From the NCBI GenBank assembly GCA_963806705.1, contig CAWDZE010000007.1, forward strand, positions 25,037 through 89,036: a DNA stretch of 64,000 nt, written 5' to 3'. The notes beneath the pieces were generated by a model. That model ran no database searches. It had not been told where the DNA came from and saw nothing but the letters and a program-made list of their open reading frames with translations. This DNA is from Vicinamibacteria bacterium. Lineage in GTDB: Bacteria; Acidobacteriota; Vicinamibacteria; Vicinamibacterales; JAENWD01. The position numbers were made by a program, and so were the translations under genes. This document shows, piece after piece, positions 1 to 64,000 of this stretch. The first letter of the stretch is position 1, and each line of letters opens with the position of its first letter.

Positions 1-650
1 TGTCCGGCGGACAACGGCAGCGCGTCGCGCTGGCCCGGGCGCTGGCCGTGCGACCCCGGGTGCTCCTGCTCGACGAGCCCTTTGGCGCGCTCGACGCGAA
101 GGTGCGCAAGGACCTGCGCCGCTGGCTCCTGCGGCTGCACGACGAGCTGCACGTGACCAGCCTGTTTGTCACCCACGATCAGGAAGAGGCGCTGGAGCTG
201 GCCGATCGCGTCGTCATCATGAACCACGGGCGCGTGGAGCAGGTCGGCACACCCGACGAGGTCTATCACTCGCCGGCCTCGTCGTTTGTCTATCACTTTC
301 TCGGTGATGTGAACCTGTTTCACGGCCGCGTCGAAGGAAGCCGCGCGTTTGTCGGCGGCGTCGAGGTCGATGTGCCCTCGGACCTGCGCCCCGTGAACGG
401 GCACGTGCGGGTGTTCATCCGCCCGCACCTGCTCGACATCTCGGCCGATGAGCCGGCAGGCGGCCACTTCCCCGCCCGCGTCGTCCACGTGAACCCGGCC
501 GGTCCGATGGTGAAGGTCGAGCTCGTGACCGACTGGGGCGATGCGGTGCGTGTCGAGCTGCCGCAGGACCGCTACCGGTCGCTCGCGCTGGCCCGCGAAG
601 ACCGCGTGTACCTGTCGCCGCGCGAGCACGCGCTGCTGGCGGAAGCGTGA
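1..650 (+). CDS. cysA: Sulfate/thiosulfate ABC importer ATP-binding protein, 5' end cut by window edge
   Basis: Frame from nt 3 reads [14 protein letters not shown] (ABC signature), [11 protein letters not shown] (Walker B) and FVTHDQEEA (H-loop). A TOBE-like C-terminal tail follows. Stop at 648-650. Confidence 0.85.
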
Positions 651-654
651 GGAG

Positions 655-1365
655 ATGGCGTCGATGACCGCAACCGACTTCGCGCATGCGGCCGAGGAGC
701 TCGAGCACCTGTCGGCAGAGCAGATTCTCGCCTGGGCGTCGGAGCACTATCCGCGCGTGTCGTTTGCCACGGGCTTTGGCGCCGAAGGCTGCGTGCTCAT
801 CGACATGGCCGCACGGCACGGCCTGCCGATTGACCTCTTCACGCTCGATACCGGCCTGCTCTTCCCCGAAACCTACACACTGTGGCGCCGTCTCGAGGAG
901 CGCTACGCCGTGACCATTCGCCCGGTACGCCCGGTGCGGACGGTCGGGGAGCAGGCTCTCGAGCACGGCGATCGGCTCTGGGCTCGCGACCCCGATCGCT
1001 GCTGCGCGCTGCGAAAGGTCGCCCCGCTGGCCCAGGCGCTCGCCGGCTACGACGCCTGGATCACCGCGATACGCCGCGACCAGACGGCCACTCGCGCCGC
1101 CGCCCGCCACGTGGAATGGGACACGAAGAACGGGCTGGCGAAGGTCAACCCGCTCCTGCGCTGGTCGTCCGACGACGTGTGGGGATACCTGAAGGCCCAC
1201 GATGTGCCCTACAACGCGCTGTACGAAGAAGGCTATGGCAGCATCGGCTGCGCGCCATGCACCACGCCCGTGCGGCCGGACGAAGACCCCCGCGCCGGCC
1301 GCTGGCGCACGCGCGAAAAGAACGAGTGCGGCCTGCACATCCGCCTCGAACCTGTGAATCCGTGA
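655..1365 (+). CDS. cysH: Adenylyl-sulfate / phosphoadenylyl-sulfate reductase (thioredoxin-dependent), Fe-S cluster (APS-reductase) type
   Basis: ATG at 655 sits 5 nt after the cysA stop. PAPS_reduct-like sequence with Cys-Cys (RCCALRKV), CxxC (GCAPCT) and the C-terminal ECGLH motif. Confidence 0.85.
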   Translation: MASMTATDFAHAAEELEHLSAEQILAWASEHYPRVSFATGFGAEGCVLIDMAARHGLPIDLFTLDTGLLFPETYTLWRRLEERYAVTIRPVRPVRTVGEQALEHGDRLWARDPDRCCALRKVAPLAQALAGYDAWITAIRRDQTATRAAARHVEWDTKNGLAKVNPLLRWSSDDVWGYLKAHDVPYNALYEEGYGSIGCAPCTTPVRPDEDPRAGRWRTREKNECGLHIRLEPVNP

Positions 1366-1415
1366 CCCGTGAACCGTTGACCGTGAACCCGAGAACCCGT
1401 GAACCTGGGTTCGTG
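1351..1415 (+). repeat. Degenerate tandem octamer array (CCGTGAAC)n overlapping the cysH 3' end and the cysH-cysC spacer
   Basis: cctgtgaat ccgtgac ccgtgaac cgttgac cgtgaac ccgagaac ccgtgaac ctgggttcgtgg. Same unit as the array at 23898-23993. Confidence 0.7.
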
Positions 1416-1429
1416 GAGGAGACCCCGAG

Positions 1430-2049
<620 letters not shown>

Positions 2050-2053
<4 letters not shown>

Positions 2054-2646
2054 CCAGTCGTGAGTCGCTGTTCCCTGTGTTCCTCAAGCTGGCCGGCCGC
2101 CAGGTTCTTGTCGTCGGCGGCGGGCCGGTCGCGGCATCCAAGCTGGCGGCGCTGGTAGGGGCAGGCGCCGTTGTGCGCGTCGTCTCGCCGGATGTCGTGC
2201 CCGCGATCGCGGACCACGGCGTCGAGGTCGAGCGCCGCGAGTTCGTCCCCGCTGACCTGGATGGCGTGTGGTTCGTGGTCGCAGCGGCGACACCCGAGGT
2301 GAACCGGCAGGTGGCGGACGCGGCCGAGGCGCGCCGCGTCTTCGTCAATGCCGTCGATGACCTCGCCAGCGCCTCGGCGTACCTGGGCGGCGTCGTCCGC
2401 AAGGGCGGCGTGACCCTGGCCATCTCGACCGATGGCCGCGCGCCGGCGCTGGCGGGCCTGATACGCGAGGGGCTGGAGACGTTGCTACCCGACGACCTGG
2501 CGAGATGGCACGAGGCCGCGGATGCCGCGCGGCGCGAGTGGAAGGCGGACGAGGTGCCGATGGAGGCGCGCCGGCCGCTGCTGCTGCTGGCGATCAACCG
2601 CCTGTACGAGACGCGCCGACACGGCGCCGCGGAGAGCCTGGCATGA
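2050..2646 (+). CDS. Precorrin-2 dehydrogenase / sirohydrochlorin ferrochelatase (siroheme synthase N-terminal-domain type, SirC/Met8-like)
   Basis: The ATG at 2050 overlaps the cysC stop (ATGA). Rossmann motif [13 protein letters not shown], then the [12 protein letters not shown] motif. Confidence 0.8.
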
Positions 2647-3449
2647 GGACGCGAGGACATGTCGCCCTGGTCGGCGCGGGGCCCGGTGACCCGGCGTTGC
2701 TGACGCGCGCCGCGCTGGCGCGCCTTCGTCGGGCCGACCTGGTCCTGTACGACGCGCTGGTGCCGCCGGCCATCGTCGCGCTCGCGCGGCGTGCCCAGCG
2801 CTTCTCGGTTGGCAAGCGCTGCGGCCGGCCGTCGTTCCGGCAGGAGACGATTCACGCGCTCATGATTCGCGCAGCACGGCGAGGGCGGCGGGTCGTGCGG
2901 CTCAAGGCCGGAGACCCGTTCGTCTTCGGGCGCGGCGGCGAAGAGGCGCTGGCGCTCGGCGCCGCGGGCGTGCCCTTCGAGATCGTGCCCGGCGTCACGT
3001 CCGCGTTTGCGGCGCCGGCGCTGGCCGGCATCCCGGTGACGCACCGGGGCCTGTCTGCCGGCGTGCTGGTCGTCTCGGGCCACGCGGAATCGAGCTACCG
3101 GCCGCTGCTGGAGATGCTGCCGCCAGAGTCGGTCACCGTCGTCGTGTTGATGGGCTTCGGCGAGGCGGAGACGATCGCCTCGATCCTGGTCGGCACGGGC
3201 TGGCGCGGTAAGACGCCGGTGGCCGTCGTCTTTGCCGCGGGCACGCCCGAGACGGCGACGTGGATCGGCACGCTGGGCACGATCGGGACGGCGCGCGAGG
3301 CAGCGCCAAACGGAGCGCCGGCGACGATCGTCATCGGGCGGGTGGCGTCGCTGGCGGACGTGATCGGATCGGCGGCGGAGAGGCGGAGGCCCGAACTGAA
3401 GTTCGGACCGGCGTACCAGGAAGGACAGAGTCATGTCAGCCACGGATGA
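2643..3449 (+). CDS. cobA: Uroporphyrinogen-III C-methyltransferase
   Basis: The ATG at 2643 overlaps the previous stop (ATGA). Motifs VGAGPGDPALLT, RLKAGDPFVFGRGGEE and VPGVTSA. Confidence 0.85.
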   Translation: MRTRGHVALVGAGPGDPALLTRAALARLRRADLVLYDALVPPAIVALARRAQRFSVGKRCGRPSFRQETIHALMIRAARRGRRVVRLKAGDPFVFGRGGEEALALGAAGVPFEIVPGVTSAFAAPALAGIPVTHRGLSAGVLVVSGHAESSYRPLLEMLPPESVTVVVLMGFGEAETIASILVGTGWRGKTPVAVVFAAGTPETATWIGTLGTIGTAREAAPNGAPATIVIGRVASLADVIGSAAERRRPELKFGPAYQEGQSHVSHG

Positions 3450-5280
3450 CGTGCGCGTGCTGGGGCGATCGCGCCTCTCGTTTGCCACCCAGGCCGACCT
3501 CGACGAGTTCGTCCAGACGCTGGACGCGTTTGAAAGCGGACAGCTGGGCCCCGACCAGTGGCGGGCATTCCGCCTGGTGCGCGGCCTTTACGGCCAGCGT
3601 CAGGACGACGTGCACATGATCCGCGTGAAGATCCCGCAGGGCGTGCTGAGCGGCGATCAGCTCGACGCGCTGGCCGAGGTCGCCGAGCGCTACTCGCGCG
3701 GTTTCGGCCACATCACCACGCGGCAGAACATCCAGTTTCATTTCGTCAAGCTGGCCGATGCCGAACGAGCCTTCGAGCTTCTCGCGAACAGGGGTTTGAC
3801 GACCAGAGAGGCGTGCGGCAACTCCGTGCGCAACATCACCGCGTGCCAGTACGCGGGCACCGCCGAGGACGAGGTGTTCGACGTCACGCCATACGCCGAG
3901 GCGCTGACGCGGTACTTCCTCCGCCATCCCCTGTCGTCGTCGCTGCCGCGCAAGTTCAAGATCGCCTTCGAGGGCTGCCCCGAAGACCACGCCTTCACCG
4001 GGATCAACGACATCGGCTGGCGCGCGGCCGTCGAGGATCGCGAGGGCGTCCGGCGCCTGGGTTTCCGCGTCACCGTCGGCGGCGGCACCGCGACGATGTC
4101 GCGGGCGGGCGGGATGCTCTTCGAGTTCCTGCCGGCCGGGCGCATGCTCGACGCCGCCGAGGCCATCGTGCGCGTGTTCCATCGCCTCGGCGACTACCAG
4201 CACAAGCACAAGAACCGGATGAAGTTCCTGATCAAGCAGCTCGGCTGGGATCGCTTCCAGGCCGAGGTGCTGCAGGCCTACGACGCGATCGTCGCCGAGG
4301 GCGGCACGCCGCTGCCCTTCGACCCGGACGCACCGGCCGTGGAGACCGCGCCGACGTGGCCCCCGGCGGCCGAGCCGGAGCTGGTGGAGCTGGCGCGGCG
4401 TGCCGCGGCATCGGTGGTGCGCGGCCCGGGGTTCACGCCCGAGGTGAAGCCGGTGCTGGCCGTGCAGGCCGCCGACTACCTGGCGTGGCAACGGACCAAC
4501 GTCCGGCGCCAGAAGCAGGCCGGCTACCTGCTGGTCACCGTGCGCCTCACGCTGGGCGACTTCACGGGCGAGCAGATGCGCATCCTCGCGGATCTGGCCG
4601 CGGCGTATGGCGACGGCGCCATCCGCATCACGGCGGACCAGAACCTGGTGTTGCGCTGGGTGCCCGCGGCGCGGCTGGCCGCCCTCTACGCGCGGCTGGC
4701 CGCGGCCGACCTGCACCAGGGCAACGCAGGTACCGTCCGCGACATCACGAGTTGCCCCGGTGCCGAGTCGTGCAAGCTGGCGGTGACGCAGTCGCGCGGC
4801 CTGGCGAGCCTGCTGGGCGATCATCTCGACCTGCATCCGGAGCTCATCGCCGAGGCGCCGGAGACCGTGATCAAGATCAGCGGCTGCCCCAACGGCTGCG
4901 GCCAGCACCACGTCGCGACCATCGGCTTTCAGGGGAGCGTGCGGAAGCTGGACGGCCAGGCCGTGCCGCAGTATTTTGTGATGGTGGGCGGCAACGCCGA
5001 CGGCGAGCGCACGACGTTTGGACGGCTGGCGGCCAAAGTGCCGGCGCGGCGCGTGCCGCAGGCGCTGGAGCGGCTGTTGGCGCTCTACCGCGCCGAGCGG
5101 CGCGACGACGAAGACGCGCGCGCGTTCTTCCGCCGCGTCGAGGTGCCGCGCGTGAAGGCCGCGCTGCACGATCTCGAGGTGCTCGATGCGGCAGCGGCCG
5201 ACGCCGCAGACTTCGTCGATCTGGGCGAGACGGACTCGTTCCAGCCCGATGTGCAGCAGGGCGAATGCGCGGCCCCCTAG
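3433..5280 (+). CDS. Assimilatory sulfite reductase (ferredoxin-type nitrite/sulfite reductase hemoprotein)
   Basis: 615 aa with two nitrite/sulfite reductase ferredoxin-like half domains. Siroheme/4Fe-4S cysteine cluster: TSCPGAESCKLAV ... SGCPNGCGQHH. Confidence 0.8.
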   Translation: MSATDDVRVLGRSRLSFATQADLDEFVQTLDAFESGQLGPDQWRAFRLVRGLYGQRQDDVHMIRVKIPQGVLSGDQLDALAEVAERYSRGFGHITTRQNIQFHFVKLADAERAFELLANRGLTTREACGNSVRNITACQYAGTAEDEVFDVTPYAEALTRYFLRHPLSSSLPRKFKIAFEGCPEDHAFTGINDIGWRAAVEDREGVRRLGFRVTVGGGTATMSRAGGMLFEFLPAGRMLDAAEAIVRVFHRLGDYQHKHKNRMKFLIKQLGWDRFQAEVLQAYDAIVAEGGTPLPFDPDAPAVETAPTWPPAAEPELVELARRAAASVVRGPGFTPEVKPVLAVQAADYLAWQRTNVRRQKQAGYLLVTVRLTLGDFTGEQMRILADLAAAYGDGAIRITADQNLVLRWVPAARLAALYARLAAADLHQGNAGTVRDITSCPGAESCKLAVTQSRGLASLLGDHLDLHPELIAEAPETVIKISGCPNGCGQHHVATIGFQGSVRKLDGQAVPQYFVMVGGNADGERTTFGRLAAKVPARRVPQALERLLALYRAERRDDEDARAFFRRVEVPRVKAALHDLEVLDAAAADAADFVDLGETDSFQPDVQQGECAAP

Positions 5281-6221
5281 ATCGTTCCGCGCTGCAGGTG
5301 CTGGGCGCGCCGGCGGGCACCGCCGCGCCGTCGGCGGCCGACGTGCGCGCGTGGCCGGGCGTCGCGGAGGCCGTCGTCCTGGCCACCTGCCACCGCACGG
5401 AGATCTACCTCGTCGCCCACGACGTCAGCCTGGGCCTGCGCAGCGTCAGTCACGCCGACCTCCCCGCCGCTCACCACCTGTTGCGGGTCGCCTGCGGCCT
5501 CGACTCGCCCCTCCTGGGTGATGGCCAGATTCTCGGTCAGGTGCGCCGCGCCTATCTCGCCGCGCGCCGGGCCGGCGCCACGGGGCCGTGGCTCAATCGG
5601 CTCTTCGAGACGGCGCTGCACGCCGGCAAGCGGGTGCGTCACCACACCGACCTTGGACGCGGCGCGACGACGACGGCGGCGGCGGCAGTGGGGCTGGCCG
5701 AGCACCTGGCGGGAGGTCTGGCCGGACGGCACGTGCTGGTCGTCGGCGCGGGCGAGACCGCGGCGCTGGCGGCGCGGCATGCCGCGCACCGGCGCCCTGC
5801 GCAACTCGTGATCGCCAACCGGACGCTTGCGCGCGCCGAGGCCGTGGCAGCCAGGGTCCAGGGCGTCGCGATCGGTCTCGACGATCTCCGCGCCGCGCTG
5901 GCCGATGCCGACGTCGCCATCACCGCGACCTCCGCGCCCGGCGCGGTGATTCACGCCGCGCCGCTCGGCGCGCTGATGGCGGCGCGCGGCTGGCGGCCGC
6001 TGGTCGCGGTTGATCTTGCCGTGCCGGGCGACATCGAGCCGGCGTGCGGCGCGGTTGCCGGCGTCACGCGCGTCGGCCTGGAACGCGTGGAGGCGGAGGC
6101 GGCGACGGACCGGATCACGCGCGCCGCGGCGGTGCCGGCAGCCGAAGCGATCGCCTCTGAGGCCCTGCGCGCGTTCCGCGCCTGGAGCGAGCGGCGCGCT
6201 GCGTACGAGTCAGCAGCCTGA
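5265..6221 (+). CDS. hemA: Glutamyl-tRNA reductase (short form, about 318 aa)
   Basis: C-terminal third of the 887-aa ORF 3558..6221. Active-site region LATCHRTEIY, GDGQILGQV and NADPH site VVGAGETAAL. The start (ATG 5265) is uncertain and overlaps the sulfite reductase stop region. Confidence 0.7.
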   Translation: MRGPLDRSALQVLGAPAGTAAPSAADVRAWPGVAEAVVLATCHRTEIYLVAHDVSLGLRSVSHADLPAAHHLLRVACGLDSPLLGDGQILGQVRRAYLAARRAGATGPWLNRLFETALHAGKRVRHHTDLGRGATTTAAAAVGLAEHLAGGLAGRHVLVVGAGETAALAARHAAHRRPAQLVIANRTLARAEAVAARVQGVAIGLDDLRAALADADVAITATSAPGAVIHAAPLGALMAARGWRPLVAVDLAVPGDIEPACGAVAGVTRVGLERVEAEAATDRITRAAAVPAAEAIASEALRAFRAWSERRAAYESAA

Positions 6222-6279
6222 CCACCAATCTGACGAAACCTGACCGACCTGAGGCACACTTAGGCCACGACTCTCGACG

Positions 6280-7257
6280 ATGAGTGACGACATGTGCCTC
6301 AGGGCCGGCACGCGGAGCAGCCGGCTGGCGGTATGGCAGACCGAACTTGTGGCCACGGGCTTGCGCCAGGCGTGGCCGGGCCTTGCGGTCGAGCGCGTCC
6401 TCATCACCACATTGGGCGATCGGATCTCCGATGTGCCGCTGCCCCGCATCGGAGACAAAGGCATCTTCACGCGTGAGCTCGAAGACGCGCTGCGCGCCGG
6501 CACGATCGATCTCGCCGTGCACAGCCTCAAGGACCTGCCGACCGACGTGCCGCGCGGTCTGACCATCGGCGCGGTGCTCCAACGCGCGGATCCACGGGAT
6601 GCCCTGGTGGCGGCTTCACCGGTCAGCTTCGACGCGCTCCAGGCCGGTGCCCGTGTGGGCACGTCGTCGTTGAGGCGTCGGGCACAGTTGCTCGCACGGC
6701 GCCCGGATCTCGACGTGCGCGACCTGCGCGGCAACGTGCCAACACGCGTCGACAAAGTCCTGGCTGGCGATCTCGACGCCGCGGTGCTGGCGGTGGCCGG
6801 ACTGACCCGTCTCGGTCTTTCCGCTCACATCGCCGAGGTGCTCGGTACCGACCTGATGCTGCCGGCGCCTGGTCAGGGAGCGTTGGCCGTCGAGATACGT
6901 GCAGACGACGAGCGCGCCGGGGCACTGGTCGCGCTCCTCGACGACAGCGACACACGCCTGGCCACCACCGCGGAGCGATCGCTGCTTGCCGAACTCGAGG
7001 GCGGCTGCCAGGCCCCGGTCGGCGCATTGGCGACCTTCACGAGCAGCGGAGTCATGCGCCTGGAGGGACTGGTCATCGATCTGGATGGACACGACGCCGT
7101 GCGTCGAGTGGTCGAGGCGCCGGTGACCGACCGCGCGGCGGCCTCCGCACTCGGCCAGGCGGTGGCCGCCGGTTTGCGCGCCAGCGGTGCACATGCCATC
7201 CTCGCGCGAGCGCGGCAAACGCTGGCGGGGCGGGAGGCGGACGTGCCGGAGTCATGA
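6280..7257 (+). CDS. hemC: Hydroxymethylbilane synthase (porphobilinogen deaminase)
   Basis: Motifs RAGTRSSRLAVWQT, TLGDRI, KGIFTRELE, SLRR and LEGGCQAPVGA. Confidence 0.9.
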   Translation: MSDDMCLRAGTRSSRLAVWQTELVATGLRQAWPGLAVERVLITTLGDRISDVPLPRIGDKGIFTRELEDALRAGTIDLAVHSLKDLPTDVPRGLTIGAVLQRADPRDALVAASPVSFDALQAGARVGTSSLRRRAQLLARRPDLDVRDLRGNVPTRVDKVLAGDLDAAVLAVAGLTRLGLSAHIAEVLGTDLMLPAPGQGALAVEIRADDERAGALVALLDDSDTRLATTAERSLLAELEGGCQAPVGALATFTSSGVMRLEGLVIDLDGHDAVRRVVEAPVTDRAAASALGQAVAAGLRASGAHAILARARQTLAGREADVPES

Positions 7258-8053
7258 GCGGCTCAGGGCCTCTCGTGGTCGTCACGCGCGAGGCCGATGC
7301 CGGCGCCTCGCTGGCTCGTGCGCTCGAGCGTCACGGCTTGCGCACGTGGAGCGTCCCCACGGTTGCCACGGCGCTGCCGGCCGACACGGCCGCGCTTGAC
7401 GCCGCAATCGAGTCGCTGCCGGAGGCTGACTGGCTCGTCTTCACGAGTGCGCGCGCCGTGGCCCCGATGTGCGGGCGCCAGGCGTGGCGGCGACTCTGGC
7501 CGCAAGTGTCCGGGCGCATCAACGTCGCGGCGGTCGGCCCGGTGACCGCCGGCGCCCTGGCCAAGGCAGGCATTGTGCCGAAGACAGTCGCCGCGGGGGG
7601 CGGTGCGGAGTTGGTGCAGGTGATGGCCGCTACGCCGCCTGGGCTGGCCGGCACGCGGCTGGTCTGGCCGCGATCCGATGTCGCCCGTCTGGAGTGGAAG
7701 ACGATGGCCGAGGCGGCCGGCGCGCGAGTGACAGCGCCGGTGGCGTGACCTGTACCGTCGCGGTGCCGGTCGAGGCGCTCGACAGGCTCGTGGCTGCCAT
7801 CGTCGACCGCCAGGTCCAGGCCGTGTCGTTCTGCTCGCCGTCGAGTGCGGCGTCGTTGTCACGGGCGTTTGCCGACGGCACCCTGCGAGCCCTGAGCGGC
7901 CGCGTCGTCGTGGCAGCGCTTGGCCGTGTGACGGCGGCCGCCCTGGCGCGATTGGGCACCGCTGCCGACGTGGTGGCGTCGGCGCCGCTGGTCGAGACAC
8001 TGGCCGGCGACCTGGCGCGACATCTTGCGATCGACCGTGGAGGGTCCGTGTGA
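7254..8053 (+). pseudogene. hemD: Uroporphyrinogen-III synthase, interrupted by one frame disruption near 7745 (pseudogene or sequencing error)
   Basis: ORF 7254..7748 (HemD N-half, LVFTSARAV) continues in another frame as ...[29 protein letters not shown]... to the stop at 8053. Start overlaps the hemC stop and end overlaps the hemB start. Confidence 0.7.
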
Positions 8054-9036
8054 GCTTTCCAACCCATAGGCTGCGACGCCTCCGGCGAACCGAAGCGCTT
8101 CGGCAGCAGGTGCGCGAGACCCGGCTGTCGCCGGACAACCTTGTGGCGCCGCTGTTCGTGTGTGAGGGCGAGCTGCAGCGTCGCGAGATCCCGTCCATGC
8201 CAGGCTGCTACCAGATGAGCGTGGATGTGCTCGTCGAGGAGTGCCGCGAGCTGGCCAGCCTTGGCGTGCCCGCGGTGATCCTGTTCGGCCTTCCCGCGCA
8301 CAAGGACGCGGTGGGATCCAGCGCGGCCGATCCGGAGGGTCCGGTGCCCCGCGCGCTGACGGCACTCGGTCGCGAGGTGCCGTCGTTGGCGCTATGGGCT
8401 GACGTGTGCCTGTGCGAGTACACCGACCACGGGCACTGCGGTCCGATCGTCGAGGACCGGCACGGCGTTCGCGACGTGTCCAACGACGCGACGCTCCCCC
8501 GCCTGGCTGATGCGGCCCTGGCCTACGCGCGCGCGGGCGCCGATGTCGTCGCGCCTTCGGACATGATGGACGGCCGTGTGGCCGCCATTCGCCGCGCGCT
8601 CGACGATGAGGGCCGGACCGATGTCGTGATCGTGTCGTATGCGGCGAAGTACGCGTCGGCATTCTATGGGCCGTTCCGCGAAGCGGCGGGCTCGACCCCG
8701 GCATTTGGCGATCGCCGGAGCTATCAGATGGACCCGGCCAACGCGCTGGAGGCCCTGCGCGAGGTCGCGCTCGATCTCGACGAGGGGGCCGACATCGTCA
8801 TGGTCAAACCGGCGCTGGCCTATCTCGACATCGTGTGGCGCGTGAAGGAACGCTTCGGAGTGCCGGTTGCGGCCTACAACGTGTCCGGTGAGTACGCCAT
8901 GGTGAAAGCCGCGGGACACGCGGGCTGGATCGACGAGACGCGCATCGTGATGGAGCTGCTGATTTCGATACGGCGCGCCGGGGCCGACATCATCCTGACC
9001 TACTTCGCCAAGGACGCCGCACGCGTGCTTGCATGA
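8050..9036 (+). CDS. hemB: Porphobilinogen synthase (delta-aminolevulinate dehydratase)
   Basis: The GTG at 8050 overlaps the hemD stop. Motifs [32 protein letters not shown] and VKPALAYLD. Confidence 0.9.
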
Positions 9037-10330
9037 CCCCGCGATGACACCGATCTCGCACGACAATTCGCTCAGCGAGGCGCTGTTCGAGCGCGCGTGC
9101 CGCCTGCTGCCCGGCGGCGTGAATTCGCCCGTCCGTGCGTTCAAGGCGGTCGGCGGCACTCCGCGATTCATCGCGCGGGCGGCCGGCCAGCACGTCTGGG
9201 ACGTGGACGGGCGTCGTTACCTCGACTACGTCGGGTCATGGGGCCCCTTGATTCTCGGCCACGCGCCGCCCTCGGTCGTTGCGGCCATTCAGGCCCAGGC
9301 GAGTCTCGGGACAGCCTATGGCGCGCCGACGGCGATGGAAGTCGACCTGGCTGCGCGCATCGCCGCCGCGGTGCCGTCGATCGAGATGGTCCGGCTGGTG
9401 AACTCGGGCACCGAGGCGACAATGGCCGCCCTTCGCCTGGCGCGGGCGGCAACCGACAGGTCGCGGGTCATCAAGTTCGAGGGCTGCTATCACGGTCACG
9501 GCGACTCGTTCCTCGTGAAGGCAGGTTCGGGTGCGGCAACCTTCGGGGTGCCCGACAGCCCTGGGGTCACGCCTGCGACCGCGCGCGACACGCTGACCGC
9601 GTGCTTCAACGACGCCGGCTCGGTGCGCGAACTGCTGGCGTCACATCCCGGCGAGGTCGCCGCGGTGATTGTCGAGCCCGTTGTCGGCAACATGGGCGTG
9701 GTGCCGCCGGCGTGGGGCTTCCTGCAGGACTTGCGGGACTTGTGCACGGCCGATGGCGCGCTGCTCATCTTCGACGAGGTGATGACGGGCTTCCGGGTCG
9801 CCCGGGGGGGCGCACAATATCTCTACGGCGTGACGCCGGACCTGACGACGCTCGGCAAGGTCATCGGTGGCGGGCTGCCGGTCGGAGCCTACGGGGGCCG
9901 TCGTGATCTGATGACGATGGTGTCGCCGGCCGGTCCGGTCTATCAGGCAGGGACCATGTCGGGCAATCCGCTGGCGGTTTCGGCAGGCCTGGCGACGCTC
10001 GATGCCATCGAAGGCGAGACTGGCTTCTACGATCGGCTCGACGCGCTTGGCGCCGCCCTCGAGCAGGGCGTCTTGTCGAAGGTCGAGCCCGGCTCGTGTC
10101 ACTTCGCTCGTGTCGGCTCGATGTGGACGCTGTTTTTCACGGATCGCGCGGTCACGGACTGGCCCAGCGCGTCGCGCGCCGACCGGGCCCGGTACGGCCG
10201 CTTCTTCCACGCGATGCTGGCGCGCGGCATCGCTCTGGCGCCGTCGCAGTTCGAGGCCAACTTCATCTCGGCGGCTCACACGCCGGAGGACATCGCGCAG
10301 ACCGTCGCGGCCATCGTCGAGTCCTTCTGA
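9029..10330 (+). CDS. hemL: Glutamate-1-semialdehyde 2,1-aminomutase
   Basis: Motifs [28 protein letters not shown] and GKVIGGGLP (PLP lysine). An alternative start lies at 9044. Confidence 0.9.
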
Positions 10331-10967
10331 GGGGCCAGGCCCCGTTAAGGCGGATTTTCCGTCTTAACGGGGCCTGGCCCCATGCGGAGAAATTCCAACC
10401 AGTTCTGGGGACGCGGGACTGGTCCCGGGTGGAGGCTCGAGAGGCGCGAGGGCCCGACGCTCGACCAGTGCCATTGTTCCGCGCGTTCCACGAGCCCCGC
10501 TCTGATCGGGTTCGACTCGACGTAACTCAGGAGCGTCCGGAGATGGCGCTCATCGCGAACCCGTACGTCGCGGAATCGACCCTGATAGACGTGGCCAGTG
10601 AGCTGGTGCCGAGCGTTGAAGTAGCAGGCATGAACACCTGTCAGCCAGTGGATGTACGCAGAAACCGCGTCGTCTTTGTCGGGCCATAGCACCAGGTGCC
10701 AATGGTTGGGCATCAAGCAATACGCGATGACACGCATCGGAACCCGGCGCCGTGCGCGCTCCATAAGTCCTTGAAAATGCAGGTAGTCGTCCGCTCCGCG
10801 GAACAGCGTCTGTCGGTGCACTCCGCGGTTGAGGACGTGATAGACATACCCGGCTTCAGTGTGTCGTCGTGCTCTCGCCACGCAAAGAGCTCCAGCAACC
10901 TCTGGGCCAGTGTCCAGGGGCCAGGCCCCGTTAAGACGGATTTACAACCTTAACGGGGCCTGGCCCC
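10331..10967 (-). mobile_element. REP-RAYT unit: tyrosine transposase gene bracketed by two REP hairpins
   Basis: Hairpins at 10331-10381 and 10917-10967 share identical 19-nt arms, GGGGCCAGGCCCCGTTAAG / CTTAACGGGGCCTGGCCCC, with 13-nt loops. The RAYT ORF lies between them. Confidence 0.8.
10345..10881 (-). CDS. REP-associated tyrosine transposase (IS200/IS605 Y1 HUH family, RAYT)
   Basis: HUH motif MPNHWHLVL and catalytic Tyr region GHVYQGRF, followed by YVESNPIRAGLV. 178 aa. The 3' end runs into the REP hairpin. Confidence 0.8.
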   Translation of the reverse strand: MARARRHTEAGYVYHVLNRGVHRQTLFRGADDYLHFQGLMERARRRVPMRVIAYCLMPNHWHLVLWPDKDDAVSAYIHWLTGVHACYFNARHQLTGHVYQGRFRDVRVRDERHLRTLLSYVESNPIRAGLVERAEQWHWSSVGPSRLSSLHPGPVPRPQNWLEFLRMGPGPVKTENPP

Positions 10968-10974
10968 AGTCGGG

Positions 10975-12096
10975 TCAGGGCACGAGCACGGTAGCCGACC
11001 GGTCTGAGTCTCGCGAGTACGCGGCGGCGACGCGCGCGGCGACGGCAGCGCCCTCACCTGCCCGAACCAGCGCGACGATCGACCCGCCAAAGCCGCCGCC
11101 GGTCAGTCGGGCACCAAGGACGGCCGGGTCGGCCTGCGCGAGCGCGACCAGCCGGTCGACTTCCGCCACCGAGCACTCGTAGTCGTCGCGCTGGCTGGTG
11201 TGCGACGCGTTGAACAGCGCGCCCAGGGCGCCGATGTCGCCGGCGCGCATGGCCGCCACGGCGTCGAGTACCCGCTGGTTCTCGGTGACGACATGGCGCA
11301 CACGGCGATGGAGCGGCGCGGGCAGCGTCTGGAGCCTTCCGAGATCGGCGACGCCCAGGTCGCGCAGCTCCGCGACGCCGAGCAGCGACGCCGCGCGCTC
11401 GCATTCGGCGCGCCGCGTACGGTAGTCCCCGTGTGCATGATGGTGCGCCACGCCGGAGTTGATCACCACCAGCTCGGTGGCCGCCGGCAGCGCGACCGGC
11501 TCGGTGGCCAGCGTGCGCGTGTCGACGAACAACGCCTCGCCGACGCCCGCCAGGCTCGACGCCATCTGGTCCATGATGCCGATGGGCGCACCGACAAAGT
11601 CGGTCTCGACCGCTCGACCGATCCTCGCCAGCCGCACGTCGTCGAACTCGAGTCCGAACAGACGCCGGAGAGCCCGGAGGACCGACACTTCCAGGGCGGC
11701 GCTCGAGGAGAGCCCACTGCCCAGGGGCACGTCGGAGGCCAGCGCGAGATCGAAACCGCCAGTCTCGAAGCCCGCATGGCGAAGGGCGACCGTGACGCCC
11801 TGCACGTAGTCCAGCCACCCCTGGCCGGCCTTCTCTCTGCCGAGGTCAAACACCTGAAGCGACGATTCAGTGCTGAGCTCTCGGCTCCAGACGCGAACGC
11901 GACGGCCGGAGCTTGACGCCACCGCCGCCACGGTCGCCTGCGGAATCAAGGTCGGCAGCACGAAGCCGCCGTTGTAGTCGGTGTGCTCGCCGATGAGATT
12001 CACGCGGCCGTGAGCGGACGAGACGACCATCGGCGCGACGCCGAAGAACCCGGCGAACTGCGCGTCGGGAATCGACGGCAGCCGCGGCTCACTCAA
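10975..12096 (-). CDS. galK: Galactokinase
   Basis: GRVNLIGEHTDYNGG signature and GHMP kinase motif PLGSGLSSSAA. TTG start at 12096 overlaps the galT stop. Confidence 0.9.
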   Translation of the reverse strand: MSEPRLPSIPDAQFAGFFGVAPMVVSSAHGRVNLIGEHTDYNGGFVLPTLIPQATVAAVASSSGRRVRVWSRELSTESSLQVFDLGREKAGQGWLDYVQGVTVALRHAGFETGGFDLALASDVPLGSGLSSSAALEVSVLRALRRLFGLEFDDVRLARIGRAVETDFVGAPIGIMDQMASSLAGVGEALFVDTRTLATEPVALPAATELVVINSGVAHHHAHGDYRTRRAECERAASLLGVAELRDLGVADLGRLQTLPAPLHRRVRHVVTENQRVLDAVAAMRAGDIGALGALFNASHTSQRDDYECSVAEVDRLVALAQADPAVLGARLTGGGFGGSIVALVRAGEGAAVAARVAAAYSRDSDRSATVLVP

Positions 12097-13177
12097 GGCT
12101 CACCTCGACGGCCTGCAACTCGCGCGCCTTGTCCTCGGGCAGCGTGTCGGCGGTGAACGCCCCGGCTCCGGCCTCGCTGCCTGCCAGATACTTCAGCCGC
12201 CCGGGCATCCGGTAGGCGGGATAGAACTCGACGTGCACGTGCGCCTCCGGGTGCGCGCGCCCATCGGTCGGCGCCTGGTGAAACGCCATGATGTAGGGGA
12301 ACGGTGTCTGCCACAGCGCGTCGTACTTCATGATCACGGTCTTCAGCGCCCTGGCGAGATCCAGCCTCTCCTCCGGCGTCAGGTCTGGCAGCGAGGGCGC
12401 CGGTCGCAGCGGCGCGACCCACACTTCATAGGGATACCTGGCGCAGACCGGCACGAACGCGACGACTTCCGCTCCGCGATAGATCACGCGCCGCGCGTCA
12501 TCGTCCAGCTCGTGCCGCAGCAAGTCGGCCAGCAGCCCGCGCCTGTTTGCGTCGTAGTGCGCCTGCTGCTGCGACAACTCGCGAGCGGCGACAGGCGGCA
12601 CGAAGGGATACGCGTAGATCTGCCCGTGCGGGTGGTGCAGGGTCACGCCGACCTCGACGCCGCGGTTTTCGAACGGGAACACATACGTGACGTCATCACG
12701 CGCGCCCAGCGCGCTGGTGCGATCGGCCCAGACGTCGACGATGAGCGCCAGGTGGTCCACCGGCAGCCGTCCCAGCGATGACAGCGGGTCCTGCGTGAAG
12801 ACCACGACCTCGCACGCGCCTCGGCCCGGACGCGTGTCGACAATCGACGCCGGCGCATCGTGCGCCTGCCCGCTCAGCGTCGGAAACAGATTCTCGAACA
12901 CGGCCACGTCCCACGGTCCTGCCGGCACCTCGGTGGGCGACGAGGGGTCCGTTGTCACGGCCAGCGGGTTCCACTCGGCCGGCGGGAGAAAGGTCCGATG
13001 CTGCCGATGTGATGCGTACGCGATCCATTCACCGCGCAGCGGATGCCAGCGCAAGTGCGAGTTGGGCGAGACAGGCTGCTGGTTCGGGCTCGGTGCCATC
13101 AGGCCACCTGGAATCGGCCCGCGGGCATAGAGCCACAGCGCGCGGCCGTCGGGCTTCAACAGATCGACTCTGAACAT
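12089..13177 (-). CDS. galT: Galactose-1-phosphate uridylyltransferase
   Basis: C-terminal 362 aa of the 975-aa ORF. Starts MFRVDLLKPDG. Active-site HHPHGQIYAYPF (HxHxQ) plus FENRG. Confidence 0.85.
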   Translation of the reverse strand: MFRVDLLKPDGRALWLYARGPIPGGLMAPSPNQQPVSPNSHLRWHPLRGEWIAYASHRQHRTFLPPAEWNPLAVTTDPSSPTEVPAGPWDVAVFENLFPTLSGQAHDAPASIVDTRPGRGACEVVVFTQDPLSSLGRLPVDHLALIVDVWADRTSALGARDDVTYVFPFENRGVEVGVTLHHPHGQIYAYPFVPPVAARELSQQQAHYDANRRGLLADLLRHELDDDARRVIYRGAEVVAFVPVCARYPYEVWVAPLRPAPSLPDLTPEERLDLARALKTVIMKYDALWQTPFPYIMAFHQAPTDGRAHPEAHVHVEFYPAYRMPGRLKYLAGSEAGAGAFTADTLPEDKARELQAVEVSLE

Positions 13178-13188
13178 GGAACCGATGG

Positions 13189-14544
13189 TCAGGCTGTCGA
13201 GCGCTCGCGTGCGATCTTCGCCACCAGGCCGCTCAATCCGAGCACGCCGATGATATTCGGGAAGATCTGAAGCGCGTTCATCAAGTCGCCCCACGCCCAG
13301 ACCAGATCGACCTTCGAGATCGCGCCAAGTGGAATCAGCAGGCAGTAGATCCATCGGTACGGCGTCACGACACTCGGGCCGAAGATGTATTCCAGAAACT
13401 GCTCGCCGTAAAACGCCCATCCGATCAGGGTGGTGTAGCCGAAGAGGAACACGCAGAAGGCCACTACCCAGCCCCCCACCGCCGGGACGACCTGATTGAA
13501 CGAATGCGCGACGGCCGCCGTGCTCGTCAGGCTGGCAACGCCCATGGCGTCGCGCGATTGCTGCACCGCATCCCAGGCCCCCAGCAATACGACCATGGCA
13601 GAAATTGTGGATGTCACAAACGAGACGATGAACACCTCCATCACCGCGTTGAGCCCCTGCGCCGCCGGCCGACGGCTGCGCGCAGTGCCGTACGCCACGG
13701 CTGCGGTGCCGTAGCCAGCCTCGTTCGCATACATCCCGCGCGCCAGCCCGTACCGCATCGCGATCAGGAAGCCCATGGCGCCACCGGCCGCGGCCCGCGT
13801 CGAGAACGCTTCGCGAAACACCAGGGCCAGCACGTCGGGAATTCTCGACGCGAAGCTCACGATGACGATCAACCCGCCAGCGAGGTAGAGGCCGACTTTG
13901 AGCGGTGTGAGCCGCTCGGCGGCCTTGCCGATGGACTGGATGCCCCCGATGATCACCAGCCACGTGAGCACCGCGATGAGCACGCCGGAGGCCCAGGTCG
14001 GCACGCCGAACTGGGTGTTCCACACGAGCGCGATCGAATTGGTCTGTGTAAACGGCGTCGTCGTCAGCGCCGCCACGCCCGCGATGAGCGCGTAGACCCA
14101 CGCCAGGGCCGGCGACTTGAGCCCGTCGCGCAGGTAGTACATCGGACCGGTGCGCGTGCGCCCGCCGTCGACGTCGCGAAACGTCACGCCGAGGACCGCT
14201 TCGCTGAACTTGACCGCCGTGGCCACGAACCCGTAGCACCAGATCCAGAACAGGGCGCCGGGGCCGCCGGAAACGATGCCGGCAGCGACGCCGGCGATGT
14301 TGCCGGTGCCGATGGTCGCCGCAAGCGCGGTCATGAACGCCTGAAACGGCGAGAGCGCTCCGCCCGCAGAGCCGTCCTGGTCGCCGACAAACGTCCCCAG
14401 CGCCTCGCGAAACCGGCGCAGTTGCACGACGCCGTAGCGAATCGTGAGGAACAGCCCCGACCCGAACAGCAGGATCACGAGCCACGGCACATACAACGCG
14501 TCGGCCGCTGACTGGATGGCGTCGGCCAAAGAGGCGGAGATCAT
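13189..14544 (-). CDS. Alanine/glycine:cation symporter (AGCS) family transporter
   Basis: 451 aa, polytopic. Motifs SPFQAFMTALAATIGTGNIAGVA and GGPGALFWIW. Confidence 0.85.
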   Translation of the reverse strand: MISASLADAIQSAADALYVPWLVILLFGSGLFLTIRYGVVQLRRFREALGTFVGDQDGSAGGALSPFQAFMTALAATIGTGNIAGVAAGIVSGGPGALFWIWCYGFVATAVKFSEAVLGVTFRDVDGGRTRTGPMYYLRDGLKSPALAWVYALIAGVAALTTTPFTQTNSIALVWNTQFGVPTWASGVLIAVLTWLVIIGGIQSIGKAAERLTPLKVGLYLAGGLIVIVSFASRIPDVLALVFREAFSTRAAAGGAMGFLIAMRYGLARGMYANEAGYGTAAVAYGTARSRRPAAQGLNAVMEVFIVSFVTSTISAMVVLLGAWDAVQQSRDAMGVASLTSTAAVAHSFNQVVPAVGGWVVAFCVFLFGYTTLIGWAFYGEQFLEYIFGPSVVTPYRWIYCLLIPLGAISKVDLVWAWGDLMNALQIFPNIIGVLGLSGLVAKIARERSTA

Positions 14545-14565
14545 GGGCGCGGGGAGTATAGCCCG

Positions 14566-15357
14566 CTAGAGGTTCGACCTGGACTGACAGCCGTCGACGA
14601 CCACCGACGCGCCGCTCACCCAGCTTGCCCGTGGGGAAGCGAGAAACGCGACGACCTCGCCCACTTCCTCGGCGCGCCCGAAGCGGCCAAACGGCAGGTC
14701 CTGTCGGACAAACTGCGCGATCCCTTCGGGGTCGGCCTGCTGCCGCTTGTGCCACGAGCCTCCGGGAAACAGGATCGATCCCGGCGCGACGCCGACGACA
14801 CGGATGTTGTGCGGCGCCAGTTGCTGCGCGAGCGACTTGGCGAGGCTGGTCTCGGCGGCCTTCACCGCGTTGTAAGTCATCCTGCCGCCCGACTCCCGGC
14901 CCCAGATGGACGTGATCATCACGATCACGCCGCCGCCACGCGCGCGCATGTGCGGCACAGCCAGCCTCGATGCGCGAATCGCGGGATAGAGAGTCTGGTC
15001 GAAGGCCTCCTGCCATTCGGCATCGCTGGTATCGACCAGGCCGGCGCCGCGGGCAAGCCCCATGTTGTTGACCAGGATGTCCAGGCCACCGAATCGCGCA
15101 GCCGTTTCTTCCACCGCGCGGGCAACGCCGTCTGACGTCGACAGGTCCGCCGCTACCGACGCCACCGCGTCCGCGCTGGAAGCCACGCGCCGCACCTCGT
15201 CAGCGGCGCGGGTGAGTTGCTCGGCCCCGCGGGCCGTGAGCATCACGCGACAGCCTTCGGCTGCCAGTGCCACGGCACTGGCGAGGCCGAGCCCGCGGCT
15301 CGAGCCGGTGATGAGGGCGGCTTTGTCAGCGAGACCGAGGTCCATCAACGCTCCCAA
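14566..15357 (-). CDS. SDR family oxidoreductase
   Basis: TGSSRGLG cofactor motif and NNMG. The YNAVKAA sequence gives the YxxxK catalytic motif. Confidence 0.8.
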   Translation of the reverse strand: MGALMDLGLADKAALITGSSRGLGLASAVALAAEGCRVMLTARGAEQLTRAADEVRRVASSADAVASVAADLSTSDGVARAVEETAARFGGLDILVNNMGLARGAGLVDTSDAEWQEAFDQTLYPAIRASRLAVPHMRARGGGVIVMITSIWGRESGGRMTYNAVKAAETSLAKSLAQQLAPHNIRVVGVAPGSILFPGGSWHKRQQADPEGIAQFVRQDLPFGRFGRAEEVGEVVAFLASPRASWVSGASVVVDGCQSRSNL

Positions 15358-15422
15358 TCACGAAGGTCACGATGGATACACGAAGGTCACGAAAGCTGTT
15401 GTGGGCTGATCATGGACGCGCA

Positions 15423-16232
15423 TCACAACCCGGCCAGCCAGGGCCACAGGGCGGCCTGAAACGCATCGGGCGCCTCGAGGTTAGCCAGGTGCCCTGCACG
15501 TGGCAGCACCGCGAGGGTCGACTCCGGAAGCGCACTGGCCATCGAGCGGGCCTCGGTGACGGGCGTGATGGCGTCTTCCTCGCCGACGATGACGAGGGCC
15601 GGTATCGCGGCGCGCGCCAGTTGCGGCGTGGCGTCGGGCCTGTCGCGCAGGCGCTGAATCGCACGCGAGACGCCCTCGCCGCTGTTGGACTCGATCATCG
15701 CGCGCACCTTCAGCGCCAGCCCCGGATTGGCGCGCTGTGTCGTCGCGCCAAGCAGCTTGGGCACCATCTCGTCGGCGACACCGGCGACGCCGCCGGACGC
15801 CACCAGGTCCAGCATCTTCTGCCGGCCGTCGCGGGCCTGCGGTGTGTCGGCGCCGCTCTTGGTGTCGGCGAGGACGATGCCTTTCAGCCGCGACGGGTTC
15901 AGCCGCAGGTACGCGAACACCGCATACCCCCCCATCGACAGGCCGCCGAGCACGAAATGCCGCAGGCCCAGGTGGTGGGCCAGGTCGTCGAGGTCGTGCG
16001 CGAAGTCGTCGATGCTCGGCCGGCCGTTGTGGTCCGCGGAGCCGCCAAGTCCCGCCAGGTCGGGCGCGACCACGCGGCACCCATCGGGCACGGACTGAAG
16101 CTGGGGCTGCCACATGTCTGCGCCAAGCGGAAACGCGTGCAACCACACTAGCGTGCGCGGGGCATTGGTGCTTCCCGCATCGAGCCACCGCGTGGTCCGG
16201 CCGCCGATGACGGCGCTCTGCTCGCGTATCAT
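15423..16232 (-). CDS. Alpha/beta hydrolase
   Basis: Nucleophile elbow GLSMGG and C-terminal GHLANLE. The start is either MIREQ at 16232 or the ATG at 16259. Confidence 0.75.
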   Translation of the reverse strand: MIREQSAVIGGRTTRWLDAGSTNAPRTLVWLHAFPLGADMWQPQLQSVPDGCRVVAPDLAGLGGSADHNGRPSIDDFAHDLDDLAHHLGLRHFVLGGLSMGGYAVFAYLRLNPSRLKGIVLADTKSGADTPQARDGRQKMLDLVASGGVAGVADEMVPKLLGATTQRANPGLALKVRAMIESNSGEGVSRAIQRLRDRPDATPQLARAAIPALVIVGEEDAITPVTEARSMASALPESTLAVLPRAGHLANLEAPDAFQAALWPWLAGL

Positions 16233-16322
16233 CCCGCCATTGTATGGGCACGGCCGCAAAGAACGTCATCACTTCGCAACGGCCGTGATAGATGATCGAC
16301 GAGAGTGGAGGATCGCCAACGC

Positions 16323-17648
16323 ATGTCACGGACTGGTTTGCCCGTCTTGCTGCTGACCACGCTGGTCAGTTCCCTGGCCCTGGTGGCCGCCGAGCCGGCG
16401 CGCCACGTCGTGCTGATCTCGATAGACGGCATGCGTCCCGCCAGCTACACCTCGGCCGGGCCCGCGAAGATTCCGACCTTGCGCGCCCTTGCGGCGCGCG
16501 GCGCCTACGCGAGCGGCGTCGTCGGCGTCCTGCCCACGGTGACCTACCCATCGCACACCACGATGATCACCGGCGTCCCGCCGGCCATCCACGGCATCGT
16601 CAACAACACCTGGCTCGATCCCGAGGCCCGCGCGGCGGGCGCCTGGTATTGGTACGCGCGCGACATCAAGGTGCCGACGCTGCCGGGCCTGATTCGGGCA
16701 AGCGGCATGACGGCAGCGGCGGTGAGCTGGCCCGTGACGGTGGGGATGGACCTCGACTACAACGTTCCCGAGCACTTCCGCTCACGGCACCCCGAGGCGC
16801 TGTCGCTGCTGCGGGCGCTCTCGACGCCCCGCCATCTGATCGACGGCTACGAGAGCAGCCTCGCGGCGCCGATGCCGTGGCCGCCGACTGACGACGAGCG
16901 CACCGGTTTGGCCGCGTGGATCATCCGCACGTTCAAGCCCAACTTCCTCATGCTCCACATCTTCGACAACGACGCGGCGTCTCACGCGTACGGGCCCGAT
17001 TCACCGGAGGCGCTTGCGGCGCTCGAACGCAACGACGCCCAGGTGGGAACGCTTCTCGAGGCCGTGCAGGCCGCGGGCCTCTCCGAGCGCACGGACTTCG
17101 TGGTGGTCTCCGACCACGGCTTCGTGTCCCTGCAAACGCAATTGCAGCCGAACTTCGTGTTCAAGCAGGACGGGCTGATTCAGGTGAACGAGGCCGGCGT
17201 GATCACGGCATGGGACGCGTATCTGCAATCGTCAGGCGGCGCCGGATTCGTGTACCTGAAGCGGCCCGAGGACGCGGCGCTGATCGCCCGTGTGCGCGCG
17301 CTGCTCGATGCGATCGCGGCTGACCCGGCAAATGGCGTCGATCGGCTCTGGACGCGCGAGGACCTGCAGCGCATCGGCGCTGCGCCGGAGGCCAGCTTCG
17401 CGATGACCATGAAAGCCGGGTTCTACATGGGGACGTCGCACGCAGCTCTCCTGCAGCCCACCACGGGCAAGGGCGGTCATGGCTTCGATCCGTCGATGCC
17501 GGCGCTGCACGCGTCGTTGATTCTGGCGGGGCCCGACGTGGCGCGGAAGGGCGACTTGGGCGTCGTGCGCATGACCCAGATCGCGCCGACCCTCGCGCGG
17601 TGGTTTGGCGTGCGGCTCGTGGCCGACGCCGATCAGCCGCTGTGGTGA
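16323..17648 (+). CDS. Secreted ectonucleotide pyrophosphatase/phosphodiesterase family protein (alkaline-phosphatase superfamily)
   Basis: Signal peptide, then metal/nucleophile region ISIDGMR ... TVTYPSHTTMITG, and VVSDHGF. Confidence 0.75.
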   Translation: MSRTGLPVLLLTTLVSSLALVAAEPARHVVLISIDGMRPASYTSAGPAKIPTLRALAARGAYASGVVGVLPTVTYPSHTTMITGVPPAIHGIVNNTWLDPEARAAGAWYWYARDIKVPTLPGLIRASGMTAAAVSWPVTVGMDLDYNVPEHFRSRHPEALSLLRALSTPRHLIDGYESSLAAPMPWPPTDDERTGLAAWIIRTFKPNFLMLHIFDNDAASHAYGPDSPEALAALERNDAQVGTLLEAVQAAGLSERTDFVVVSDHGFVSLQTQLQPNFVFKQDGLIQVNEAGVITAWDAYLQSSGGAGFVYLKRPEDAALIARVRALLDAIAADPANGVDRLWTREDLQRIGAAPEASFAMTMKAGFYMGTSHAALLQPTTGKGGHGFDPSMPALHASLILAGPDVARKGDLGVVRMTQIAPTLARWFGVRLVADADQPLW

Positions 17649-17664
17649 TTTACCTGACAACGAC

Positions 17665-19082
17665 CTACCGCGCGCTGCCGCTCCGAGGGGGGGCGCCAAC
17701 CCCCGTCTCAATCGTCAGTCGTGGGAGAGCAGCCTGCAGCCGCGAGATCCCGGCTGGAGTCACGCCTGTCTCCCACACGTAGAGCGCGCGCAGCCGCTTC
17801 AGCGACGTCAACGGCCCAAGTCCCTCGTCAGTCACGGCCGTGCGATAGAGGTTCAGATACTCGAGCCTCTGCAGGCCTGCCAGGAGCGCCACGCCTTCAT
17901 CGCCCGTTTGTGTGTGCTGCAAGTGCAGGCGCGTGAGATTGGGCAGCCGCGCGATCTCGGCGAGCCCGCGATCGGACACGCTCGTGCCGCCCAGATCCAA
18001 CCAGAGCACCTGCGGGCCGATGCGGCCGAGCACCTTGAGCGACGCGTCGGTGATGCTCGTCGTCGCGTTCGTGCTGTGCACGTGCAGAAACGGCTTCCCG
18101 TCGGCGATTCGCACGACCGAGAACCCCTCCGCCCTCACCGCCGCGACAGCCTCGGTCGGGGCCTCGGGCACCGCGAGAGCTGGCAGCGTCGGTCCACCAT
18201 GCTCGATTGGGCCGGCCAGCGCCTCGATCACCGGCAGGACTTCGGACGCGATCTCGGCGTCCTCCAGCGTGAGGTCGAATCGCGCCCCGGTCGCCACCCA
18301 CCAGCGAATCAGCGCCGCATCGGCGGGCGACAAGGGCGGGTGCCCCCTGGGCGGCATCGCGTCTTCGTGCGACCGCGGAAGGAAGATGCGCCGGAGCAGC
18401 TCGCTCGACTCCAGCCGGCCCGCGGCGATCACGGGGCCGTCATGGCCTCCCTTGGTGATGCCCCCCGCGGTGTCCAGGCGCAGATCACCTTTCACCTTTG
18501 TCGGGCCGTGGCACGACACGCACTGCTTTTCGAGCACAGGTGCGACCAGGTCTGCGTAGAGGAGGATGCCATCCGGCGCGCGGCCTGCCAGGCGGGCCCC
18601 GGTACCGGGGCCCGACACACTGCCAAGGAACCGCTTCAGCATTGGCGGTGCGTACCCGGTCAGATAGCCTTCGCCGTGCGTCAGTGTCGCGCCAAGGTGT
18701 CCCGCCGCCAGCATCAGAGCCACGGCCGTGGCCAGCAGCATCGTCTCGAGACGACGGCTCTGGCGTCCAGGCGCATATCCAACAGCGAACGCCAGCGCGG
18801 CTGCCACCGCCACGGCAATGCCGAGCCGCTGGTGCCACATAAAGCTGTCGCCGGCATAGCCTCCGCCGTTGCCAAGCAGCCATCCGGTCGTTGCCGAGGC
18901 GACGGCCGTCGCCGCGCCGAGGGCCAGCACCAGTCTCGACCAGCGATTCGACGACTCGCCCCGGGAGTCGAACCAGGTCGGGCGCCCCTCGATCAGGCGG
19001 AGCAGCGCCGCCAGCAGCAGCAGCGCGATCGGGAAATGCACGAGGAGCGGATGGAACCGCCCCGCGAACTGCGCGAGATCGG

Positions 19083-19086
<4 letters not shown>
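17665..19086 (-). CDS. Membrane c-type cytochrome (Planctomycete-cytochrome-C type CxxCH) with DUF2231-like N-terminus and C-terminal leucine-rich repeats
   Basis: N-terminal [11 protein letters not shown] transmembrane region, heme motif [17 protein letters not shown], and C-terminal L-x-x-L-x-L repeats ([32 protein letters not shown]...). The start overlaps the DUF1501 stop by 4 nt. Confidence 0.7.
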
Positions 19087-20556
<1,470 letters not shown>

Positions 20557-20566
20557 GCCACGCTCC

Positions 20567-23500
20567 TCACCGCTTCATCACGGCGTCGTCCATGTTCATC
20601 ACCGTGCTCGCGACAATCGACGCGGCGGCCACCTCGGAGGCGGGCAGCGCGCGGTTGCGAGGCGTCTCGCCCGTTGCCAGCAGCCGCCGTGCGGCGCCCG
20701 GGTCCTTCTCGAACGCCGCGCGCTCGTCGGCGTACAGCTTCTCGAGGAGGGCAAGCTCCGAGGGGAGTGGCGTGCGGCTGGTCAGCAGACGAAACGCGAG
20801 CCTGATGCGATCTGAGGCGCTCGTTCCGCCCTCGAGGAGCATGCGCTCCGCAACCTTACGGGCCGCCTCGACGTACTGCGGGTCGTTCAGCAGGACCAGC
20901 GCCTGTAACGGCGTGCTGGTCCGCTGGCGGTTCACCGTGCACACCAGGCGCTCGGCCGCGTCGAAACTGGTCGCCGACGGCGGAGGCGACGAGCGCTTCC
21001 ACACCGTGTAGAGGCTGCGCCGGTGGAGGTCGTCGCCGTGACCCTGGGTGTAGGTGGTCGCGTTCCGTGTCGCCAGAGCTTCCCAGAGGCCCGCCGGTTG
21101 GTACGGGTACACGCTTGGACCGCCGATGGTGGAGACCAGCAGGCCACTGGCCGCCAGCGCGGCGTCGCGAATCTGTTCGGCCGCGAGGCGGTGTGAGGGC
21201 CCGCGCGACAGCCACACGTTGCCCGGGTCGGCATCCCGGCGCGCGGCATCGGCAATCGACGACTGCCGGTACGTCGCCGACATCACCAGCTGCTTCTGAA
21301 ATGCCTTCAAGTCCCAGCCCGACTGCACGAGGCTCGTCGCCAGCCAGTCAAGCAGTGCCGGATGCGACGGCAACTGTCCCTGGCTGCCGAAGTCGGCCAG
21401 CGTCGGCACCAGCCCGCGGCCAAAGAGGAGGGCCCAGTACCGATTCGCGATCACGCGCGAAGTGAGGGGATGCGCCGGGTCGAGCAGCCACCTGGCCAGG
21501 CCCAGGCGGTTGGCGGGCAGGGCTTTCGGAAACGGGCCCATGACGGCGGGCGTGCCCGGCTCGACGCGGTCGGTGGGCGCGTCGTAGGCGCCCCGGGCGA
21601 GCACGAAGGTCGGCCGCGGAGCCGGCAGGTCCCGCATCGTCATCGCTTCGGTGAGCGCGGTGAGCAGGTCGTTCTCACGCTTGCGCAACGCCGTCGCGCG
21701 TGACAGCGTGCGTGCGTACTCCGCGTCGGCGTTGAGCAGGAAGTGCTCGCGCAGCTGTGTCATCTGGCCAGCCGTCGGTGACACCTGGCTGGCGAAGACG
21801 CTCGCCAGTTCGTCGTCGTTGCCGCCGAGCCCCGCCATGTCGAGCGCCGACAGCTGCCGGTCGTACACGCGGACTTCGTCGAAGGCGACGCCCTCGGTCG
21901 TCTCGTCCTGGCGCTTGCCCAGGCGCAACGGCGGCACATCGCCCCAGCTGCCCTTGTTGGTCGTGTAGATGATGCTGCGATGGAGGTTGTCGACCAGCGC
22001 GTGCGTCTGGGCGGGAGCGCCGTCGAGGAACAGCCGCAAGCCGGCGACACGGCTCGATCCGTCGTACGTCAGGCCGATGTGATACCAGGTGCCAGTGACG
22101 AGCTTCGTCGTCGTCTCGATTTCGATCGAGTTGTCGGGGCCGACGTGATGCAGGCCGGCGCTGAGCGTGCCGTCGGCGCGGAGCAGAATCTCGTACCCGC
22201 GGTTGCCGTTCATCACGCCGCCGGAACGTGCGATGAGCGGACCAGACGTGCCGTCCTTGTCGAGGCGGACCCACAGGCTCAGCGAGAACGGCTGGTGGCG
22301 GTCGAAGTACGCGAACTCCTTCCCGATGGTGATGTAGCTGTCGCCCGGCAGCCGCTGCGCGTTGCCGAAGCGCCCGGGCACCGTCTGCGGCCGCTTGTCC
22401 TTGTCGCCGCCGGAGGTGGCCCGCTGGCGCGGCGTCGCGACGTTCTCGTAGGCCAGCACTTCCTCGGGCGGCTTTGGCGGCGCCTTCGGCTCGACTTTGG
22501 GCCGCTCCATGGTCCGTATCGCCCGATCGAACGGCAGATGCCCGATGAGACCGCGCGGCACGGCCCGCGCAGACGGTGGAGCCGCCGATCCGTTGGCGAG
22601 CCACTTCGCGAATCGCCGATCGAAGTCCGGACCCTCGGGCCGCAGCCCGGGCTTGAGCGTGGCCAGCTCGGCTCGAACGCGATCGAGGGCCGCCTGCGTC
22701 TTCGCATCGACGACCATCACTGCCGGGCTCGGCACGCCCGAGTACGGAATCTGCCCGCTCTCGTTGACGCTGTTGAAGAAGCTGAACAGCCGGAAATAGT
22801 CCTTCTGGCTGATCGGGTCGAACTTGTGGTCGTGGCACCGTGCGCACTCGACACTGACGCCGAGCAGCGCACGTCCGAGCGTGGCCACACGGTCGGCGAC
22901 GTACTCGACCCGATACTCCTCCGAGACGATGCCGCCCTCCTGGCTCTGCATGTGGTTGCGATTGAAGCCGGTGGCCAGCCGCTGCTCGTCGGTGGGAGAC
23001 GGCAGCAGGTCGCCCGCCAGCTGCCACGTGATGAACTGGTCGAGCGGCAGGTTGCGGTTGAAGGCGCCAATCACCCAGTCCCGCCACGGCCACATGGTCC
23101 TCATCCCGTCGTCCTGGTAGCCGTGCGAGTCGGCGTACCGCGCGATGTCGAGCCACTCGACGGCCATTCGCTCGCCGTAGGCAGGCGAGGCCAGCAGCCG
23201 ATCGACGACGCGTTCGTAGGCGTCCGGCGATTGATCGGCCACGAATGCGTCGATGTCTGCCAGTGTCGGCGGCAGTCCCGTGAGGTCCATCGAGACGCGT
23301 CGCAGCAGCGTCTCGCGCGGCGCCTCAGGCGACGGGCTCAGCCCGTGCGATTCGAGCGTGGCCAGCACGAAGCGGTCGATCTCGCTGCGGGCCCAGCCGT
23401 CGGTGCGGGTCCTCGGCACCGCCGGCCTCCCCGGCGGGATGAAGGCCCAATGCGGTTTCCACTCGGCGCCTTGCTCGATCCAGCGCACGAGAATCGCTCG

Positions 23501-23869
23501 TTCGAGATCGTTGAGGGCCAGGTGCGAGTCCGCCGCGGGCATCATCACCTTCGGGTCGGTGCTGAGAATGCGCCGGACCAGCTCACTTCGGCGGGTGTCG
23601 CCGGCCACGACGGCGCGCCGGCCCGACGGCAGCTCGCCAAAGGCGACCTCGCGCACATCCAGGCGGAGGCTGGCCTTGCGCGCGCGGTCGTCGGGACCGT
23701 GGCACTTGAAGCACCGATCCGAGATGAGCGGCTTGACGTGGAAGTTGAAGTCGATGACGTCGGGCACGCCGGCGACCGCGATCGCCACCGGTGCTCGACG
23801 CGCGATCACGACCAGCACGATGACCGCGCCGGCCAGAAGGATCGCGATGCCAACTCGGAGAGCCCGCAC
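20567..23869 (-). CDS. PSCyt / DUF1549 / LamG / DUF1553 multidomain protein (1100 aa)
   Basis: N-terminal TM helix, CFKCHGPDDRARKASLRLD, DUF1549 region (WLDIARYADSHGYQDD), ECARCHDHKFDP, a LamG-like insert, and DUF1553 (RLGLARWLLD...NRYWALLFGRG). Confidence 0.85.
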   Translation of the reverse strand: MRALRVGIAILLAGAVIVLVVIARRAPVAIAVAGVPDVIDFNFHVKPLISDRCFKCHGPDDRARKASLRLDVREVAFGELPSGRRAVVAGDTRRSELVRRILSTDPKVMMPAADSHLALNDLERAILVRWIEQGAEWKPHWAFIPPGRPAVPRTRTDGWARSEIDRFVLATLESHGLSPSPEAPRETLLRRVSMDLTGLPPTLADIDAFVADQSPDAYERVVDRLLASPAYGERMAVEWLDIARYADSHGYQDDGMRTMWPWRDWVIGAFNRNLPLDQFITWQLAGDLLPSPTDEQRLATGFNRNHMQSQEGGIVSEEYRVEYVADRVATLGRALLGVSVECARCHDHKFDPISQKDYFRLFSFFNSVNESGQIPYSGVPSPAVMVVDAKTQAALDRVRAELATLKPGLRPEGPDFDRRFAKWLANGSAAPPSARAVPRGLIGHLPFDRAIRTMERPKVEPKAPPKPPEEVLAYENVATPRQRATSGGDKDKRPQTVPGRFGNAQRLPGDSYITIGKEFAYFDRHQPFSLSLWVRLDKDGTSGPLIARSGGVMNGNRGYEILLRADGTLSAGLHHVGPDNSIEIETTTKLVTGTWYHIGLTYDGSSRVAGLRLFLDGAPAQTHALVDNLHRSIIYTTNKGSWGDVPPLRLGKRQDETTEGVAFDEVRVYDRQLSALDMAGLGGNDDELASVFASQVSPTAGQMTQLREHFLLNADAEYARTLSRATALRKRENDLLTALTEAMTMRDLPAPRPTFVLARGAYDAPTDRVEPGTPAVMGPFPKALPANRLGLARWLLDPAHPLTSRVIANRYWALLFGRGLVPTLADFGSQGQLPSHPALLDWLATSLVQSGWDLKAFQKQLVMSATYRQSSIADAARRDADPGNVWLSRGPSHRLAAEQIRDAALAASGLLVSTIGGPSVYPYQPAGLWEALATRNATTYTQGHGDDLHRRSLYTVWKRSSPPPSATSFDAAERLVCTVNRQRTSTPLQALVLLNDPQYVEAARKVAERMLLEGGTSASDRIRLAFRLLTSRTPLPSELALLEKLYADERAAFEKDPGAARRLLATGETPRNRALPASEVAAASIVASTVMNMDDAVMKR

Positions 23870-23890
23870 CTGTCGATTATACGGCGGTCA

Positions 23891-23993
23891 GTGAACCGGT
23901 TCACGGGTTCACGGGTTCACAGGTTCACGGGTTCACAGGTTCACCGGTTCACAGGTTCACGGGTTCACAGGTTCGCGGGTTCACGGGTTCACC
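23891..23993 (-). repeat. Tandem octamer array: 12 x GGTTCACR on the + strand (CCGTGAAC on the transcribed minus strand), preceded by an inverted half-unit
   Basis: 12 units fill 23898-23993 with variation only at positions 6 and 8. GTGAACC at 23891-23897 forms the palindrome GTGAACCGGTTCAC. The array lies 22 nt upstream of the 1100-aa gene start. Confidence 0.9.
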
Positions 23994-24558
23994 AGTGCAG
24001 CTCTAGCGCGCGCAGCGCCCACACCAGAATCAGCCCGGCAACACCGGTCGTGGCGAGGAGGATCGGCAGGGTCGATCGCGCGAGGTGGCGTCGTCTGGCC
24101 GCACCCTCGAGCCAGGCGCCCGCGTTCAGCTCGGCGCGGACGCGCGCGAGCGATTCCCCGTGCTCGCCCCCCACCCGCACGTACCATCGCCGCCATTGTC
24201 CGCGCACGTGCAGAACGAGCCAGCCACGGTCGGCCCACGCGTGGGCGATGTCGGGCCACTGGCCGTGCCAGCGGCGCCACGGATGCTCCAGGGAGACGCC
24301 AGTGACGTCCTGGTGCAGCGCGGTGCGCGACATCGCGACGGCGGCCCACGCCACGCCCACGACAGCCATCGCCTGGAGGGTCACGACCGACCCGAGCGCG
24401 ACAAAGAGAAGCGCCGCATTGCGGTCGCCGCCCGGGTCGACCAGCGTGCCGACGCGCCAGAGCATCACGAACAACCCAACCTCGACGACGGCCGCTCCAA
24501 GCGACGCGAAGAGAACGCCGCGACGAAACGAGGGGGACGCCTGGAGCGTGATGGTCAT
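23989..24558 (-). CDS. Hypothetical membrane protein (189 aa)
   Basis: Intact ORF with 3-4 hydrophobic helices and a W/R-rich soluble segment. The start overlaps the upstream stop. No family recognised. Confidence 0.5.
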   Translation of the reverse strand: MTITLQASPSFRRGVLFASLGAAVVEVGLFVMLWRVGTLVDPGGDRNAALLFVALGSVVTLQAMAVVGVAWAAVAMSRTALHQDVTGVSLEHPWRRWHGQWPDIAHAWADRGWLVLHVRGQWRRWYVRVGGEHGESLARVRAELNAGAWLEGAARRRHLARSTLPILLATTGVAGLILVWALRALELHW

Positions 24559-24689
24559 TCAGATCGGAGGGCCTCCATGGGGTCCACCGCCAGCGCCCGG
24601 CGCGCGGGCACGAGGCATGCGAGCGCACCGACGACCAGCAGGACCAGGCCCACTCCTGCGAAGGTTATCGGATCGGAAGGCGCCAACCG
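24555..24689 (-). pseudogene. Remnant of an FtsX/MacB-type (ADOP-like) ABC permease: only the last TM helix and C-terminal tail remain
   Basis: ...DPITFAGVGLVLLVVGALACLVPARRALAVDPMEALRSE* matches the characteristic C-terminus of FtsX-family permeases. Nothing permease-like lies upstream, where the ORF dissolves into the heptamer repeat. Confidence 0.5.
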
Positions 24690-24697
24690 CGAGACGC

Positions 24698-24783
24698 ATT
24701 GACGATTGTCGACTGACGATTGCAGATTACGGAGCACATTCGTGCAATTCCCAATCGTCAACCGACAATCTGCAATCGTCAAT
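24698..24783. repeat. Heptamer (ATTGNNG) arrays arranged as an imperfect palindrome
   Basis: Left arm: ATTGACG ATTGTCG ACTGACG ATTGCAG ATTACGG. The right arm is the complement series (…CCAATCG TCAACCG ACAATCT GCAATCG TCAAT). Confidence 0.8.
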
Positions 24784-24802
24784 ATGCCGGCGGCGCTATG
24801 CT

Positions 24803-25678
24803 GTGGAGGTGGAGGCAGGGCACGCCCAGCGCCGCTCGTTCGACCAGGCCGCCAGCGGACGGCTGTACGCAAGAAGCGGCGCCGAGCGATGGCAGGTCCC
24901 GCCCGATCGCCTTGGCGCCGCCGTCGAGCGCAGCCTCGACTATCGCTTCTCCGGCGCGGCGACAGACGCTGAAGCAGCGGTCTATCTCGAATCGCTGCAC
25001 GTCGACGACCTGGCGCTGGCGTGCGCGTGCATCGACGGTCACGACGGCGCCTGGGAGCACTTCATCCGCGAGCTGCGCCCGCAGCTGTATCAGGCGGCGC
25101 GGACGATCGCGGGTGACGACGGAAGGGAATTGGCCGATTCGCTTTACGGCGAGCTGTTCGGATTCCCCGGAAAGGATGGCGTCAGGCGGTCGCTGCTGGC
25201 GCACTACCACGGGCGCAGCCGTCTGATCACCTGGTTGCGCTCGGTGCTCGTGCAGCGCCACATCGATCGCGTGCGGGCGACCCGGCGGCTCGAGCCGCTC
25301 GACGACGAGGACTCCGGGCGTTCGACGCACGCGGCGACGGCCACGGATCCGGACCCCGAGCGTGACTCTCTGGTCGGCCACGCGCAGCGGGCGCTCGACG
25401 CCGGCATCGACGCGCTCGAGGCAAAGGACCGGCTGCGGCTCCGCCTCTACTACGGCCAGGACATGACGCTTGCGGCCATCGGCCGCGTGCTCGGCGAACA
25501 TGAGGCGACGGTGTCGCGCAAGCTCGACAAAGCCAGGCGCACGCTGCGCGCGGAGGTCGAACGCGCCCTGGCCGCCCAGGGACTCGCGCCTGCCGCTGTC
25601 GCTCGCGCCTTCGAGCTGGCCGCCGACGCACCCGACCTGCAGCTCGACCGGCTGCTGGCACGATCTGAGGATGGCTGA
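24803..25678 (+). CDS. RNA polymerase sigma-70 family (ECF-like) sigma factor
   Basis: C-terminal part of the 1232-aa ORF. Region 2-like WEHFIRELRPQLYQAA and region 4 HTH RLRLYYGQDMTLAAIGRVLGEHEATVSRKLDKAR. The GTG start at 24803 or 24809 is uncertain. Confidence 0.75.
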   Translation: MEVEAGHAQRRSFDQAASGRLYARSGAERWQVPPDRLGAAVERSLDYRFSGAATDAEAAVYLESLHVDDLALACACIDGHDGAWEHFIRELRPQLYQAARTIAGDDGRELADSLYGELFGFPGKDGVRRSLLAHYHGRSRLITWLRSVLVQRHIDRVRATRRLEPLDDEDSGRSTHAATATDPDPERDSLVGHAQRALDAGIDALEAKDRLRLRLYYGQDMTLAAIGRVLGEHEATVSRKLDKARRTLRAEVERALAAQGLAPAAVARAFELAADAPDLQLDRLLARSEDG

Positions 25679-25767
25679 GGCGAAATTGCGTATGTGCAAG
25701 TTTGGCGCACGACGTTCGTTCTTCACGTAGGAGCCTGTAGCCCGTAGTCTGAAGCTGAAGCCCAGTC

Positions 25768-27130
25768 ATGTCCGATTCCTTCGATCGCGCGCTTCGTGCG
25801 GCGGCCAGACGCAGCCGGCCGGCGGGCGTGTGCCCCGACGCGGCAATGCTTGCCTCCTACGCCGACAACGGCCTGTCGGAGGACGAGCGTCGCATCGTCG
25901 AGGCGCACGTGGCCGACTGCGCGACGTGCCTGGAACACATGACGCTGCTCGGCGCGGTGAGCCTCGACCGCGAGGCGCCCGAGCCGTCACGATGGTGGCT
26001 CGCGCAATGGCGCTGGCTGGTGCCGGTCGCCACGGCTGTCCTGGTTGTCGCCGTGTGGATTCGGCTCCCCGAGCAGAATGAACCAGGAAGTTGTCGGCAC
26101 GCGAGCGCCGGCAGCGCAGGCCCAGCCTGTCCCTGCGACCGAACAGGAGCTCGCGGCGCCTGCAAGCCCGCCGCCGGGACGCGACAACGCGAGCGACGCA
26201 GCCGTGGGAAACGCGATGGAGGCGGCAAGGGTCGCTCCAGAACGCACCGGGCAGCTTTCTGACGAGAAGAAGGATCAGCTGATGCCCCTCGAGCGGCGTG
26301 ACAGGGCGAGGCAGAAGGCCGCCAATGCGCCGCCGCCCGCGCCTGTGGCCGCACCGGAAGGCACTGCGCCCGTTCAGGCGAAAGAGGCCGGCGCGGATAA
26401 AGTCCAGGCCTTCGGAGCCGCGACGAGCAAAGTCGCGTCGCCACCCGCTGCGGCTGCGCCGAGGGCAGCTGAAACCGCCAGGGAAGAAATGCAAGTTGCC
26501 GATGCCGGCCGGCGGCGCGAGGCCGATCGGCTCCTGAGCAAGGCGGAGGCGCCGACGCTGGTCGTGTCGGCATCGGCAAAGGAGTCATACCGGGCCGCAG
26601 GCAACCAAATCGAGCTGTCTGAGGACGGCGGCGCCAGATGGCGCGCCGTGTCGTCGGGAGCCCCGGCCACCTTCACCGCCGCCGGGTGCGGAGCGGGCGG
26701 CCCGTGCTGGTTCGGCACGGCCGACGGGCAGCTCTGGCGGCGCACGCCCGACGGGTTCTCGCGTTATGCCCTGCCAGTCCGCCAGCGGGTCATCGCTATT
26801 GCCGTGGAGGACGCCCAAACCGTCGTCGTGACGGTTGACGGCGGCCAGCGCTTCCGTACCTCAAACGGCGGCACCAACTGGGATCCGGATGCCGTAATCC
26901 GCGAAATTCGTAATCGCCAATCTGCAATCTGCAATCGTCCAATTGCAAGATTCCGCCCTTCCTCCGTTCTACCAATAGGCGCCACATACGGCGCCACGGA
27001 GGAGCGAAATGCGACTGTCCATTCCACTCTGGCGCCGCGCGACTGGCGCCTTCCTGGGAGCAGCTGTTCTGGGTCTTCTGGCCTCCGGCGGCACATCGCC
27101 GGCGGTGAAGGCCGTCGAGTCCACCGGTGA
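25768..27130 (+). pseudogene. zf-HC2 anti-sigma factor with Ala/Pro-rich linker and C-terminal BNR/Asp-box repeats, frame disruption near 26075, true 3' end uncertain
   Basis: ORF 25768..26262 carries HVADCATCLEH (HxxxCxxC) and one TM helix, then turns into R/G-rich out-of-frame sequence. ORF 26045..27130 continues with the linker plus SEDGGARW and TSNGGTNW Asp-boxes, and reads through the heptamer repeat into the next gene. Confidence 0.6.
26893..26952 (+). repeat. Heptamer array (NNCAATC)n, complement orientation of GATTGNN
   Basis: cgtaatc cgcgaaatt cgtaatc gccaatc tgcaatc tgcaatc gtccaat tgcaagatt. Confidence 0.75.
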
Positions 27131-28502
27131 AGACGTCGTCGCCGCGACGATCAAGGACCAGACCGAACTTGCGGTCACCGTCTACAACTCGAACATCGCG
27201 CTCGTGCGCGACGTGCGCCAGGTGGCGTTGTCGCAGGGCGTCATCGACTTGCGCTTTCTCGACATCGCCGCGACGGTGAACCCGGCGACCGTGCACTTCC
27301 GCTCGCTCAGCGAGCCATCGCGGCTCGGCATCCTCGAACAGAATTACCAGTTCGACCTGCTGGATCCGCAACGGCTGCTGAAGAAATACATCGGCCGCGA
27401 CGTCACGCTCGTCCGCACGCGAATGGACAACGGGAGCAGCCGCCAGGAAGAGGTCAGCGCGCGCCTGCTGGCATTCAACGACGCGCCGGTGTGGAAGATC
27501 GGCAACGAGATCGTCACCGGCATGCACGCCGACCAGTTCCGCTTTCCCGAGATCCCCGAGAACCTGCACAGCCGGCCCACGCTCGTGTGGAAGGTCGACA
27601 ACAGCGGCCAGCGCCAGCATCGCATCGAGACGTCGTACCTGGCGACGAACATGTCGTGGATGGCCGACTACGTCCTCACCGTCGCGAGAGACGATGCGCG
27701 GGCCGACCTTGACGGATGGGTGACCGTGACCAACACGAGCGGGACGTCCTACAACAACGCGAAGCTGCAGCTGGTCGCCGGCGACCTGCACCGGGTCCAG
27801 AACGGCCAGGCCATGGACGAACTCATGATGGCCAAGGCCGCGCGCGAAGTGGCGGCGGCCCCGCCCCCATTCAATCGCGAGGCGTTCTCGGAGTATCACC
27901 TCTACGCGTTGAACCGGAAGACGACGCTGCTCGAAAACGAGACCAAGCAGATCTCGCTGCTCGGCGGCACCGGCGTGCCGGTGAAGAAACTCTTCGTCGT
28001 CAACGGACAGAACTTCTACTACCGCAACCGTCAGGCGCCGGGCTCGCCGCTCAAGGATCAGGTGCGCGTCTTCTACAAGTTCCGCAACAGCGAGGCGGCC
28101 GGCCTGGGCATGCCGATGCCGGCGGGCACGGTGCGCGTGTATCAGGCGGATTCGAAAGGCGGCATCCAGTTTGCCGGCGAAGATCGCATCGATCACACGC
28201 CGAAAGACGAGGACCTGACGCTCCAGATCGGCACGGCCTTCGACGTCGTCGCCGAACGCAAGCAGGTCGACTGGCAGAAGGTGGCCGAGGGCGTGTACGA
28301 GATGGCGTTCGAGATCACGCTTCGCAACCACAAGGCGACGCCGATCGCCGTCGAGGTCAACGAGCCGATTGCCGCCGACTGGCGGATGCTCAGCTCTACC
28401 CATCAGCACACGAAGACCGATGCCTGGGCGGCCCGGTTCAACGTGGATGTCGCGGCCAACGGCGAAAGCGTGCTGCGGTATCGAGTCCGCGTGAAATGGT
28501 GA
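27009..28502 (+). CDS. DUF4139 domain-containing secreted protein (MuiA/TIGR02231-like)
   Basis: Signal peptide, then a beta-rich 497-aa protein with ...VTVYNSNIALVRD..., ...SYLATNMSWMADY... and ...EYHLYALNRKTTLLENETKQISLL... as seen in DUF4140/DUF4139 proteins. Confidence 0.65.
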   Translation: MRLSIPLWRRATGAFLGAAVLGLLASGGTSPAVKAVESTGEDVVAATIKDQTELAVTVYNSNIALVRDVRQVALSQGVIDLRFLDIAATVNPATVHFRSLSEPSRLGILEQNYQFDLLDPQRLLKKYIGRDVTLVRTRMDNGSSRQEEVSARLLAFNDAPVWKIGNEIVTGMHADQFRFPEIPENLHSRPTLVWKVDNSGQRQHRIETSYLATNMSWMADYVLTVARDDARADLDGWVTVTNTSGTSYNNAKLQLVAGDLHRVQNGQAMDELMMAKAAREVAAAPPPFNREAFSEYHLYALNRKTTLLENETKQISLLGGTGVPVKKLFVVNGQNFYYRNRQAPGSPLKDQVRVFYKFRNSEAAGLGMPMPAGTVRVYQADSKGGIQFAGEDRIDHTPKDEDLTLQIGTAFDVVAERKQVDWQKVAEGVYEMAFEITLRNHKATPIAVEVNEPIAADWRMLSSTHQHTKTDAWAARFNVDVAANGESVLRYRVRVKW

Positions 28503-28507
28503 AGACA

Positions 28508-28585
28508 GGTTGGTCGGGTTGATCGGGTTGGGTCGGGTTGGGTCGGGTTGGGCCGGGTTGGGTCAGGTTGGAGTTGGGTTGACTG
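28508..28585 (+). repeat. Tandem about 10-mer array (GGGTTGGGTC)n
   Basis: ggttggtcg ggttgatcg ggttgggtcg ggttgggtcg ggttgggccg ggttgggtca ggttggagtt gggttgactgg. It starts 6 nt after the DUF4139 stop. Confidence 0.8.
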
Positions 28586-28644
28586 GCGACAGAAGTACAA
28601 TCCGGGCGCTGGTTGCGGAACAGTCCTCGTCAGGAGGCTTTTCG

Positions 28645-29334
28645 ATGCGAGTCGCCCGGAGCTTTCTTCTCGTTGCGCTGGCGGTCGTGCCCGGTGCTGT
28701 CGCGGCCGCGGTGATTCCGCCAGGCGGACAGCTCAAGACGCCGGACGAATGGCGGTGGCGCCTCGACGAGCCGGCGACGATGTCGCCAGCCGGCAAGGTG
28801 GAGGCAGGACAGTGGTGGTTCGTCGCGATGCCGCCCGGGTGGCACGTGACGATGGGACCCGGCGGCGTGGTCTTCCACCCGGCCTATCGCGCCGGCGGCC
28901 GGTTCATCGTCGAGAGCGAGCTGTTCCTGTTCCCCGATTCGAGCGACGAAGGTGTCGGCCCGTTTGTCGGCGGCCAGTCTCTTGGCGATCAGGAGTCGCC
29001 GGCATACACGTCACTGCTGCTGCGCAAGGACGGGTCGGCCGCGGTCGTGCGTCGCGCAGGCGGGGCTGTGACGGCAATCGCCAACTGGGCCGCCGTCGAG
29101 GGAGTCAAACCGCACGCCGGCAAAGACGCGGAGAAACACGCCTTCCGCATCGAGGCAGACACGACGACCGTGACCTTCCTGGTTGACGGCACGAAGGTGG
29201 CGGCAATCCCTCGCGCCGACGCCGCCGCCGAGGGGCACTTTGGCCTCCGCATCGGCCGCGCCGTCAACATCCACGTCGTCCGGCTGGACTTCACCCAGCA
29301 GCTGGCGCCTCCCCGGAGCCCCAAGCCCAGTTAA
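28645..29334 (+). CDS. Hypothetical secreted protein (229 aa)
   Basis: ATG preceded by AGGAGG, with signal peptide MRVARSFLLVALAVVPGAVAAA. Beta-rich. Family not recognised with confidence. Confidence 0.55.
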   Translation: MRVARSFLLVALAVVPGAVAAAVIPPGGQLKTPDEWRWRLDEPATMSPAGKVEAGQWWFVAMPPGWHVTMGPGGVVFHPAYRAGGRFIVESELFLFPDSSDEGVGPFVGGQSLGDQESPAYTSLLLRKDGSAAVVRRAGGAVTAIANWAAVEGVKPHAGKDAEKHAFRIEADTTTVTFLVDGTKVAAIPRADAAAEGHFGLRIGRAVNIHVVRLDFTQQLAPPRSPKPS

Positions 29335-29440
29335 CCGTTCGTCCCAACATTGGTCACAGGGGTCGGGCCTCGGTGGCACCGCTACCGTGCCATGGGTCGC
29401 AGAAACTGCTAACGTCGCAGGCGACGACCGGAGTCTATCC

Positions 29441-29908
29441 ATGACCACACGCCTGCTGACAATCGCCGCGCTCGCACTGCTGCTGCCGCTTGCGGACGCA
29501 GCCGCGCAGACCGCTTCGGACAAAGAGGCCGTTCGCCAGGCCGCGCTCGATTACGTCGAAGGGATCTACACCGTCGACACCAGTCGCATCGAGCGCAGCG
29601 TCCACAAGAACCTCACCAAGCGAGGCTTCTGGCGCGAGCCCAACGACACCGCTTACCGGCCTGAATCGGTGATGACCTTCGATCAGCTGATGAAGCTGAC
29701 CGCTGGCTGGAACAAGGACGGCAAGCGCGACACGTCAATCAAGGAAGTCACCGTCCTCGATGTGCTGGACCAGACGGCGTCGGCCAAGATCGTCGCGATG
29801 TGGGGCATCGACTACATGCACCTGGCCAAGTACGACGGCCGCTGGCAGATCATCAACATCGTGTGGCAGGCTCACCCGCCCAAAGCACAGCCGACTGCCT
29901 CGCGGTAA
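29441..29908 (+). CDS. Secreted NTF2-fold protein (putative lumazine-binding / SnoaL-like)
   Basis: Signal peptide MTTRLLTIAALALLLPLADAAAQ. Also DKEAVRQAALDYVEGIYTVD and a C-terminal ...DGRWQIINIVW pattern. Confidence 0.55.
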   Translation: MTTRLLTIAALALLLPLADAAAQTASDKEAVRQAALDYVEGIYTVDTSRIERSVHKNLTKRGFWREPNDTAYRPESVMTFDQLMKLTAGWNKDGKRDTSIKEVTVLDVLDQTASAKIVAMWGIDYMHLAKYDGRWQIINIVWQAHPPKAQPTASR

Positions 29909-29915
29909 GACAGTC

Positions 29916-29958
29916 GCCGGTTGCAGGTTGCAGGTTGCCGGTTGACGGTTGTACAACC
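29916..29958 (+). repeat. Heptamer array (GNNGGTT)n ending in a 12-nt perfect palindrome
   Basis: gccggtt gcaggtt gcaggtt gccggtt gacggtt gtacaacc. GGTTGTACAACC is self-complementary. Confidence 0.8.
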
Positions 29959-30023
29959 GAACGCAGGGAGACATCCCGGCCTTCGGAAGCACAACCATCG
30001 ACTGTCAACCAGCGACCGTGAAT

Positions 30024-31850
30024 ATGCCTAGCGCCACCCGTCGCCTGCTGGCCGCCCTGCTGCTCGCCGGCATTCCCGCCACCCTCGCCGCGTGCCGTGT
30101 CTGGGCGCCCTCGCCGACGGCCTCGGCGGAGGACGCCGCGAAATTCGTGGCGACGGTCAACGACAGCATCCTCGAGCTCGCTCGCGAGCAGCAGCAGGCC
30201 GGCTGGGTCGCGGCGACCTACATCACGCCGGACACGCAGGCGATCACGGCACGCGCCAATCAGGCCTACATCGACGCCGTCGCGCGAAGTGCGAAGGACG
30301 CCGCGCGCTTCAACCAGGTCCAGGTCTCTGCGGACGTGCGCCGCCAACTCGACCTGTTGAAGACCATGCTGGTCGTCGTGACGCCGTCGGACCCGAAGCA
30401 GGCCAGGGAGTTGACCGAGCTCAGCGCGTCCATGGAGGCTGCCTACGGCAGCGGCAAGTGGTGCAAGGACCCGTCGCAGCCAGCCGCCTGCCTCGACATC
30501 GAGCAGATCACCAAGGAGATGGCGGCATCCCGCGACCCCGCGCGGCTGCGGGAGGTGTGGGAAGGCTGGCACACGGTCTCAGTTCCGATGAAGAAGGACT
30601 ACGTCCGCTTCACGCAGCTGGCCAACCTCGGGGCGAAGGAACTGGGCTTTGCCGACACCGGCGCGCTCTGGCGCGCGAAGTACGACATGCCGCCGGACGC
30701 GTTCACGAAAGAGCTCGACCGGCTCTGGGAACACGTGCGTCCGCTCTACGTCTCGCTGCACGCCTACGTGCGGATGAAGCTGCGGGCGAAGTACGGCGAC
30801 CTGGTTCCGGAGAAGGGCCCGATTCCCGCCCACCTGCTGGGAAACATCTGGGCGCAGGACTGGTCGAACATCGCGCCGCTGGTCTCGCCGGACTCTGGCG
30901 GACGTGCCTATTCCCTTTCCGACCTCCTGAAGCGGCGCAACAGCAGCGCCGTGGAGATGACCCGCACCGCAGAGCGCTTCTTCACGTCGCTGGGCTTTGC
31001 ACCGCTTCCCGCGACGTTCTGGGAGCGCTCCATGCTGGTCAAGCCGGCGGACCGCGACGTCGTCTGCCACGCCAGCGCGTGGGATGTGGACCTGGTCGAC
31101 GATCTGCGCATCAAGATGTGCGTCGACCCGACGGAAGAGGACTTCACGACGATCCACCACGAGCTGGGGCACAACTTCTACCAGCGCGCGTACAACACGC
31201 TGCCGATCCTGTTCCGCGACAGCGCCAACGACGGCTTCCACGAAGCCGTCGGCGATACCATCGCGCTTTCGGTGACGCCCGAATACCTGGTGAAGATCGG
31301 GCTGCTCGACAAGGCGCCGGAACCGTCAGGCGACATCGGCCTGCTCCTGGGGCGCGCGCTCGAGAAGGTCTCGTTCCTGCCCTTTGGCCTGCTGGTGGAT
31401 CAGTGGCGCTGGCAGGTGTTTTCGGGGCAGGTCTCACCGGATCAGTACAACAAGGCGTGGTGGGATCTGCGATTGAAATACCAGGGCGTCGCGCCGCCCG
31501 ACGTGCGCGGCGAGCAGTACTTCGATCCGGGCGCGAAGTACCACGTGCCGGCCGCGACGCCGTACACACGCTACTTCCTCGCCCACATTCTGCAGTTCCA
31601 GTTCCACCGCGAGCTGTCCAAACTGGCCGGCTGCACGGCGCCGCTGCATCGGTGTTCGATCTACGAGAGCAAGGTGGCCGGGGCGAAGCTGGAGGCGATG
31701 CTCGAGCTCGGGCTGTCGAAGCCCTGGCCCGAGGCGCTGTCGGCGCTGACGGGCTCGCGCGAGATGGATGCGACGGCCATTCGTGATTACTTCGCGCCGC
31801 TGCAGGCGTGGCTGGACGAGCAGCTCAAGGGTCAGGCGACCGGGTGGTAG
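30024..31850 (+). CDS. M2 family peptidyl-dipeptidase (angiotensin-converting-enzyme homologue), lipoprotein signal
   Basis: Zinc motif [11 protein letters not shown] ... GFHEAVGD (HEXXH + E), about 608 aa. N-terminal [13 protein letters not shown] lipobox. Confidence 0.8.
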
Positions 31851-31938
31851 TACCGGGGCCAGGCCCCGTTAAGGAATTGTTAAGCTGGAGGAACGTGTCT
31901 GCTCTTAACAATTCCTTAACGGGGCCTGGCCCCGGTAC
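31850..31938. repeat. Extended REP palindrome: 35-bp perfect inverted repeat with 19-nt loop, containing the 19-nt core of the RAYT-flanking hairpins
   Basis: GTACCGGGGCCAGGCCCCGTTAAGGAATTGTTAAG (31850-31884) pairs with CTTAACAATTCCTTAACGGGGCCTGGCCCCGGTAC (31904-31938). Confidence 0.9.
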
Positions 31939-32863
31939 CCTGGCGCAGTTTGCGTGGGGGGTGCTCGGTTACAACCTCGCCGTCATCCTGTGGGGCGCGT
32001 ACGTGCGGGCGTCGGGATCGGGCGCCGGATGTGGCGCGCACTGGCCGCTCTGTAACGGCGAGGTCATTCCGCGTGCTCCCTCGGTGGCGACGCTCGTCGA
32101 GTATTCCCATCGCCTCACCAGCGGCCTCGCGCTGCTGGGGGTCGTGGCGTTGCTGGTCTGGACGTGGCGGACCTCGGTCCCAGGGCACCCGGGGCGCCGC
32201 GGCGCGGTTTTCTCGCTGCTCTTCATCATCACCGAAGCAGCGGTCGGCGCGGGCCTGGTCCTGTTCGAGCTTGTCGCCGACAACGCGACGATGGCGCGCG
32301 CGATGTTCATGGCCGCCCACCTGGTCAACACGTTTCTGCTGGTCGCGGCCCTGACGTTGACGGCCTGGTGGCTCTCGGGCGGCGATGCCGTGCGTCCGGG
32401 CCGGCGCCCGGCCATTGCGTTTGCCTGGGGAGCGCTCGCGGTCGGGCTGCTGTTGTCCGGTGTCAGCGGCGCCGTCGCCGCGCTCGGCGACACCCTCTAT
32501 CCGGCCACGTCGCACGTCGAGGGCCTGACGGCGACGCTCTCGCCCAGCTCGCATGTCCTCCTGCGCTTGCGCGCGCTGCATCCGGTCATCGCCGTCTCGG
32601 CCGGCGTGCTGTTGATGTTTGGCGCCTCCCGCCTGCCGGCCGCCGGCGACGAGGCGGGGCAACGGCTTGGCCGCGCGACGTTGATGCTGGCCGCCCTTCA
32701 GTTGCTCGGCGGGCTGCTCAACCTGCTTCTCCTGGCGCCGGTATGGATGCAGATCGTGCACCTGCTTGTCGCCGATCTGTTGTGGATCGCATTTGTCCTG
32801 CTGGGCGCGCGGGTGCTTGCCGGGGAACCCGCTCGCGCAGGGGGCCGTATCAGCGCGGCGTGA
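31895..32863 (+). CDS. ctaA: Heme A synthase (COX15/CtaA family)
   Basis: Motifs GAYVRASGSGAGCGAHWPLCNG and EYSHRL, with multiple TM helices. The start is uncertain: the GTG at 31895 lies inside the REP loop. Confidence 0.7.
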   Translation: MSALNNSLTGPGPGTLAQFAWGVLGYNLAVILWGAYVRASGSGAGCGAHWPLCNGEVIPRAPSVATLVEYSHRLTSGLALLGVVALLVWTWRTSVPGHPGRRGAVFSLLFIITEAAVGAGLVLFELVADNATMARAMFMAAHLVNTFLLVAALTLTAWWLSGGDAVRPGRRPAIAFAWGALAVGLLLSGVSGAVAALGDTLYPATSHVEGLTATLSPSSHVLLRLRALHPVIAVSAGVLLMFGASRLPAAGDEAGQRLGRATLMLAALQLLGGLLNLLLLAPVWMQIVHLLVADLLWIAFVLLGARVLAGEPARAGGRISAA

Positions 32864-32865
32864 AC

Positions 32866-34060
32866 ATGCATCGATCTGTCGTTGGCCGCGGCATCTTCCA
32901 GGCCCTGCTCGTGCTTCTTCTCGCGTACGCAGGACCGAACTTTAGTTCGGTCGCGAACTTCAGTTCGGTCGCGGCCGTTCCGGGCCGCGTCCCCGGTCAG
33001 GCCGCCGCACCTGCCACCCCCGCGCAGCCCGTCCTCGCCCCGGCCGCCGAAATCGCGCAGAAAGCCGAAGCCTACCTGCGGGCGCAGGAGCGCGTGAACG
33101 GCTTCAGCGGCGTCGTGCTGGTGGCTCGCGACGGCGTGCCGGTGGTCTCCAGGGGTTACGGGTGGGCCAATGCCGAGTGGGAGATACCCAACACGCCGAC
33201 GACGAAGTTCCGGCTGGGCTCCATCACCAAACAGTTCACGGCGACGCTGGTGCTGGCGCTGCAGGAACAGAAGAAGCTCAGCGTTCAGGATCCGATCTGC
33301 ACGTACGTCACGCCGTGTCCGGAGTCGTGGAAGCCCGTCACCATCCACCATCTGCTCACCCATACGTCGGGGATCCCCAGCTACACGGGCCTGCCCGACT
33401 ACGCACAGACCATGATGATGCCCAGGACGATCGAGCAGATGGTCGCGGTCTTTCGCGACCTGCCGCTGGAGTTCGCGCCCGGGGAGAAGTTCAAGTACAA
33501 CAACTCGGGCTACTTCCTGCTCGGCGTGATCATCGAGAAGGCCGCGGGAAAGAAGTACCGAGGACGCCCTGCGTGACGAGATCTTCACGCCGCTCGAGAT
33601 GACCGACACCGGCTATGACTGGTCAGAGCCCCTGCTTCGGCACCGGGCCGCGGGCTACACCCGGCGTGGCAAGGAGGTCGTCAACGCGAAGTTCCTCGAC
33701 ATGCAGCAGCCGTTTGCGGCCGGTTCGCTCTACTCCACTGCCGAGGACATGCTGAAATGGGACCAGGCGCTCTACACCGACCGCGTGCTGCCCGAATCCG
33801 CGCGCGCGGCGATGTTCACGCCATTCAAGGACTTCTACGCGTACGGCTGGGTCGTTCAACCCCGGGACAAATCACAGTCCGGACACCAGCAGGTCGGACA
33901 CGGCGGAGGCATCAACGGCTTTGCGACGATGATCCAGCGCGTGCCTGACGACAAGGTGACGGTGATCGTGTTGTGTAATGTCGACAACATCAGCGCCGCG
34001 CAGTGTCGCGCGCGACCTGATGGCCATCACCTACCGTCTGCCGTACCAGATGTGCCTTCG
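32866..34060 (+). pseudogene. Serine hydrolase (beta-lactamase family, class C-like) with at least 2 frame disruptions (about 33557 and about 33990), 3' end uncertain
   Basis: SxxK motif GSITKQF and YNNSGY. ...GKKY-c-EDALRDEIFTPLEMTDTGY shows a 1-nt insertion. The C-terminal ...NVDNISAA / ARDLMAI continues in a third frame. Confidence 0.7.
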
Positions 34061-34163
34061 ACCGCCGCGAGGAGTAGCCGCGGCCAGCTGGCAGGCCCGC
34101 CGCAAGCGCAGAACTTCGGACCGTGCGGATTGTGCCGGCGCGAATCGACGCGTAGCTTCTGAT

Positions 34164-36904
34164 TCAGGGCGAAGCGCTCCGGCCTGCAAGTCGCTGGATA
34201 GTGGCAAACCAGCCCGTTTGGATCTGCACGCTGGTCTGGATGGCCGCTCCTGGTTCCGGTTCGAAGCCGTAGAACTCGCCCTGCGGTCCGACGGCATATC
34301 CGGCGGGGGTTGCGTCCCACTCGAACATGACTCGCTCCCGCCCTACGTGGATTCCTCGGGAATCGAGCGACACGCCGACCGCGAGCACCTGCCGGTCACG
34401 GCGAAAGTAGAGCTCGCGGCCGTCAGGTGACCAGCTAGGTGTATGACCACCGGAGGTGGTCACGTCTGAGCTCCCCCTCTCGCCGGACGGAATCGAGAGG
34501 CGGAATCTCTGACCGCGTTGTGGTCACCGACTGGTAGGCCAGCAGACGCCCATCCGGAGACACGGCGCCGGCCGGAATAATGGCGTCACTGCGGATCAAC
34601 ACACGCGGCGGCTCCCCTGGTACGACACTGGAGATTGTGGCGTGACCGGAATTGGTGTCGACCTCGGAGTACGCCAGGGCACCGCCCGACAGGACTCCGC
34701 CGAATACGAATCGTTCGACAGGGCCCGGTGGGACAACGGTCTCCATCGTCGGTGCCGTGTCGAGACGCTGAAGGTACAGGCCCAATCCGACACTCCCGGT
34801 TTCCGTGGCCGTCAGCACGACGCGCCCATCCTCGGTCCACGCGAGGCTGTAGATCTGCTGGAATTTCTGGGTCGGCAGTTTGGTTCGCGTGCCGCGCTCG
34901 AGGTCGAGCACCCAGCTCTCGTCGCTCCACGTACTGGCCGCGACGCGCCGGCCGTCACGCGATAGCACTGGTCCACGAACGAACAGGTCGGGCGTGAACC
35001 GCAGTGGAAGCGGCTGGCTGGCCGGGAATCTCCGGATCAGACGCTGCGGCTCGCGACGGCTCTGCGGCAGAAAGCCGGTCACAAAGGCCAACGTGCCCTC
35101 GTCTGAGAACGCGAAGACCGGAGCATTGTTGCGGGCGATGGCAACATCAGGCAGGAGGGCGACCGGTGCGCCCGACTTGCGCTTCGAGCCAACATCGAAG
35201 CGTACCGCCATAAGCGAGGCATCGACACCGGCATACACGAGATGGCCGGTCGGCGCATACCGGGGACCGGCACCGGCGAGCTCGAGCGACGTAGCCTCTC
35301 GGCTCTGAAGATCGGCGATCATGAGCTGCCCGATCCCCGGAGCGTCCCGAGTCAGTCAGGGCAAGCGTCCCCTCACCAGGCAACAACTCCGGCCACGCCA
35401 CGTGTTTTTGAACATCCTTCCCGCCGATTCGAAATCGAGGCACCACGTTGTCTGGTGTGCCTCCGCTCGCGGGCACGCGCCAGAGTCCAAACGGCTGCGC
35501 GCCGACAAAAATTATCGGTGCCGGCGTGGGTCCAGACGCCGCCAAAGTAGTCCGTGAGGCTGCAGACGCGCTGCGTGAGCCGTGTGTCGAGTGAGTACTT
35601 CCGCAGTTCGGGAGGATGGCCTCCACCGAGGGATACACCCACGGCAAACGCCACCCAGCGGCCGTCCGGCGAGAAGAAGGGCCCCTCTGCGGACTCACTT
35701 GACGGCACCAGCGTCGCCACGCCCTGGTCGAGGCCGCGCACGTACAACTGCTGCAGGCCCGTGGCTCCGCGGGCGACCATCGCCAGCGTCCGGCCATCTC
35801 GCGACAAGGCAACGCTTGGCGGACCGTACCCGTCAAGGTGGAGGCCTGGCGGCAGGGCGATGGCCGCGCGAATCGGCACGATGGAGGACGGCGGTTTCCG
35901 CGCGTCCCGGGCCACCGACACCGCCATCACGAGAGCAGCCACGCCCGCCACACCGGCAACCAGCTTCCAACGGCGAGCGCTTCCAACCGACAGGGCTGGC
36001 GCCGTGGTCGTCGCCGCGTCGCGCAGGGCACCGGCCGCGATGCCGCTCGCTTCCAGCGCGATTCGCGCCTCGCCGATGTCGCGCAGTCGCCGCCGTGGAT
36101 CACGGGTCAGGCAGCGATGCAGCAGCACCCGAATGCTCGGCGGTGTCCCGACTGGCAACTTCGACCAGTCGGGATCGGATTGCAGCACCTGGGAGATTGT
36201 GTCGGCCACTGTGTCGCCATGAAATGCGAGACGAGCCGTCAGACACTCGTAGAGCACGCAGCCGAGCGCCCAGATGTCCGCTCGCCGGTCGACGCCTCGC
36301 CCACGGGCCTGTTCGGGGCTCATGTAGGCGGCGGTCCCGAGCACCACGCCCGCGCGGGTCATCGCCGGGCTGAGTGAGCGTGGGCGAGTTCGCGATCTCC
36401 CCGGAGACCGAGCCGGCAGGGTCAAGTGCTTTGGCGAGGCCGAAGTCCAGGATCTTCACGGCCCCGTCTGGGCGCAGCGCGATATTGGCCGGTTTCAGGT
36501 CGCGGTGGACAATGCCGAGCTCGTGCGCAGCTTCGAGTGCCTCGGCAACCTGATCGAGCGATCGCAACTGCCTCGTCGATGGGAAGAGGGCCGTCGGCGA
36601 GACGGTCGGCGAGGGTGCCGCCCTCCACCAGTTCGAGCACCAACGCCTTTCGGCCGCCGGATTCTTCGAGCCCGTAGATGGCGGCGATATGGGGATGACT
36701 GAGGGCAGCCAGCAGTTGCGCCTCGCGCTCGAAACGAGCGAGGCGATCCGGGTCGTCTGCCATATCGACCGGTAGCAGCTTGATCGCCACGTCGCGGTGC
36801 AACCGGGCATCTCGCGCGCGGTAGACCTCGCCCATCCCGCCGGCTCCAAGCAGCGCGACGATCTCATACGGGCCGATCCGGGAACCGACGGTAGGACCGA
36901 TCAC
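34164..36904 (-). pseudogene. Ser/Thr protein kinase fused to a TolB-like beta-propeller, at least 5 frame disruptions
   Basis: Consecutive minus ORFs in shifting frames spell [28 protein letters not shown] and YMSPEQ. A TM helix follows, then repeated SPDGR... propeller blades and a C-terminal ...WSPDGRELYF.... Confidence 0.75.
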
Positions 36905-36986
36905 GGGGCCACCATGCCTGGCCGGGGTCGCAGACTGACCATCGCGATGCTACCTCAGACGACGCGAGGCCGCCTGCGTCATCCTC

Positions 36987-38258
<1,272 letters not shown>

Positions 38259-38416
38259 CCCCCTTGCTCGCCTACTCTACACTGCTGGTCGCAACACAGG
38301 CGCGCTGGCGCCGCAAATTGGCCATAGAGAACGAGCTCGCGGAGAGTGAGGAGGACGCTCGCAGGCGGTCCAATTGCGGGGAGATCGGGAGGGGTGGTGA
38401 ATACTGGGGGGAGGCG

Positions 38417-38445
38417 TTGACCTGCCCGCGCCGGCTGCATAGACT
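38417..38445 (+). promoter_or_regulatory. Candidate sigma-70-type promoter for the ManD-like gene
   Basis: TTGACC (38417-38422), 17-nt spacer, TAGACT (38440-38445). GGAGG and the ATG at 38464 follow. Motif match only. Confidence 0.3.
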
Positions 38446-38463
38446 CCGCCGCGGAGGCGCACG

Positions 38464-39830
38464 ATGAAGCGACGGGACGCACTGCGACGAATCTCGGGCG
38501 GCACGCTGGCGGCCGGAGCCGCGCTGCTCCCGGACCTCACGACGAAGCTTCAGGCCCAGGAGCGGCCGGCGAGCCTCAAGGGGCTGCCTCCCTCAAGATC
38601 ACCGATGTGCAGACCATACTCACGGCTCCGAATCGGATCCGCCTGGTGGTCGTCAAGGTCGTGACGAGCGAACCGGGCCTGGTCGGGTACGGCTGCGCCA
38701 CGTTCACCCAGCGCGCCCTGGTCGTGCAGACCGCCGTCGAGCAGTACCTCAAGCCGTTTCTGATCGGGCGCAACGTCGACGAGATCGAAGACATCTGGCA
38801 GTCGTCCTACGTCAGCTCGTACTGGCGCAACGGCGGCGTGCTGTTCAACGCCATGAGCGGCGTGGACATCGCGCTCTGGGACATCAAGGGCAAGCGCGCC
38901 CACATGCCGCTCTACCAGTTGCTCGGCGGCAAGGTGCGGCACGGGGCCGATTGTTACTACCACGCCAGCGGGCGCGACTTTCAGGAGGTCGAAGACGGCG
39001 CGCGCAAGGGCATGGCGGACGGCTTCCGGCACGTCCGCGTCCAGGGCGCCGTTCCCGGCCTGTCGACCTACGGCACGCGCAGCACGACGGCCGCGGCCGG
39101 CGCTGCCGGCGAGGCGATTGGCCCGACAAACCCCGGCGCAATCTGGGAATCCGGCCCGTACGTCCGGATGCTGCCGAAGCTGTTCGAGCACCTGCGCGCG
39201 AAGCTTGGCGAGGAAGTCGAGCTGCTGCACGACGTCCACGAGCGCGTGCAGCTCATCGAGGCGATCAACCTGTGCAAGTCGCTCGAGCCCTACCGCCTGT
39301 TCTTTCTCGAAGACCCGTTCCCGCCCGAAGACAACGGACACTTCCGCCTGCTTCGCCAGCAGACGAGCATCCCGATTGCGATGGGCGAGCTCTTCAACAC
39401 GGTCCAGGAGTACCTGCCGCTCATCTCGGAACGCCTGATCGATTTCATCCGCATCCACATCTCGCAGATCGGCGGGCTCAGCCCGGCTCGCAAGGTGCAG
39501 GCGCTCAGCGAGTTCTTCGGCGTGCGCTCGGCCTGGCACGGCCCGGGCGACGCCTCGCCGCTGGCGCACGCCGCACAGCTTGCGCTCGAGCTGGCCAGCT
39601 ACAACTTCGGCATTCACGAAGGCGGGGGCTTTCCGCAGGAGACGCGCGAGGTATTCAAAGGCTGCCCCGAAGTGAAGAACGGCTACATGCTCGCCAACGA
39701 ATCGCCCGGCCTCGGCATCGACTTCGACGAGGCGCTGGCGGCGAAGTTTCCCTTCCCGGCCGGTCCGCCGAACTTCGACTACAGTTGGGGCACGACGCGG
39801 CGTCGGGACGGCACCGTCATCAGGCCGTGA
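38464..39830 (+). pseudogene. Enolase-superfamily dehydratase (D-mannonate dehydratase ManD/RspA-like) with twin-arginine signal, frame disruption near 38590
   Basis: ORF 38464..38664 carries MKRRDALRRISGGTLAAGAALL. The frame then switches to LKITDVQTILTAPNRIRLVVVKV... (ORF 38607..39830) with DIALWDIKGK and LEDP. Confidence 0.7.
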
Positions 39831-39885
39831 AATGGGCACGTACCTGCTGTCGCCGACGTTCGCTGAATTCGCAAGGAGGCGCCGT

Positions 39886-40296
39886 ATGCGTCATGTCATG
39901 TTCGTCCTGGTCTTCATCGTTGTCTGCGCGGGCGCGCTGCCATCGGCTCGAGCGAAACAGTCCTCCGACGACCGCCTCGTCGGCGCCTGGACTGGGACGT
40001 ATGACGGCGACAGCACGGGCAAGTTCACGATGTCGATCGCGCGCGACGAGGCGAAGAAACTCGGCGGCACGCTCGACGTCGCGTTCGACGAAGGCGGGGG
40101 CTATACGGCCACGTTCAAGACGATCGCCATCGACGGAGATACGGTGACCCTTGCCTACGACGCGCCGGACGACGGAAGCAAGGTACAGCTGGACGGGACC
40201 ATCGAGGGCAAGACGCTCAAGGGCACGTGGAAGGCCGCCGAGCCTGGCACCAGCACCGTGGCGTCGAGCGGCACGTTCACGGCCTCGAAACAGTGA
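39886..40296 (+). CDS. Hypothetical small secreted protein
   Basis: Signal peptide MRHVMFVLVFIVVCAGALPSARA, then a beta-rich G/T/D-rich sequence. Sits 6 nt upstream of the GMC gene. Confidence 0.5.
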   Translation: MRHVMFVLVFIVVCAGALPSARAKQSSDDRLVGAWTGTYDGDSTGKFTMSIARDEAKKLGGTLDVAFDEGGGYTATFKTIAIDGDTVTLAYDAPDDGSKVQLDGTIEGKTLKGTWKAAEPGTSTVASSGTFTASKQ

Positions 40297-40302
40297 CGCC
40301 TG

Positions 40303-41928
40303 GTGCAGATTCTCACGCGCCCGTCGGTTGACGTCTGCGTCATCGGCTCGGGTCCCGCCGGCGGCTTCGCCGCAAAGGAGCTGACCGAGGCGGGCGCGTC
40401 GGTCGTGCTGCTCGAGGCCGGCGACCAGGTGCGCCCGGAGCAGTTTGCCGGGCACCGGTGGCCGTATGAGTTCCCGCGGCGCGGCACCTTCGAGGAACGC
40501 CAGCAGCCCTTTTATCCCGACGACATCGGCCGCCACATCGCATTTGAAGGCCCGGACCGCGTGGGCGTCGATCGGATTCGCGTCCTGGGCGGGCGCAGCA
40601 TCCACTGGAACGCGGTCACGCTGCGCTTCTCCGCGGACGACTTCCGCGAAGGACGCCACGGGCTCGAGCCCGACTGGCCGCTCTCCTACGAAGAGCTGGC
40701 TCCGTTCTACAGCCATGTCGAGCGGACCATTGGCGTCTGCGGCACGCGCGAGGGCCTGGCGCAGATCCCCGACGGCGAGTTCTACGGTCCGCCTCCCAGC
40801 ATGCGCTGCGCGGAGCGGCTGGCGCAGAAGTCGGCGCGGTCGCTGGGGATCCCGGTCATCCCGGTGCGGAAGGCGATGCTGGTGGGCCAGTCCCGCCCGG
40901 GTCGCATGCCCTGCCACTATTGCGGTCATTGCATGCAGGGCTGCGAGGTCGGCGCGATCTTCACGAGCGTCAACACCCTGATTCCGGCCGCGCAGCAAAC
41001 CGGGCGGCTGACGCTTCGCCCCGGCGCGCTGGCGCGCGAGATCGAACTCGACGGAAACGGCCGCGCCGCCGCCGTCCACTTCGTCGATCGCCACACCGGC
41101 AGGACCGATGCCGTACGTTGCTCGGTGGCCGTCGTCGCCTGCGGCGCCATCGAGTCGCCGCGCCTGCTGCTCAACTCGAAGTCACCCCGCTTTCCCAATG
41201 GCCTTGCCAACGGCAGCGACATGGTGGGCCGCTGCCTCCACGGCCACACGATCCTCACCATGTACGGATACCTTCCCTCACTGGTCGGCAGGGCCAGCGT
41301 CAACGACGACGGGGCGACCGACCACGCGACCATCGCGCGGTTCAATCACCTGCGCGGCAGGCGCGACTACGTCGGCGGCTTCATGGCGCAACTCCAGTAC
41401 GCCGATCCCGCCTACCCGCATCACGCCAGTCGCGTGCGGGGCTTCGGCGAGGCGTTCAAGCGGCGGGTCCGCGACCTGCAGCCCGCGCTGATGCAGCTGG
41501 GCGGCTTCGGCAAGGTGGTCGCGCGGCCCGACAACCGCGTCACGGTGGATCCGGCGCGGACCGATCGGCACGGGATACCGATTCCGGTGGTGCGCTTCTC
41601 CTACGACGACAACGACCGTGCGCTCTGGCGCGACATGAGCGGCGCGCTCGAGGAGATCTACCAGAAGGCCGGGACCGAGCTGTTCTTCAAGGACGAGCGC
41701 ATGAACGGCTTCGCCAGTCACGAGGTGGGCACCTGCCGCATGGGAGCGGATCCGCGCAGTTCGGTGCTCACGCCGTTCAATCAGACTCACGAAGTGCCGA
41801 ACCTGTTTGTCGTCGACGGCAGCGCGTTTGTGACCTTCCCCGAGAAGAACCCGACGCTCACCATCATGGCCCTGGCGGTGCGCGCGAGCAGGCACATCGT
41901 GGAGCGCAGGCGCAGCGGCCAGCTGTAG
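40303..41928 (+). CDS. GMC family oxidoreductase (FAD-dependent)
   Basis: FAD motif VCVIGSGPAGGFAAKELTEAGASVVLLEAG and a C-terminal GMC_oxred_C-like HEVGTCRMG ... NLFVVDGS. GTG start. Confidence 0.8.
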   Translation: MQILTRPSVDVCVIGSGPAGGFAAKELTEAGASVVLLEAGDQVRPEQFAGHRWPYEFPRRGTFEERQQPFYPDDIGRHIAFEGPDRVGVDRIRVLGGRSIHWNAVTLRFSADDFREGRHGLEPDWPLSYEELAPFYSHVERTIGVCGTREGLAQIPDGEFYGPPPSMRCAERLAQKSARSLGIPVIPVRKAMLVGQSRPGRMPCHYCGHCMQGCEVGAIFTSVNTLIPAAQQTGRLTLRPGALAREIELDGNGRAAAVHFVDRHTGRTDAVRCSVAVVACGAIESPRLLLNSKSPRFPNGLANGSDMVGRCLHGHTILTMYGYLPSLVGRASVNDDGATDHATIARFNHLRGRRDYVGGFMAQLQYADPAYPHHASRVRGFGEAFKRRVRDLQPALMQLGGFGKVVARPDNRVTVDPARTDRHGIPIPVVRFSYDDNDRALWRDMSGALEEIYQKAGTELFFKDERMNGFASHEVGTCRMGADPRSSVLTPFNQTHEVPNLFVVDGSAFVTFPEKNPTLTIMALAVRASRHIVERRRSGQL

Positions 41929-41965
41929 CGGTGCGCGTGCGGCCTGTTTCCATTACTCTGGGTAG

Positions 41966-44616
41966 GTGCCGTACGATTCCGATGTGACCGAGCCAGGGCC
42001 CCTTCAGCTCTCGGGAGCGGAAGGCGCCAGGATCGGGCCGTACCGTCTGAGCCGCGAGCTCGGACGCGGCGGCATGGGCACGGTGTACCTGGCCGTCCGC
42101 AGCGACGACGCGTACCAGAAGCGAGTCGCCATCAAGGTCCTCAAGCGCGGCATGGACACCGATGTCATCGTCCGCCGCTTCCGCAACGAGCGCCAGATCC
42201 TCGCCAGCCTCGAGCACCCGTATATCGCCGGCCTCCTCGACGGCGGGACGACGCCCGACGGCCTGCCGTACTTCGCCATGGAGTACGTCGAGGGTCAGAC
42301 CATCGTGGAGTACTGCGAGTCGCGCCGCCTCGACACCACCGCGCGGCTGGAGCTGTTCACGAAGATCTGCGCGGCGGTGCAGTACGCCCACCAGAACCTG
42401 GTCATCCACCGCGACATCAAGCCGCAGAACGTGCTCGTCGCGGCCGATGGCACCCCCAAGCTTCTCGACTTCGGCATCGCGAAGCTGCTCAATCCGGAGC
42501 TGGGCGGGCAGACGCTGGCGCCGACCGCCGCGGGCCCGCAGCTGATGACCCCGGAGTACGCGAGCCCGGAACAGGTACGGGGCCTGGCGGTCACCACGGC
42601 CACCGACGTCTACTCCCTCGGCGTACTGCTATACGAGCTGCTGACAGGGCGCCGGCCGTACCGGATTACGAGCCGCACGCCGGCCGAGATTGAACGCGTC
42701 GTGTGCAACTCGGAGCCCGTGCGGCCGAGCACGGCGGTGACCGAGATCGAGAGAAAGCCCGTTGACCCCGACGCACCGACGGAGGCCGTGACCGCGGCGG
42801 CGGAGACCTCCGCCGTCGAGCGGGTGCGCGGGCCGACGTCCAGGCCGGGCTGCGCAAGCGGCTCGCGGGCGACCTCGACAACATCGTCCTGAAGGCTTTG
42901 AACAAGGAGCCGGCGCGGCGCTACGCGTCGGTGGACCAGTTCGCCGAAGACGTGCGGCGGCACCTGGAGGGCCTGCCCGTCATCGCGCGGCCGCACACGG
43001 TGCGCTATCGCGCGGCCAAGTTCGTCAGGCGCAACCGCGGCGCCGTCGCCGCGGCGGCGGTCATCGCGCTTGCGCTGGTGGCGGGGACCATCGGCACCGC
43101 GTGGCAGGCCCGCATCGCGCGTCAGGAGCGGGCGCGCGCCGAACAGCGGTTCGACCAGGTGCGGCAGCTCGCGAACGTGTCGCTGTTCGACCTGCACGAC
43201 TCGATCCGGGATCTGCCTGGATCGACGCCTGCCCGGCAGCTGCTCGTCTCGAAGGGCCTGGAGTACCTGGACCGCCTCTCGCGCGACGCAGGCGATCGCC
43301 CCGACCTGAAACGCGAGATGGCGGGCGCGTACGTGAAAGTGGGCGACGTGCAGGGGCGGCCGTTCAACGCCAACCTCGGCGACACCGCAGGCGGGCGGGC
43401 GAGCTACGAGAAGGCGGTCGCGATCTACGAATCACTTGGCGCGCGCACCTCGCAGGACGCATCGCTGCGCCGCGAGCTCGCGACGGCGTACCTGCGGCTG
43501 AGCGAGATCGCTTCGTCCACGGGCGGCACTGCCGACGCGCTGACACACGCCAGGACGGCGCTCGTCCTGCAGCGCGAAGCCGCGGGAATGTCGCGATCCG
43601 CGGAGGCGGTGGCTGCGATGGACCTGCAGCGCGAGCTCGTCACGAGCCACGCCCGGGTAGGCGACATGCTGTCGGCGACCGGGGACACCAGCGGCGCCCT
43701 CGAGCAGCGGCGTCTTGCCGCCGAGCTGATGGAACGGCTCGCAGCCGCCGGGCCGGACGACCAGAACAACGTGCGTCAGCTCGGGATCGCGTACTTCAAG
43801 CTCGGCAACCAGCTCGGGAACCCCAACTACCCGAATGTCGGCGATACCGCGGGAGCGCTGGAGCAGCTCCGACGGTCGGCGGACGTCTTCCGCAAGGCCA
43901 CGGAGCGCTACCCGTCAAACGCGGCGATCCGCCGCAACCTGGCAATCGCCGACAGCGCCGTGTCCGACGTGCTGCTGGCGCTTGGCCGGCGCGACGGGGC
44001 GCTGGCGACCCAGCGGCAGGCGCTGGCGACCTTCGAGACGCTCTCTGCCGCCGATCCCGCCAACGTCACCGGCCGGAACGACATCGCCATCAGCGAGTCG
44101 AAGATCGGCGAGATCCTCGACGGCGGCGGCCGCTGGCTCGAGGCGGTCAGGTCCTACGAGCGCGCGCTGTCGATTCATCAGGCACTCGCCGCCTCGGATC
44201 CCGGAAACGATGCCATGACGCTCGAGGTCGCCAGCGATCAGAATCGCATCGCCACGACGCAGGCCAGGCTCGGCGCCCGCGAGGCGTCGCTTTCGAACCA
44301 CACCCGCGCAGTCACCGCGACGCGAGCGCTGCGGGACGCCAACGCCGGCAACGTGGAGCTCACTGTCGCGCTGGCGCTGGGTCTGGGCGGGCGCGCCGAC
44401 GCGCTGCTGCTGTTCGCGCGGAAGCAGCCGGCCCCTCCGACGCGCGCGGAGGATCTGGCGGCCGCCGAACGTGACTACACCGAGTCGGTGGCGTTACTGA
44501 CTGCCCTCGAGCGATCCGGCACTATCCAGGGAACGGACCTCACGACGCTCGAGAATCACCGCAAGGAGCTCGCCCGCATCCGGGCCGAGCGGTCCGCGAC
44601 GGGCGCCCGGCGATGA
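41966..44616 (+). pseudogene. Ser/Thr protein kinase with TM helix and C-terminal TPR-like repeats, frame disruption near 42830
   Basis: Kinase motifs GRGGMGTVY, VAIK, HRDIKPQNV, DFGIAK and SPEQ. The frame then switches to LRKRLAGDLDNIVLKALNKEPARRY. A TM helix and long TPR-like repeats follow. Confidence 0.8.
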
Positions 44617-44676
44617 CCTTGCTGCACGAGGCGTTACGAACTTCTCGATGGGTGATGGCTGTTGCTGCGCGTCAAC

Positions 44677-45213
44677 TCAGACCGCCGGCAAATCTTTCCG
44701 CATGAACACGCACGCAATGGGTCGTCCAGACATGAGCCGCGTTTCTCCGCGAGCGACCTCGTCAAACCCGTTGGCCTTGTAGAACTCTACCCCCGCAAGG
44801 GAGGCCTCCACACAAATGCTCTTCGCTCCGCGGGCGATGGCGTGAGCTTCGGCCAACCCGGCGAGAGCAGAGCCAATTCCGTGCCGCGCTGCGAAGCCCC
44901 TTACGTATACCGATGTCCCATGCTGCGAGCCGTCGATTCGATAGTCTGTCGCAAAGCCAAGAACGGCCAGCTTGCCCTCGGTTTTCCCGGTGGCAATGAA
45001 GAAGGCCTCTCCACCTTCCATGGCCTTGGCGTAGATGTCGCCCGTGAGACCCTCGGCCCAATCATCGACGACATCCGGCGGATAGAACCTGGGGCCGATC
45101 GATCGGATCGAGTCACGATGCGCCTCAGCGATGTCGTCGGCATCGGACGGTTGTGCCAGGCGAGTGTCGAACTCGGCGTTCCTCATGAACCGCTCCGTTG
45201 TCTTCGCGGCCAA
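44677..45213 (-). CDS. GNAT family N-acetyltransferase
   Basis: Acetyl-CoA-binding-like segment VRGFAARHGIGSAL and C-terminal FYKANGF. Alternative start at 45186. Confidence 0.7.
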   Translation of the reverse strand: MAAKTTERFMRNAEFDTRLAQPSDADDIAEAHRDSIRSIGPRFYPPDVVDDWAEGLTGDIYAKAMEGGEAFFIATGKTEGKLAVLGFATDYRIDGSQHGTSVYVRGFAARHGIGSALAGLAEAHAIARGAKSICVEASLAGVEFYKANGFDEVARGETRLMSGRPIACVFMRKDLPAV

Positions 45214-45261
45214 TCACGTGCGCCCACCTTACCACCACGGCCGCCGGCGGCGCCCCGCCAG

Positions 45262-45627
45262 CTAGCGCCGCGAGCGGCGTCGCAGAACCACGATGTAGAG
45301 CGCAGCATTGACCAGGAGCACGGCGCCGCCCAGCAGCCACTGCAGCTCGCGGGAAAGCGACTCGGGGTAGAGCAGCGGGAGCAGGTAGTGCTCGATGAAG
45401 CTGGAGCTGTAGGCGGTGGCACCACTCTGGGTGCGAAGCCAGTTCTCGAGAGGCGTGAGCGGGCAGTGCCAGCCGGCCAGCTCGACCCACGCGCCCCAGG
45501 CGACTGCCGGGACGTGCAGCCAGGCCACTCGAGGCCGGCGCACAACGAGCAGGCCGCCAAGGACCACGAACACGACGAAGGCGAGATGGACGACAACCGT
45601 GGCGTCTGCGAGCACGCGGAAGGCCAT
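45262..45627 (-). CDS. DUF2784 family membrane protein
   Basis: 121 aa with 3-4 TM helices and the central GWHCPLTPLENWLR motif. Confidence 0.6.
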   Translation of the reverse strand: MAFRVLADATVVVHLAFVVFVVLGGLLVVRRPRVAWLHVPAVAWGAWVELAGWHCPLTPLENWLRTQSGATAYSSSFIEHYLLPLLYPESLSRELQWLLGGAVLLVNAALYIVVLRRRSRR

Positions 45628-45666
45628 GATTTCAGACCAGGTGCGGCGCGCCGGCTGAGCGGGTGG

Positions 45667-46071
45667 TCAAGCGGCGGCCACGGTCCACGTTACGACGGCG
45701 ATCCGCCACACACCCGCGTCATCGCGCTGCAATAACCAGCCATGCACCCCGGTGATGACCCCGCAGTCCGCTCCGGCCGGGCCTTCGACTGTCGTGCGGA
45801 AGGTTGCCAGCTTCAAGGCGAAGGAGCCCGATCCGGAGATCGCAAGATCGTCGATGTCGATACGCCGCACGCTGGCTTCAGCCTGTCGCTCGAGCCACTG
45901 CAGAATCTCGGCCCTGCCGCAAAGCGGGGCCTCGTTCGGCGGCAACCAGACAGGTGCCGCAGTACACAACTGCAACAGCGCAGACGTATCACGCCGCATT
46001 TCAGCATTCAGCCAGTCGTTGTGCAGCGTCTCGATGGCGAAGCGGTCCTCGGCCGAAAGCACGGTGGTCAT
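45667..46071 (-). CDS. SnoaL-like / DUF4440 NTF2-fold protein
   Basis: 134 aa. ...FAIETLHNDWLNAEMRRDTSALLQL... and C-terminal WRIAVVTW. Confidence 0.55.
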   Translation of the reverse strand: MTTVLSAEDRFAIETLHNDWLNAEMRRDTSALLQLCTAAPVWLPPNEAPLCGRAEILQWLERQAEASVRRIDIDDLAISGSGSFALKLATFRTTVEGPAGADCGVITGVHGWLLQRDDAGVWRIAVVTWTVAAA

Positions 46072-46144
46072 TGTGTCACCGCTGGCGCCGCGATACCGAT
46101 AGGCTATAGTCCTGCCACGGCATGCGCCGGGACTGGGGAGCTGC

Positions 46145-46681
46145 TTGATCCGATCACGCCTCGCTTACATCGTGCTCTGCGCTGCGCTCGTTTCTTCGGC
46201 CGCCCGCGCACAGGCGCCGGCCGCGGCCGCCGCGCCAGTGCCCGTGAAGGCGACCGTGCAACAGCTGGACTGGATCGCGGGCGCCTGGGGCGGCACCCTG
46301 GGCGATCGCACGATCGAGCAGCACTGGAGCGCGCCCGCGGCCAGCTCGATTGTCGCGATGTACCGCAGCATCCGGAACAACCAGGTGCAGCTCTACGAGT
46401 TGCTGGCGATCGAGCAGGAAGGCGACGCGGTGGTCCTGCGCATCAAGCACTTCGCGCCGGGGCCGGGCCTCGCCGGTCGTGAAGCCAGGGACGAATCGGT
46501 GAACCACACGCTGGTCCGGCTGGACGGCCGTACCGCCGTGTTCCAGGGAACCGGCGGGGACAACCCCGCGAAGGTCAGTTTCACGAGCCCCGACCCGCAG
46601 ACCCTTACGATTCTCGTGGAGCGGATGCGGGACGGCGCCCCGGTGTCGACCGAGTTCAGGTACACGCGCCTGGCGCCCTGA
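46145..46681 (+). CDS. DUF6265-like secreted protein
   Basis: Signal peptide, then LDWIAGAWGG and ELLAIEQEGDAVVLRIKHF. Alternative start codon. Confidence 0.5.
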   Translation: MIRSRLAYIVLCAALVSSAARAQAPAAAAAPVPVKATVQQLDWIAGAWGGTLGDRTIEQHWSAPAASSIVAMYRSIRNNQVQLYELLAIEQEGDAVVLRIKHFAPGPGLAGREARDESVNHTLVRLDGRTAVFQGTGGDNPAKVSFTSPDPQTLTILVERMRDGAPVSTEFRYTRLAP

Positions 46682-46687
46682 GCTGCG

Positions 46688-47998
46688 TCAGGTCGCCTCG
46701 ACGAATCCCTTGCGCATCGGGTCGATGGTCAGCGGCGGCGGTTCGTACTGGACGAGGTATTCGAACTCGTCCCGGAACTCCTGCAGCGACAGGCCCGCCG
46801 TCGCGGCGAACTTCGCCAGCTCGTGCGGGTCGTTGAAGTCGTCGCGCCGCAGTCGAATCATGTAGCGGCGCGCGATCGCGTAGCGGGTCGAGTGCACGTC
46901 CACCAGGCGCACCTTCGTGCGCCCCGTATTCGGATCGACCATCTGCGCAAACGGGATCGGCACGAAGTGCCCGCCCTGCATCGAGATCATCACGCCGTTG
47001 CCGCCCGACAGCAGGTACTTCGCCGCGCAGTAGCCCAGATCCCGCGTGTACTCCATGTCGGCCGGCACCGGATCGGCGCAGCGCAGCTCGTACCCGATGT
47101 TTTTCGCCACCAGCGTGGCCTTGATGCCGAACGACTTGAGCCGCTTGCTGACCTCGGCCTTCAGAATCTCGCCGATGTTGACCTCGGCGATCCGGACGTG
47201 TCCGTGCGCGTCGCGCTCCACGTCCTCGAGCGCGGCCAGGTCCGCCGCGTCGATGTCGAGCACGAGGCCCTCGGCAATCACCGCGACGCCGTCGCGCCTG
47301 CCGTAGCTGAGCCGCTTGATGATCGCCCCGGCCAGCGTGTCCACCATCGCCTTGAGCCTGACGGTCTTCCCGGAGAACTCCTCCGGGATCATCGTCAGCG
47401 TCGCACCGGCGGCCTTGCCGATGCCCAGGGCGAGGTGCCCGGCCTTGCGCCCCATCGCGATCACGAAGTACCACCGCGACGTGGTCTTCGCGTCGACCAT
47501 CAGGTTCTTGACGATCTCCACGCCGTAGTGCCGCGCGGTCTGGAACCCGAAGGTATCCACGTAGGACGGCAGGTCGAGGTCGTTGTCGATGGTCTTGGGC
47601 ACGTGGACGACGCGGATGCGGCCTTGCGACTGCTGTTCGAGCCTCATCGCCGAGTAGGCCGTGTCGTCGCCGCCGATGGTGATCAGCTGGCTGACGTTGA
47701 GCCGCAGGAGCGAGATGACCGCGTTTTCGAGGTGCTGCGGATCCAGCGTCGGGTTGGCGCGCGCGATGCCGATGTGCGATCCGCCCCGGAAGTGAATCCG
47801 GCTCACGGCGTCGATCGTGAGCGGCGTGATGTGGTCGATGTTGCCCTGCATCAGCCACTCGAACCCGTCGCGGATGCCGATGACGTCGATGCCCTCCAGC
47901 TGCGCGCGGATCGTCGCCGCCATGATGACGCTGTTGATCCCGGGCGCGGGACCGCCGCCGACCAGGATTGCCACGTTCTTATGGTGAGTCACCGTCAC
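46688..47998 (-). CDS. 6-phosphofructokinase (PfkA family; ATP versus PPi dependence not decidable by eye)
   Basis: Motifs ILVGGGPAPGINS, IGGDDT and PKTIDNDL. GTG start at 47998; the upstream part of the 518-aa ORF looks non-coding. Confidence 0.8.
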   Translation of the reverse strand: MTVTHHKNVAILVGGGPAPGINSVIMAATIRAQLEGIDVIGIRDGFEWLMQGNIDHITPLTIDAVSRIHFRGGSHIGIARANPTLDPQHLENAVISLLRLNVSQLITIGGDDTAYSAMRLEQQSQGRIRVVHVPKTIDNDLDLPSYVDTFGFQTARHYGVEIVKNLMVDAKTTSRWYFVIAMGRKAGHLALGIGKAAGATLTMIPEEFSGKTVRLKAMVDTLAGAIIKRLSYGRRDGVAVIAEGLVLDIDAADLAALEDVERDAHGHVRIAEVNIGEILKAEVSKRLKSFGIKATLVAKNIGYELRCADPVPADMEYTRDLGYCAAKYLLSGGNGVMISMQGGHFVPIPFAQMVDPNTGRTKVRLVDVHSTRYAIARRYMIRLRRDDFNDPHELAKFAATAGLSLQEFRDEFEYLVQYEPPPLTIDPMRKGFVEAT

Positions 47999-48273
47999 GT
48001 CTGTCGCCCCCGCAACGTCGGTCGTGCCGCGCGTGTCGCCAGATACTAGCAGCCGGGGCGACCGGGCGACAAACCCGTCACGGTTTCGATGGCGCCAGAA
48101 GCCGTGAAGTCGCCTCCCTCCCCCTCGATCGCTGGCACACGAGGCAAGCGCGGTGGCGGGCATGCGACGGGACGCTGCCGCGTCGACTTTTCTACAGATG
48201 TTCCGATCGAATACATCGAATCCGGGAGTTCGGGCGCACGGCACGTGGCGCGGTGGTTGCAGCCCGGAGGGCC

Positions 48274-49353
48274 ATGCTGCATACGTTCCAGATCCCGCTC
48301 AGCTGGAGCGAACTCGCCAGGCGCACCGCACGCGAGATGGGCCAGGACAACGCGCTGGGCCTGGCGGCGCAGCTTGCCTACTACCTGCTGCTCGCGCTGG
48401 TGCCGGCACTGGTCTTCCTGGTTGCGCTGACCAGCTTCTTTCCGCCGCGCCTGCTCGAGCAGATCCTGCACGTGCTGCAGTCCGTGGCGCCGGCCGAGAT
48501 CGACCGGCTGCTGCGCGACCAGATCGCCGGCATTGCCGCGGGCGAAGACGCCGGGCTGCTGACCCTGGGTTTTGCGATGGCGCTCTGGAGCAGCTCGGCG
48601 GCGATCGTCGCCGCCACCGACGCGCTGAACCGCGCCTACGACATCGAGGAAGGCCGGCCGTGGTGGAAGGTGCGGCTCCAGGCGATCGCATTGACCATCG
48701 GCCTGGCGCTGTTCATCGTCCTGGCCTTCAGCCTGGTGCTGATGGGGCCGACGCTGGCGACCCGCCTGGCGATCGGCGGCGGCCTTGGCCCGGCCTTCGA
48801 ATGGGGGTGGAAGATCCTGCAGTGGCCGCTGGTCGTCGCGCTGGTGGCGACGGCGCTGGGCATCCTGTTCTACTTCGGGCCCGACGCCGATCAGGACTGG
48901 GAGTGGATCACTCCAGGCGCGGTGCTGGGGGCGCTGCTGTGGCTGCTGGCGTCCCTGCTCTTCAAGCTCTACGTCGCCAATTTCACCAGCTACAACGAGA
49001 CCTACGGCTCGCTCGGCGGCGTCATCGTCCTGATGCTGTGGTTCTACCTGTCGAGCCTGGCGATTCTGGCCGGCGCGGAGATGAACGCCGAAATCGAGCA
49101 CGCCTCGCCGCACGGCAAGAGCCCGGGCGAAAAAGTGCCGGGCGAGAGGAAGATGATCGGCGCGCGCGCGGCCCGTGCTTTCGACAGGCGGCGGCGCGAG
49201 CCGGCCCTGCCCCCGGCCCCGCCGGCGCGTCCGGTCCTGGTCGCGCCGCAGCGCGAGCCGGAGTTCGCGCCGGTGCGGGTGGTGCGCCGCCTGATCCTGA
49301 GCCTCGGAGTGTTCGTTGCCAGCAAGGTGATGGGACGACGTACGCCGGAGTAG
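48274..49353 (+). CDS. YihY/BrkB family membrane protein
   Basis: GLAAQLAYYLLLALVP, six TM helices, YGSLGGVIVLMLWFYLSS, and a basic C-terminal tail. Confidence 0.8.
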   Translation: MLHTFQIPLSWSELARRTAREMGQDNALGLAAQLAYYLLLALVPALVFLVALTSFFPPRLLEQILHVLQSVAPAEIDRLLRDQIAGIAAGEDAGLLTLGFAMALWSSSAAIVAATDALNRAYDIEEGRPWWKVRLQAIALTIGLALFIVLAFSLVLMGPTLATRLAIGGGLGPAFEWGWKILQWPLVVALVATALGILFYFGPDADQDWEWITPGAVLGALLWLLASLLFKLYVANFTSYNETYGSLGGVIVLMLWFYLSSLAILAGAEMNAEIEHASPHGKSPGEKVPGERKMIGARAARAFDRRRREPALPPAPPARPVLVAPQREPEFAPVRVVRRLILSLGVFVASKVMGRRTPE

Positions 49354-49363
49354 CGGACGGCTT

Positions 49364-50110
49364 TCATCGCAGGCCTCCCACCAGTTCCGGCGTGGGCGCC
49401 GCACGCGGCACTTCTCCGGCTTCGAGCAGCTGCTTCAGGCGCCGAAGGTCCTCGCGAATCATCTGCGAGGGCTCGCGGCCCACGAGCATCGCCGCCCAGC
49501 TGCCGGCCCGCCCGGCCGGCGGCGCGTACTGGAGGCTCACGGTGACCTGCGTGTTCCGGCCCGCGCGCATGCTGTCGAAGTTCACCGAGCCGGCGCTGTC
49601 GACGTCGGCGCCGGGCAGCGAGCGCCACGCGATCAGCCGGTTCTCGACGTCGTTGACGATCTCCGCGTCCCACTCCACGTTCCTGCCGCCCGGGCCTTTG
49701 GCGACCCAGTGCGATCGGCCGTTGCCCAGGTCGGTGACGCTCACCAGATGCGCCATGAACTGCGGGAGGTTCTCCAGCTGTCGCCAGAAGCGATACACCT
49801 CGGCCAGGGGCAGCTCGAGGCGAATTGCCTCGCGCACCCTGAAGCCGCGGCCGGCCGAGAGCGCGCGCCGAACCCGGCTTGCGGGATCGCCCCGGTGCGC
49901 GCGTCTGCCGTGCGGCAGCCAGTGGCCCGACAGTCCTCGAAACGCCAGCGGCGTCGCCGCAGCCGCCAGGACCACGCCCGGGAGCGAGCGGCGGCTGATG
50001 CCGTACGTCACCAGCAGCGCCGCGCCTGCCAGCGTCCCCCAGCGGGTGAGGTCTGCTGATCCGTTGCGGGGGCGCGCCCATTCAACGAGGGCCTGGTTCG
50101 TGCTTCGCAT
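49364..50110 (-). CDS. SRPBCC (cyclase/dehydrase) family protein with N-terminal membrane segment
   Basis: N-terminal hydrophobic pair, then EVYRFWRQLENLPQFMAHL ... SHWVAKGP ... WDAEI, typical of polyketide_cyc2-like proteins. Confidence 0.6.
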   Translation of the reverse strand: MRSTNQALVEWARPRNGSADLTRWGTLAGAALLVTYGISRRSLPGVVLAAAATPLAFRGLSGHWLPHGRRAHRGDPASRVRRALSAGRGFRVREAIRLELPLAEVYRFWRQLENLPQFMAHLVSVTDLGNGRSHWVAKGPGGRNVEWDAEIVNDVENRLIAWRSLPGADVDSAGSVNFDSMRAGRNTQVTVSLQYAPPAGRAGSWAAMLVGREPSQMIREDLRRLKQLLEAGEVPRAAPTPELVGGLR

Positions 50111-50146
50111 GAGGCCACCTCCCCCTGCTCGATTCCCGCCCGTCGC

Positions 50147-50689
50147 CTAGCGCCGGCGCTCATTGGCGGTAGCGGCGTCCTGCGCGCGTGCCGCGGCCTC
50201 GGCCGCCTGCTCGTTGATGTGCTTTTCAGCGAGCGCCGAGAGCTTCTCGTCGGCGGCCTTCTCCTCGTCGAGCGTCGCCTGCAGCAGGCCGGCGGCGTCG
50301 AGGTGCCCCATCGCGTTGGCCCAGGCCACCAGCGTGCCGTAGGCGGCCATCTCGTAGTGCTCGGCGCGCTGGCCGGCGGCGATCAGGCACGCGTCCATCG
50401 TGGGCTCGTCGAACTCCTCGCCGATGATCGCCCTGCCCTCTTCGATGATCCCCGCGATGCCCTCGCAGTGCTTGCCGCGCACCTTCTCGTCCAGCATCCC
50501 GAAGATGGTTTCCAGGCGCTCGACCTGCGTGCGCGTCTCCTCGAGATGCGCCTCGAAGGCATCGCGCAGCTCGGGCGAGCACGCGGCCCTGGCCAGCCTG
50601 GGCAGCGCCTTGGTGAGCTGCCGTTCGGCGTCGTAGGTATCCCGCAGTTCGTCGATAAATGCGTCGAGAAGGGTTCCGGCTTCAGGCAT
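50147..50689 (-). CDS. Ferritin-like DUF892 (YciE/YciF) protein
   Basis: LFIDELRDTYDAERQLTKALP..., ...HLEETRTQVERLE... and ...AEHYEMAAYGTL.... Start taken at MPEAG (50689). The same frame stays open upstream. Confidence 0.75.
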   Translation of the reverse strand: MPEAGTLLDAFIDELRDTYDAERQLTKALPRLARAACSPELRDAFEAHLEETRTQVERLETIFGMLDEKVRGKHCEGIAGIIEEGRAIIGEEFDEPTMDACLIAAGQRAEHYEMAAYGTLVAWANAMGHLDAAGLLQATLDEEKAADEKLSALAEKHINEQAAEAAARAQDAATANERRR

Positions 50690-51190
50690 GAGCGTCTCTC
50701 CTGTGTGGCGACTATTCGTGGTGTCAGCGATGCGGATCGGATTGAACGGCACGCGCGCTGCCAGCTCGGCGGCGCCGGCGGCATTCGCCGCGCGATCGTC
50801 GCGTCCGGCGGGCATCGGCGGCAGCTCGGACTGCCGGCTGACGATGGTGCGGCTGACGAGCGTGCGGCTGTTGCGGAGCTTGCTGTCGCCGATGGCCGTG
50901 CGTGTGAGAACGGCGCGTTTGCGAGTCGACATGACTACGAACGCCCGGTTGCAAGACTGCCGCCGTCTCTTCCCCGCCGCGATCGACACGTACCGCCACC
51001 GAGCGTGGTGACGCGAGGGCGAACAACGCGAGGCGTTCTTACGTGACGCCGCCCGCAAGACGTGAGGCGCGCGTGACGTCCTGCGCGGCGGGGTTGTTGC
51101 ACGGGCGGTCACGTGCCGCGCGCATCCGGCGCGGCGGTGCAACGACCGTCACAGACAGGAGAGGGCCGATGCTGAACTCAACCACGTTCC

Positions 51191-51423
51191 ATGTGCGCTG
51201 CGATGCCCTGTGGCTCGCCGGTCGGGCCGGCCGAGGATGTCGACGAGACCGTCGATGACGAGGAAACCACCGAGGTGAACGAGGACGACGAGGACGAGGA
51301 CGAGGACGAGGACGAAGAAGAGAGAAAGACGAGGACGATGACGAGGAAAAAGACGAGGACGATGACGAGGAAAAAGACGGTGACGAGGACGTCGACGACG
51401 AGGACGAGCCGCCGGCGCGCTAG
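51191..51423 (+). other. Possible hyper-acidic D/E-rich micro-ORF (needs a frame change at about 51322); may be non-coding low-complexity DNA
   Basis: The ATG frame reads ...DVDETVDDEETTEVNEDDEDEDEDEDEEE. A second frame continues KDEDDDEEKDEDDDEEKDGDEDVDDEDEPPAR* to the TAG at 51421. GAC/GAG/GAA trinucleotide repeats. Confidence 0.2.
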
Positions 51424-51477
51424 CGCGCCTCGACTCTTCAGCCTCAGCCGGCGCCGGCTGGGCTGGGCGCTCGGACC

Positions 51478-52137
51478 ATGACGTGGATTCACGACCGATC
51501 GCTGACGCTGGTCATGATCGCGCTCTTCGCGGCCTGCGGGTGGGGCCAGCTCCTCACGGGGTGGGCGGAGTACAACCAGTCGCAGGCCGAGCACGGGCAG
51601 GCGGCCATCGCGCTGCTGTCATACCTGCGGGTGGGACATCCCTGGGAGGCGCTGTTCGAAAACTGGGAGAGCGAGTTCCTGCAGATGACCGCGTTTGTCA
51701 CGCTGACGGCGGTGCTCTACCAGAAGGGGTCGCCCGAGTCGCGCCGGCCGGGCGTGCGCGAGCTGGTGGACGCGGACCCGCGCGACTTCGCGCACCTCGA
51801 GGGGGTCCCGTGGCCCGTGAAGCGCGGCGGCTGGGTGCTGCGTGTCTACGAGCACTCCCTTGGGATCGCCTTGTTCCTGCTGTTCGTCGTGTCGTGGGCC
51901 GGGCACCTGGTGGGCGGGTGGCTCGCCTACGCCGGCGATCAGGCCTCGCACGGACAGCCCGGGCCCTCGCTGACCGGGTTCCTGGGATCGAGCCGGTTCT
52001 GGTTCGAGTCCTTCCAGAACTGGCAGAGCGAGTTCCTGTCGGTGGGCGTCATGGTGTGGCTGGCCGTCTACCTGCGGCAGCGCGGGTCTCCGGAGTCCAA
52101 GCCCGTCCATGCGGCGCACGACCAGACCGGGCGCTGA
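51478..52137 (+). CDS. DUF6766-like membrane protein with internal duplication
   Basis: Two halves each contain a TM helix plus ENWESEFLQM / QNWQSEFLSV and YQKGSPES / LRQRGSPES. Confidence 0.55.
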   Translation: MTWIHDRSLTLVMIALFAACGWGQLLTGWAEYNQSQAEHGQAAIALLSYLRVGHPWEALFENWESEFLQMTAFVTLTAVLYQKGSPESRRPGVRELVDADPRDFAHLEGVPWPVKRGGWVLRVYEHSLGIALFLLFVVSWAGHLVGGWLAYAGDQASHGQPGPSLTGFLGSSRFWFESFQNWQSEFLSVGVMVWLAVYLRQRGSPESKPVHAAHDQTGR

Positions 52138-52235
52138 GCCGCCGCAGCGCGGGGCGAACTCACATGTATTAAAGCGTCGATGGGCGAGGAGGGGCCGCCG
52201 GCTGAGCTGGATGGGCGGGAGTGTGGCGTCGATGT

Positions 52236-52484
52236 TCAGGCGAGCCGCTCGGCCGGTCCGATGGCCGTGGCGCCCGCGATGAGGAACGGGCCGGCCCCTT
52301 CGAGGGCTGTACCGATCTCATGCGTAATTTCCTCGGCGTGTGTTCGATCCCAATACTTCGCCAGAGCTGGCGGCACACGCTCGTCGTGGGTGCCGCACTC
52401 GTGCGTCCTGTGGATTTTGCGCCGTTTTTGCTGCGAAGAAGGGCGCCGGGCGTCGCGAAGCGGGGTCGTCGCCTTGAGAGCCAT
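52236..52484 (-). CDS. Hypothetical small protein (82 aa)
   Basis: MALKATTPL...HECGTHDERVPPALAKYWDRTHAEEITHEIG.... Non-repetitive composition. No family recognised. Confidence 0.3.
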   Translation of the reverse strand: MALKATTPLRDARRPSSQQKRRKIHRTHECGTHDERVPPALAKYWDRTHAEEITHEIGTALEGAGPFLIAGATAIGPAERLA

Positions 52485-52546
52485 GCTGGTAGCTCTTCCA
52501 AACCGCGTGCCATCTGCTCTCCGCGTGCGTGACACATCGACCCCCG

Positions 52547-53129
52547 CTATTTCGGCGTGAAGGACAACTCGAGGGTCACGCGCACGGGGACCGCTTGCCG
52601 AAGCGCCGGCCTGGCGTGAACCGCCACTTCCGCGCGGCCTCGAGCGCCTCCCGATCGAGACCATACACGCGGTCTTCCCGTTGGGCAGGACGACCAGCGC
52701 TATCCAGACCACGCCCTGAATGCCGCGTCCCAGCGCGTCGGCTGTGTACCTGGGCCGGACCTCCTTTTTGACCCGAGGCCCCTCGAGGTCGCCGCCGGGC
52801 GTGTTACTGGTAGACCCCGAGGCGTCTGGCTGCCGGGCGAGCGCCGGCAGCACCGGTGCGTACACGCCGATCGGAACAAGGCAAAGGAGGAGGCGTACGT
52901 CAAGCAACCTGCGCAATATGGCAAGACCTTCCCCACCCACTCCGAGATTTCGGTCAGCAGCGCGGAGGTGGGCGTCGAACCATCGGCGTCCCGTGCCGGC
53001 CGACCTCGAGTCCGCGCATCGTGGTGGCGGGTTCTTCAACGTCTCGACGAGGCGGCGGCTGCTGGGGACCGCGATGCCGTCGTCACGGCTGGCGGCGCCG
53101 AAGGTTGTGATGGCGGGGTGCCGCTCCAT
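52547..53129 (-). pseudogene. TonB-family protein remnant, at least 2 frame disruptions in the C-terminal domain
   Basis: PRVKKEVRPRYTADALGRGIQGVVWIALVVLPNGKT is followed, in shifted frames, by VYGLDREALEAARKWRFTPGRRFGK and VPVRVTLELSFTPK* (stop 52547-52549). Confidence 0.5.
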
Positions 53130-53199
53130 GAAATGCGGGTCCGTCGGCGTTAGCGGTCCGCTGAGGACGACCAGCGCCTTGATTGCCGCTGCGCCGCGC

Positions 53200-53470
53200 G
53201 AGCTAGATCGAGCTGTTCACGCCGCAGCTGGCGCCGCCGCCTGCCAGGCGCGGCGTCCACATCCTAGTCCTCGACTATCGCGGGTACGGCGACAGCCCGC
53301 GCGCCACGGGCGCCCCTGCCGGGCAGCAGGATCGAGACAAGATGCCGGCGACGTCGACGCGGCCTTTGCCGTGGATGAACGCGATGGCGGGGGAATCGAA
53401 ACAAGCCGCGCCGCGCTTCTGCGCAGACCTGCGATCGAATTATCGCTCCGGCGTCGATTCCCTTAGAGCA
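53200..53470 (+). pseudogene. Alpha/beta-hydrolase gene fragment
   Basis: GVHILVLDYRGYGDSP, then in another frame DAGDVDAAFAV.... In-frame stop upstream. The fragment ends where the low-GC segment begins. Confidence 0.35.
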
Positions 53471-53510
53471 TGCTCACGGGAGGTGCAGCCAACCAACACT
53501 GACAAAGCAC

Positions 53511-55907
53511 TTAAGATACCGCTCGGGTCGGGATGAACGAATCGAAGTCAAGTTCTGCACGGTCGAGCAATGACGCGAGCGTCGAACCGTCCTCTGGCAT
53601 GCGAACGACCGTTGCCTGCAGCCTCGGACCTAGACGTTCGCCCGAAGCCTTCACGACGCGCTCCCCGGCCGAACTGGCAGAAGCGCCGTCTCCGTCCGCA
53701 ATAAGGCAAACAAGTGTGCGTTCGTCGCACACAAAAACCAGGTCACCGCCGCGGAGATTTGAATAGACTTCGCCAACAACTTGCGACAGAGTGGACCGCA
53801 TACTTTCTATGCTAGGCGCGACGCGGAGTGCCAAAAGAAACAACGATCTAGTTGGCCGCCCCTCCAAGAACTGCCTCAAGTATTGATCTAAGTGCGGAGC
53901 AGCCAATTGGCCATCGAGAAGCAGTTGGCTGGCCTGTCCAACTGACCTTCGACGCCTCAGAATGGGCGCAAGATGACTGGCCACTCCTTCGATGATTTCG
54001 GTATGGCGTCGCGTGAATGCTTCGAGCTTCGATGCGTAAAGGGTCACCACTCCGACCAGAGTGTCGCCTCTCAGTATCGGAGCACTCAGACTGCTCAGAA
54101 AGTCCTTCAGCAGCGCCGAAGGTTCATCATCCGAATCTAACGCGCCCGGTGAGTTGACAACGGTTCTCTTATGAGCTGCGACCCACCCAGACAGGCCCTG
54201 ACCAACTTTGAGTCTGCGCCCTCTTAGGGCTGCGATAGTTTCTCCGTGAACAGTCTCACAGACGAGTTCGTCTATGCTCGACTCATAGACAAGCACCACG
54301 GCGGCGTCAAACGAGACCACAGAGCGGAGTCGATGCAGGACGAGGTCGGCCGTGTCCTGCCAAGGTCTATCAGTCGCATCAGCAAGTATCTGGTAAACGC
54401 GGAAGAGCGAAACTTCGTCTCCGGCATCATTCAGCCGTGTTACAGCGTTTCGCAGGTCGGACGAGCGAGAAATCCGTTCGAGTTGTGGCGGAGTGATATC
54501 AGTCTGAGCTGCTTCAGTCTGGGAAACCAGGACGGGTTGCAGCTTAATGAACGCGTCGACGACCATAGGATCGTACATGGTCGATCGCCGGTCCAACAAG
54601 ATTTGGGTGGCCGTCTCCGAACTAAGCCGTGGCCGATAAGGGCGATCGGATGTTAGTGCGTCAAAACAGTCAACAACTGACAGGATCCTCGCACCAATCG
54701 GAATATCGATGCCCGAAAGACCAGTGGGATAACCCGATCCATCCCAGTTTTCATGGTGGTGGCGCACGATTGGAACAACAGGGTAGGGAAATTCAATCGA
54801 GGACAAGATGTCCGCACCGATGCTCGCGTGAAGCTTCATTTTCTCAAACTCGGCTTCGGTGAGCTTTCCTGGCTTGTTCAAAATGTGCTCTGGAACTGCC
54901 AGCTTTCCCATGTCATGTAGTAGCGCCGACGCTTCTATCGCTTTCAGCTGTTCGTGGCAAACAATCCCGATGGATTTCGCAAGTTCGACAGCGAAAGTCT
55001 GAACGCGCCGAATGTGACCGTGTGTCACTTGATCCTTGGCGTCAATCGCCAGGGCCAGAGTTTCAATGGTCGACAAGTACAGAGAATTGACTTTAGTGAG
55101 ATGGCGATTTGTGTCTTCGACACGCGCCATCGGAATTTTGAACGTGAAATAGAGAATCAACAGAAGAGGAACAATCACGCTGAGGTACGCGGGGTCGATA
55201 TCGCGAGTGTAGACAACTAGGAGAGCGGATACCGAGGCGCCACCAAAGTAGTTGAGGGACAACCACAAAAAATCGCGTCTCCAAATGTCCCAGACGTTTC
55301 TCCCTGTTTCGAACCCTACCGCAATAGCGATCAACAGACTGTTGATTACGAAATGAAGAAACGTGAATGCCAGTAGTGGAAAGACTATCTGATTAATTCC
55401 TATTCGGCTTGATATTAGCGGCTTGACCTCAGGGAACAGGAAATATGCTTGGGCCGCAATCCATATCGAAAGCGCAGGAGCAGCCATGTTGAACGCAATG
55501 CGGTAGAGCTCCTTCCGCCGCCTTGCGAACCACGACGAAATAATGAGTCCGTCCAGGGCAACGATTGTTGTGCCCGCTGAAGGGCCGTAGAGCAAAACCG
55601 AAGTAAAGACGAAGGTTTCGGAGATCGAAATTGTCGCAGGGACTGAAGGAAGCTTGACAGTCGCTGACCCGCTTAGCAATGTAAGGACGGCAAGAATCAG
55701 CCAACGCGGCCCAAGGGACTCGCGCCACACTTCGGTAATGGAGTGGGCGATTACCGCCGTGCCAGCGATGGCTACGACGGCTACAAAGAATTGGCCACGT
55801 TGCGGCAGAAGTCTGTAGCTCATCGGATCGAACGACCAATACGGTATGGCCGTCGTCCGGACCTCGACCCCCGTATCCGAATCGCTATATCGGCCGTTTA
55901 GGTCCAA
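53511..55907 (-). CDS. Membrane-anchored HD-GYP phosphodiesterase with GAF and degenerate GGDEF-like C-terminal domains
   Basis: About 8 N-terminal TM helices. HD-GYP core HGHIRRV ... LLHDMGK ... HHENWDGSGYP. A GAF-like segment follows, then RGGDLVFVCDERTLVCLIADGD in place of GGDEF. Conspicuously AT-richer than its surroundings. Confidence 0.8.
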   Translation of the reverse strand: MDLNGRYSDSDTGVEVRTTAIPYWSFDPMSYRLLPQRGQFFVAVVAIAGTAVIAHSITEVWRESLGPRWLILAVLTLLSGSATVKLPSVPATISISETFVFTSVLLYGPSAGTTIVALDGLIISSWFARRRKELYRIAFNMAAPALSIWIAAQAYFLFPEVKPLISSRIGINQIVFPLLAFTFLHFVINSLLIAIAVGFETGRNVWDIWRRDFLWLSLNYFGGASVSALLVVYTRDIDPAYLSVIVPLLLILYFTFKIPMARVEDTNRHLTKVNSLYLSTIETLALAIDAKDQVTHGHIRRVQTFAVELAKSIGIVCHEQLKAIEASALLHDMGKLAVPEHILNKPGKLTEAEFEKMKLHASIGADILSSIEFPYPVVPIVRHHHENWDGSGYPTGLSGIDIPIGARILSVVDCFDALTSDRPYRPRLSSETATQILLDRRSTMYDPMVVDAFIKLQPVLVSQTEAAQTDITPPQLERISRSSDLRNAVTRLNDAGDEVSLFRVYQILADATDRPWQDTADLVLHRLRSVVSFDAAVVLVYESSIDELVCETVHGETIAALRGRRLKVGQGLSGWVAAHKRTVVNSPGALDSDDEPSALLKDFLSSLSAPILRGDTLVGVVTLYASKLEAFTRRHTEIIEGVASHLAPILRRRRSVGQASQLLLDGQLAAPHLDQYLRQFLEGRPTRSLFLLALRVAPSIESMRSTLSQVVGEVYSNLRGGDLVFVCDERTLVCLIADGDGASASSAGERVVKASGERLGPRLQATVVRMPEDGSTLASLLDRAELDFDSFIPTRAVS

Positions 55908-55911
55908 ACGA

Positions 55912-57868
55912 TTATTCTTGCCATCTCAACCCCTGTAAGTTGCTCATCAACAAGGCCGTGTGATTCGTGCTAGTTGCCCCACACCAGGCTGTCGGCGTTG
56001 CCCCACACCAGGCTGTCTGGCGTTGCCCCAGACCAGGCTGTCGGGCGTTGCCCCACACCAGGCTGTCGGCATTGCCCCACACCAGGCTGTCGGCATTGCC
56101 CCACACCAGGCTGTCGGCGTTGCCCCAGACCAGGCTGTCGGCGTTGCCCCACACCAGGCTGTCGGCGTTGCCCCACACCAGGCTGTCGGCGTTGCCCCAC
56201 ACCAGGCTGTCGGCGTTGCCCCAGACCAGGCTGTCGGCGTTGCCCCACACCAGGCTGTCGGCGTTGCCCCACACCAGGCTGTCGGCGTTGCCCCACACCA
56301 GGCTGTCGGCGTTGCCCCACACCAGGCTGTCGGCGTTGCCCCACACCAGGCTGTCGGCGTTGCCCCACACCAGGCTGTCGGCGTTGCCCCACACCAATGC
56401 GCCGCCCCATACCAGGCTCTCGGAACTGCCCCAAACTAGTGCGTTTGCTAGAACCAGGGTGCCGACGTCTGTTGCCCAAACTTGCAGTCGCAACTCCAGA
56501 GTTCACGATGGTTTCAGCCGCCACTCGAGTTGAGATCTGTGCAGGTCCGCTCTTGGCCAGTTGCACGGCCGCGGCCGCGTTCAGGCTCCCGGCGCCGGCG
56601 CAGGTCAATCCCTCTTCCTTCATGAACGTGCTGCTCATCTGCAGCGCGATCCGCACCTGCAGCGGGCTCAGCTTCGGGTTGGCTTCCAGCGCCAGCGCCA
56701 CCACGCCGCTCACCACGGCCGCCGCCTGGCTCGTCCCCGACATCTCGAACACCCCGTGCTGCCCGTTGCCCGAAATCAGCTTCTCCGGGAACCGCTTCGC
56801 CAGCGTGCTGCCCGGCGCGTAGAGCGAGTGCAGCCGCCGCCCCGGCGCCGCGATGTCCGGCTTCACCTGCTGATCGAACAGCGTCGGCCCGCAGGAGCTG
56901 AAGTCCGCGATGGTGTCGTCGCTCCGCCGTGCCGTCCCGTTGTCGTCAATCGCCCCCACCGTCAGCGCGTAGCGGCGAGTTGCCCGGCGACGTGATCGTG
57001 CGCAGCGCCCGCCGCCCGTCCTCGGTCTTGCCGTAGTTGCCCGCCGAGACCACCACCACCAGCCCGGCCTCGATACGCGCGCTTGACGGCCTGGCACAGC
57101 GGGTCGTCCACGTAGCTCTCAAACACCGGCCGGCCCAGCGACAGGTTGATCACCCGCAGGCCGAACTTCTCCTTGTGCTCGATTGCGAAGTCGATCGCCC
57201 TGATGACGTCGCTCGTCAGGCCCGAGCCGTCCGCCCCCAGCACCTTCAGGCTCACCAGCGACGCGTCCGGCGCCACCCCCTTGAACTCCGCGCTGTTGCC
57301 GGCGACCAGGCCCGCGATGTGCGTGCCGTGCCCCAGCTCGTCTTCGCCCGTGCCGTTCGACTTGGTGAAGTCCACGCTCGCCAGGAACTTCCTCGCCAGC
57401 GCCCTGTGTCTGGAGTAGCCGCTGTCGGCCAGCGCGACGACGATGCCGCGCCCGGTGACCGACCCCACGCCCGGCAGCGACCCGGCCCATGCCTGGTCGG
57501 CGCCGATGGCCTGGTTGGTCACGTCCGTCATCGACCGCACGAGCGTGTCGCCCGACAGGTGTCCGACGCCGCAGATCCGCGGCCAGCGCCCGCAGCTGCG
57601 CGCCGCTGGCCCGCAGCACCGCGCCGGTCTTCAGCCACTTGGCAATCAAAGCCCCGGTACGCGCCGCCACGGCTTTCACCGTCGGCGGGTCGGCCTGGAA
57701 GATCACGTCGCGCCCGGCGCCGGAGGCCACGGCGTCGGCGACGTCTTTCGACAGCTTCGCGCGCGGAGCGGCGATGGCCTCGGATGCGACCAGCAATGCC
57801 AGCAGCCCCAGCAGGAGCGCAAGCAACCCCAGCTCGCCAAAAGCCTTCCGTCGACCGCGCCTCGTCAT
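55912..57868 (-). pseudogene. Secreted S8 (subtilisin-family) peptidase with C-terminal octapeptide-repeat domain, multiple frame disruptions
   Basis: Signal peptide, then catalytic D (VALADSGY), H (HGTHIAG) and S (SGTSQAAAVVSG). Frame changes near 57570, 57075, 56975, 56480 and inside repeat units at about 56040 and 56015. GGAGG precedes the ATG at 57868. Confidence 0.8.
55973..56394 (-). repeat. About 17 near-identical 24-bp tandem repeats encoding ADSLVWGN, plus about 4 degenerate units up to about 56490
   Basis: The + strand unit is GTTGCCCCACACCAGGCTGTCGGC. Variants are cac/cag and gtt/att only. Units 2 and 3 (55997-56046) are 25 nt each. Confidence 0.95.
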
Positions 57869-58119
57869 CGTCCGCCTCCGACTCTGGAAAGATTGCGCGT
57901 GCCGCGATCCGCGACGACGTGCAGGGACTCGAGCAGCACCCGTTGGCTGCGGCCCAGCGTCCGCACGGTCCGCAGCCAGCCGCTCGAAATCAGGTTGTAG
58001 ACAGTGCGCCGCGAGCAGCCCAGAAGCTCCGCCGCCCGGTCGATGCTCACGCTTCTGCCAATCCGTGGACCCTTGGCCGGTTCGGCAGGGGTCGGGGCGG
58101 GAAGTTGGAGATCGGACAT
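57865..58119 (-). CDS. Excisionase-family helix-turn-helix DNA-binding protein
   Basis: 84 aa with SIDRAAELLGCSRRTVYNLISSGWLRTVRTLGRSQRV (HTH_17-like). The stop overlaps the S8 peptidase ATG (ATGA). Confidence 0.65.
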   Translation of the reverse strand: MSDLQLPAPTPAEPAKGPRIGRSVSIDRAAELLGCSRRTVYNLISSGWLRTVRTLGRSQRVLLESLHVVADRGTRNLSRVGGGR

Positions 58120-58203
58120 GAGCCAGGGAGCCTCCGTTGCCTCCCGGCAATGGCAGGATGGGTGCCACGCTGTGAAACCGTGGCTGGCCCATCCGTGTAA
58201 TCC

Positions 58204-58260
58204 ATTGAATCTGCGTAATTTCGCCCTCAATCTGCAATCTGCAATCTGCAATCTGCAATT
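58204..58260 (+). repeat. Heptamer array with a (TGCAATC)n core
   Basis: ctcaatc tgcaatc tgcaatc tgcaatc tgcaatt at 58226-58260, preceded by degenerate units (attgaat ctgcgtaatt). Confidence 0.85.
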
Positions 58261-58411
58261 CCCGCCGACTCGGCCAATCCATTGCCCAGCTACAGGCCTA
58301 AGTGCTTGGATCTGCACGGAAAATATTGCTGAGATCGAATTTGCGCAGGGCTCAGCCGTTCGAGATTGGGTGGCCAATCCGTTGGCCGGCCGGGCTAAGA
58401 TCCTGCCCACC

Positions 58412-60122
58412 ATGTTTCGCCGGGTTGCAGCCGTCGCCCTTGTGCTCGTTCTGGCCGGAATTGCCGTGTTTTTCTACAGCCGGACGGCCGTCGCGCCGGG
58501 CCGCAGGCCCGCGATGGCCCCGCCAGGGGCGAAGCCGGGCGGGACCCTCACGGCGACGCTCCGCGCGGAGCCGGCGACGTTCAACCGCTTCGTGTCCAAC
58601 GGCTTTCCCACCCACCTGGTGAGCCTGCTCACCGACGGCCGCCTGGTGCGGGTGAACCCGGAGACCGATCGGCCCGAGCCGTGGCTGGCCGAAAAGGTCA
58701 GCCGCACGGACACCGCCATCGACATCACGCTGCGGCCGGGCCTCCGCTTTTCCGACGGCACGCCTGCTCACGGCAGACGACGTGGTGTGGTCGCTGAAGG
58801 CGGCGTACGCGACGGCGCAGGGCGCGGTGGGAGACGGGCTGCGGCTCGACGGCGCGGAGATCCAGGCGCGCGCGGAGTCCCCGACGCGCGTCGTGCTGAC
58901 GCTGCCGGGCCCGTGGGCGACGGCGGACCGGCTGCTCGAGGCGCTGCCCATCTACCCGCGCGCGGTCGTCGAGCCGGCGCTCTCGTCGAACACGTTTGCC
59001 GCGGCGTGCTCGACCACGGCGCCCTGCCCGGGCCTGGGGCCGTTTGCCGTCGCGCGGTACGAGGCGGGCCAGCGCGTGGTCCTCGAGCGCAACCCGCACT
59101 ACTGGCGGACCGACGCGGCCGGCGCGAAGCTGCCGTACCTCGACAGCCTCGTGCTGGAGATCGTCCCGGACCAGAACGCGGAGCTGGTGCGGCTGACCGG
59201 CGGCCAGGCCGACGTGCTGCAGTCGGAGCTGCGGTCGGAAGACGTCCGCACGCTGCGCCCCGAGGCGGACGCGGGCAGAGTCGTCCTCACCGATGTCGGC
59301 CCCGGCCTCGATCGCCACATGCTGTGGTTCAACCTGGGGCCCGCGCCAATCGATCCGGCCAAGGCGTTCCTGCGGCAGGACGCGTTCCGCCAGGCCGTGT
59401 CGCTCGCCGTCGATCGCACCGGCTTTGCCAACACGGTGTTCCTCGGCGCGGCCACGGCGTCATCCGAGCCCGTGTCGGAGGCCAACAAGGCGTGGACCGT
59501 CGTCGATCTGCCGCGGCCCACCTACAATCCCGCGCAGGCCGCGACGCTGCTCGACGGCATCGCGCTGCGCGATCGGAACAACGACGGCATCCGCGAGGAC
59601 GCCTCGGGCCGTCCCGTGCGCTTCGCGGTGCTGGTGCAGTCGGGCATCACCGCGGCGCAGACGGCGATGGGCTTCGTGCGCGACGCGCTCGGCAACGTCG
59701 GCGTCGGCATGGACATCGTCGCGCTGGACATGGGCACGGTGATGGGCCAGTGGAAGCAGGGGCAGTACGACGCGGTGTTCCAGTACATCCAGGTGAGCGA
59801 CACCGATCCGGCCAGCAGCATGGACTTCTGGCTGTCGCGCGGCAGCTTCCACCTGTGGCATCCGGGGCAGGCCACGCCGGCGACGCCGTGGGAGGCGGAG
59901 ATCGATCGGCGCATGCTGCTGGTGGCATCCACGACGGACCAGGCCGCGCGCGTCAGGGAATTCGCGGAGGTGCAGCGGCTGATGCTGACGCACAACCCGG
60001 CGATCTGGTTCGCGGCGCCGCGCGTGTTCGTCGCCACGCGCCCGCGTGTCGGCGGGGTCGTGCCGCGGCTGACGCGGCCGCAGGTGCTGTGGAGGGCGGA
60101 CGAGCTCTACATCGTCAATTGA
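58412..60122 (+). pseudogene. ABC transporter substrate-binding protein (family 5, peptide/nickel type), orphan, frame disruption near 58765
   Basis: N-terminal TM anchor, then GGTLTATLRAEPATFN. RFSDGTP-g-LTADDVVWSLKAAY shows a 1-nt insertion. Also ERNPHYW. No permease or ATPase genes are adjacent. Confidence 0.75.
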
Positions 60123-60146
60123 CGATTGCAGATTGACGATTACGCC
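60111..60146 (+). repeat. Heptamer array (TGACGAT/TGCAGAT) with central palindrome CGTCAATTGACG, spanning both convergent stop codons
   Basis: atcgtcaat tgacgat tgcagat tgacgat tacgcc. The SBP stop is at 60120-60122 and the DUF3574 stop at 60140-60142. Confidence 0.8.
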
Positions 60147-60562
60147 GAGACACACACGCGCGCGCTTTCCCACAGGACGGTTTGCTGCTCGAACGTCTTG
60201 CGATACGCCTCGGCAACGGCCAGGACCGATTGCCGCGCCGCCGGCGTATCCGGATGGACCAGGAGCAGGACCTTCGACTGCTCGTGATCGAGGCTGCCAG
60301 CCGGTGTCAGCCACTGGCCCTCCGCCTCCCACACGGTCAGCCCGTCGGGAAACCGCCTGGTCACTTCGTCGCGCAGGAATATCTGCCACTCGAGCTCGGT
60401 GACCGAGCCCTTCGGCCGCGCGAGCCCGAAATAGAGCGTCGTGCGGACTTGCGGGACCGACGACGCGTCGCAGCCCATGAGGACTGCGGATCCTTGCGCC
60501 CCGGCCGGGGGCTGCAGGCGCCCGCCGGCCGCCAGGCCGGCGGCGAAGATCAACGTGCCCAC
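60140..60562 (-). CDS. DUF3574-like lipoprotein
   Basis: LMGC lipobox, then TTLYFGLARPKGSVTELEWQIFLRDEVTRRFPDGLTVWEAEGQW. GTG start. An upstream ATG (MRPLMIL) is 1 nt out of frame. Confidence 0.55.
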   Translation of the reverse strand: MGTLIFAAGLAAGGRLQPPAGAQGSAVLMGCDASSVPQVRTTLYFGLARPKGSVTELEWQIFLRDEVTRRFPDGLTVWEAEGQWLTPAGSLDHEQSKVLLLVHPDTPAARQSVLAVAEAYRKTFEQQTVLWESARVCVSA

Positions 60563-60589
60563 AGAGAATCATCAGCGGTCGCATGGACC

Positions 60590-60869
60590 ATCCTCCTCGC
60601 GCCAGCTGTTCGGCGCGCATCGTTCTTCCTGGTCGGCGCGAGCCGGCATAGCCGACGAGCGCCCACCGTCCATCGCGTCGGCCAGATGTTTCCCCTGGTG
60701 CCCTGCGGGCGTCAAGTACCCGAGACTCGAATTGTGCGACGGCACCCAGGACCTCGAGAATTAGGGTGCGCGCCGGATCGCCGTCCGCGGTCCTAGGATC
60801 GGCCCCGTCAGCCGTCCAGACACGCGAGCCGATTCGTGTGAACTGATTGACGATAACCTCGTTGACCAT
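60590..60869 (-). pseudogene. Serine recombinase (resolvase/invertase) remnant lacking the catalytic N-terminus
   Basis: VIVNQFTRIGSRVWTADGADPRTADGDPARTLILEVLGAVAQFES resembles the resolvase core (…DRLxR…, …AEFER). The downstream part is frame-scrambled and runs into the DUF3574 start. Confidence 0.4.
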
Positions 60870-61092
60870 GAGATCTCGGGCCGGCGTCGTGAAGAAAGGA
60901 ACCTGGAGCGTCGTTCGTGCTACTGTGTGCCCCCCGAGCGCATCAATGACAGTCGCTTATCGCGCCAAGTTGATTGGGCACCCGGCGGCAGGCGGCGCAA
61001 CCCTGACGCAACCGAAGCGCCCATCACGCGCATGCCGGCCCATCGCAGCAGCTGCCACCTCTCAATCGGACCCACCACCAACTGGCGATGCC

Positions 61093-61497
61093 ATGAATGA
61101 GGAAACAGTCGTAACCCGAGTGCTCGCTGACTATTACGACGCCTTCAGTACTCTCGAAGTCCATGCGGTGTTGCCGTACTTTCACGAGCCGTCGGTACTG
61201 ATTGGACCGCAAGGGGTGTTCGCCGCGCCCACCTACGCCGTCCTGACGACGGCTTTCACGCCCGCCATGGAAGGCCTCCGCGCCAGAGGCTTTGGTCGAA
61301 GTGAGCTGAGTGTGCGAAACGTTAAATCGTTGAGTGCCACGGCGACATTGGTTACAGGCGTTGCGGTTCGATACAAGGTGGACGGACAGGAGTTGGAGCG
61401 CGTAGGTGTCACGTACGTGCTGCACAAGGCAGACACTCGCTGGAAGATCGCTGTGTTGATTGTCAACGATGCCAATGAGGTCGCGTTGCATGAATGA
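61093..61497 (+). CDS. NTF2-fold hypothetical protein
   Basis: 134 aa. VLADYYDAFSTLEVHAVLPYFHEPSVLIGPQG ... TRWKIAVLIV. Family not resolved. Confidence 0.5.
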   Translation: MNEETVVTRVLADYYDAFSTLEVHAVLPYFHEPSVLIGPQGVFAAPTYAVLTTAFTPAMEGLRARGFGRSELSVRNVKSLSATATLVTGVAVRYKVDGQELERVGVTYVLHKADTRWKIAVLIVNDANEVALHE

Positions 61498-61772
61498 CCG
61501 AGGAACCGATCACGACAGACTCTCGCACAGGCCGCACTCTGACTTATCTTGGGTTCGTGGTTCGAATGACTATTACGGAGGGCGTCGTCCTGGTGCGAAC
61601 CTGTTCGCCGAGAGTGTGGTCGCGATGTCCGCTGTGAAGAAACCGATCCCCGCGATACCCCCGGCCATCGCTCACGTTTGAATCCGACGCCGACTCGCCG
61701 ACGGGACCACGATGGCCTCCAGGGCCACTGCGCTCGTCAGCTTCAAGCGCCTGTGCCACGGCTCCTTGCGCC

Positions 61773-62727
61773 TCACCGAAACAGTTCCTGGAATGCGGCC
61801 CGGACCATTAGCGGAGGGTCATGATCGATGCCCGCTGCAAGCCGGAGTCGCCATGCCAGCGGAACCCCCAGAGAATTCGCCTCCTCGGTGGCCGTCGCGA
61901 AGAAGCGCAAGCCTCGGGCGACGCGGTTCTGACCCTGGGCCATCGCATCGCTGGTATGTCGGGAATCGATCGCCTGCTCTTCCGGGACGGTCTGCGGTTC
62001 CGTGTCCTTATCTCCCAACAGAAGGACGAGGTCGCGTCCAAGCGCGCGAGCGAGTACGGCCGAATCCACCGCCGTGCCTCCCAACCCGTATGGGAAATCA
62101 ACGGAGCGCACCGGGAGCGCATATCGGCCCGGTGTCGACGCGATGGCGCGGCGAAAGCGAGCCCCGGGTACGAAGAGCACCAAGCGATGAACGAACTGTC
62201 CACCGGACGAGTGTCCCACGATGTCATATGTTGGACTCGTCAGTCCCGCGTGCTCTCGGACGAAGTCAAAGAGATGCTCGATTGCGAGGAAGGTCCACTC
62301 CCGCTCTGGAAGCAACTTGCCTCCTGAGTCCGTCATGTTGCCGAAGTCATACATCCATCGGCCGGGATAATGTTCTTGCGAGAATTCCGGAGCCAGGAGC
62401 ACGAAGCCGTGCTCTGGGGCGTACTGCTCGCCAATATCGCGTGCCTGACGGCCAGTGCGTGAGCTGCCGTGCATGAGAAACACGATCCGCATCGACGGAG
62501 CGAGCTGTGCTGGCCGGCAGGTACCAAACCGTGATGGGCCGCGCCGCGTTGCCACGGTCATCGCGGAAGACGAAACTGCCGAAGGTGTCGCCGAGGATCG
62601 TGGCCTGCTCAGCGGCAGCAGCCGGATTCCCAAACAGGACGCCCTTCGGCGAAGGCAAAGCGAGTTGCCACAGGAACACGCCGAGTCCAAGTGGTGCCAA
62701 CCTGCGCCGCAGAGTTCTTCGGTTCAC
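61773..62727 (-). pseudogene. Secreted alpha/beta hydrolase (esterase/depolymerase-like), frame disruption near 62500
   Basis: ORF 62347..62727 gives a signal peptide plus PITVWYLPAS. ORF 61773..62690 continues IVFLMHGSSRTG ... nucleophile elbow GHSSGG. Confidence 0.6.
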
Positions 62728-62863
62728 GCGCGTCAGCCTCTCCGTCCGTCGACGCTCGCGTCAGTCAGCGCGCCGCGTGGCGCGACGCCTGCGCCTCATT
62801 TTAGGAAGCGGCGTGACACGCGAGTGCGTCCGCTGCAACGCGTTGTTCGGCGGCCCGTGCCTC

Positions 62864-63331
62864 TCAGTGTCGGGCCGACGTCGTGTCACGAGCATCGGAG
62901 ATCAGGTGGCTCACTATCCGCCACTCATCCTGCTCCTTGACTAGGACGCGTTGGTGACTGGTCCTCCGCGTTCCAAGCTGCTCACCAGACGGCGATGTCT
63001 GTCCTTCCCTCTCGACCTGCGTGATGACGACCGCCACCGCGGGAGCGATGAAGCGGATCTCCTGCGCGACGACTCGGCTCCGGGCACCCATGACAAACGC
63101 CAGCCCGAATACTTCCTTCAACCTTGTGGCGATCGCATCGCGGCCGTGCTCGCGCATGCCAAAGGCGTTGATCCAGTCTGCGTCCACAGAATAGCCCTGT
63201 GCGGCCAACTCCGCGTTCTTGGTCCGCCAACCCTCATTCCATGTCTCGACAACAGCCTCGACTGCAGCGCGGTCGGCCCCTGCTGCGGAAGCTGGACCAG
63301 CCAACAGCAAGGCCAACACAATCGCACTCAT
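62864..63331 (-). CDS. SgcJ/EcaC-type (DUF4440, SnoaL-like) NTF2-fold protein with signal peptide
   Basis: MSAIVLALLLAGPASAA, then DRAAVEAVVETWNEGWRTKNAELAA ... WRIVSHLIS. Confidence 0.6.
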   Translation of the reverse strand: MSAIVLALLLAGPASAAGADRAAVEAVVETWNEGWRTKNAELAAQGYSVDADWINAFGMREHGRDAIATRLKEVFGLAFVMGARSRVVAQEIRFIAPAVAVVITQVEREGQTSPSGEQLGTRRTSHQRVLVKEQDEWRIVSHLISDARDTTSARH

Positions 63332-64000
63332 CGCACCCTCCAGCCCTCCTGTCTTACTCCCACACCTCTCTCGGGTAACGGAACCGGGGAACCTCCATGT
63401 CCGCCGAACTAATAGTAGGCTGACCACCTTTCCTGGATTAGGCCGACCCGCATAACACCGCGTTCTCCGCAGCCACCCCCGGCCTCGCGCGCCAACTTCC
63501 TGGTCGGTCCCGTAAAGTCGCCTAGTGGCGACCGTCCGTCGGGACGCGGATGGGTCGTCCCTGCGGCGTTTATGAGGAAGACTTCAGGACCGCGACCGCT
63601 TCGACGCGGACAAACACGTCGCCTTCTCCATACCGCCTCGCTTGACGCTCGCTACTGCGCGACTGCTCGTTACCTATGCTTCTAGCCCGCAGGCGGCAAT
63701 CGGTGGTTGCCTTCGGCTACCGATGGTCTGGGCCACGCCACCAAGTGGCGTTTACCGCGGCAAGTCCTTTACCTTGAACCGCTGCGCGCTGGCCCGCCGA
63801 CCCAGCACATCGTAGGCAATCACCGAGCGTGACCGCGCCCGTGTGGGGCAGCTGACGGCTGAATCGCAGCACGCGGGTCTGTGCCGATGCGAGTGGTCTG
63901 CCGTCCGCTGAGCGCGAAGGTCTCGCTCGCCGCGGCCAGCACCCGCTGGTCCTTTCCGCGCACGCGCGCCAGCACCGTAAGGCCGCCTTCAAACGTGCCC

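Follow-up and report, generated by a model that had tools for sequence, protein, structure and literature searches.

The STRR heptamers of cyanobacteria, whose description by Mazel and colleagues is dated to 1990, reportedly form an abundant family of intergenic repeats. Intergenic heptamer simple sequence repeats (SSRs) have also been documented with the units GGGAATC in Xanthomonas and GGGGA(C/T)T in Nostoc (Rehm et al. 2015, PMC4692102). These families show a strong bias toward non-coding DNA near the ends of open reading frames (ORFs), range from 2 to approximately 26 units, adjoin genes of all classes and include some inverted pairs. Close relatives differ extensively in the length and sequence of the repeats in corresponding gaps, the families lack a demonstrated function, and a polymerase-footprint hypothesis for heptamer slippage is relayed in the same report (PMC4692102). 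The TAACTGA direct repeats of marine Beggiatoaceae, some Cyanobacteria and Bacteroidetes (MacGregor 2015, PMC4679880) occupy more than 100 intergenic sites per genome, are patchily distributed in distant phyla and form longer arrays in some lineages. TAACTGA sets are overwhelmingly direct and mostly comprise 2-6 copies located a few nucleotides upstream of start codons, from which a translational role was suggested, although here too a function has yet to be demonstrated and length varies among close relatives (PMC4679880). The (ATCTTTC)n tract upstream of hmw1A in H. influenzae is a phase-variable intergenic SSR in which heptamer number alters expression; these repeats are transcribed in the 5' UTR, where a defined hairpin is processed by RNase III (PMC12721329).

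The octamer array examined here, located in a 64,000-nucleotide stretch of Vicinamibacteria DNA (the window), is a new instance of this already known kind of long-unit intergenic SSR. As expected of an SSR with a 5-11-bp unit, it is arranged head-to-tail in non-coding DNA, belongs to a dispersed set and varies in copy number between relatives. The family to which it belongs resembles the Xanthomonas and Nostoc heptamers in being genome-wide, intergenic, length-variable and partly arranged in inverted pairs, but differs from them in its 8-bp unit (with a drift of 7-9), in a sequence that is not G-rich and in its acidobacterial host. Similarly, it shares with TAACTGA the tandem arrangement of one short unit at many intergenic sites, whereas its arrays lie in either orientation and adjoin stop codons as often as start codons.

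On the plus strand the array consists of twelve spacer-less GGTTCAC[G/A/C] units (unit GGTTCACN) at 23898-23993; its minus-strand reading, (GTGAACCN)n or (CCGTGAAC)n, corresponds to the sense strand of both flanking genes. The units comprise five copies of GGTTCACG, four of GGTTCACA, two of GGTTCACC and a single GGTTCGCG, so that eleven of the twelve differ at the last base only and one carries an A to G change at position 6 (at 23970). At the gene-proximal end, a single inverted half-unit on the minus strand, GTGAACC (23891-23897), combines with the neighbouring unit into the perfect 14-bp palindrome GTGAACCGGTTCAC. A preliminary description of this DNA had reported the twelve contiguous octamers, this pattern of variation and the palindrome, all of which we confirm; its start coordinate of 23891 belongs to the half-unit, with the array proper beginning at 23898. 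Tandem Repeats Finder (TRF) assigned the array a period of 8, 11.9 copies, 88% matches and a score of 148 without indels. The window has a GC content of 68% (0.64-0.74 across most of its length), and its best-named homologues come from Vicinamibacterales and Luteitalea, as befits a Vicinamibacteria-like acidobacterium. Thirty dinucleotide-preserving shuffles of the window each yielded on average 0.27 arrays of period 5-12 with three or more copies, and none of these scored above 49. The array is therefore real and non-random. Assemblies can mis-size tandem arrays, but an origin in assembly or sequencing error, or in a low-complexity stretch formed by chance, has next to no probability given this score and the recurrence of the same octamer family in independent JGI, ENA and NCBI assemblies of differing technologies, and also at orthologous positions. 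A CRISPR array was ruled out as well, since CRISPRs require repeats of 23-50 nt with unique spacers, as opposed to spacer-less 8-bp units.

The array occupies the gap between a 1100-aa ORF, the GTG start of which lies at 23867..23869 on the minus strand, and a 189-aa ORF. Domain searches of the ORFs supported the earlier assignment of this region to a PSCyt/DUF1553 cluster with an adjoining 189-aa gene: the 1100-aa product contains PSCyt1, PSCyt2, Laminin_G_3 and PSD1 domains and is followed by DUF1501 and PSCyt1-LRR genes. An exact-sequence look-up of the DUF1501 protein of the window returned no record, and when the N-terminal 400 aa of the PSCyt protein served to scan metagenomes, only paralogues were retrieved, at 72% identity or less. 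The gap measured from GTG 23869 spans 119 bp, compared with 102 bp by gene calls in the P0006 locus (81% identity), and the array with its half-unit takes up approximately 98 bp, in agreement with the claim that the array nearly fills it. The TGA stop of the 189-aa membrane-protein gene (23989..23991, minus strand) falls inside the last plus-strand unit, which is the first array unit in the sense of the gene, and the encoded C-terminus reads ...ALELHW* in the window and ...ALNP* in the closest relative, L001. The 189-aa protein matched no Pfam or NCBIfam family; it has hydrophobic N- and C-terminal stretches that resemble membrane segments and for this reason is unlikely to bind DNA.

Downstream of the array, a TATAAT sequence at 23876..23881 on the minus strand is a probable -10 box. 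The motif CCGTATAAT is retained in the window, L001, L002, L169 and L170, and the arrangement CCGTATAAT-N6-GTG is conserved in five orthologous loci, with and without an array; a second arrangement of this type, TACAAT-N6-ATG, is conserved between the window and L001. A sigma-70 consensus scan identified no -35/-10 pair, so that the TATAAT would represent a promoter of the -10-only type. Because the GTG follows the TATAAT by only 6 nt, the mRNA of the 1100-aa gene is probably leaderless; a Shine-Dalgarno sequence is absent. The start position is consistent with the onset of synonymous-type substitutions and codon-pattern conservation exactly at GTG 23869 in five orthologues, and with an in-frame TGA 21 nt upstream and no alternative start codon in between. 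Since the conserved TATAAT-N6-GTG follows the array closely, the repeat precedes the promoter core, judged by the predicted transcription start, and its initial placement in the 5' leader could not be upheld. The suggestion of a structured leader fared no better: the array and half-unit fold only weakly better than shuffled RNA (z = -2.5), an Rfam scan of the array returned only sub-threshold, spurious miRNA models, and the array is not conserved in orthologues. On these grounds, a position upstream of the -10 box included, a riboswitch or known ncRNA was also rejected. For annotation, the apparent bespoke PSCyt/DUF1553 leader is a generic unstable repeat, and the conserved signal is the probable -10 box with its predicted leaderless GTG start.

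Comparison with assemblies of relatives revealed extensive instability of copy number. In the orthologous gap the window has 12 units, L001 (95% protein identity) has 2 + 2.5 units parted by a 60-bp REP-like hairpin insert, and relatives at 86-89% identity have none. Other, array-bearing gaps of L002, L169 and L170 were compared by TRF listing. Invariant copy number had been named beforehand as evidence against the reading of the preliminary description, and what we observed was the opposite. Even in L001 the array and palindrome are not conserved, and the counterpart of the half-unit is a degenerate GGGTGAT. Every other array common to the window and L001 (93% nucleotide identity) also differs in copy number, and the repeat-free gaps of the two are collinear and nearly indel-free.

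The array is one member of a dispersed family with the unit GTGAACCY, in which the GAACC core is invariant and the period drifts among 7, 8 and 9 bp. A scan for four exact units located at least 86 loci, with Vicinamibacteria or gp6 metagenome-assembled genomes (MAGs) accounting for about half of the matches listed; the unit also recurs across phyla. At least 24 arrays are present in 20 fetched loci of one Vicinamibacteria MAG and 7 in another, and further MAGs carry arrays. Using a GC3-based gene caller, which is crude and recovered 20 of the 21 JGI gene calls on L001, we placed 51 of 55 family arrays in intergenic DNA; they border on stop and start codons or overlap them, and coding sequence is essentially free of them. 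Arrays in co-directional gaps run in the sense of transcription in 14 cases and antisense in 11, and others occupy convergent (12) or divergent (6) gaps, so that all gap types are represented and orientation relative to transcription is roughly random, an outcome that had likewise been listed as speaking against a gene-linked role. Neighbours include cysH/cysC, transporters, binding proteins and hypothetical genes. The proposal of a binding site or switch dedicated to the PSCyt/DUF1553 cluster is not supported, given this orientation, the occurrence of the unit at dozens of unrelated gaps, convergent ones included, and the lack of conservation of the array and its palindrome even in L001. One MAG contains 59 copies of GAACCCGT and 57 of GAACCTGT, corresponding to one free C/T position, and the GT that follows is nearly invariant alongside GAACC, although the loci were picked by the unit pattern itself and unit statistics are biased to that extent. 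Genome-specific unit flavours were also seen; they are suggestive and confounded by the same pattern-based choice of loci. A Rho rut-site, which would be richer in C than G in one orientation only, was ruled out by the about random orientation.

Tandem arrays of comparable period are a general habit of these genomes. The 138 arrays of period 5-12 present in 431 kb comprise 51 with period 7, 64 with period 8 and only 23 with any other period, and the density is about one 7-8-bp tandem array per 3-5 kb. Unrelated units, such as GGCTACA, CGGCACG and AAGGCACG, behave likewise in the same genomes. Within the window, a second and more degenerate member of the GAACC family, (GAACCYGT) with approximately 7 units, lies in the sense orientation in the PAPS-reductase/APS-kinase gap (1348..1405, plus strand); it ends in an inverted half-unit, GAACCTGGGTTC, and its orthologue in MAG MFD00962.bin.2.121 (L020) is of different length. 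A TCACGAAGG or CATCGTG-type array with a period of 8-9 (15358..15393) differs from L001 in length and units. The plus strand further carries a CAATCTG-type heptamer array upstream of a DUF4139 gene (26918..26948), with one unit fewer than L001, a (GGTTGGGTCG) array of approximately 7.5 units (28508..28581; about 4.5 in L001), a (GCMGGTT) array of approximately 5 units (29916..29951; about 3.9 in L001) and a perfect (CAATCTG) array of 4.6 units (58228..58259). Heptamers of the (ATTGACG) type at 60118..60141, also on the plus strand, fill the 17-bp gap of convergent SBP_bac_5 and DUF3574 genes and overlap both stops. Vicinamibacteria, which are abundant soil Acidobacteria, thus join Nostoc, Xanthomonas and Beggiatoaceae as organisms whose intergenic DNA is saturated with 7-8-bp arrays, and the literature searched contained no earlier report of this for Vicinamibacteria. 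Such arrays are ready for use as VNTR markers in strain typing. A further practical point is that they are a likely cause of MAG assembly breaks and, because they supply stop codons, of mis-called gene ends.

Taken together, the array is probably a recent, lineage-specific expansion of this dispersed long-unit microsatellite family in Vicinamibacteria intergenic DNA. Arrays would arise and be resized through slipped-strand mispairing during replication or repair, a process known to favour units of approximately 7-8 bp in large GC-rich genomes, and could expand up to gene boundaries. Within a coding sequence an 8-bp unit would cause frameshifts, and the TGA of GTGAACC would stop translation in whichever frame entered the array, after three units at most. 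The repeat upstream of the 1100-aa gene may be filler DNA that is tolerated in the space separating the 189-aa stop codon from the promoter core of a leaderless PSCyt/DUF1553 operon. Any expression effects would then be by-products with no conserved regulatory design, and could involve altered -35 or upstream promoter DNA, altered read-through RNA from the 189-aa gene or an altered C-terminus of its protein. A regulatory effect of the array, if present, is probably incidental.

The instability of the array could alternatively be functional, with octamer gain and loss in an evolvable expression-tuning or contingency tract serving to grade or switch the PSCyt/DUF1553-DUF1501 cluster through upstream DNA or read-through RNA. 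Copy number does differ among close relatives, the array adjoins the promoter core and supplies a GTGAAC that agrees with TTGACA at 3 of 6 positions and stands exactly 17 bp from TATAAT, in L001 as in the window, and tuning of expression by intergenic heptamer SSRs is established (PMC12721329). Like the hmw1A repeats, this is a long uninterrupted array of 7-8-bp units with variable copy number immediately in front of a gene whose product is exported or surface-associated; unlike them, it falls outside the transcript of its own promoter, as judged from the predicted start, and is one of dozens beside unrelated genes. The proximal end of the array is fixed, so that unit changes would leave the -35/-10 spacing unaffected, and the probably leaderless mRNA would place the tract outside the 5' UTR of this promoter. 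Array-less orthologues, moreover, keep the same -10 box and start, and sister arrays adjoin housekeeping genes (cysH/cysC) and convergent gaps in either orientation, a distribution that was judged against phase variation for the Xanthomonas and Nostoc repeats (PMC4692102). We therefore consider a tuning role unlikely. Of the slippage-prone phase-variation tract proposed at the outset, the length instability stands and the dedicated switch is not supported. Two observations speak against a phase-variation locus: relative to the predicted transcription start it lies neither between -35 and -10 nor in a 5' UTR or ORF, and the neighbours of family arrays show no preference for surface, adhesin or restriction-modification genes.

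In a role at the RNA level, arrays with an inverted partner would fold into long hairpins that serve in termination, insulation, cleavage by RNase III or stabilisation of 3' ends, and at this locus a small hairpin made of the last unit and the half-unit would end the 189-aa transcript. Paired arrays can indeed form very stable hairpins (the paired array of locus L045 has a DNA fold z of -6.5), many arrays directly follow stop codons, and the slight folding preference noted above for the main array and its half-unit points the same way. More than half of the arrays, however, have no inverted partner, and the one here is a single 7-nt unit with no U-tract after it. A terminator scan found nothing at the array, the sole terminator-like site being at 24477-24494, outside it; orientation is independent of transcription; and Rfam scans of the paired arrays were also without a match. 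Such a role is accordingly very unlikely. The family resembles REP/REPIN elements (RAYT, Y1) in being dispersed, intergenic, often arranged as inverted hairpin pairs and variable between relatives, but REPs are single imperfect palindromes of 20-40 nt and the octamer array is a tandem direct repeat. An origin through RAYT/REP activity was ruled out because the Y1_Tnp gene of the window (10345-10881) is flanked by a different, 51-nt hairpin family, GGGGCCAGGCCCCGTTAAG....

The 8-bp metboxes of MetJ and the 7-bp heptads of the omega protein (pSM19035) are contiguous ribbon-helix-helix operator units at promoters. Their arrays comprise 2-10 units at a few conserved operators, direct or inverted, and have a known cognate protein; a pitch of 7-8 bp is also that of known spiral binders. 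The octamers are likewise contiguous 7-8-bp units without spacers, and they could be iterated sites for an abundant lineage-specific protein that polymerises on such units and uses them across the genome, for instance in silencing, insulation, nucleoid organisation or segregation. This would accommodate the GAACC..GT core, which is invariant across many loci and genomes apart from one free position, the strict relative polarity of paired arrays and the AAYC-like core common to the window units CAATCTG, CAACCTG, GAACCYGT and AACCCGACCC. In contrast to MetJ and omega operators, there are dozens of non-conserved arrays, some in convergent gaps. As operators, the arrays fit in their contiguous 8-bp pitch, but the array and palindrome are not kept at orthologous sites, and paired arrays have centres of variable length and sequence. 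The behaviour of many unrelated units in the same manner points to a generic mutational process, and core conservation is in part an artefact of ascertainment. This reading thus appears rather improbable. Resemblances to CRP-type GTGA-N6-TCAC, Cheo/LexA GAAC-N4-GTTC, alphaproteobacterial LexA GTTC-N7-GTTC and the parS half-site GTGAAAC were dropped: the relative at 95% identity does not retain the palindrome, spacings mismatch and paired-array centres vary. A G-quadruplex does not apply, since the unit is not G-rich, and intrinsic curvature is also a poor fit to an 8-bp GGTTCACN unit.

The microsatellite expansion favoured above is nevertheless incomplete, as local slippage alone leaves the recurring unit, the near-invariant GAACC/GT and the polarity of paired arrays unexplained. 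Among the pattern-picked loci, pairs always have the form (GGTTCAC)n-centre-(GTGAACC)n and never the reverse. In the 60 bp flanking arrays, the 5' side contains 100 occurrences of GGTTC against 8 for the 3' side, and two or more inverted units are found on the 5' side of 23 of 52 arrays and on the 3' side of none. The account of the Xanthomonas and Nostoc heptamers consulted here contains no mention of such strict polarity. Together these features hint at a common seeding element, concerted evolution or selection. It is conceivable, though rather doubtful, that GAACC-core arrays are genome-wide polar cis-elements and not passive microsatellites, either landing arrays for a dedicated Vicinamibacteria protein that polymerises with a 7-8-bp pitch or products of a dedicated repeat-adding or hairpin-templated activity working outward from a break at the centre. 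Either possibility would account for why one unit recurs at dozens of loci, why GAACC/GT is invariant beside a single free pyrimidine, and why pairs are strictly polar. The strict polarity is a clean, testable anomaly that could reveal the origin of the family or a protein that reads it. An arrangement of the same kind exists in the window for other heptamers: in the gap that separates the 189-aa gene from a divergently oriented sigma-70 region 4 gene (24690..24790), two inverted sub-arrays form (ATTGNNG)n-centre-(CAATNNN)n, a palindrome that explains a spurious miRNA hairpin match at this position, and their inward/outward polarity is the same as that of paired GAACC arrays.

The gap between the genes for a 189-aa protein and a 1100-aa PSCyt/DUF1553 protein, both on the minus strand, contains twelve contiguous octamers at 23898-23993 (GGTTCACG five times, GGTTCACA four times, GGTTCACC twice and GGTTCGCG once). 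An inverted half-unit, GTGAACC (23891-23897), precedes this main array, and the junction forms the perfect palindrome GTGAACCGGTTCAC; for array and half-unit alike, the preliminary description agrees exactly with the sequence at 23891-23993. Tandem Repeats Finder assigned the array a score of 148 (period 8, 11.9 copies, zero indels), and in 30 dinucleotide-preserving shuffles of the window the arrays of period 5-12 averaged 0.27 with a top score of at most 49. Domains recognized in the 1100-aa ORF, which runs on the minus strand at 20567-23869, are PSCyt1, PSCyt2/DUF1549, Laminin_G_3 and PSD1/DUF1553, and the genes after it encode DUF1501 and PSCyt1-LRR proteins. Upstream of it, the 189-aa ORF matched no family in Pfam or NCBIfam and has N- and C-terminal hydrophobic stretches that look like membrane segments. 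The domain annotation matches the flanking genes as first described; not noted in that account, the array itself supplies the TGA at 23989-23991 that ends the 189-aa gene. The cluster resembles the planctomycete type, but a planctomycete host was rejected because homologues and GC content (~68% in the window) point to Vicinamibacterales: the nearest homologues of the 1100-aa protein (at most 95% identity) come from soil metagenomes, and the named ones belong to Vicinamibacterales, Vicinamibacteraceae and Luteitalea. A low-GC stretch at 53511-55907 (0.53 versus ~0.68 for the window) corresponds to a 798-aa HD-GYP/GAF/MASE9 signalling-protein ORF and may have been acquired horizontally.

Looking up close homologues of the 1100-aa protein by exact sequence gave four syntenic loci, L001 (95% amino-acid and 93% nucleotide identity to the window), L002 (89% identity), L169 (86%) and L170 (88%). 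All five loci, the window included, have in common CCGTATAAT-N6-GTG, which lies in the window as TATAAT-N6-GTG at 23867-23881 and is kept in L001. Starting at this GTG the codon changes among the five loci are synonymous or conservative (CGG/AGG/CGA/CGC, GCT/GCC, GGC/GGT), no other start codon separates the GTG from the in-frame TGA found 21 nt 5' of it, and no Shine-Dalgarno sequence precedes it, three observations that establish it as the start of the 1100-aa gene. The most economical reading is that a consensus -10 box directs a putative leaderless mRNA, and this is supported by a second instance of the layout, TACAAT-N6-ATG near 16232 (~16230-16250), also kept in L001; the pattern suggests that this acidobacterium uses leaderless mRNAs with -10-only promoters. 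On such a reading the main array would form the -35 or upstream region of the cluster and the 3' flank of the 189-aa gene rather than a 5' leader. Its earlier placement in the leader is accordingly wrong, as the array lies 5' of the conserved promoter core and of a start codon shared by five loci. The RNA fold of the array is marginally better than that of shuffles (z = -2.5), and it matched no family in Rfam. At 24803-26900 and 27009-28502, genes for a divergent sigma-70 region 4 protein, for an anti-sigma-like zf-HC2 protein (identity taken from the annotation of L001) and for a DUF4139 protein keep synteny with the 189-aa gene and PSCyt cluster in every close relative and may constitute a regulatory module for the cluster.

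From the stop of the 189-aa gene to the -10 box, the gap differs in each relative compared. The window has twelve units and the inverted half-unit; L001 has 2 units, a 60-bp REP-like hairpin with GTAG (9890-9950) that interrupts the array mid-way, and 2.5 further units, its palindrome being degraded to GTGAACCGGGTGAT. The array is absent from L002, from L169, which has unrelated GC-rich hairpins, and from L170, where a REPIN-like palindrome, GTAGCGCAGG...CCTGCGCTAC, is found at 2850-2910. Copy-number instability, as initially proposed, is therefore supported (12 versus 2 + 2.5 versus 0 units), and the main array is real. Content that changes in each relative speaks against an operator or leader under conservation and against an essential promoter element, and fits a tract that is prone to slippage and lies in a permissive gap. 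The main array resembles phase-variable simple sequence repeats such as that of hmw1A (PMC12721329) in unit size and upstream position, but differs from them in that a gain or loss of units would leave promoter spacing, UTR structure and reading frame as they are. A cluster-specific switch or binding site, also raised at the outset, is unsupported, since the array is not conserved in relatives and belongs to a widespread family.

This family, with a GAACC core, is represented in the window by a second, more degenerate (GAACCYGT)n array at 1348-1405 in the PAPS reductase/APS kinase gap. A scan for four exact GTGAACCN units, with one genome per GTDB species, returned at least 86 loci, and about half of the matches listed were from Vicinamibacteria or 'gp6' acidobacterial MAGs. 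Among those matches, MFD00962.bin.2.121 holds at least 24 arrays in 20 loci, one of them (L020) orthologous to the array at 1348 and of different length, and SMAG_U3917 at least 7. Outside the acidobacteria the octamer is sporadic among the matches listed (Streptomyces, Rhodobacter, Flavobacteriaceae, Synergistales, Methanosarcina and others), and there (GTGAACCN)n usually forms one homogeneous array of up to 47 units (within L005-L078). The period drifts in Vicinamibacteria from 7 bp (GTGAACC) through 8 bp (GTGAACCY) to 9 bp (GAACCYGAC or GTGAACCCC), with an invariant GAACC core. Read on the GTGAACC strand, units in the window and MFD00962 loci vary freely at a single position, a C that belongs to a CpG (GAACCCGT 59 versus GAACCTGT 57 in the one MAG), and array edges carry variants that turn the core into a perfect palindrome (GTGCAC, GTTAAC); these variants hint at CpG transitions and quasi-palindrome correction.

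By a simple GC3-based gene caller, which on L001 finds 20 of 21 JGI genes with the strand right in all, 51 of 55 family arrays are intergenic. The majority fill their gap, ending 0-20 bp from a stop or start codon with frequent overlap, and they occupy co-directional (25), convergent (12) and divergent (6) gaps. Position relative to coding DNA is thus highly non-random. No such bias is demonstrable for orientation relative to genes: in co-directional gaps GTGAACC is sense in 14 and antisense in 11, and a hand count of unpaired arrays alone gives ~9 versus ~4. Random orientation and position had both been offered as refuting signs, and only the former fits these counts. These results speak against a role of the whole family at the RNA level or specifically at promoters.

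Where two arrays share a gap, (GGTTCACN)n invariably comes first, then a short centre and then (NGTGAACC)n; the reverse order does not occur (L016, L017, L022, L029, L034, L045, L046, L051, L066, L071 and L079-L081, all Vicinamibacteria). Across 52 arrays read along the (GAACC)n strand, GGTTC was counted within 60 bp 100 times on the 5' flank versus 8 on the 3' flank, and two or more inverted units lie 5' of 23 arrays and 3' of none; the main array, whose lone inverted unit lies 3', belongs to the minority type. The centres, of 6-20 bp, lack conservation but are frequently GGTTCG...CGAACC, and the pairs form very stable hairpins (fold z = -6.5 for L045). A heptamer pair in the window, (ATTGNNG)n...(CAATNNN)n at 24690-24790, has equivalent polarity. 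Descent of the pairs from a single palindromic seed, templating by fold-back, or a binding protein that selects for the arrangement could possibly account for the rule; a polar cis-element system with a dedicated binding protein or repeat-generating activity behind it seems improbable.

Tandem arrays are a more general habit of these genomes. Further intergenic examples in the window are CAATCTG-type heptamers (24690-24790, 26918-48, 58228-59 and 60118-41), a GGTTGGGTCG array (28508-81), GCMGGTT (29916-51) and a period 8-9 unit (15358-93). When all gaps shared by the window and L001 were aligned, copy number was unequal in each array-bearing gap, as in the decamer at 28508-28581 (7.5 versus 4.5 units) and GCMGGTT (5 versus 3.9), and repeat-free gaps were nearly without indels. 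More distant relatives have different units in corresponding gaps; GGCTACA numbers 4.6 units in L001, to which a stretch of the window corresponds, and 9.6 units in L170, and L169 instead has CGGCACG x7.9. In 431 kb of Vicinamibacteria DNA we counted 138 arrays of period 5-12 (51 of period 7, 64 of period 8 and 23 other), a figure that takes in ~50 arrays located by the pattern scan itself.

Cyanobacterial STRR heptamers are among the closest analogues of the family. So are the repeats with unit GGGAATC in Xanthomonas and GGGGAYT in Nostoc (PMC4692102) and those with unit TAACTGA in Beggiatoaceae (PMC4679880). All of these are likewise abundant, intergenic, variable between close relatives and without known function; the GAACC family differs in being an octamer, not G-rich, in a different host phylum and subject to a polarity rule for pairs. 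For Acidobacteria, full-text searches confined to open-access literature turned up no account of repeats of this sort. Heptameric repeats are over-represented, and genomes that are large, GC-rich and not those of pathogens more often contain longer repeat runs (PMC4692102); according to a hypothesis of Mrazek et al. (2007), as relayed in PMC4692102, the preferred unit length mirrors the DNA stretch held by the polymerase. Together with this background, the findings favour slipped-strand mispairing as the process that creates and resizes these long-unit microsatellites, with selection restricting them to non-coding DNA. An 8-bp unit in coding sequence would cause a frameshift, which fits this restriction, and the TGA within GTGAACC ends any ORF entering a sense-oriented array within three units, as happened to the 189-aa gene. 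For the main array, non-conservation and the behaviour of the family lead us to infer slippage and no dedicated function. The family is of a known kind of element, here in an under-studied phylum.

Identity of the main array as a RAYT-mobilised REP was rejected, as the window's Y1 transposase gene is surrounded by a different hairpin family. This gene (IS200-like, probably a RAYT; 10345-10881, minus strand, in the region 10331-10967) has on either side a 51-nt hairpin, GGGGCCAGGCCCCGTTAAG...CTTAACGGGGCCTGGCCCC, whose motif occurs 6 times in the window versus 0.19 expected; the arrangement has the organization of a classic RAYT plus REPIN. A third REPIN-like copy, TTAAGGAATTGTTAAG...CTTAACAATTCCTTAA, whose inner stem is AT-rich and longer, is found in the COX15/peptidase M2 gap (31862-31926) and is kept in L001. 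In the G-rich decamer (GGGTTGGGTC)n at 28508-28581, the spacing of G3 tracts is compatible with a G-quadruplex. Two further repeats involve ORFs: at 51279-51407 a (GACGAG)n/24-bp acidic (Asp/Glu-rich) repeat lies where the called ORFs 51191-51481 and 51478-52137 adjoin, and at 55973-56396 a 24-bp repeat (97% near-perfect, 17.6 copies) encodes an 8-residue ADSLVWGN-like repeat towards the C terminus of the product of a minus-strand ORF of the subtilase family (55970-57097).

Follow-up and report, generated by a model that had tools for sequence, protein, structure and literature searches.

Several described systems come close to the locus analysed in this study. Among HD-GYP phosphodiesterases, these are PmGH (4MCW), PA4781 (4R8Z), and V-cGAP3 (5Z7C). 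Glu185 of PmGH is presumably a third-metal ligand, and PA4781 reportedly has a two-metal site. PelD, PopA, and SgmT are c-di-GMP receptors with a degenerate GGDEF domain, using its RxxD inhibitory site (I-site). For GC-rich bacteria, the control of regulators by rare codons is exemplified by bldA and TTA codons in Streptomyces. In the ermCL leader, ribosome stalling exposes the ribosome-binding site of ermC (PMC5499644).

In the 64-kb stretch of DNA analysed here (the window), a predicted sensor phosphodiesterase gene encoding 770 amino acids was found at 53511..55823 including the stop codon, on the minus strand, to which all features below belong unless stated otherwise. The original prediction gave 798 amino acids, as the listed ORF opens at a TTG codon at 55907. 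The ATG at 55823 is the likelier start because the homologues, which are 765-770 residues long, open with MSYRLL. The TTG extension also overlaps a conserved mini-ORF lying in a different frame. The product shares 86% amino acid identity with its orthologue at the related locus L053, while the synonymous sites are near saturation. This indicates strong purifying selection.

The protein starts with a MASE9-like membrane domain (residues ~10-232, 55128..55796), as indicated by hydropathy and by the helices of the AF2 model (8-35, 39-51, 67-100, 106-127, 147-173, 177-205, and 212-266). About eight transmembrane helices had been proposed; both approaches give seven or eight. The Pfam MASE9 score of 22.6 bits is slightly below the cut-off of 24.3, and many homologues carry PF20972. 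A long helix joins the membrane part to an HD-GYP domain (residues 259-421, 54561..55049; Pfam HD_5, 129 bits), which matches PDB structures 5z7c, 4mcw, and 4r8z. This domain is intact as predicted, having HHENWDGSGYP and every metal ligand; H270, H303, D304, H332, H356, H357, D385, and G364-Y365-P366 are invariant among 107 family members. The predicted GAF-like domain was also found, at residues 488-622 (53958..54362), by Pfam GAF_2 (52.2 bits) and GAF (40 bits).

The C-terminal domain (residues ~639-762, 53538..53909) has no GGDEF match in the Pfam search. In contrast, the family profile matches solved GGDEF domains at an E value of 8.5e-15, and relatives at ~48% identity carry PF00990. The AF2 model of this domain (pLDDT 82.6) was compared with the PDB using Foldseek, and the best 50 matches listed were all GGDEF domains (top match 4urg_B, E 1.4e-7, TM 0.67). 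Thus, profile and fold agree with the original prediction that the domain is a degenerate GGDEF, but RGGDLVF is not the GGDEF replacement. RGGD (R691-D694, 53742..53753) aligns with RrsD of 4urs and is the RxxD I-site, whose R and D are present in 104 and 107 of the 107 family members, respectively. R722 (53658-53660), located 31 residues past RxxD, is present in 99 of them. Alignments place DERTL (53712..53726) at the position of the catalytic motif, and the IDVDNL..IN..HGR..GD segment of less degenerate relatives is deleted. In summary, the domain is derived from GGDEF and has lost the catalytic motif while keeping the RxxD-plus-Arg I-site.

With the motif register thus corrected, homology and fold support the proposed phosphodiesterase with a pseudo-cyclase module. 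The sequence describes a membrane-bound sensor whose HD-GYP phosphodiesterase domain is intact; a GAF domain follows, and then a catalytically dead GGDEF domain, possibly serving as an allosteric module. The outgroups carry a full AGDEF-type GGDEF domain, indicating that the TM-HD-GYP-GAF-GGDEF architecture is ancestral. The protein may hydrolyse c-di-GMP, with a membrane signal and a GAF ligand controlling the reaction, and the substrate level might be fed back on the activity through c-di-GMP bound at the I-site of the dead GGDEF domain.

The gene lies in a patch of low GC. Three hand counts of G+C made for the original prediction (25/60 at 55321, 28/60 at 54661, and 46/60 at 5701) were exact. 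The GC content is 0.538 in 53470-55972 and 0.683 in the remaining window. The cumulative deviation of GC has change points at 53433 and 55975, almost coinciding with the abrupt edges predicted at about 53470 and 55972. By change points, GC, and tetranucleotides, the low-GC segment (53433..55975, no strand) comprises the CDS and a 146-nt leader. Compared with 228 other 2.3-kb windows (mean 0.684, sd 0.020, minimum 0.623), the gene has a z score of -7.1 in GC, far outside the usual gene-to-gene range, and the minimum in 200-bp windows is 0.46 at 55200-55499. The tetranucleotide distance (z = +10.9) and GC3 (0.57-0.58 versus 0.80-0.92 in other ORFs and 0.82-0.92 in the neighbouring genes) are both strongly atypical. 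Base usage at the four-fold sites of the gene is almost even (A.17, C.28, G.30, T.25), in contrast to that in the host genes (A.05, C.44, G.47, T.05). ATA, CTA, AGA, and GTA codons, which are rare in the host, are enriched 9-30 times, and TTA occurs at 2.6 versus 0.2 per 1000 codons.

Directly upstream is a gene for a secreted S8 peptidase with a (GNADSLVW)n tail (55970..57868), which was delineated by tblastn and DNA alignment to L053. The L053 orthologue is intact (Peptidase_S8, 170 bits). Relative to it, the window gene is frame-broken by at least five single-base insertions, which counts against a function in this particular genome. A tandem repeat array (55973-56396) lies in its tail region. 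Further upstream, a divergent Opp-type SBP_bac_5 gene (58656..60122, plus strand; Pfam) serves as a syntenic anchor of the AT-rich clade described below. The downstream side has no synteny and holds decayed genes. An alpha/beta-hydrolase fragment had been reported there; it is a by-eye motif only (HILVLDYRGYGDS, plus strand, near 53.3 kb), and the listed ORFs gave no Pfam match for it. The locus has no tRNA, no integrase or other mobility gene, and no meaningful flanking repeats around the gene, and no plasmid or phage copy covering at least 80% of the gene was found.

Is the low-GC gene confined to this genome? Orthologues were compared at 25 loci from different Vicinamibacteria-type genomes, which form one monophyletic AT-rich clade. 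In AT-rich and GC-normal clades alike, the S8 gene immediately precedes the orthologue in the same orientation, and the pair is kept in every related locus having enough upstream DNA. SBP_5/Opp genes are found further upstream in at least 11 loci of the AT-rich clade. Here the orthologues have a GC content of 0.53-0.61 against flanks of 0.64-0.73, and the gene plus leader lies 6-19 GC points under the flanks. The GC deltas of the genes range from -0.06 to -0.19, while the lowest of 466 flank windows reaches -0.085. The HD-GYP gene diverges together with its neighbours: Mantel correlations were 0.79 with S8 (p 5e-4) and 0.69 with SBP (p 5e-4), and 0.91 between S8 and SBP. NJ trees built on tblastn-anchored alignments of HD-GYP and S8 recovered the same subclades, with the AT-rich clade monophyletic in both.

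Except for three closely related pairs, the four-fold-site identity is 0.22-0.35, where 0.25-0.28 is expected at random; it is 0.37 for the window and L053. Despite this complete turnover, GC3 stays at 0.56-0.70 in every AT-rich lineage. Such saturation with unchanged composition shows that the AT-richness is a maintained equilibrium, not the trace of an un-ameliorated import. Over the 610 residues shared with the GC-normal clade, the AT-rich clade is also lower in GC1 (.60 vs.69), GC2 (.43 vs.48), and GARP (.277 vs.342) and higher in FYMINK (.210 vs.159). These results show that the segment is no island: the gene is resident in its Vicinamibacteria-type acidobacterial host and was inherited vertically, and the S8/HD-GYP pair is old and conserved. 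A GC-rich soil Acidobacteria clade has thus kept an AT-rich, putatively c-di-GMP-degrading sensor gene over a very long time.

The leader contains a mini-ORF (55898..55924; ATG GCA AGA ATA ATC GTT TGG ACC TAA, encoding MARIIVWT), identified by its conservation, which is a new observation. It is present in all 25 AT-rich-clade loci and in none of 15 GC-normal or outgroup loci; the pattern has no second match in the six frames of the window and none in 20,000 shuffled spacers. Its length is 7-11 codons in the clade (eight in the window), T is almost invariant at its second codon positions while the third positions vary, and an invariant Trp sits 1-3 residues before the end of the peptide. MARIIVWT resembles the C-terminal Trp repeat of the S8 peptidase. 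A Shine-Dalgarno-like GGGG (55930..55933) precedes the mini-ORF, and GGAG, GGGG, or GAGG is found 5-10 nt ahead of its start in nearly all loci. Directly past the stop codon is a CCGATA box (55888..55893), which all 13 leaders of an alignment share without change and which most of the listed leaders contain. A promoter-like CTTACA-17-AATAAT match overlaps the mini-ORF, whose Ile-Ile codons resemble a -10 hexamer. The -35 part is not conserved, while the Shine-Dalgarno sequence, start, and stop of the mini-ORF are.

A hairpin ending at the start codon (55824..55861) was predicted by both the MFE and the centroid folds, but it is no more stable than shuffled leaders (z 0.05). Equivalent leaders have z scores of -2 or lower in 7 of 18 loci, some being terminator-like with U-tracts and some enclosing the AUG, and RNAalifold found no structure conserved across subclades. 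In the GC-normal clade, only 14-27 nt separate the S8 stop codon from the HD-GYP start codon and there is no mini-ORF, indicating a joint origin of leader, mini-ORF, and AT-richness.

Why is the gene AT-rich? The leading explanation, although tentative, is an expression gate at the level of translation or mRNA. The AT-rich, rare-codon gene body would act jointly with the mini-ORF and the following hairpin. Ribosomes translating or stalling on the mini-ORF may decide whether the main start opens, and the weakly structured, slowly translated message would keep the phosphodiesterase low while the gate is shut. A precedent is ermCL/ermC, where a leader peptide controls access to a sequestered start (PMC5499644). 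The amino acid shift, the AT-rich leader, and the slow recovery of GC downstream disfavour such a gate, as they point to a force acting on DNA rather than pure codon choice. The shuffle-like stability of the window's hairpin and the absence of a leader structure conserved across subclades also count against it.

Somewhat less probable is AT-richness without a function, in which the gene has locally escaped GC-biased gene conversion or GC selection, for example in a recombination cold spot, and is near mutational equilibrium. The nearly flat four-fold sites, without strong AT skew, also fit a simple escape from a GC-raising force. The same may be said of the higher synonymous divergence per amino acid change than in the GC-normal clade, of the amino acid composition drifting toward AT-rich codons, and of GC climbing back only gradually downstream. 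AT runs number 17 against 27.7 +/- 4.0 in mononucleotide shuffles, so the tracts are not selected. However, this escape must affect the one gene and persist throughout a deep clade, its 5' border lies only a few hundred bases from a gene with a GC3 of 0.82-0.91, and it coincides with the new conserved leader. The gene and leader are also GC-poorer than the remaining intergenic DNA of these loci (GC 0.58-0.72).

It is unlikely that the AT-rich DNA is kept as a target for silencing by an Lsr2-, MvaT-, or H-NS-type nucleoid protein until a signal arrives. To my knowledge, no silencer of these types has been described in Acidobacteriota. The segment is 46% AT within a genome of ~32% AT, its AT-only runs of at least five bases are frequent (6.9 per kb versus 1.0 elsewhere), and the pressure affects all codon positions and the leader. 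In M. tuberculosis (~34% AT), Lsr2 binding climbs steeply above ~38% AT (PMC8476142). Against this, the AT runs are depleted relative to the shuffles, and no conserved DNA islands were found inside the gene.

Equally doubtful is an ancient xenologous replacement, in which the clade's ancestor swapped the GC-normal copy behind S8 for a lower-GC acidobacterial homologue whose GGDEF tail and AT-rich composition merely persisted. In its favour, three novelties coincide at the clade base (AT-richness, the mini-ORF-containing leader, and the retained GGDEF-type tail), and the outgroup L033, from a genome of 0.52 GC, combines the complete domain set with an S8 gene upstream. However, persistence still needs a force given the turnover of four-fold sites at a steady GC3, and in the NJ tree the AT-rich clade joins the GC-normal Vicinamibacteria copies rather than L033. 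Recent acquisition, in which a low-GC donor gene inserted between the peptidase gene and a hydrolase remnant has not yet ameliorated, was the original prediction and draws on the extreme contrast, the sharp borders, the non-syntenic downstream side with decayed genes, and transposases downstream in one relative, but is very improbable. Position and composition of the gene are shared by 25 loci from different species; the gene also co-diverges with GC-rich neighbours, has saturated synonymous sites, lacks the mobility features sought, and has only Acidobacteriota among its best database matches. Taken as a whole, the vertically inherited resident sensor gene at AT equilibrium, with the proposed enzymology and gate, is probably the best explanation.

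How does this locus compare with the known systems? Like PmGH, PA4781, and V-cGAP3, the window protein has the His/Asp ligands and GYP. In the window family, Val or Ile stands where PmGH has Glu185, which suggests a two-metal site like the one reported for PA4781. The candidate substrate is c-di-GMP or cGAMP. In contrast to the known HD-GYP enzymes, a domain of 7-8 transmembrane helices takes the place of a receiver domain as the input, and GAF and dead GGDEF domains follow the HD-GYP domain. As in the degenerate-GGDEF receptors, the GGDEF fold has lost its catalytic motif and has RxxD with an Arg 31 residues on, a spacing that matches R359/D362/R390 of PleD. Unlike them, it lacks the segment around the first metal-binding Asp and is fused to an HD-GYP hydrolase. 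Thus, the putative receptor would sense the substrate of its own enzyme.

The leader is similar to ermCL-ermC in that a short ORF is preceded by a Shine-Dalgarno sequence and conserved at the peptide level, with a hairpin over the main start in several loci. On the other hand, the target of regulation is a signalling enzyme, the peptide is limited to 7-11 residues and stops 1-3 residues past the invariant Trp, and the window's own hairpin lacks statistical support. The segment shares atypical GC, GC3, and tetranucleotides and sharp borders with genomic islands and recent transfers, but the gene keeps its synteny and composition throughout a deep clade and diverges together with its neighbours, and mobility features were not found. 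Like the bldA/TTA system, it is a regulatory gene of a high-GC genome with codons almost absent elsewhere. Rather than one or a few codons, however, the whole gene is recoded, and its amino acid composition is also shifted.

A sharply bounded low-GC segment lies at 53470-55972, as had been predicted, with a GC content of 0.538 against 0.683 in the rest of the window. The G+C hand counts behind this claim were identical on recounting (25, 28 and 46 per 60 bases), and the cumulative GC deviation had its change points at 53433 and 55975, in agreement with the proposed borders. When the whole window was scanned in 1-kb steps, GC values of 0.52-0.54 were found only at 54-56 kb, and the lowest value inside the segment was 0.46 (200-bp windows). 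The segment carries the HD-GYP gene (53511-55823, minus strand), whose tetranucleotide distance has a z of +10.9 and whose GC3 is about 0.58, against 0.80-0.92 in the other long ORFs of the window. The four-fold sites of this gene are almost flat in usage (A.17, C.28, G.30, T.25), those of the host genes being A.05, C.44, G.47 and T.05, and the codons ATA, CTA, AGA, GTA and CAA, which are close to unused elsewhere, are enriched 6-30 times. The compositional anomaly is sharp and well outside gene-to-gene variation, with a GC z of -7.1 for the HD-GYP gene relative to the remaining 2.3-kb windows (mean 0.684, sd 0.020, minimum 0.623).

Does this composition reflect recent horizontal acquisition, as the original prediction proposed? 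A search of one genome per species gave 52 loci, and the close ones all belong to Acidobacteriota, mostly labelled Vicinamibacteria or Vicinamibacterales. Presence or absence in relatives was checked as had been suggested, and an HD-GYP orthologue was found behind the S8 gene (encoding a secreted S8 peptidase; 55970-57868, minus strand, in the window) in all 25 loci of the AT-rich clade. In about 20 of the 52 loci and in six metagenomic contigs reached via the protein database, the GC content of the orthologue is 0.53-0.61 and that of the flanks 0.64-0.73. A second group of orthologues has a normal composition (GC3 0.85-0.95). Both groups have the S8 gene immediately upstream, in the orientation of the HD-GYP gene, and the AT-rich loci have a divergent SBP_5/Opp cluster beyond the S8 gene, the same as in the window; the side downstream of the HD-GYP gene is not conserved among the relatives. 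The GC-normal sister clade serves as a natural control with which the AT-rich state can be compared. Seven of its loci (L013, L015, L019, L021, L024, L027 and L031) have the S8/HD-GYP pair with a GC3 of 0.85-0.93, and their HD-GYP proteins are 664-665 residues long and lack the GGDEF tail.

The HD-GYP gene and its neighbours have diverged together. Pairwise identity is 0.49-0.89 for HD-GYP and 0.45-0.92 for S8, with a block structure common to both, and the Mantel r is 0.79 for HD-GYP vs S8 and 0.69 for HD-GYP vs SBP (each p 5e-4). In NJ trees of HD-GYP and S8, the same subclades were recovered and the AT-rich group was monophyletic in both; these are distance trees built from tblastn-anchored alignments, and their congruence is that of HD-GYP with a neighbour gene, not with the species tree. 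Searches for tRNAs, for Rfam families at their gathering thresholds and for mobility domains in the neighbouring ORFs were all negative. The flanking direct and inverted repeats were short chance pairs only, and no plasmid or phage record covered 80% or more of the HD-GYP protein. The orthologues are syntenic in the relatives, which the original prediction had itself named as the outcome that would speak against it. Recent horizontal acquisition is contradicted by these syntenic, equally AT-rich and co-diverging orthologues and by the lack of mobility features. These results demonstrated that the HD-GYP gene descended vertically together with the S8 gene.

The synonymous sites gave a second line of evidence. 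Third-base identity was taken at four-fold sites of codons with identical amino acids. Within the AT-rich clade it is 0.22-0.35 save for three closely related pairs, near the random expectation of 0.25-0.28; even between the window and its close relative L053, whose protein is 86% identical, it is just 0.37. Thus, the synonymous sites have been wholly rewritten. Yet GC3 is 0.56-0.70 in every AT-rich lineage, so that an un-ameliorated import offers no explanation. The high protein identity, together with the saturation of synonymous sites, indicates strong purifying selection. It was thereby shown that the AT-richness of the HD-GYP gene is maintained and that its low GC content is an equilibrium.

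The AT pressure on the gene reaches beyond codon choice. Over the 610 residues shared between the AT-rich clade and the GC-normal clade, GC1 is.60 in the former and.69 in the latter, and GC2 is.43 and.48; GARP residues make up.277 and.342, and FYMINK residues.210 and.159, respectively. The 146-nt leader between the S8 gene and the HD-GYP gene has a GC content of 0.537 in the window and 0.48-0.54 in the four metagenomic loci checked, where other intergenic DNA has 0.58-0.72. In a meta-profile of 13 loci, GC drops from about 0.70 to 0.48 over the 100 bases that precede the start codon, stays at 0.48-0.59 within the gene, and recovers slowly downstream.

By aligning the leaders, a mini-ORF came to light at 55898-55924 (minus strand), with the remaining spacer unalignable. 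In the window it reads ATG GCA AGA ATA ATC GTT TGG ACC TAA (MARIIVWT), with GGGG seven bases 5′ of its start. It is present in 25 of 25 AT-rich loci and in none of the 15 GC-normal or outgroup loci. The consensus is M-x(1-5)-[ILV]-[IF]-[VILA]-W-[TSDG]-x(0-2)-stop, with a GTG start in two loci, and GGAG, GGGG or GAGG precedes it across the AT-rich loci. This pattern has its sole match at the mini-ORF in the six frames of the window and did not appear in 20,000 spacer shuffles. Codon position 2 is almost invariably T and position 3 is variable, as would be expected of a translated hydrophobic peptide. A short ORF upstream of the regulated gene, with SD, start, stop and peptide conserved, is the sequence hallmark of a leader-peptide attenuator, and 25/25 loci have one. 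The Ile-Ile codons are similar to a -10 hexamer, and there is one promoter-like match that overlaps with the mini-ORF. A sigma-70 promoter was nevertheless rejected as its identity: a single 9/12 match was found vs 1.3 expected in shuffles, and the -35 is unconserved, unlike the start, the stop and the SD. Loci of the GC-normal clade have no mini-ORF, and a gap of only 14-27 nt separates the stop codon of S8 from the start codon of HD-GYP. Therefore, the leader, the mini-ORF and the AT-rich gene body arose together.

The leader also contains an invariant CCGATA box (55888-55893 in the window), which lies 4-8 nt past the mini-ORF stop in most leaders and about 20-35 nt past it in a few. This box did not match any promoter spacing that could be assigned. 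Most leaders are predicted to fold into a hairpin after the box. Some of these hairpins are terminator-like with U-tracts (L054, L057, L058 and L028), and others enclose the AUG (the group of L002, L004, L003, L010 and L012). Their stability reached z <= -2 against shuffles in 7 of 18 leaders, the window having a z of 0.05, and RNAalifold on the leaders found an invariant 4-bp pairing only, with no covariation or single consensus across subclades.

What maintains the AT-richness? My tentative preference, by analogy, is for an expression gate acting at the level of translation or mRNA, although the odds stay somewhat below even. Such a gate would combine rare codons, a weakly structured message, the leader peptide and the hairpin in the manner of ermCL-type attenuation, which is the precedent for this reading (PMC5499644). 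A less likely explanation is that the gene has locally escaped the force that raises GC elsewhere and that its AT-richness has no function; the flat four-fold usage, the faster synonymous change and the shifted amino-acid composition all agree with such an escape. It is unlikely that the segment is AT-rich as a target for silencing by an AT-binding nucleoid protein. The segment has 46% AT in a genome of ~32%, and the binding of M. tuberculosis Lsr2 climbs above ~38% AT (PMC8476142), but AT runs in the segment are rarer than its composition predicts; selected AT tracts for silencer binding were rejected on the same count. An ancient replacement as the origin of the AT-rich gene, which is compatible with the other readings, seems similarly improbable. 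Further candidates were discarded: embedded nucleic-acid elements (synonymous identity in sliding 25-codon windows has a maximum of 0.47 against 0.38 overall, with no island of constraint), transcription-associated deamination (the four-fold A/T asymmetry is inconsistent across orthologues), and Rho loading, for which the mean C>G bias in the first third of the mRNA (+0.09; GC-normal clade +0.03, S8 -0.095) is indecisive, being slight and predictable for a membrane segment.

The S8 gene suggested a more specific idea. Its C-terminus is encoded by a 24-bp tandem array at 55973-56396 (17.6 copies, 97% identical) that reads (GNADSLVW)n. The tails of S8 orthologues (L001-L058) have 2-23 copies of a [S/T/V]-[IL]-[VIL]-W-[GT]-[NDST] unit with variable spacers, and neither Pfam nor NCBIfam has a model covering this repeat. 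The mini-ORF peptide resembles one such unit (GNADSLVW in the window; SILWGS, VIVWGD, TIIWGD and SIVWTD elsewhere) and tracks its lineage variants (ILW with ILW, IIW with IIW, and W-T with W-T). The S8 tail, the mini-ORF and the sensor might form one peptide-based circuit, in which the unit would be a released signal or a ribosome-arrest sequence setting the expression or activity of the HD-GYP sensor, and the gene-wide AT-richness would be the selected substrate of a translation-coupled gate. I regard this circuit as unlikely. If true, it would link extracellular proteolysis with c-di-GMP in a new way and would be a natural example of a gene that selection keeps distant from the GC content of its genome. 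In the window, the S8 gene is spread over three frames, with at least five single-base insertions vs the intact L053 orthologue, and the segments with the catalytic Asp, His and Ser are stop-free and 81-83% identical to L053. The adjoining 2.3-kb HD-GYP gene has no frame break at all. Frame breaks also occur in several MAG orthologues, where assembly errors are possible; in the window, the S8 gene is either a very young pseudogene or affected by assembly errors.

Several features of the surroundings were recorded. The alpha/beta-hydrolase fragment placed at the edge of the segment was a motif seen by eye on the plus strand (HILVLDYRGYGDS, N-terminal-like), and the ORFs of 52137-53510 have no Pfam match. 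On the minus strand, this interval holds a TonB_C-like remnant over two frames (VKKEVRPRYTADALGRGIQGVVW... / LDREALEAARKWRFTPG); it has no intact ORF with a Pfam match and is not syntenic in the relatives. In one subclade, the AT-rich HD-GYP gene is followed, at a distance of a few hundred bases to about 1.3 kb, by a gene for a sigma-54-dependent activator (L054 13069-15072, L057 9819-11285 and L058 9694-11148); the window has no such gene at that position. The SBP_bac_5 gene (58656-60122, plus strand) shows a GC3 phase shift near 58.7 kb, its first ~100 codons being apparently in another frame (~58380-58800). Its orthologues have 574-583 residues vs 489 in the window, a possible frameshift. 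A GAC/GAG-rich 6/24-bp tandem repeat encoding an Asp/Glu run (51279-51407) lies just upstream of a DUF6766 gene (51478-52137), and a perfect 7-bp tandem repeat (CAATCTG x 4.6; 58228-58259) lies in the divergent intergenic region between S8 and SBP. A milder GC dip, 0.61-0.63 per kb, spans 61000-63000 with no clear long high-GC3 ORF.

The HD-GYP protein had been given 798 residues, which holds for the ORF counted from its TTG. The nearest homologues have 765-770 residues and begin with MSYRLL; thus, the likely start is the ATG at 55823, giving 770 residues. No record was returned by an exact-sequence look-up. About eight TM helices had been proposed, and 7-8 were counted from hydropathy and a full-length AF2 model (pLDDT 76), in which the last one is prolonged by a long helix leading into the HD-GYP domain. 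MASE9 (PF20972) scored 22.6 bits, below its cut-off of 24.3, and a PF20972 match is recorded for many close homologues. The HD-GYP domain is intact, as claimed: PF13487 (HD_5) scored 129 bits (cut-off 27.2) and PF01966 (HD) 76 bits, and all His/Asp metal ligands and the GYP motif are present. H270, H303-D304, H332, H356-H357, D385 and G364-Y365-P366 are invariant in 107 homologues, and the best PDB matches are the HD-GYP enzymes 5z7c, 4mcw and 4r8z. The residue aligned with Glu185 of PmGH, the ligand of the third metal that defines the trinuclear subtype, is Val266, and Val or Ile occupies this position in 107/107 homologues. This suggests a two-metal site and leaves family membership unaffected. 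The GAF-like domain was also confirmed (GAF_2 52.2 bits, cut-off 28.6; GAF 40 bits, cut-off 22.4). Judged from its sequence, the enzyme is an ordinary family member with an unusual but explicable domain combination.

The C-terminal domain had been described as a pseudo-cyclase allosteric module with RGGDLVF replacing GGDEF. The description is fair, but the motif had been placed one element away from its correct position. Pfam found no GGDEF (PF00990) match in the window protein. PF00990 is present in relatives at about 48% identity, whose sequence is ...RDQLTGLPN...LLLIDVDNL..IN..HGR..GD.V...LRAADLLFRYGSDEFVALL. In the subclade of the window, the segment with the first metal-binding Asp (IDVD...HG..GD) is deleted and the aligned stretch is LRGGDLVFVCDERTLVCLI; therefore, RGGD is the RxxD inhibitory site and DERTL occupies the place of GGDEF. 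Searched against the PDB, the C-terminal family profile matched over 40 GGDEF entries in the same register, with 4urs reaching E 8.5e-15. The AF2 model of residues 620-770 has a pLDDT of 82.6, and the best 50 matches listed in a Foldseek PDB search were all GGDEF (top E 1.4e-7, TM 0.67). An I-site was defined as RxxD five residues before the GGDEF motif plus a downstream Arg, and R691-G-G-D694 and R722 agree with this definition (R691 in 104/107 homologues, D694 in 107/107 and R722 in 99/107). R691 and R722 are 31 residues apart, the same spacing as that of R359 and R390 in PleD. The conserved feature of the domain is thus a putative c-di-GMP-binding I-site. The domain is predicted not to be a cyclase because DERTL occupies its motif position and it lacks the IDVD...HG..GD segment farther upstream. 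In homologues from acidobacterial outgroups, the domain is a complete GGDEF of the AGDEF type (Pfam E 1e-43 to 1e-46), and TM-HD-GYP-GAF-GGDEF is therefore the ancestral architecture. By homology, on which every functional reading here is based, and from what is known of these families, the protein probably hydrolyses c-di-GMP, with a membrane-sensed signal and a GAF ligand as likely controls, and c-di-GMP held at the I-site may tune its activity.

Atypical GC content is routinely taken as a sign of recent transfer. For the HD-GYP gene, an origin as a recent-transfer island is overturned, and a deficit of about 15 points (30 at GC3) belongs here to a vertically inherited and strongly conserved gene, which is a caution for island-finding methods. 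With that claim overturned, the gene becomes a clear-cut case on which ideas about the determinants of bacterial GC content can be tested: it lies about 150 bases from a same-strand neighbour with a GC3 of ~0.9, a natural contrast useful for asking whether selection, biased gene conversion or mutation keeps bacterial GC high. It is not ordinary that a constrained, vertically descended gene lies about 15 GC points below its genome across a deep clade, that a mini-ORF appears with the AT-rich state, or that the mini-ORF peptide mimics the Trp repeat of the neighbouring peptidase. A literature search found no substantive link between Vicinamibacteria and c-di-GMP signalling, the two terms being co-mentioned in passing at most. 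The mini-ORF is a testable candidate for a leader peptide that would control c-di-GMP signalling in a new way in these abundant, poorly studied soil bacteria. Leader-peptide attenuators are already a known kind of control element, and the mini-ORF with its leader would be of that type. Likewise, degenerate GGDEF domains serving as I-site receptors are a known kind, which the C-terminal domain of the HD-GYP protein resembles.
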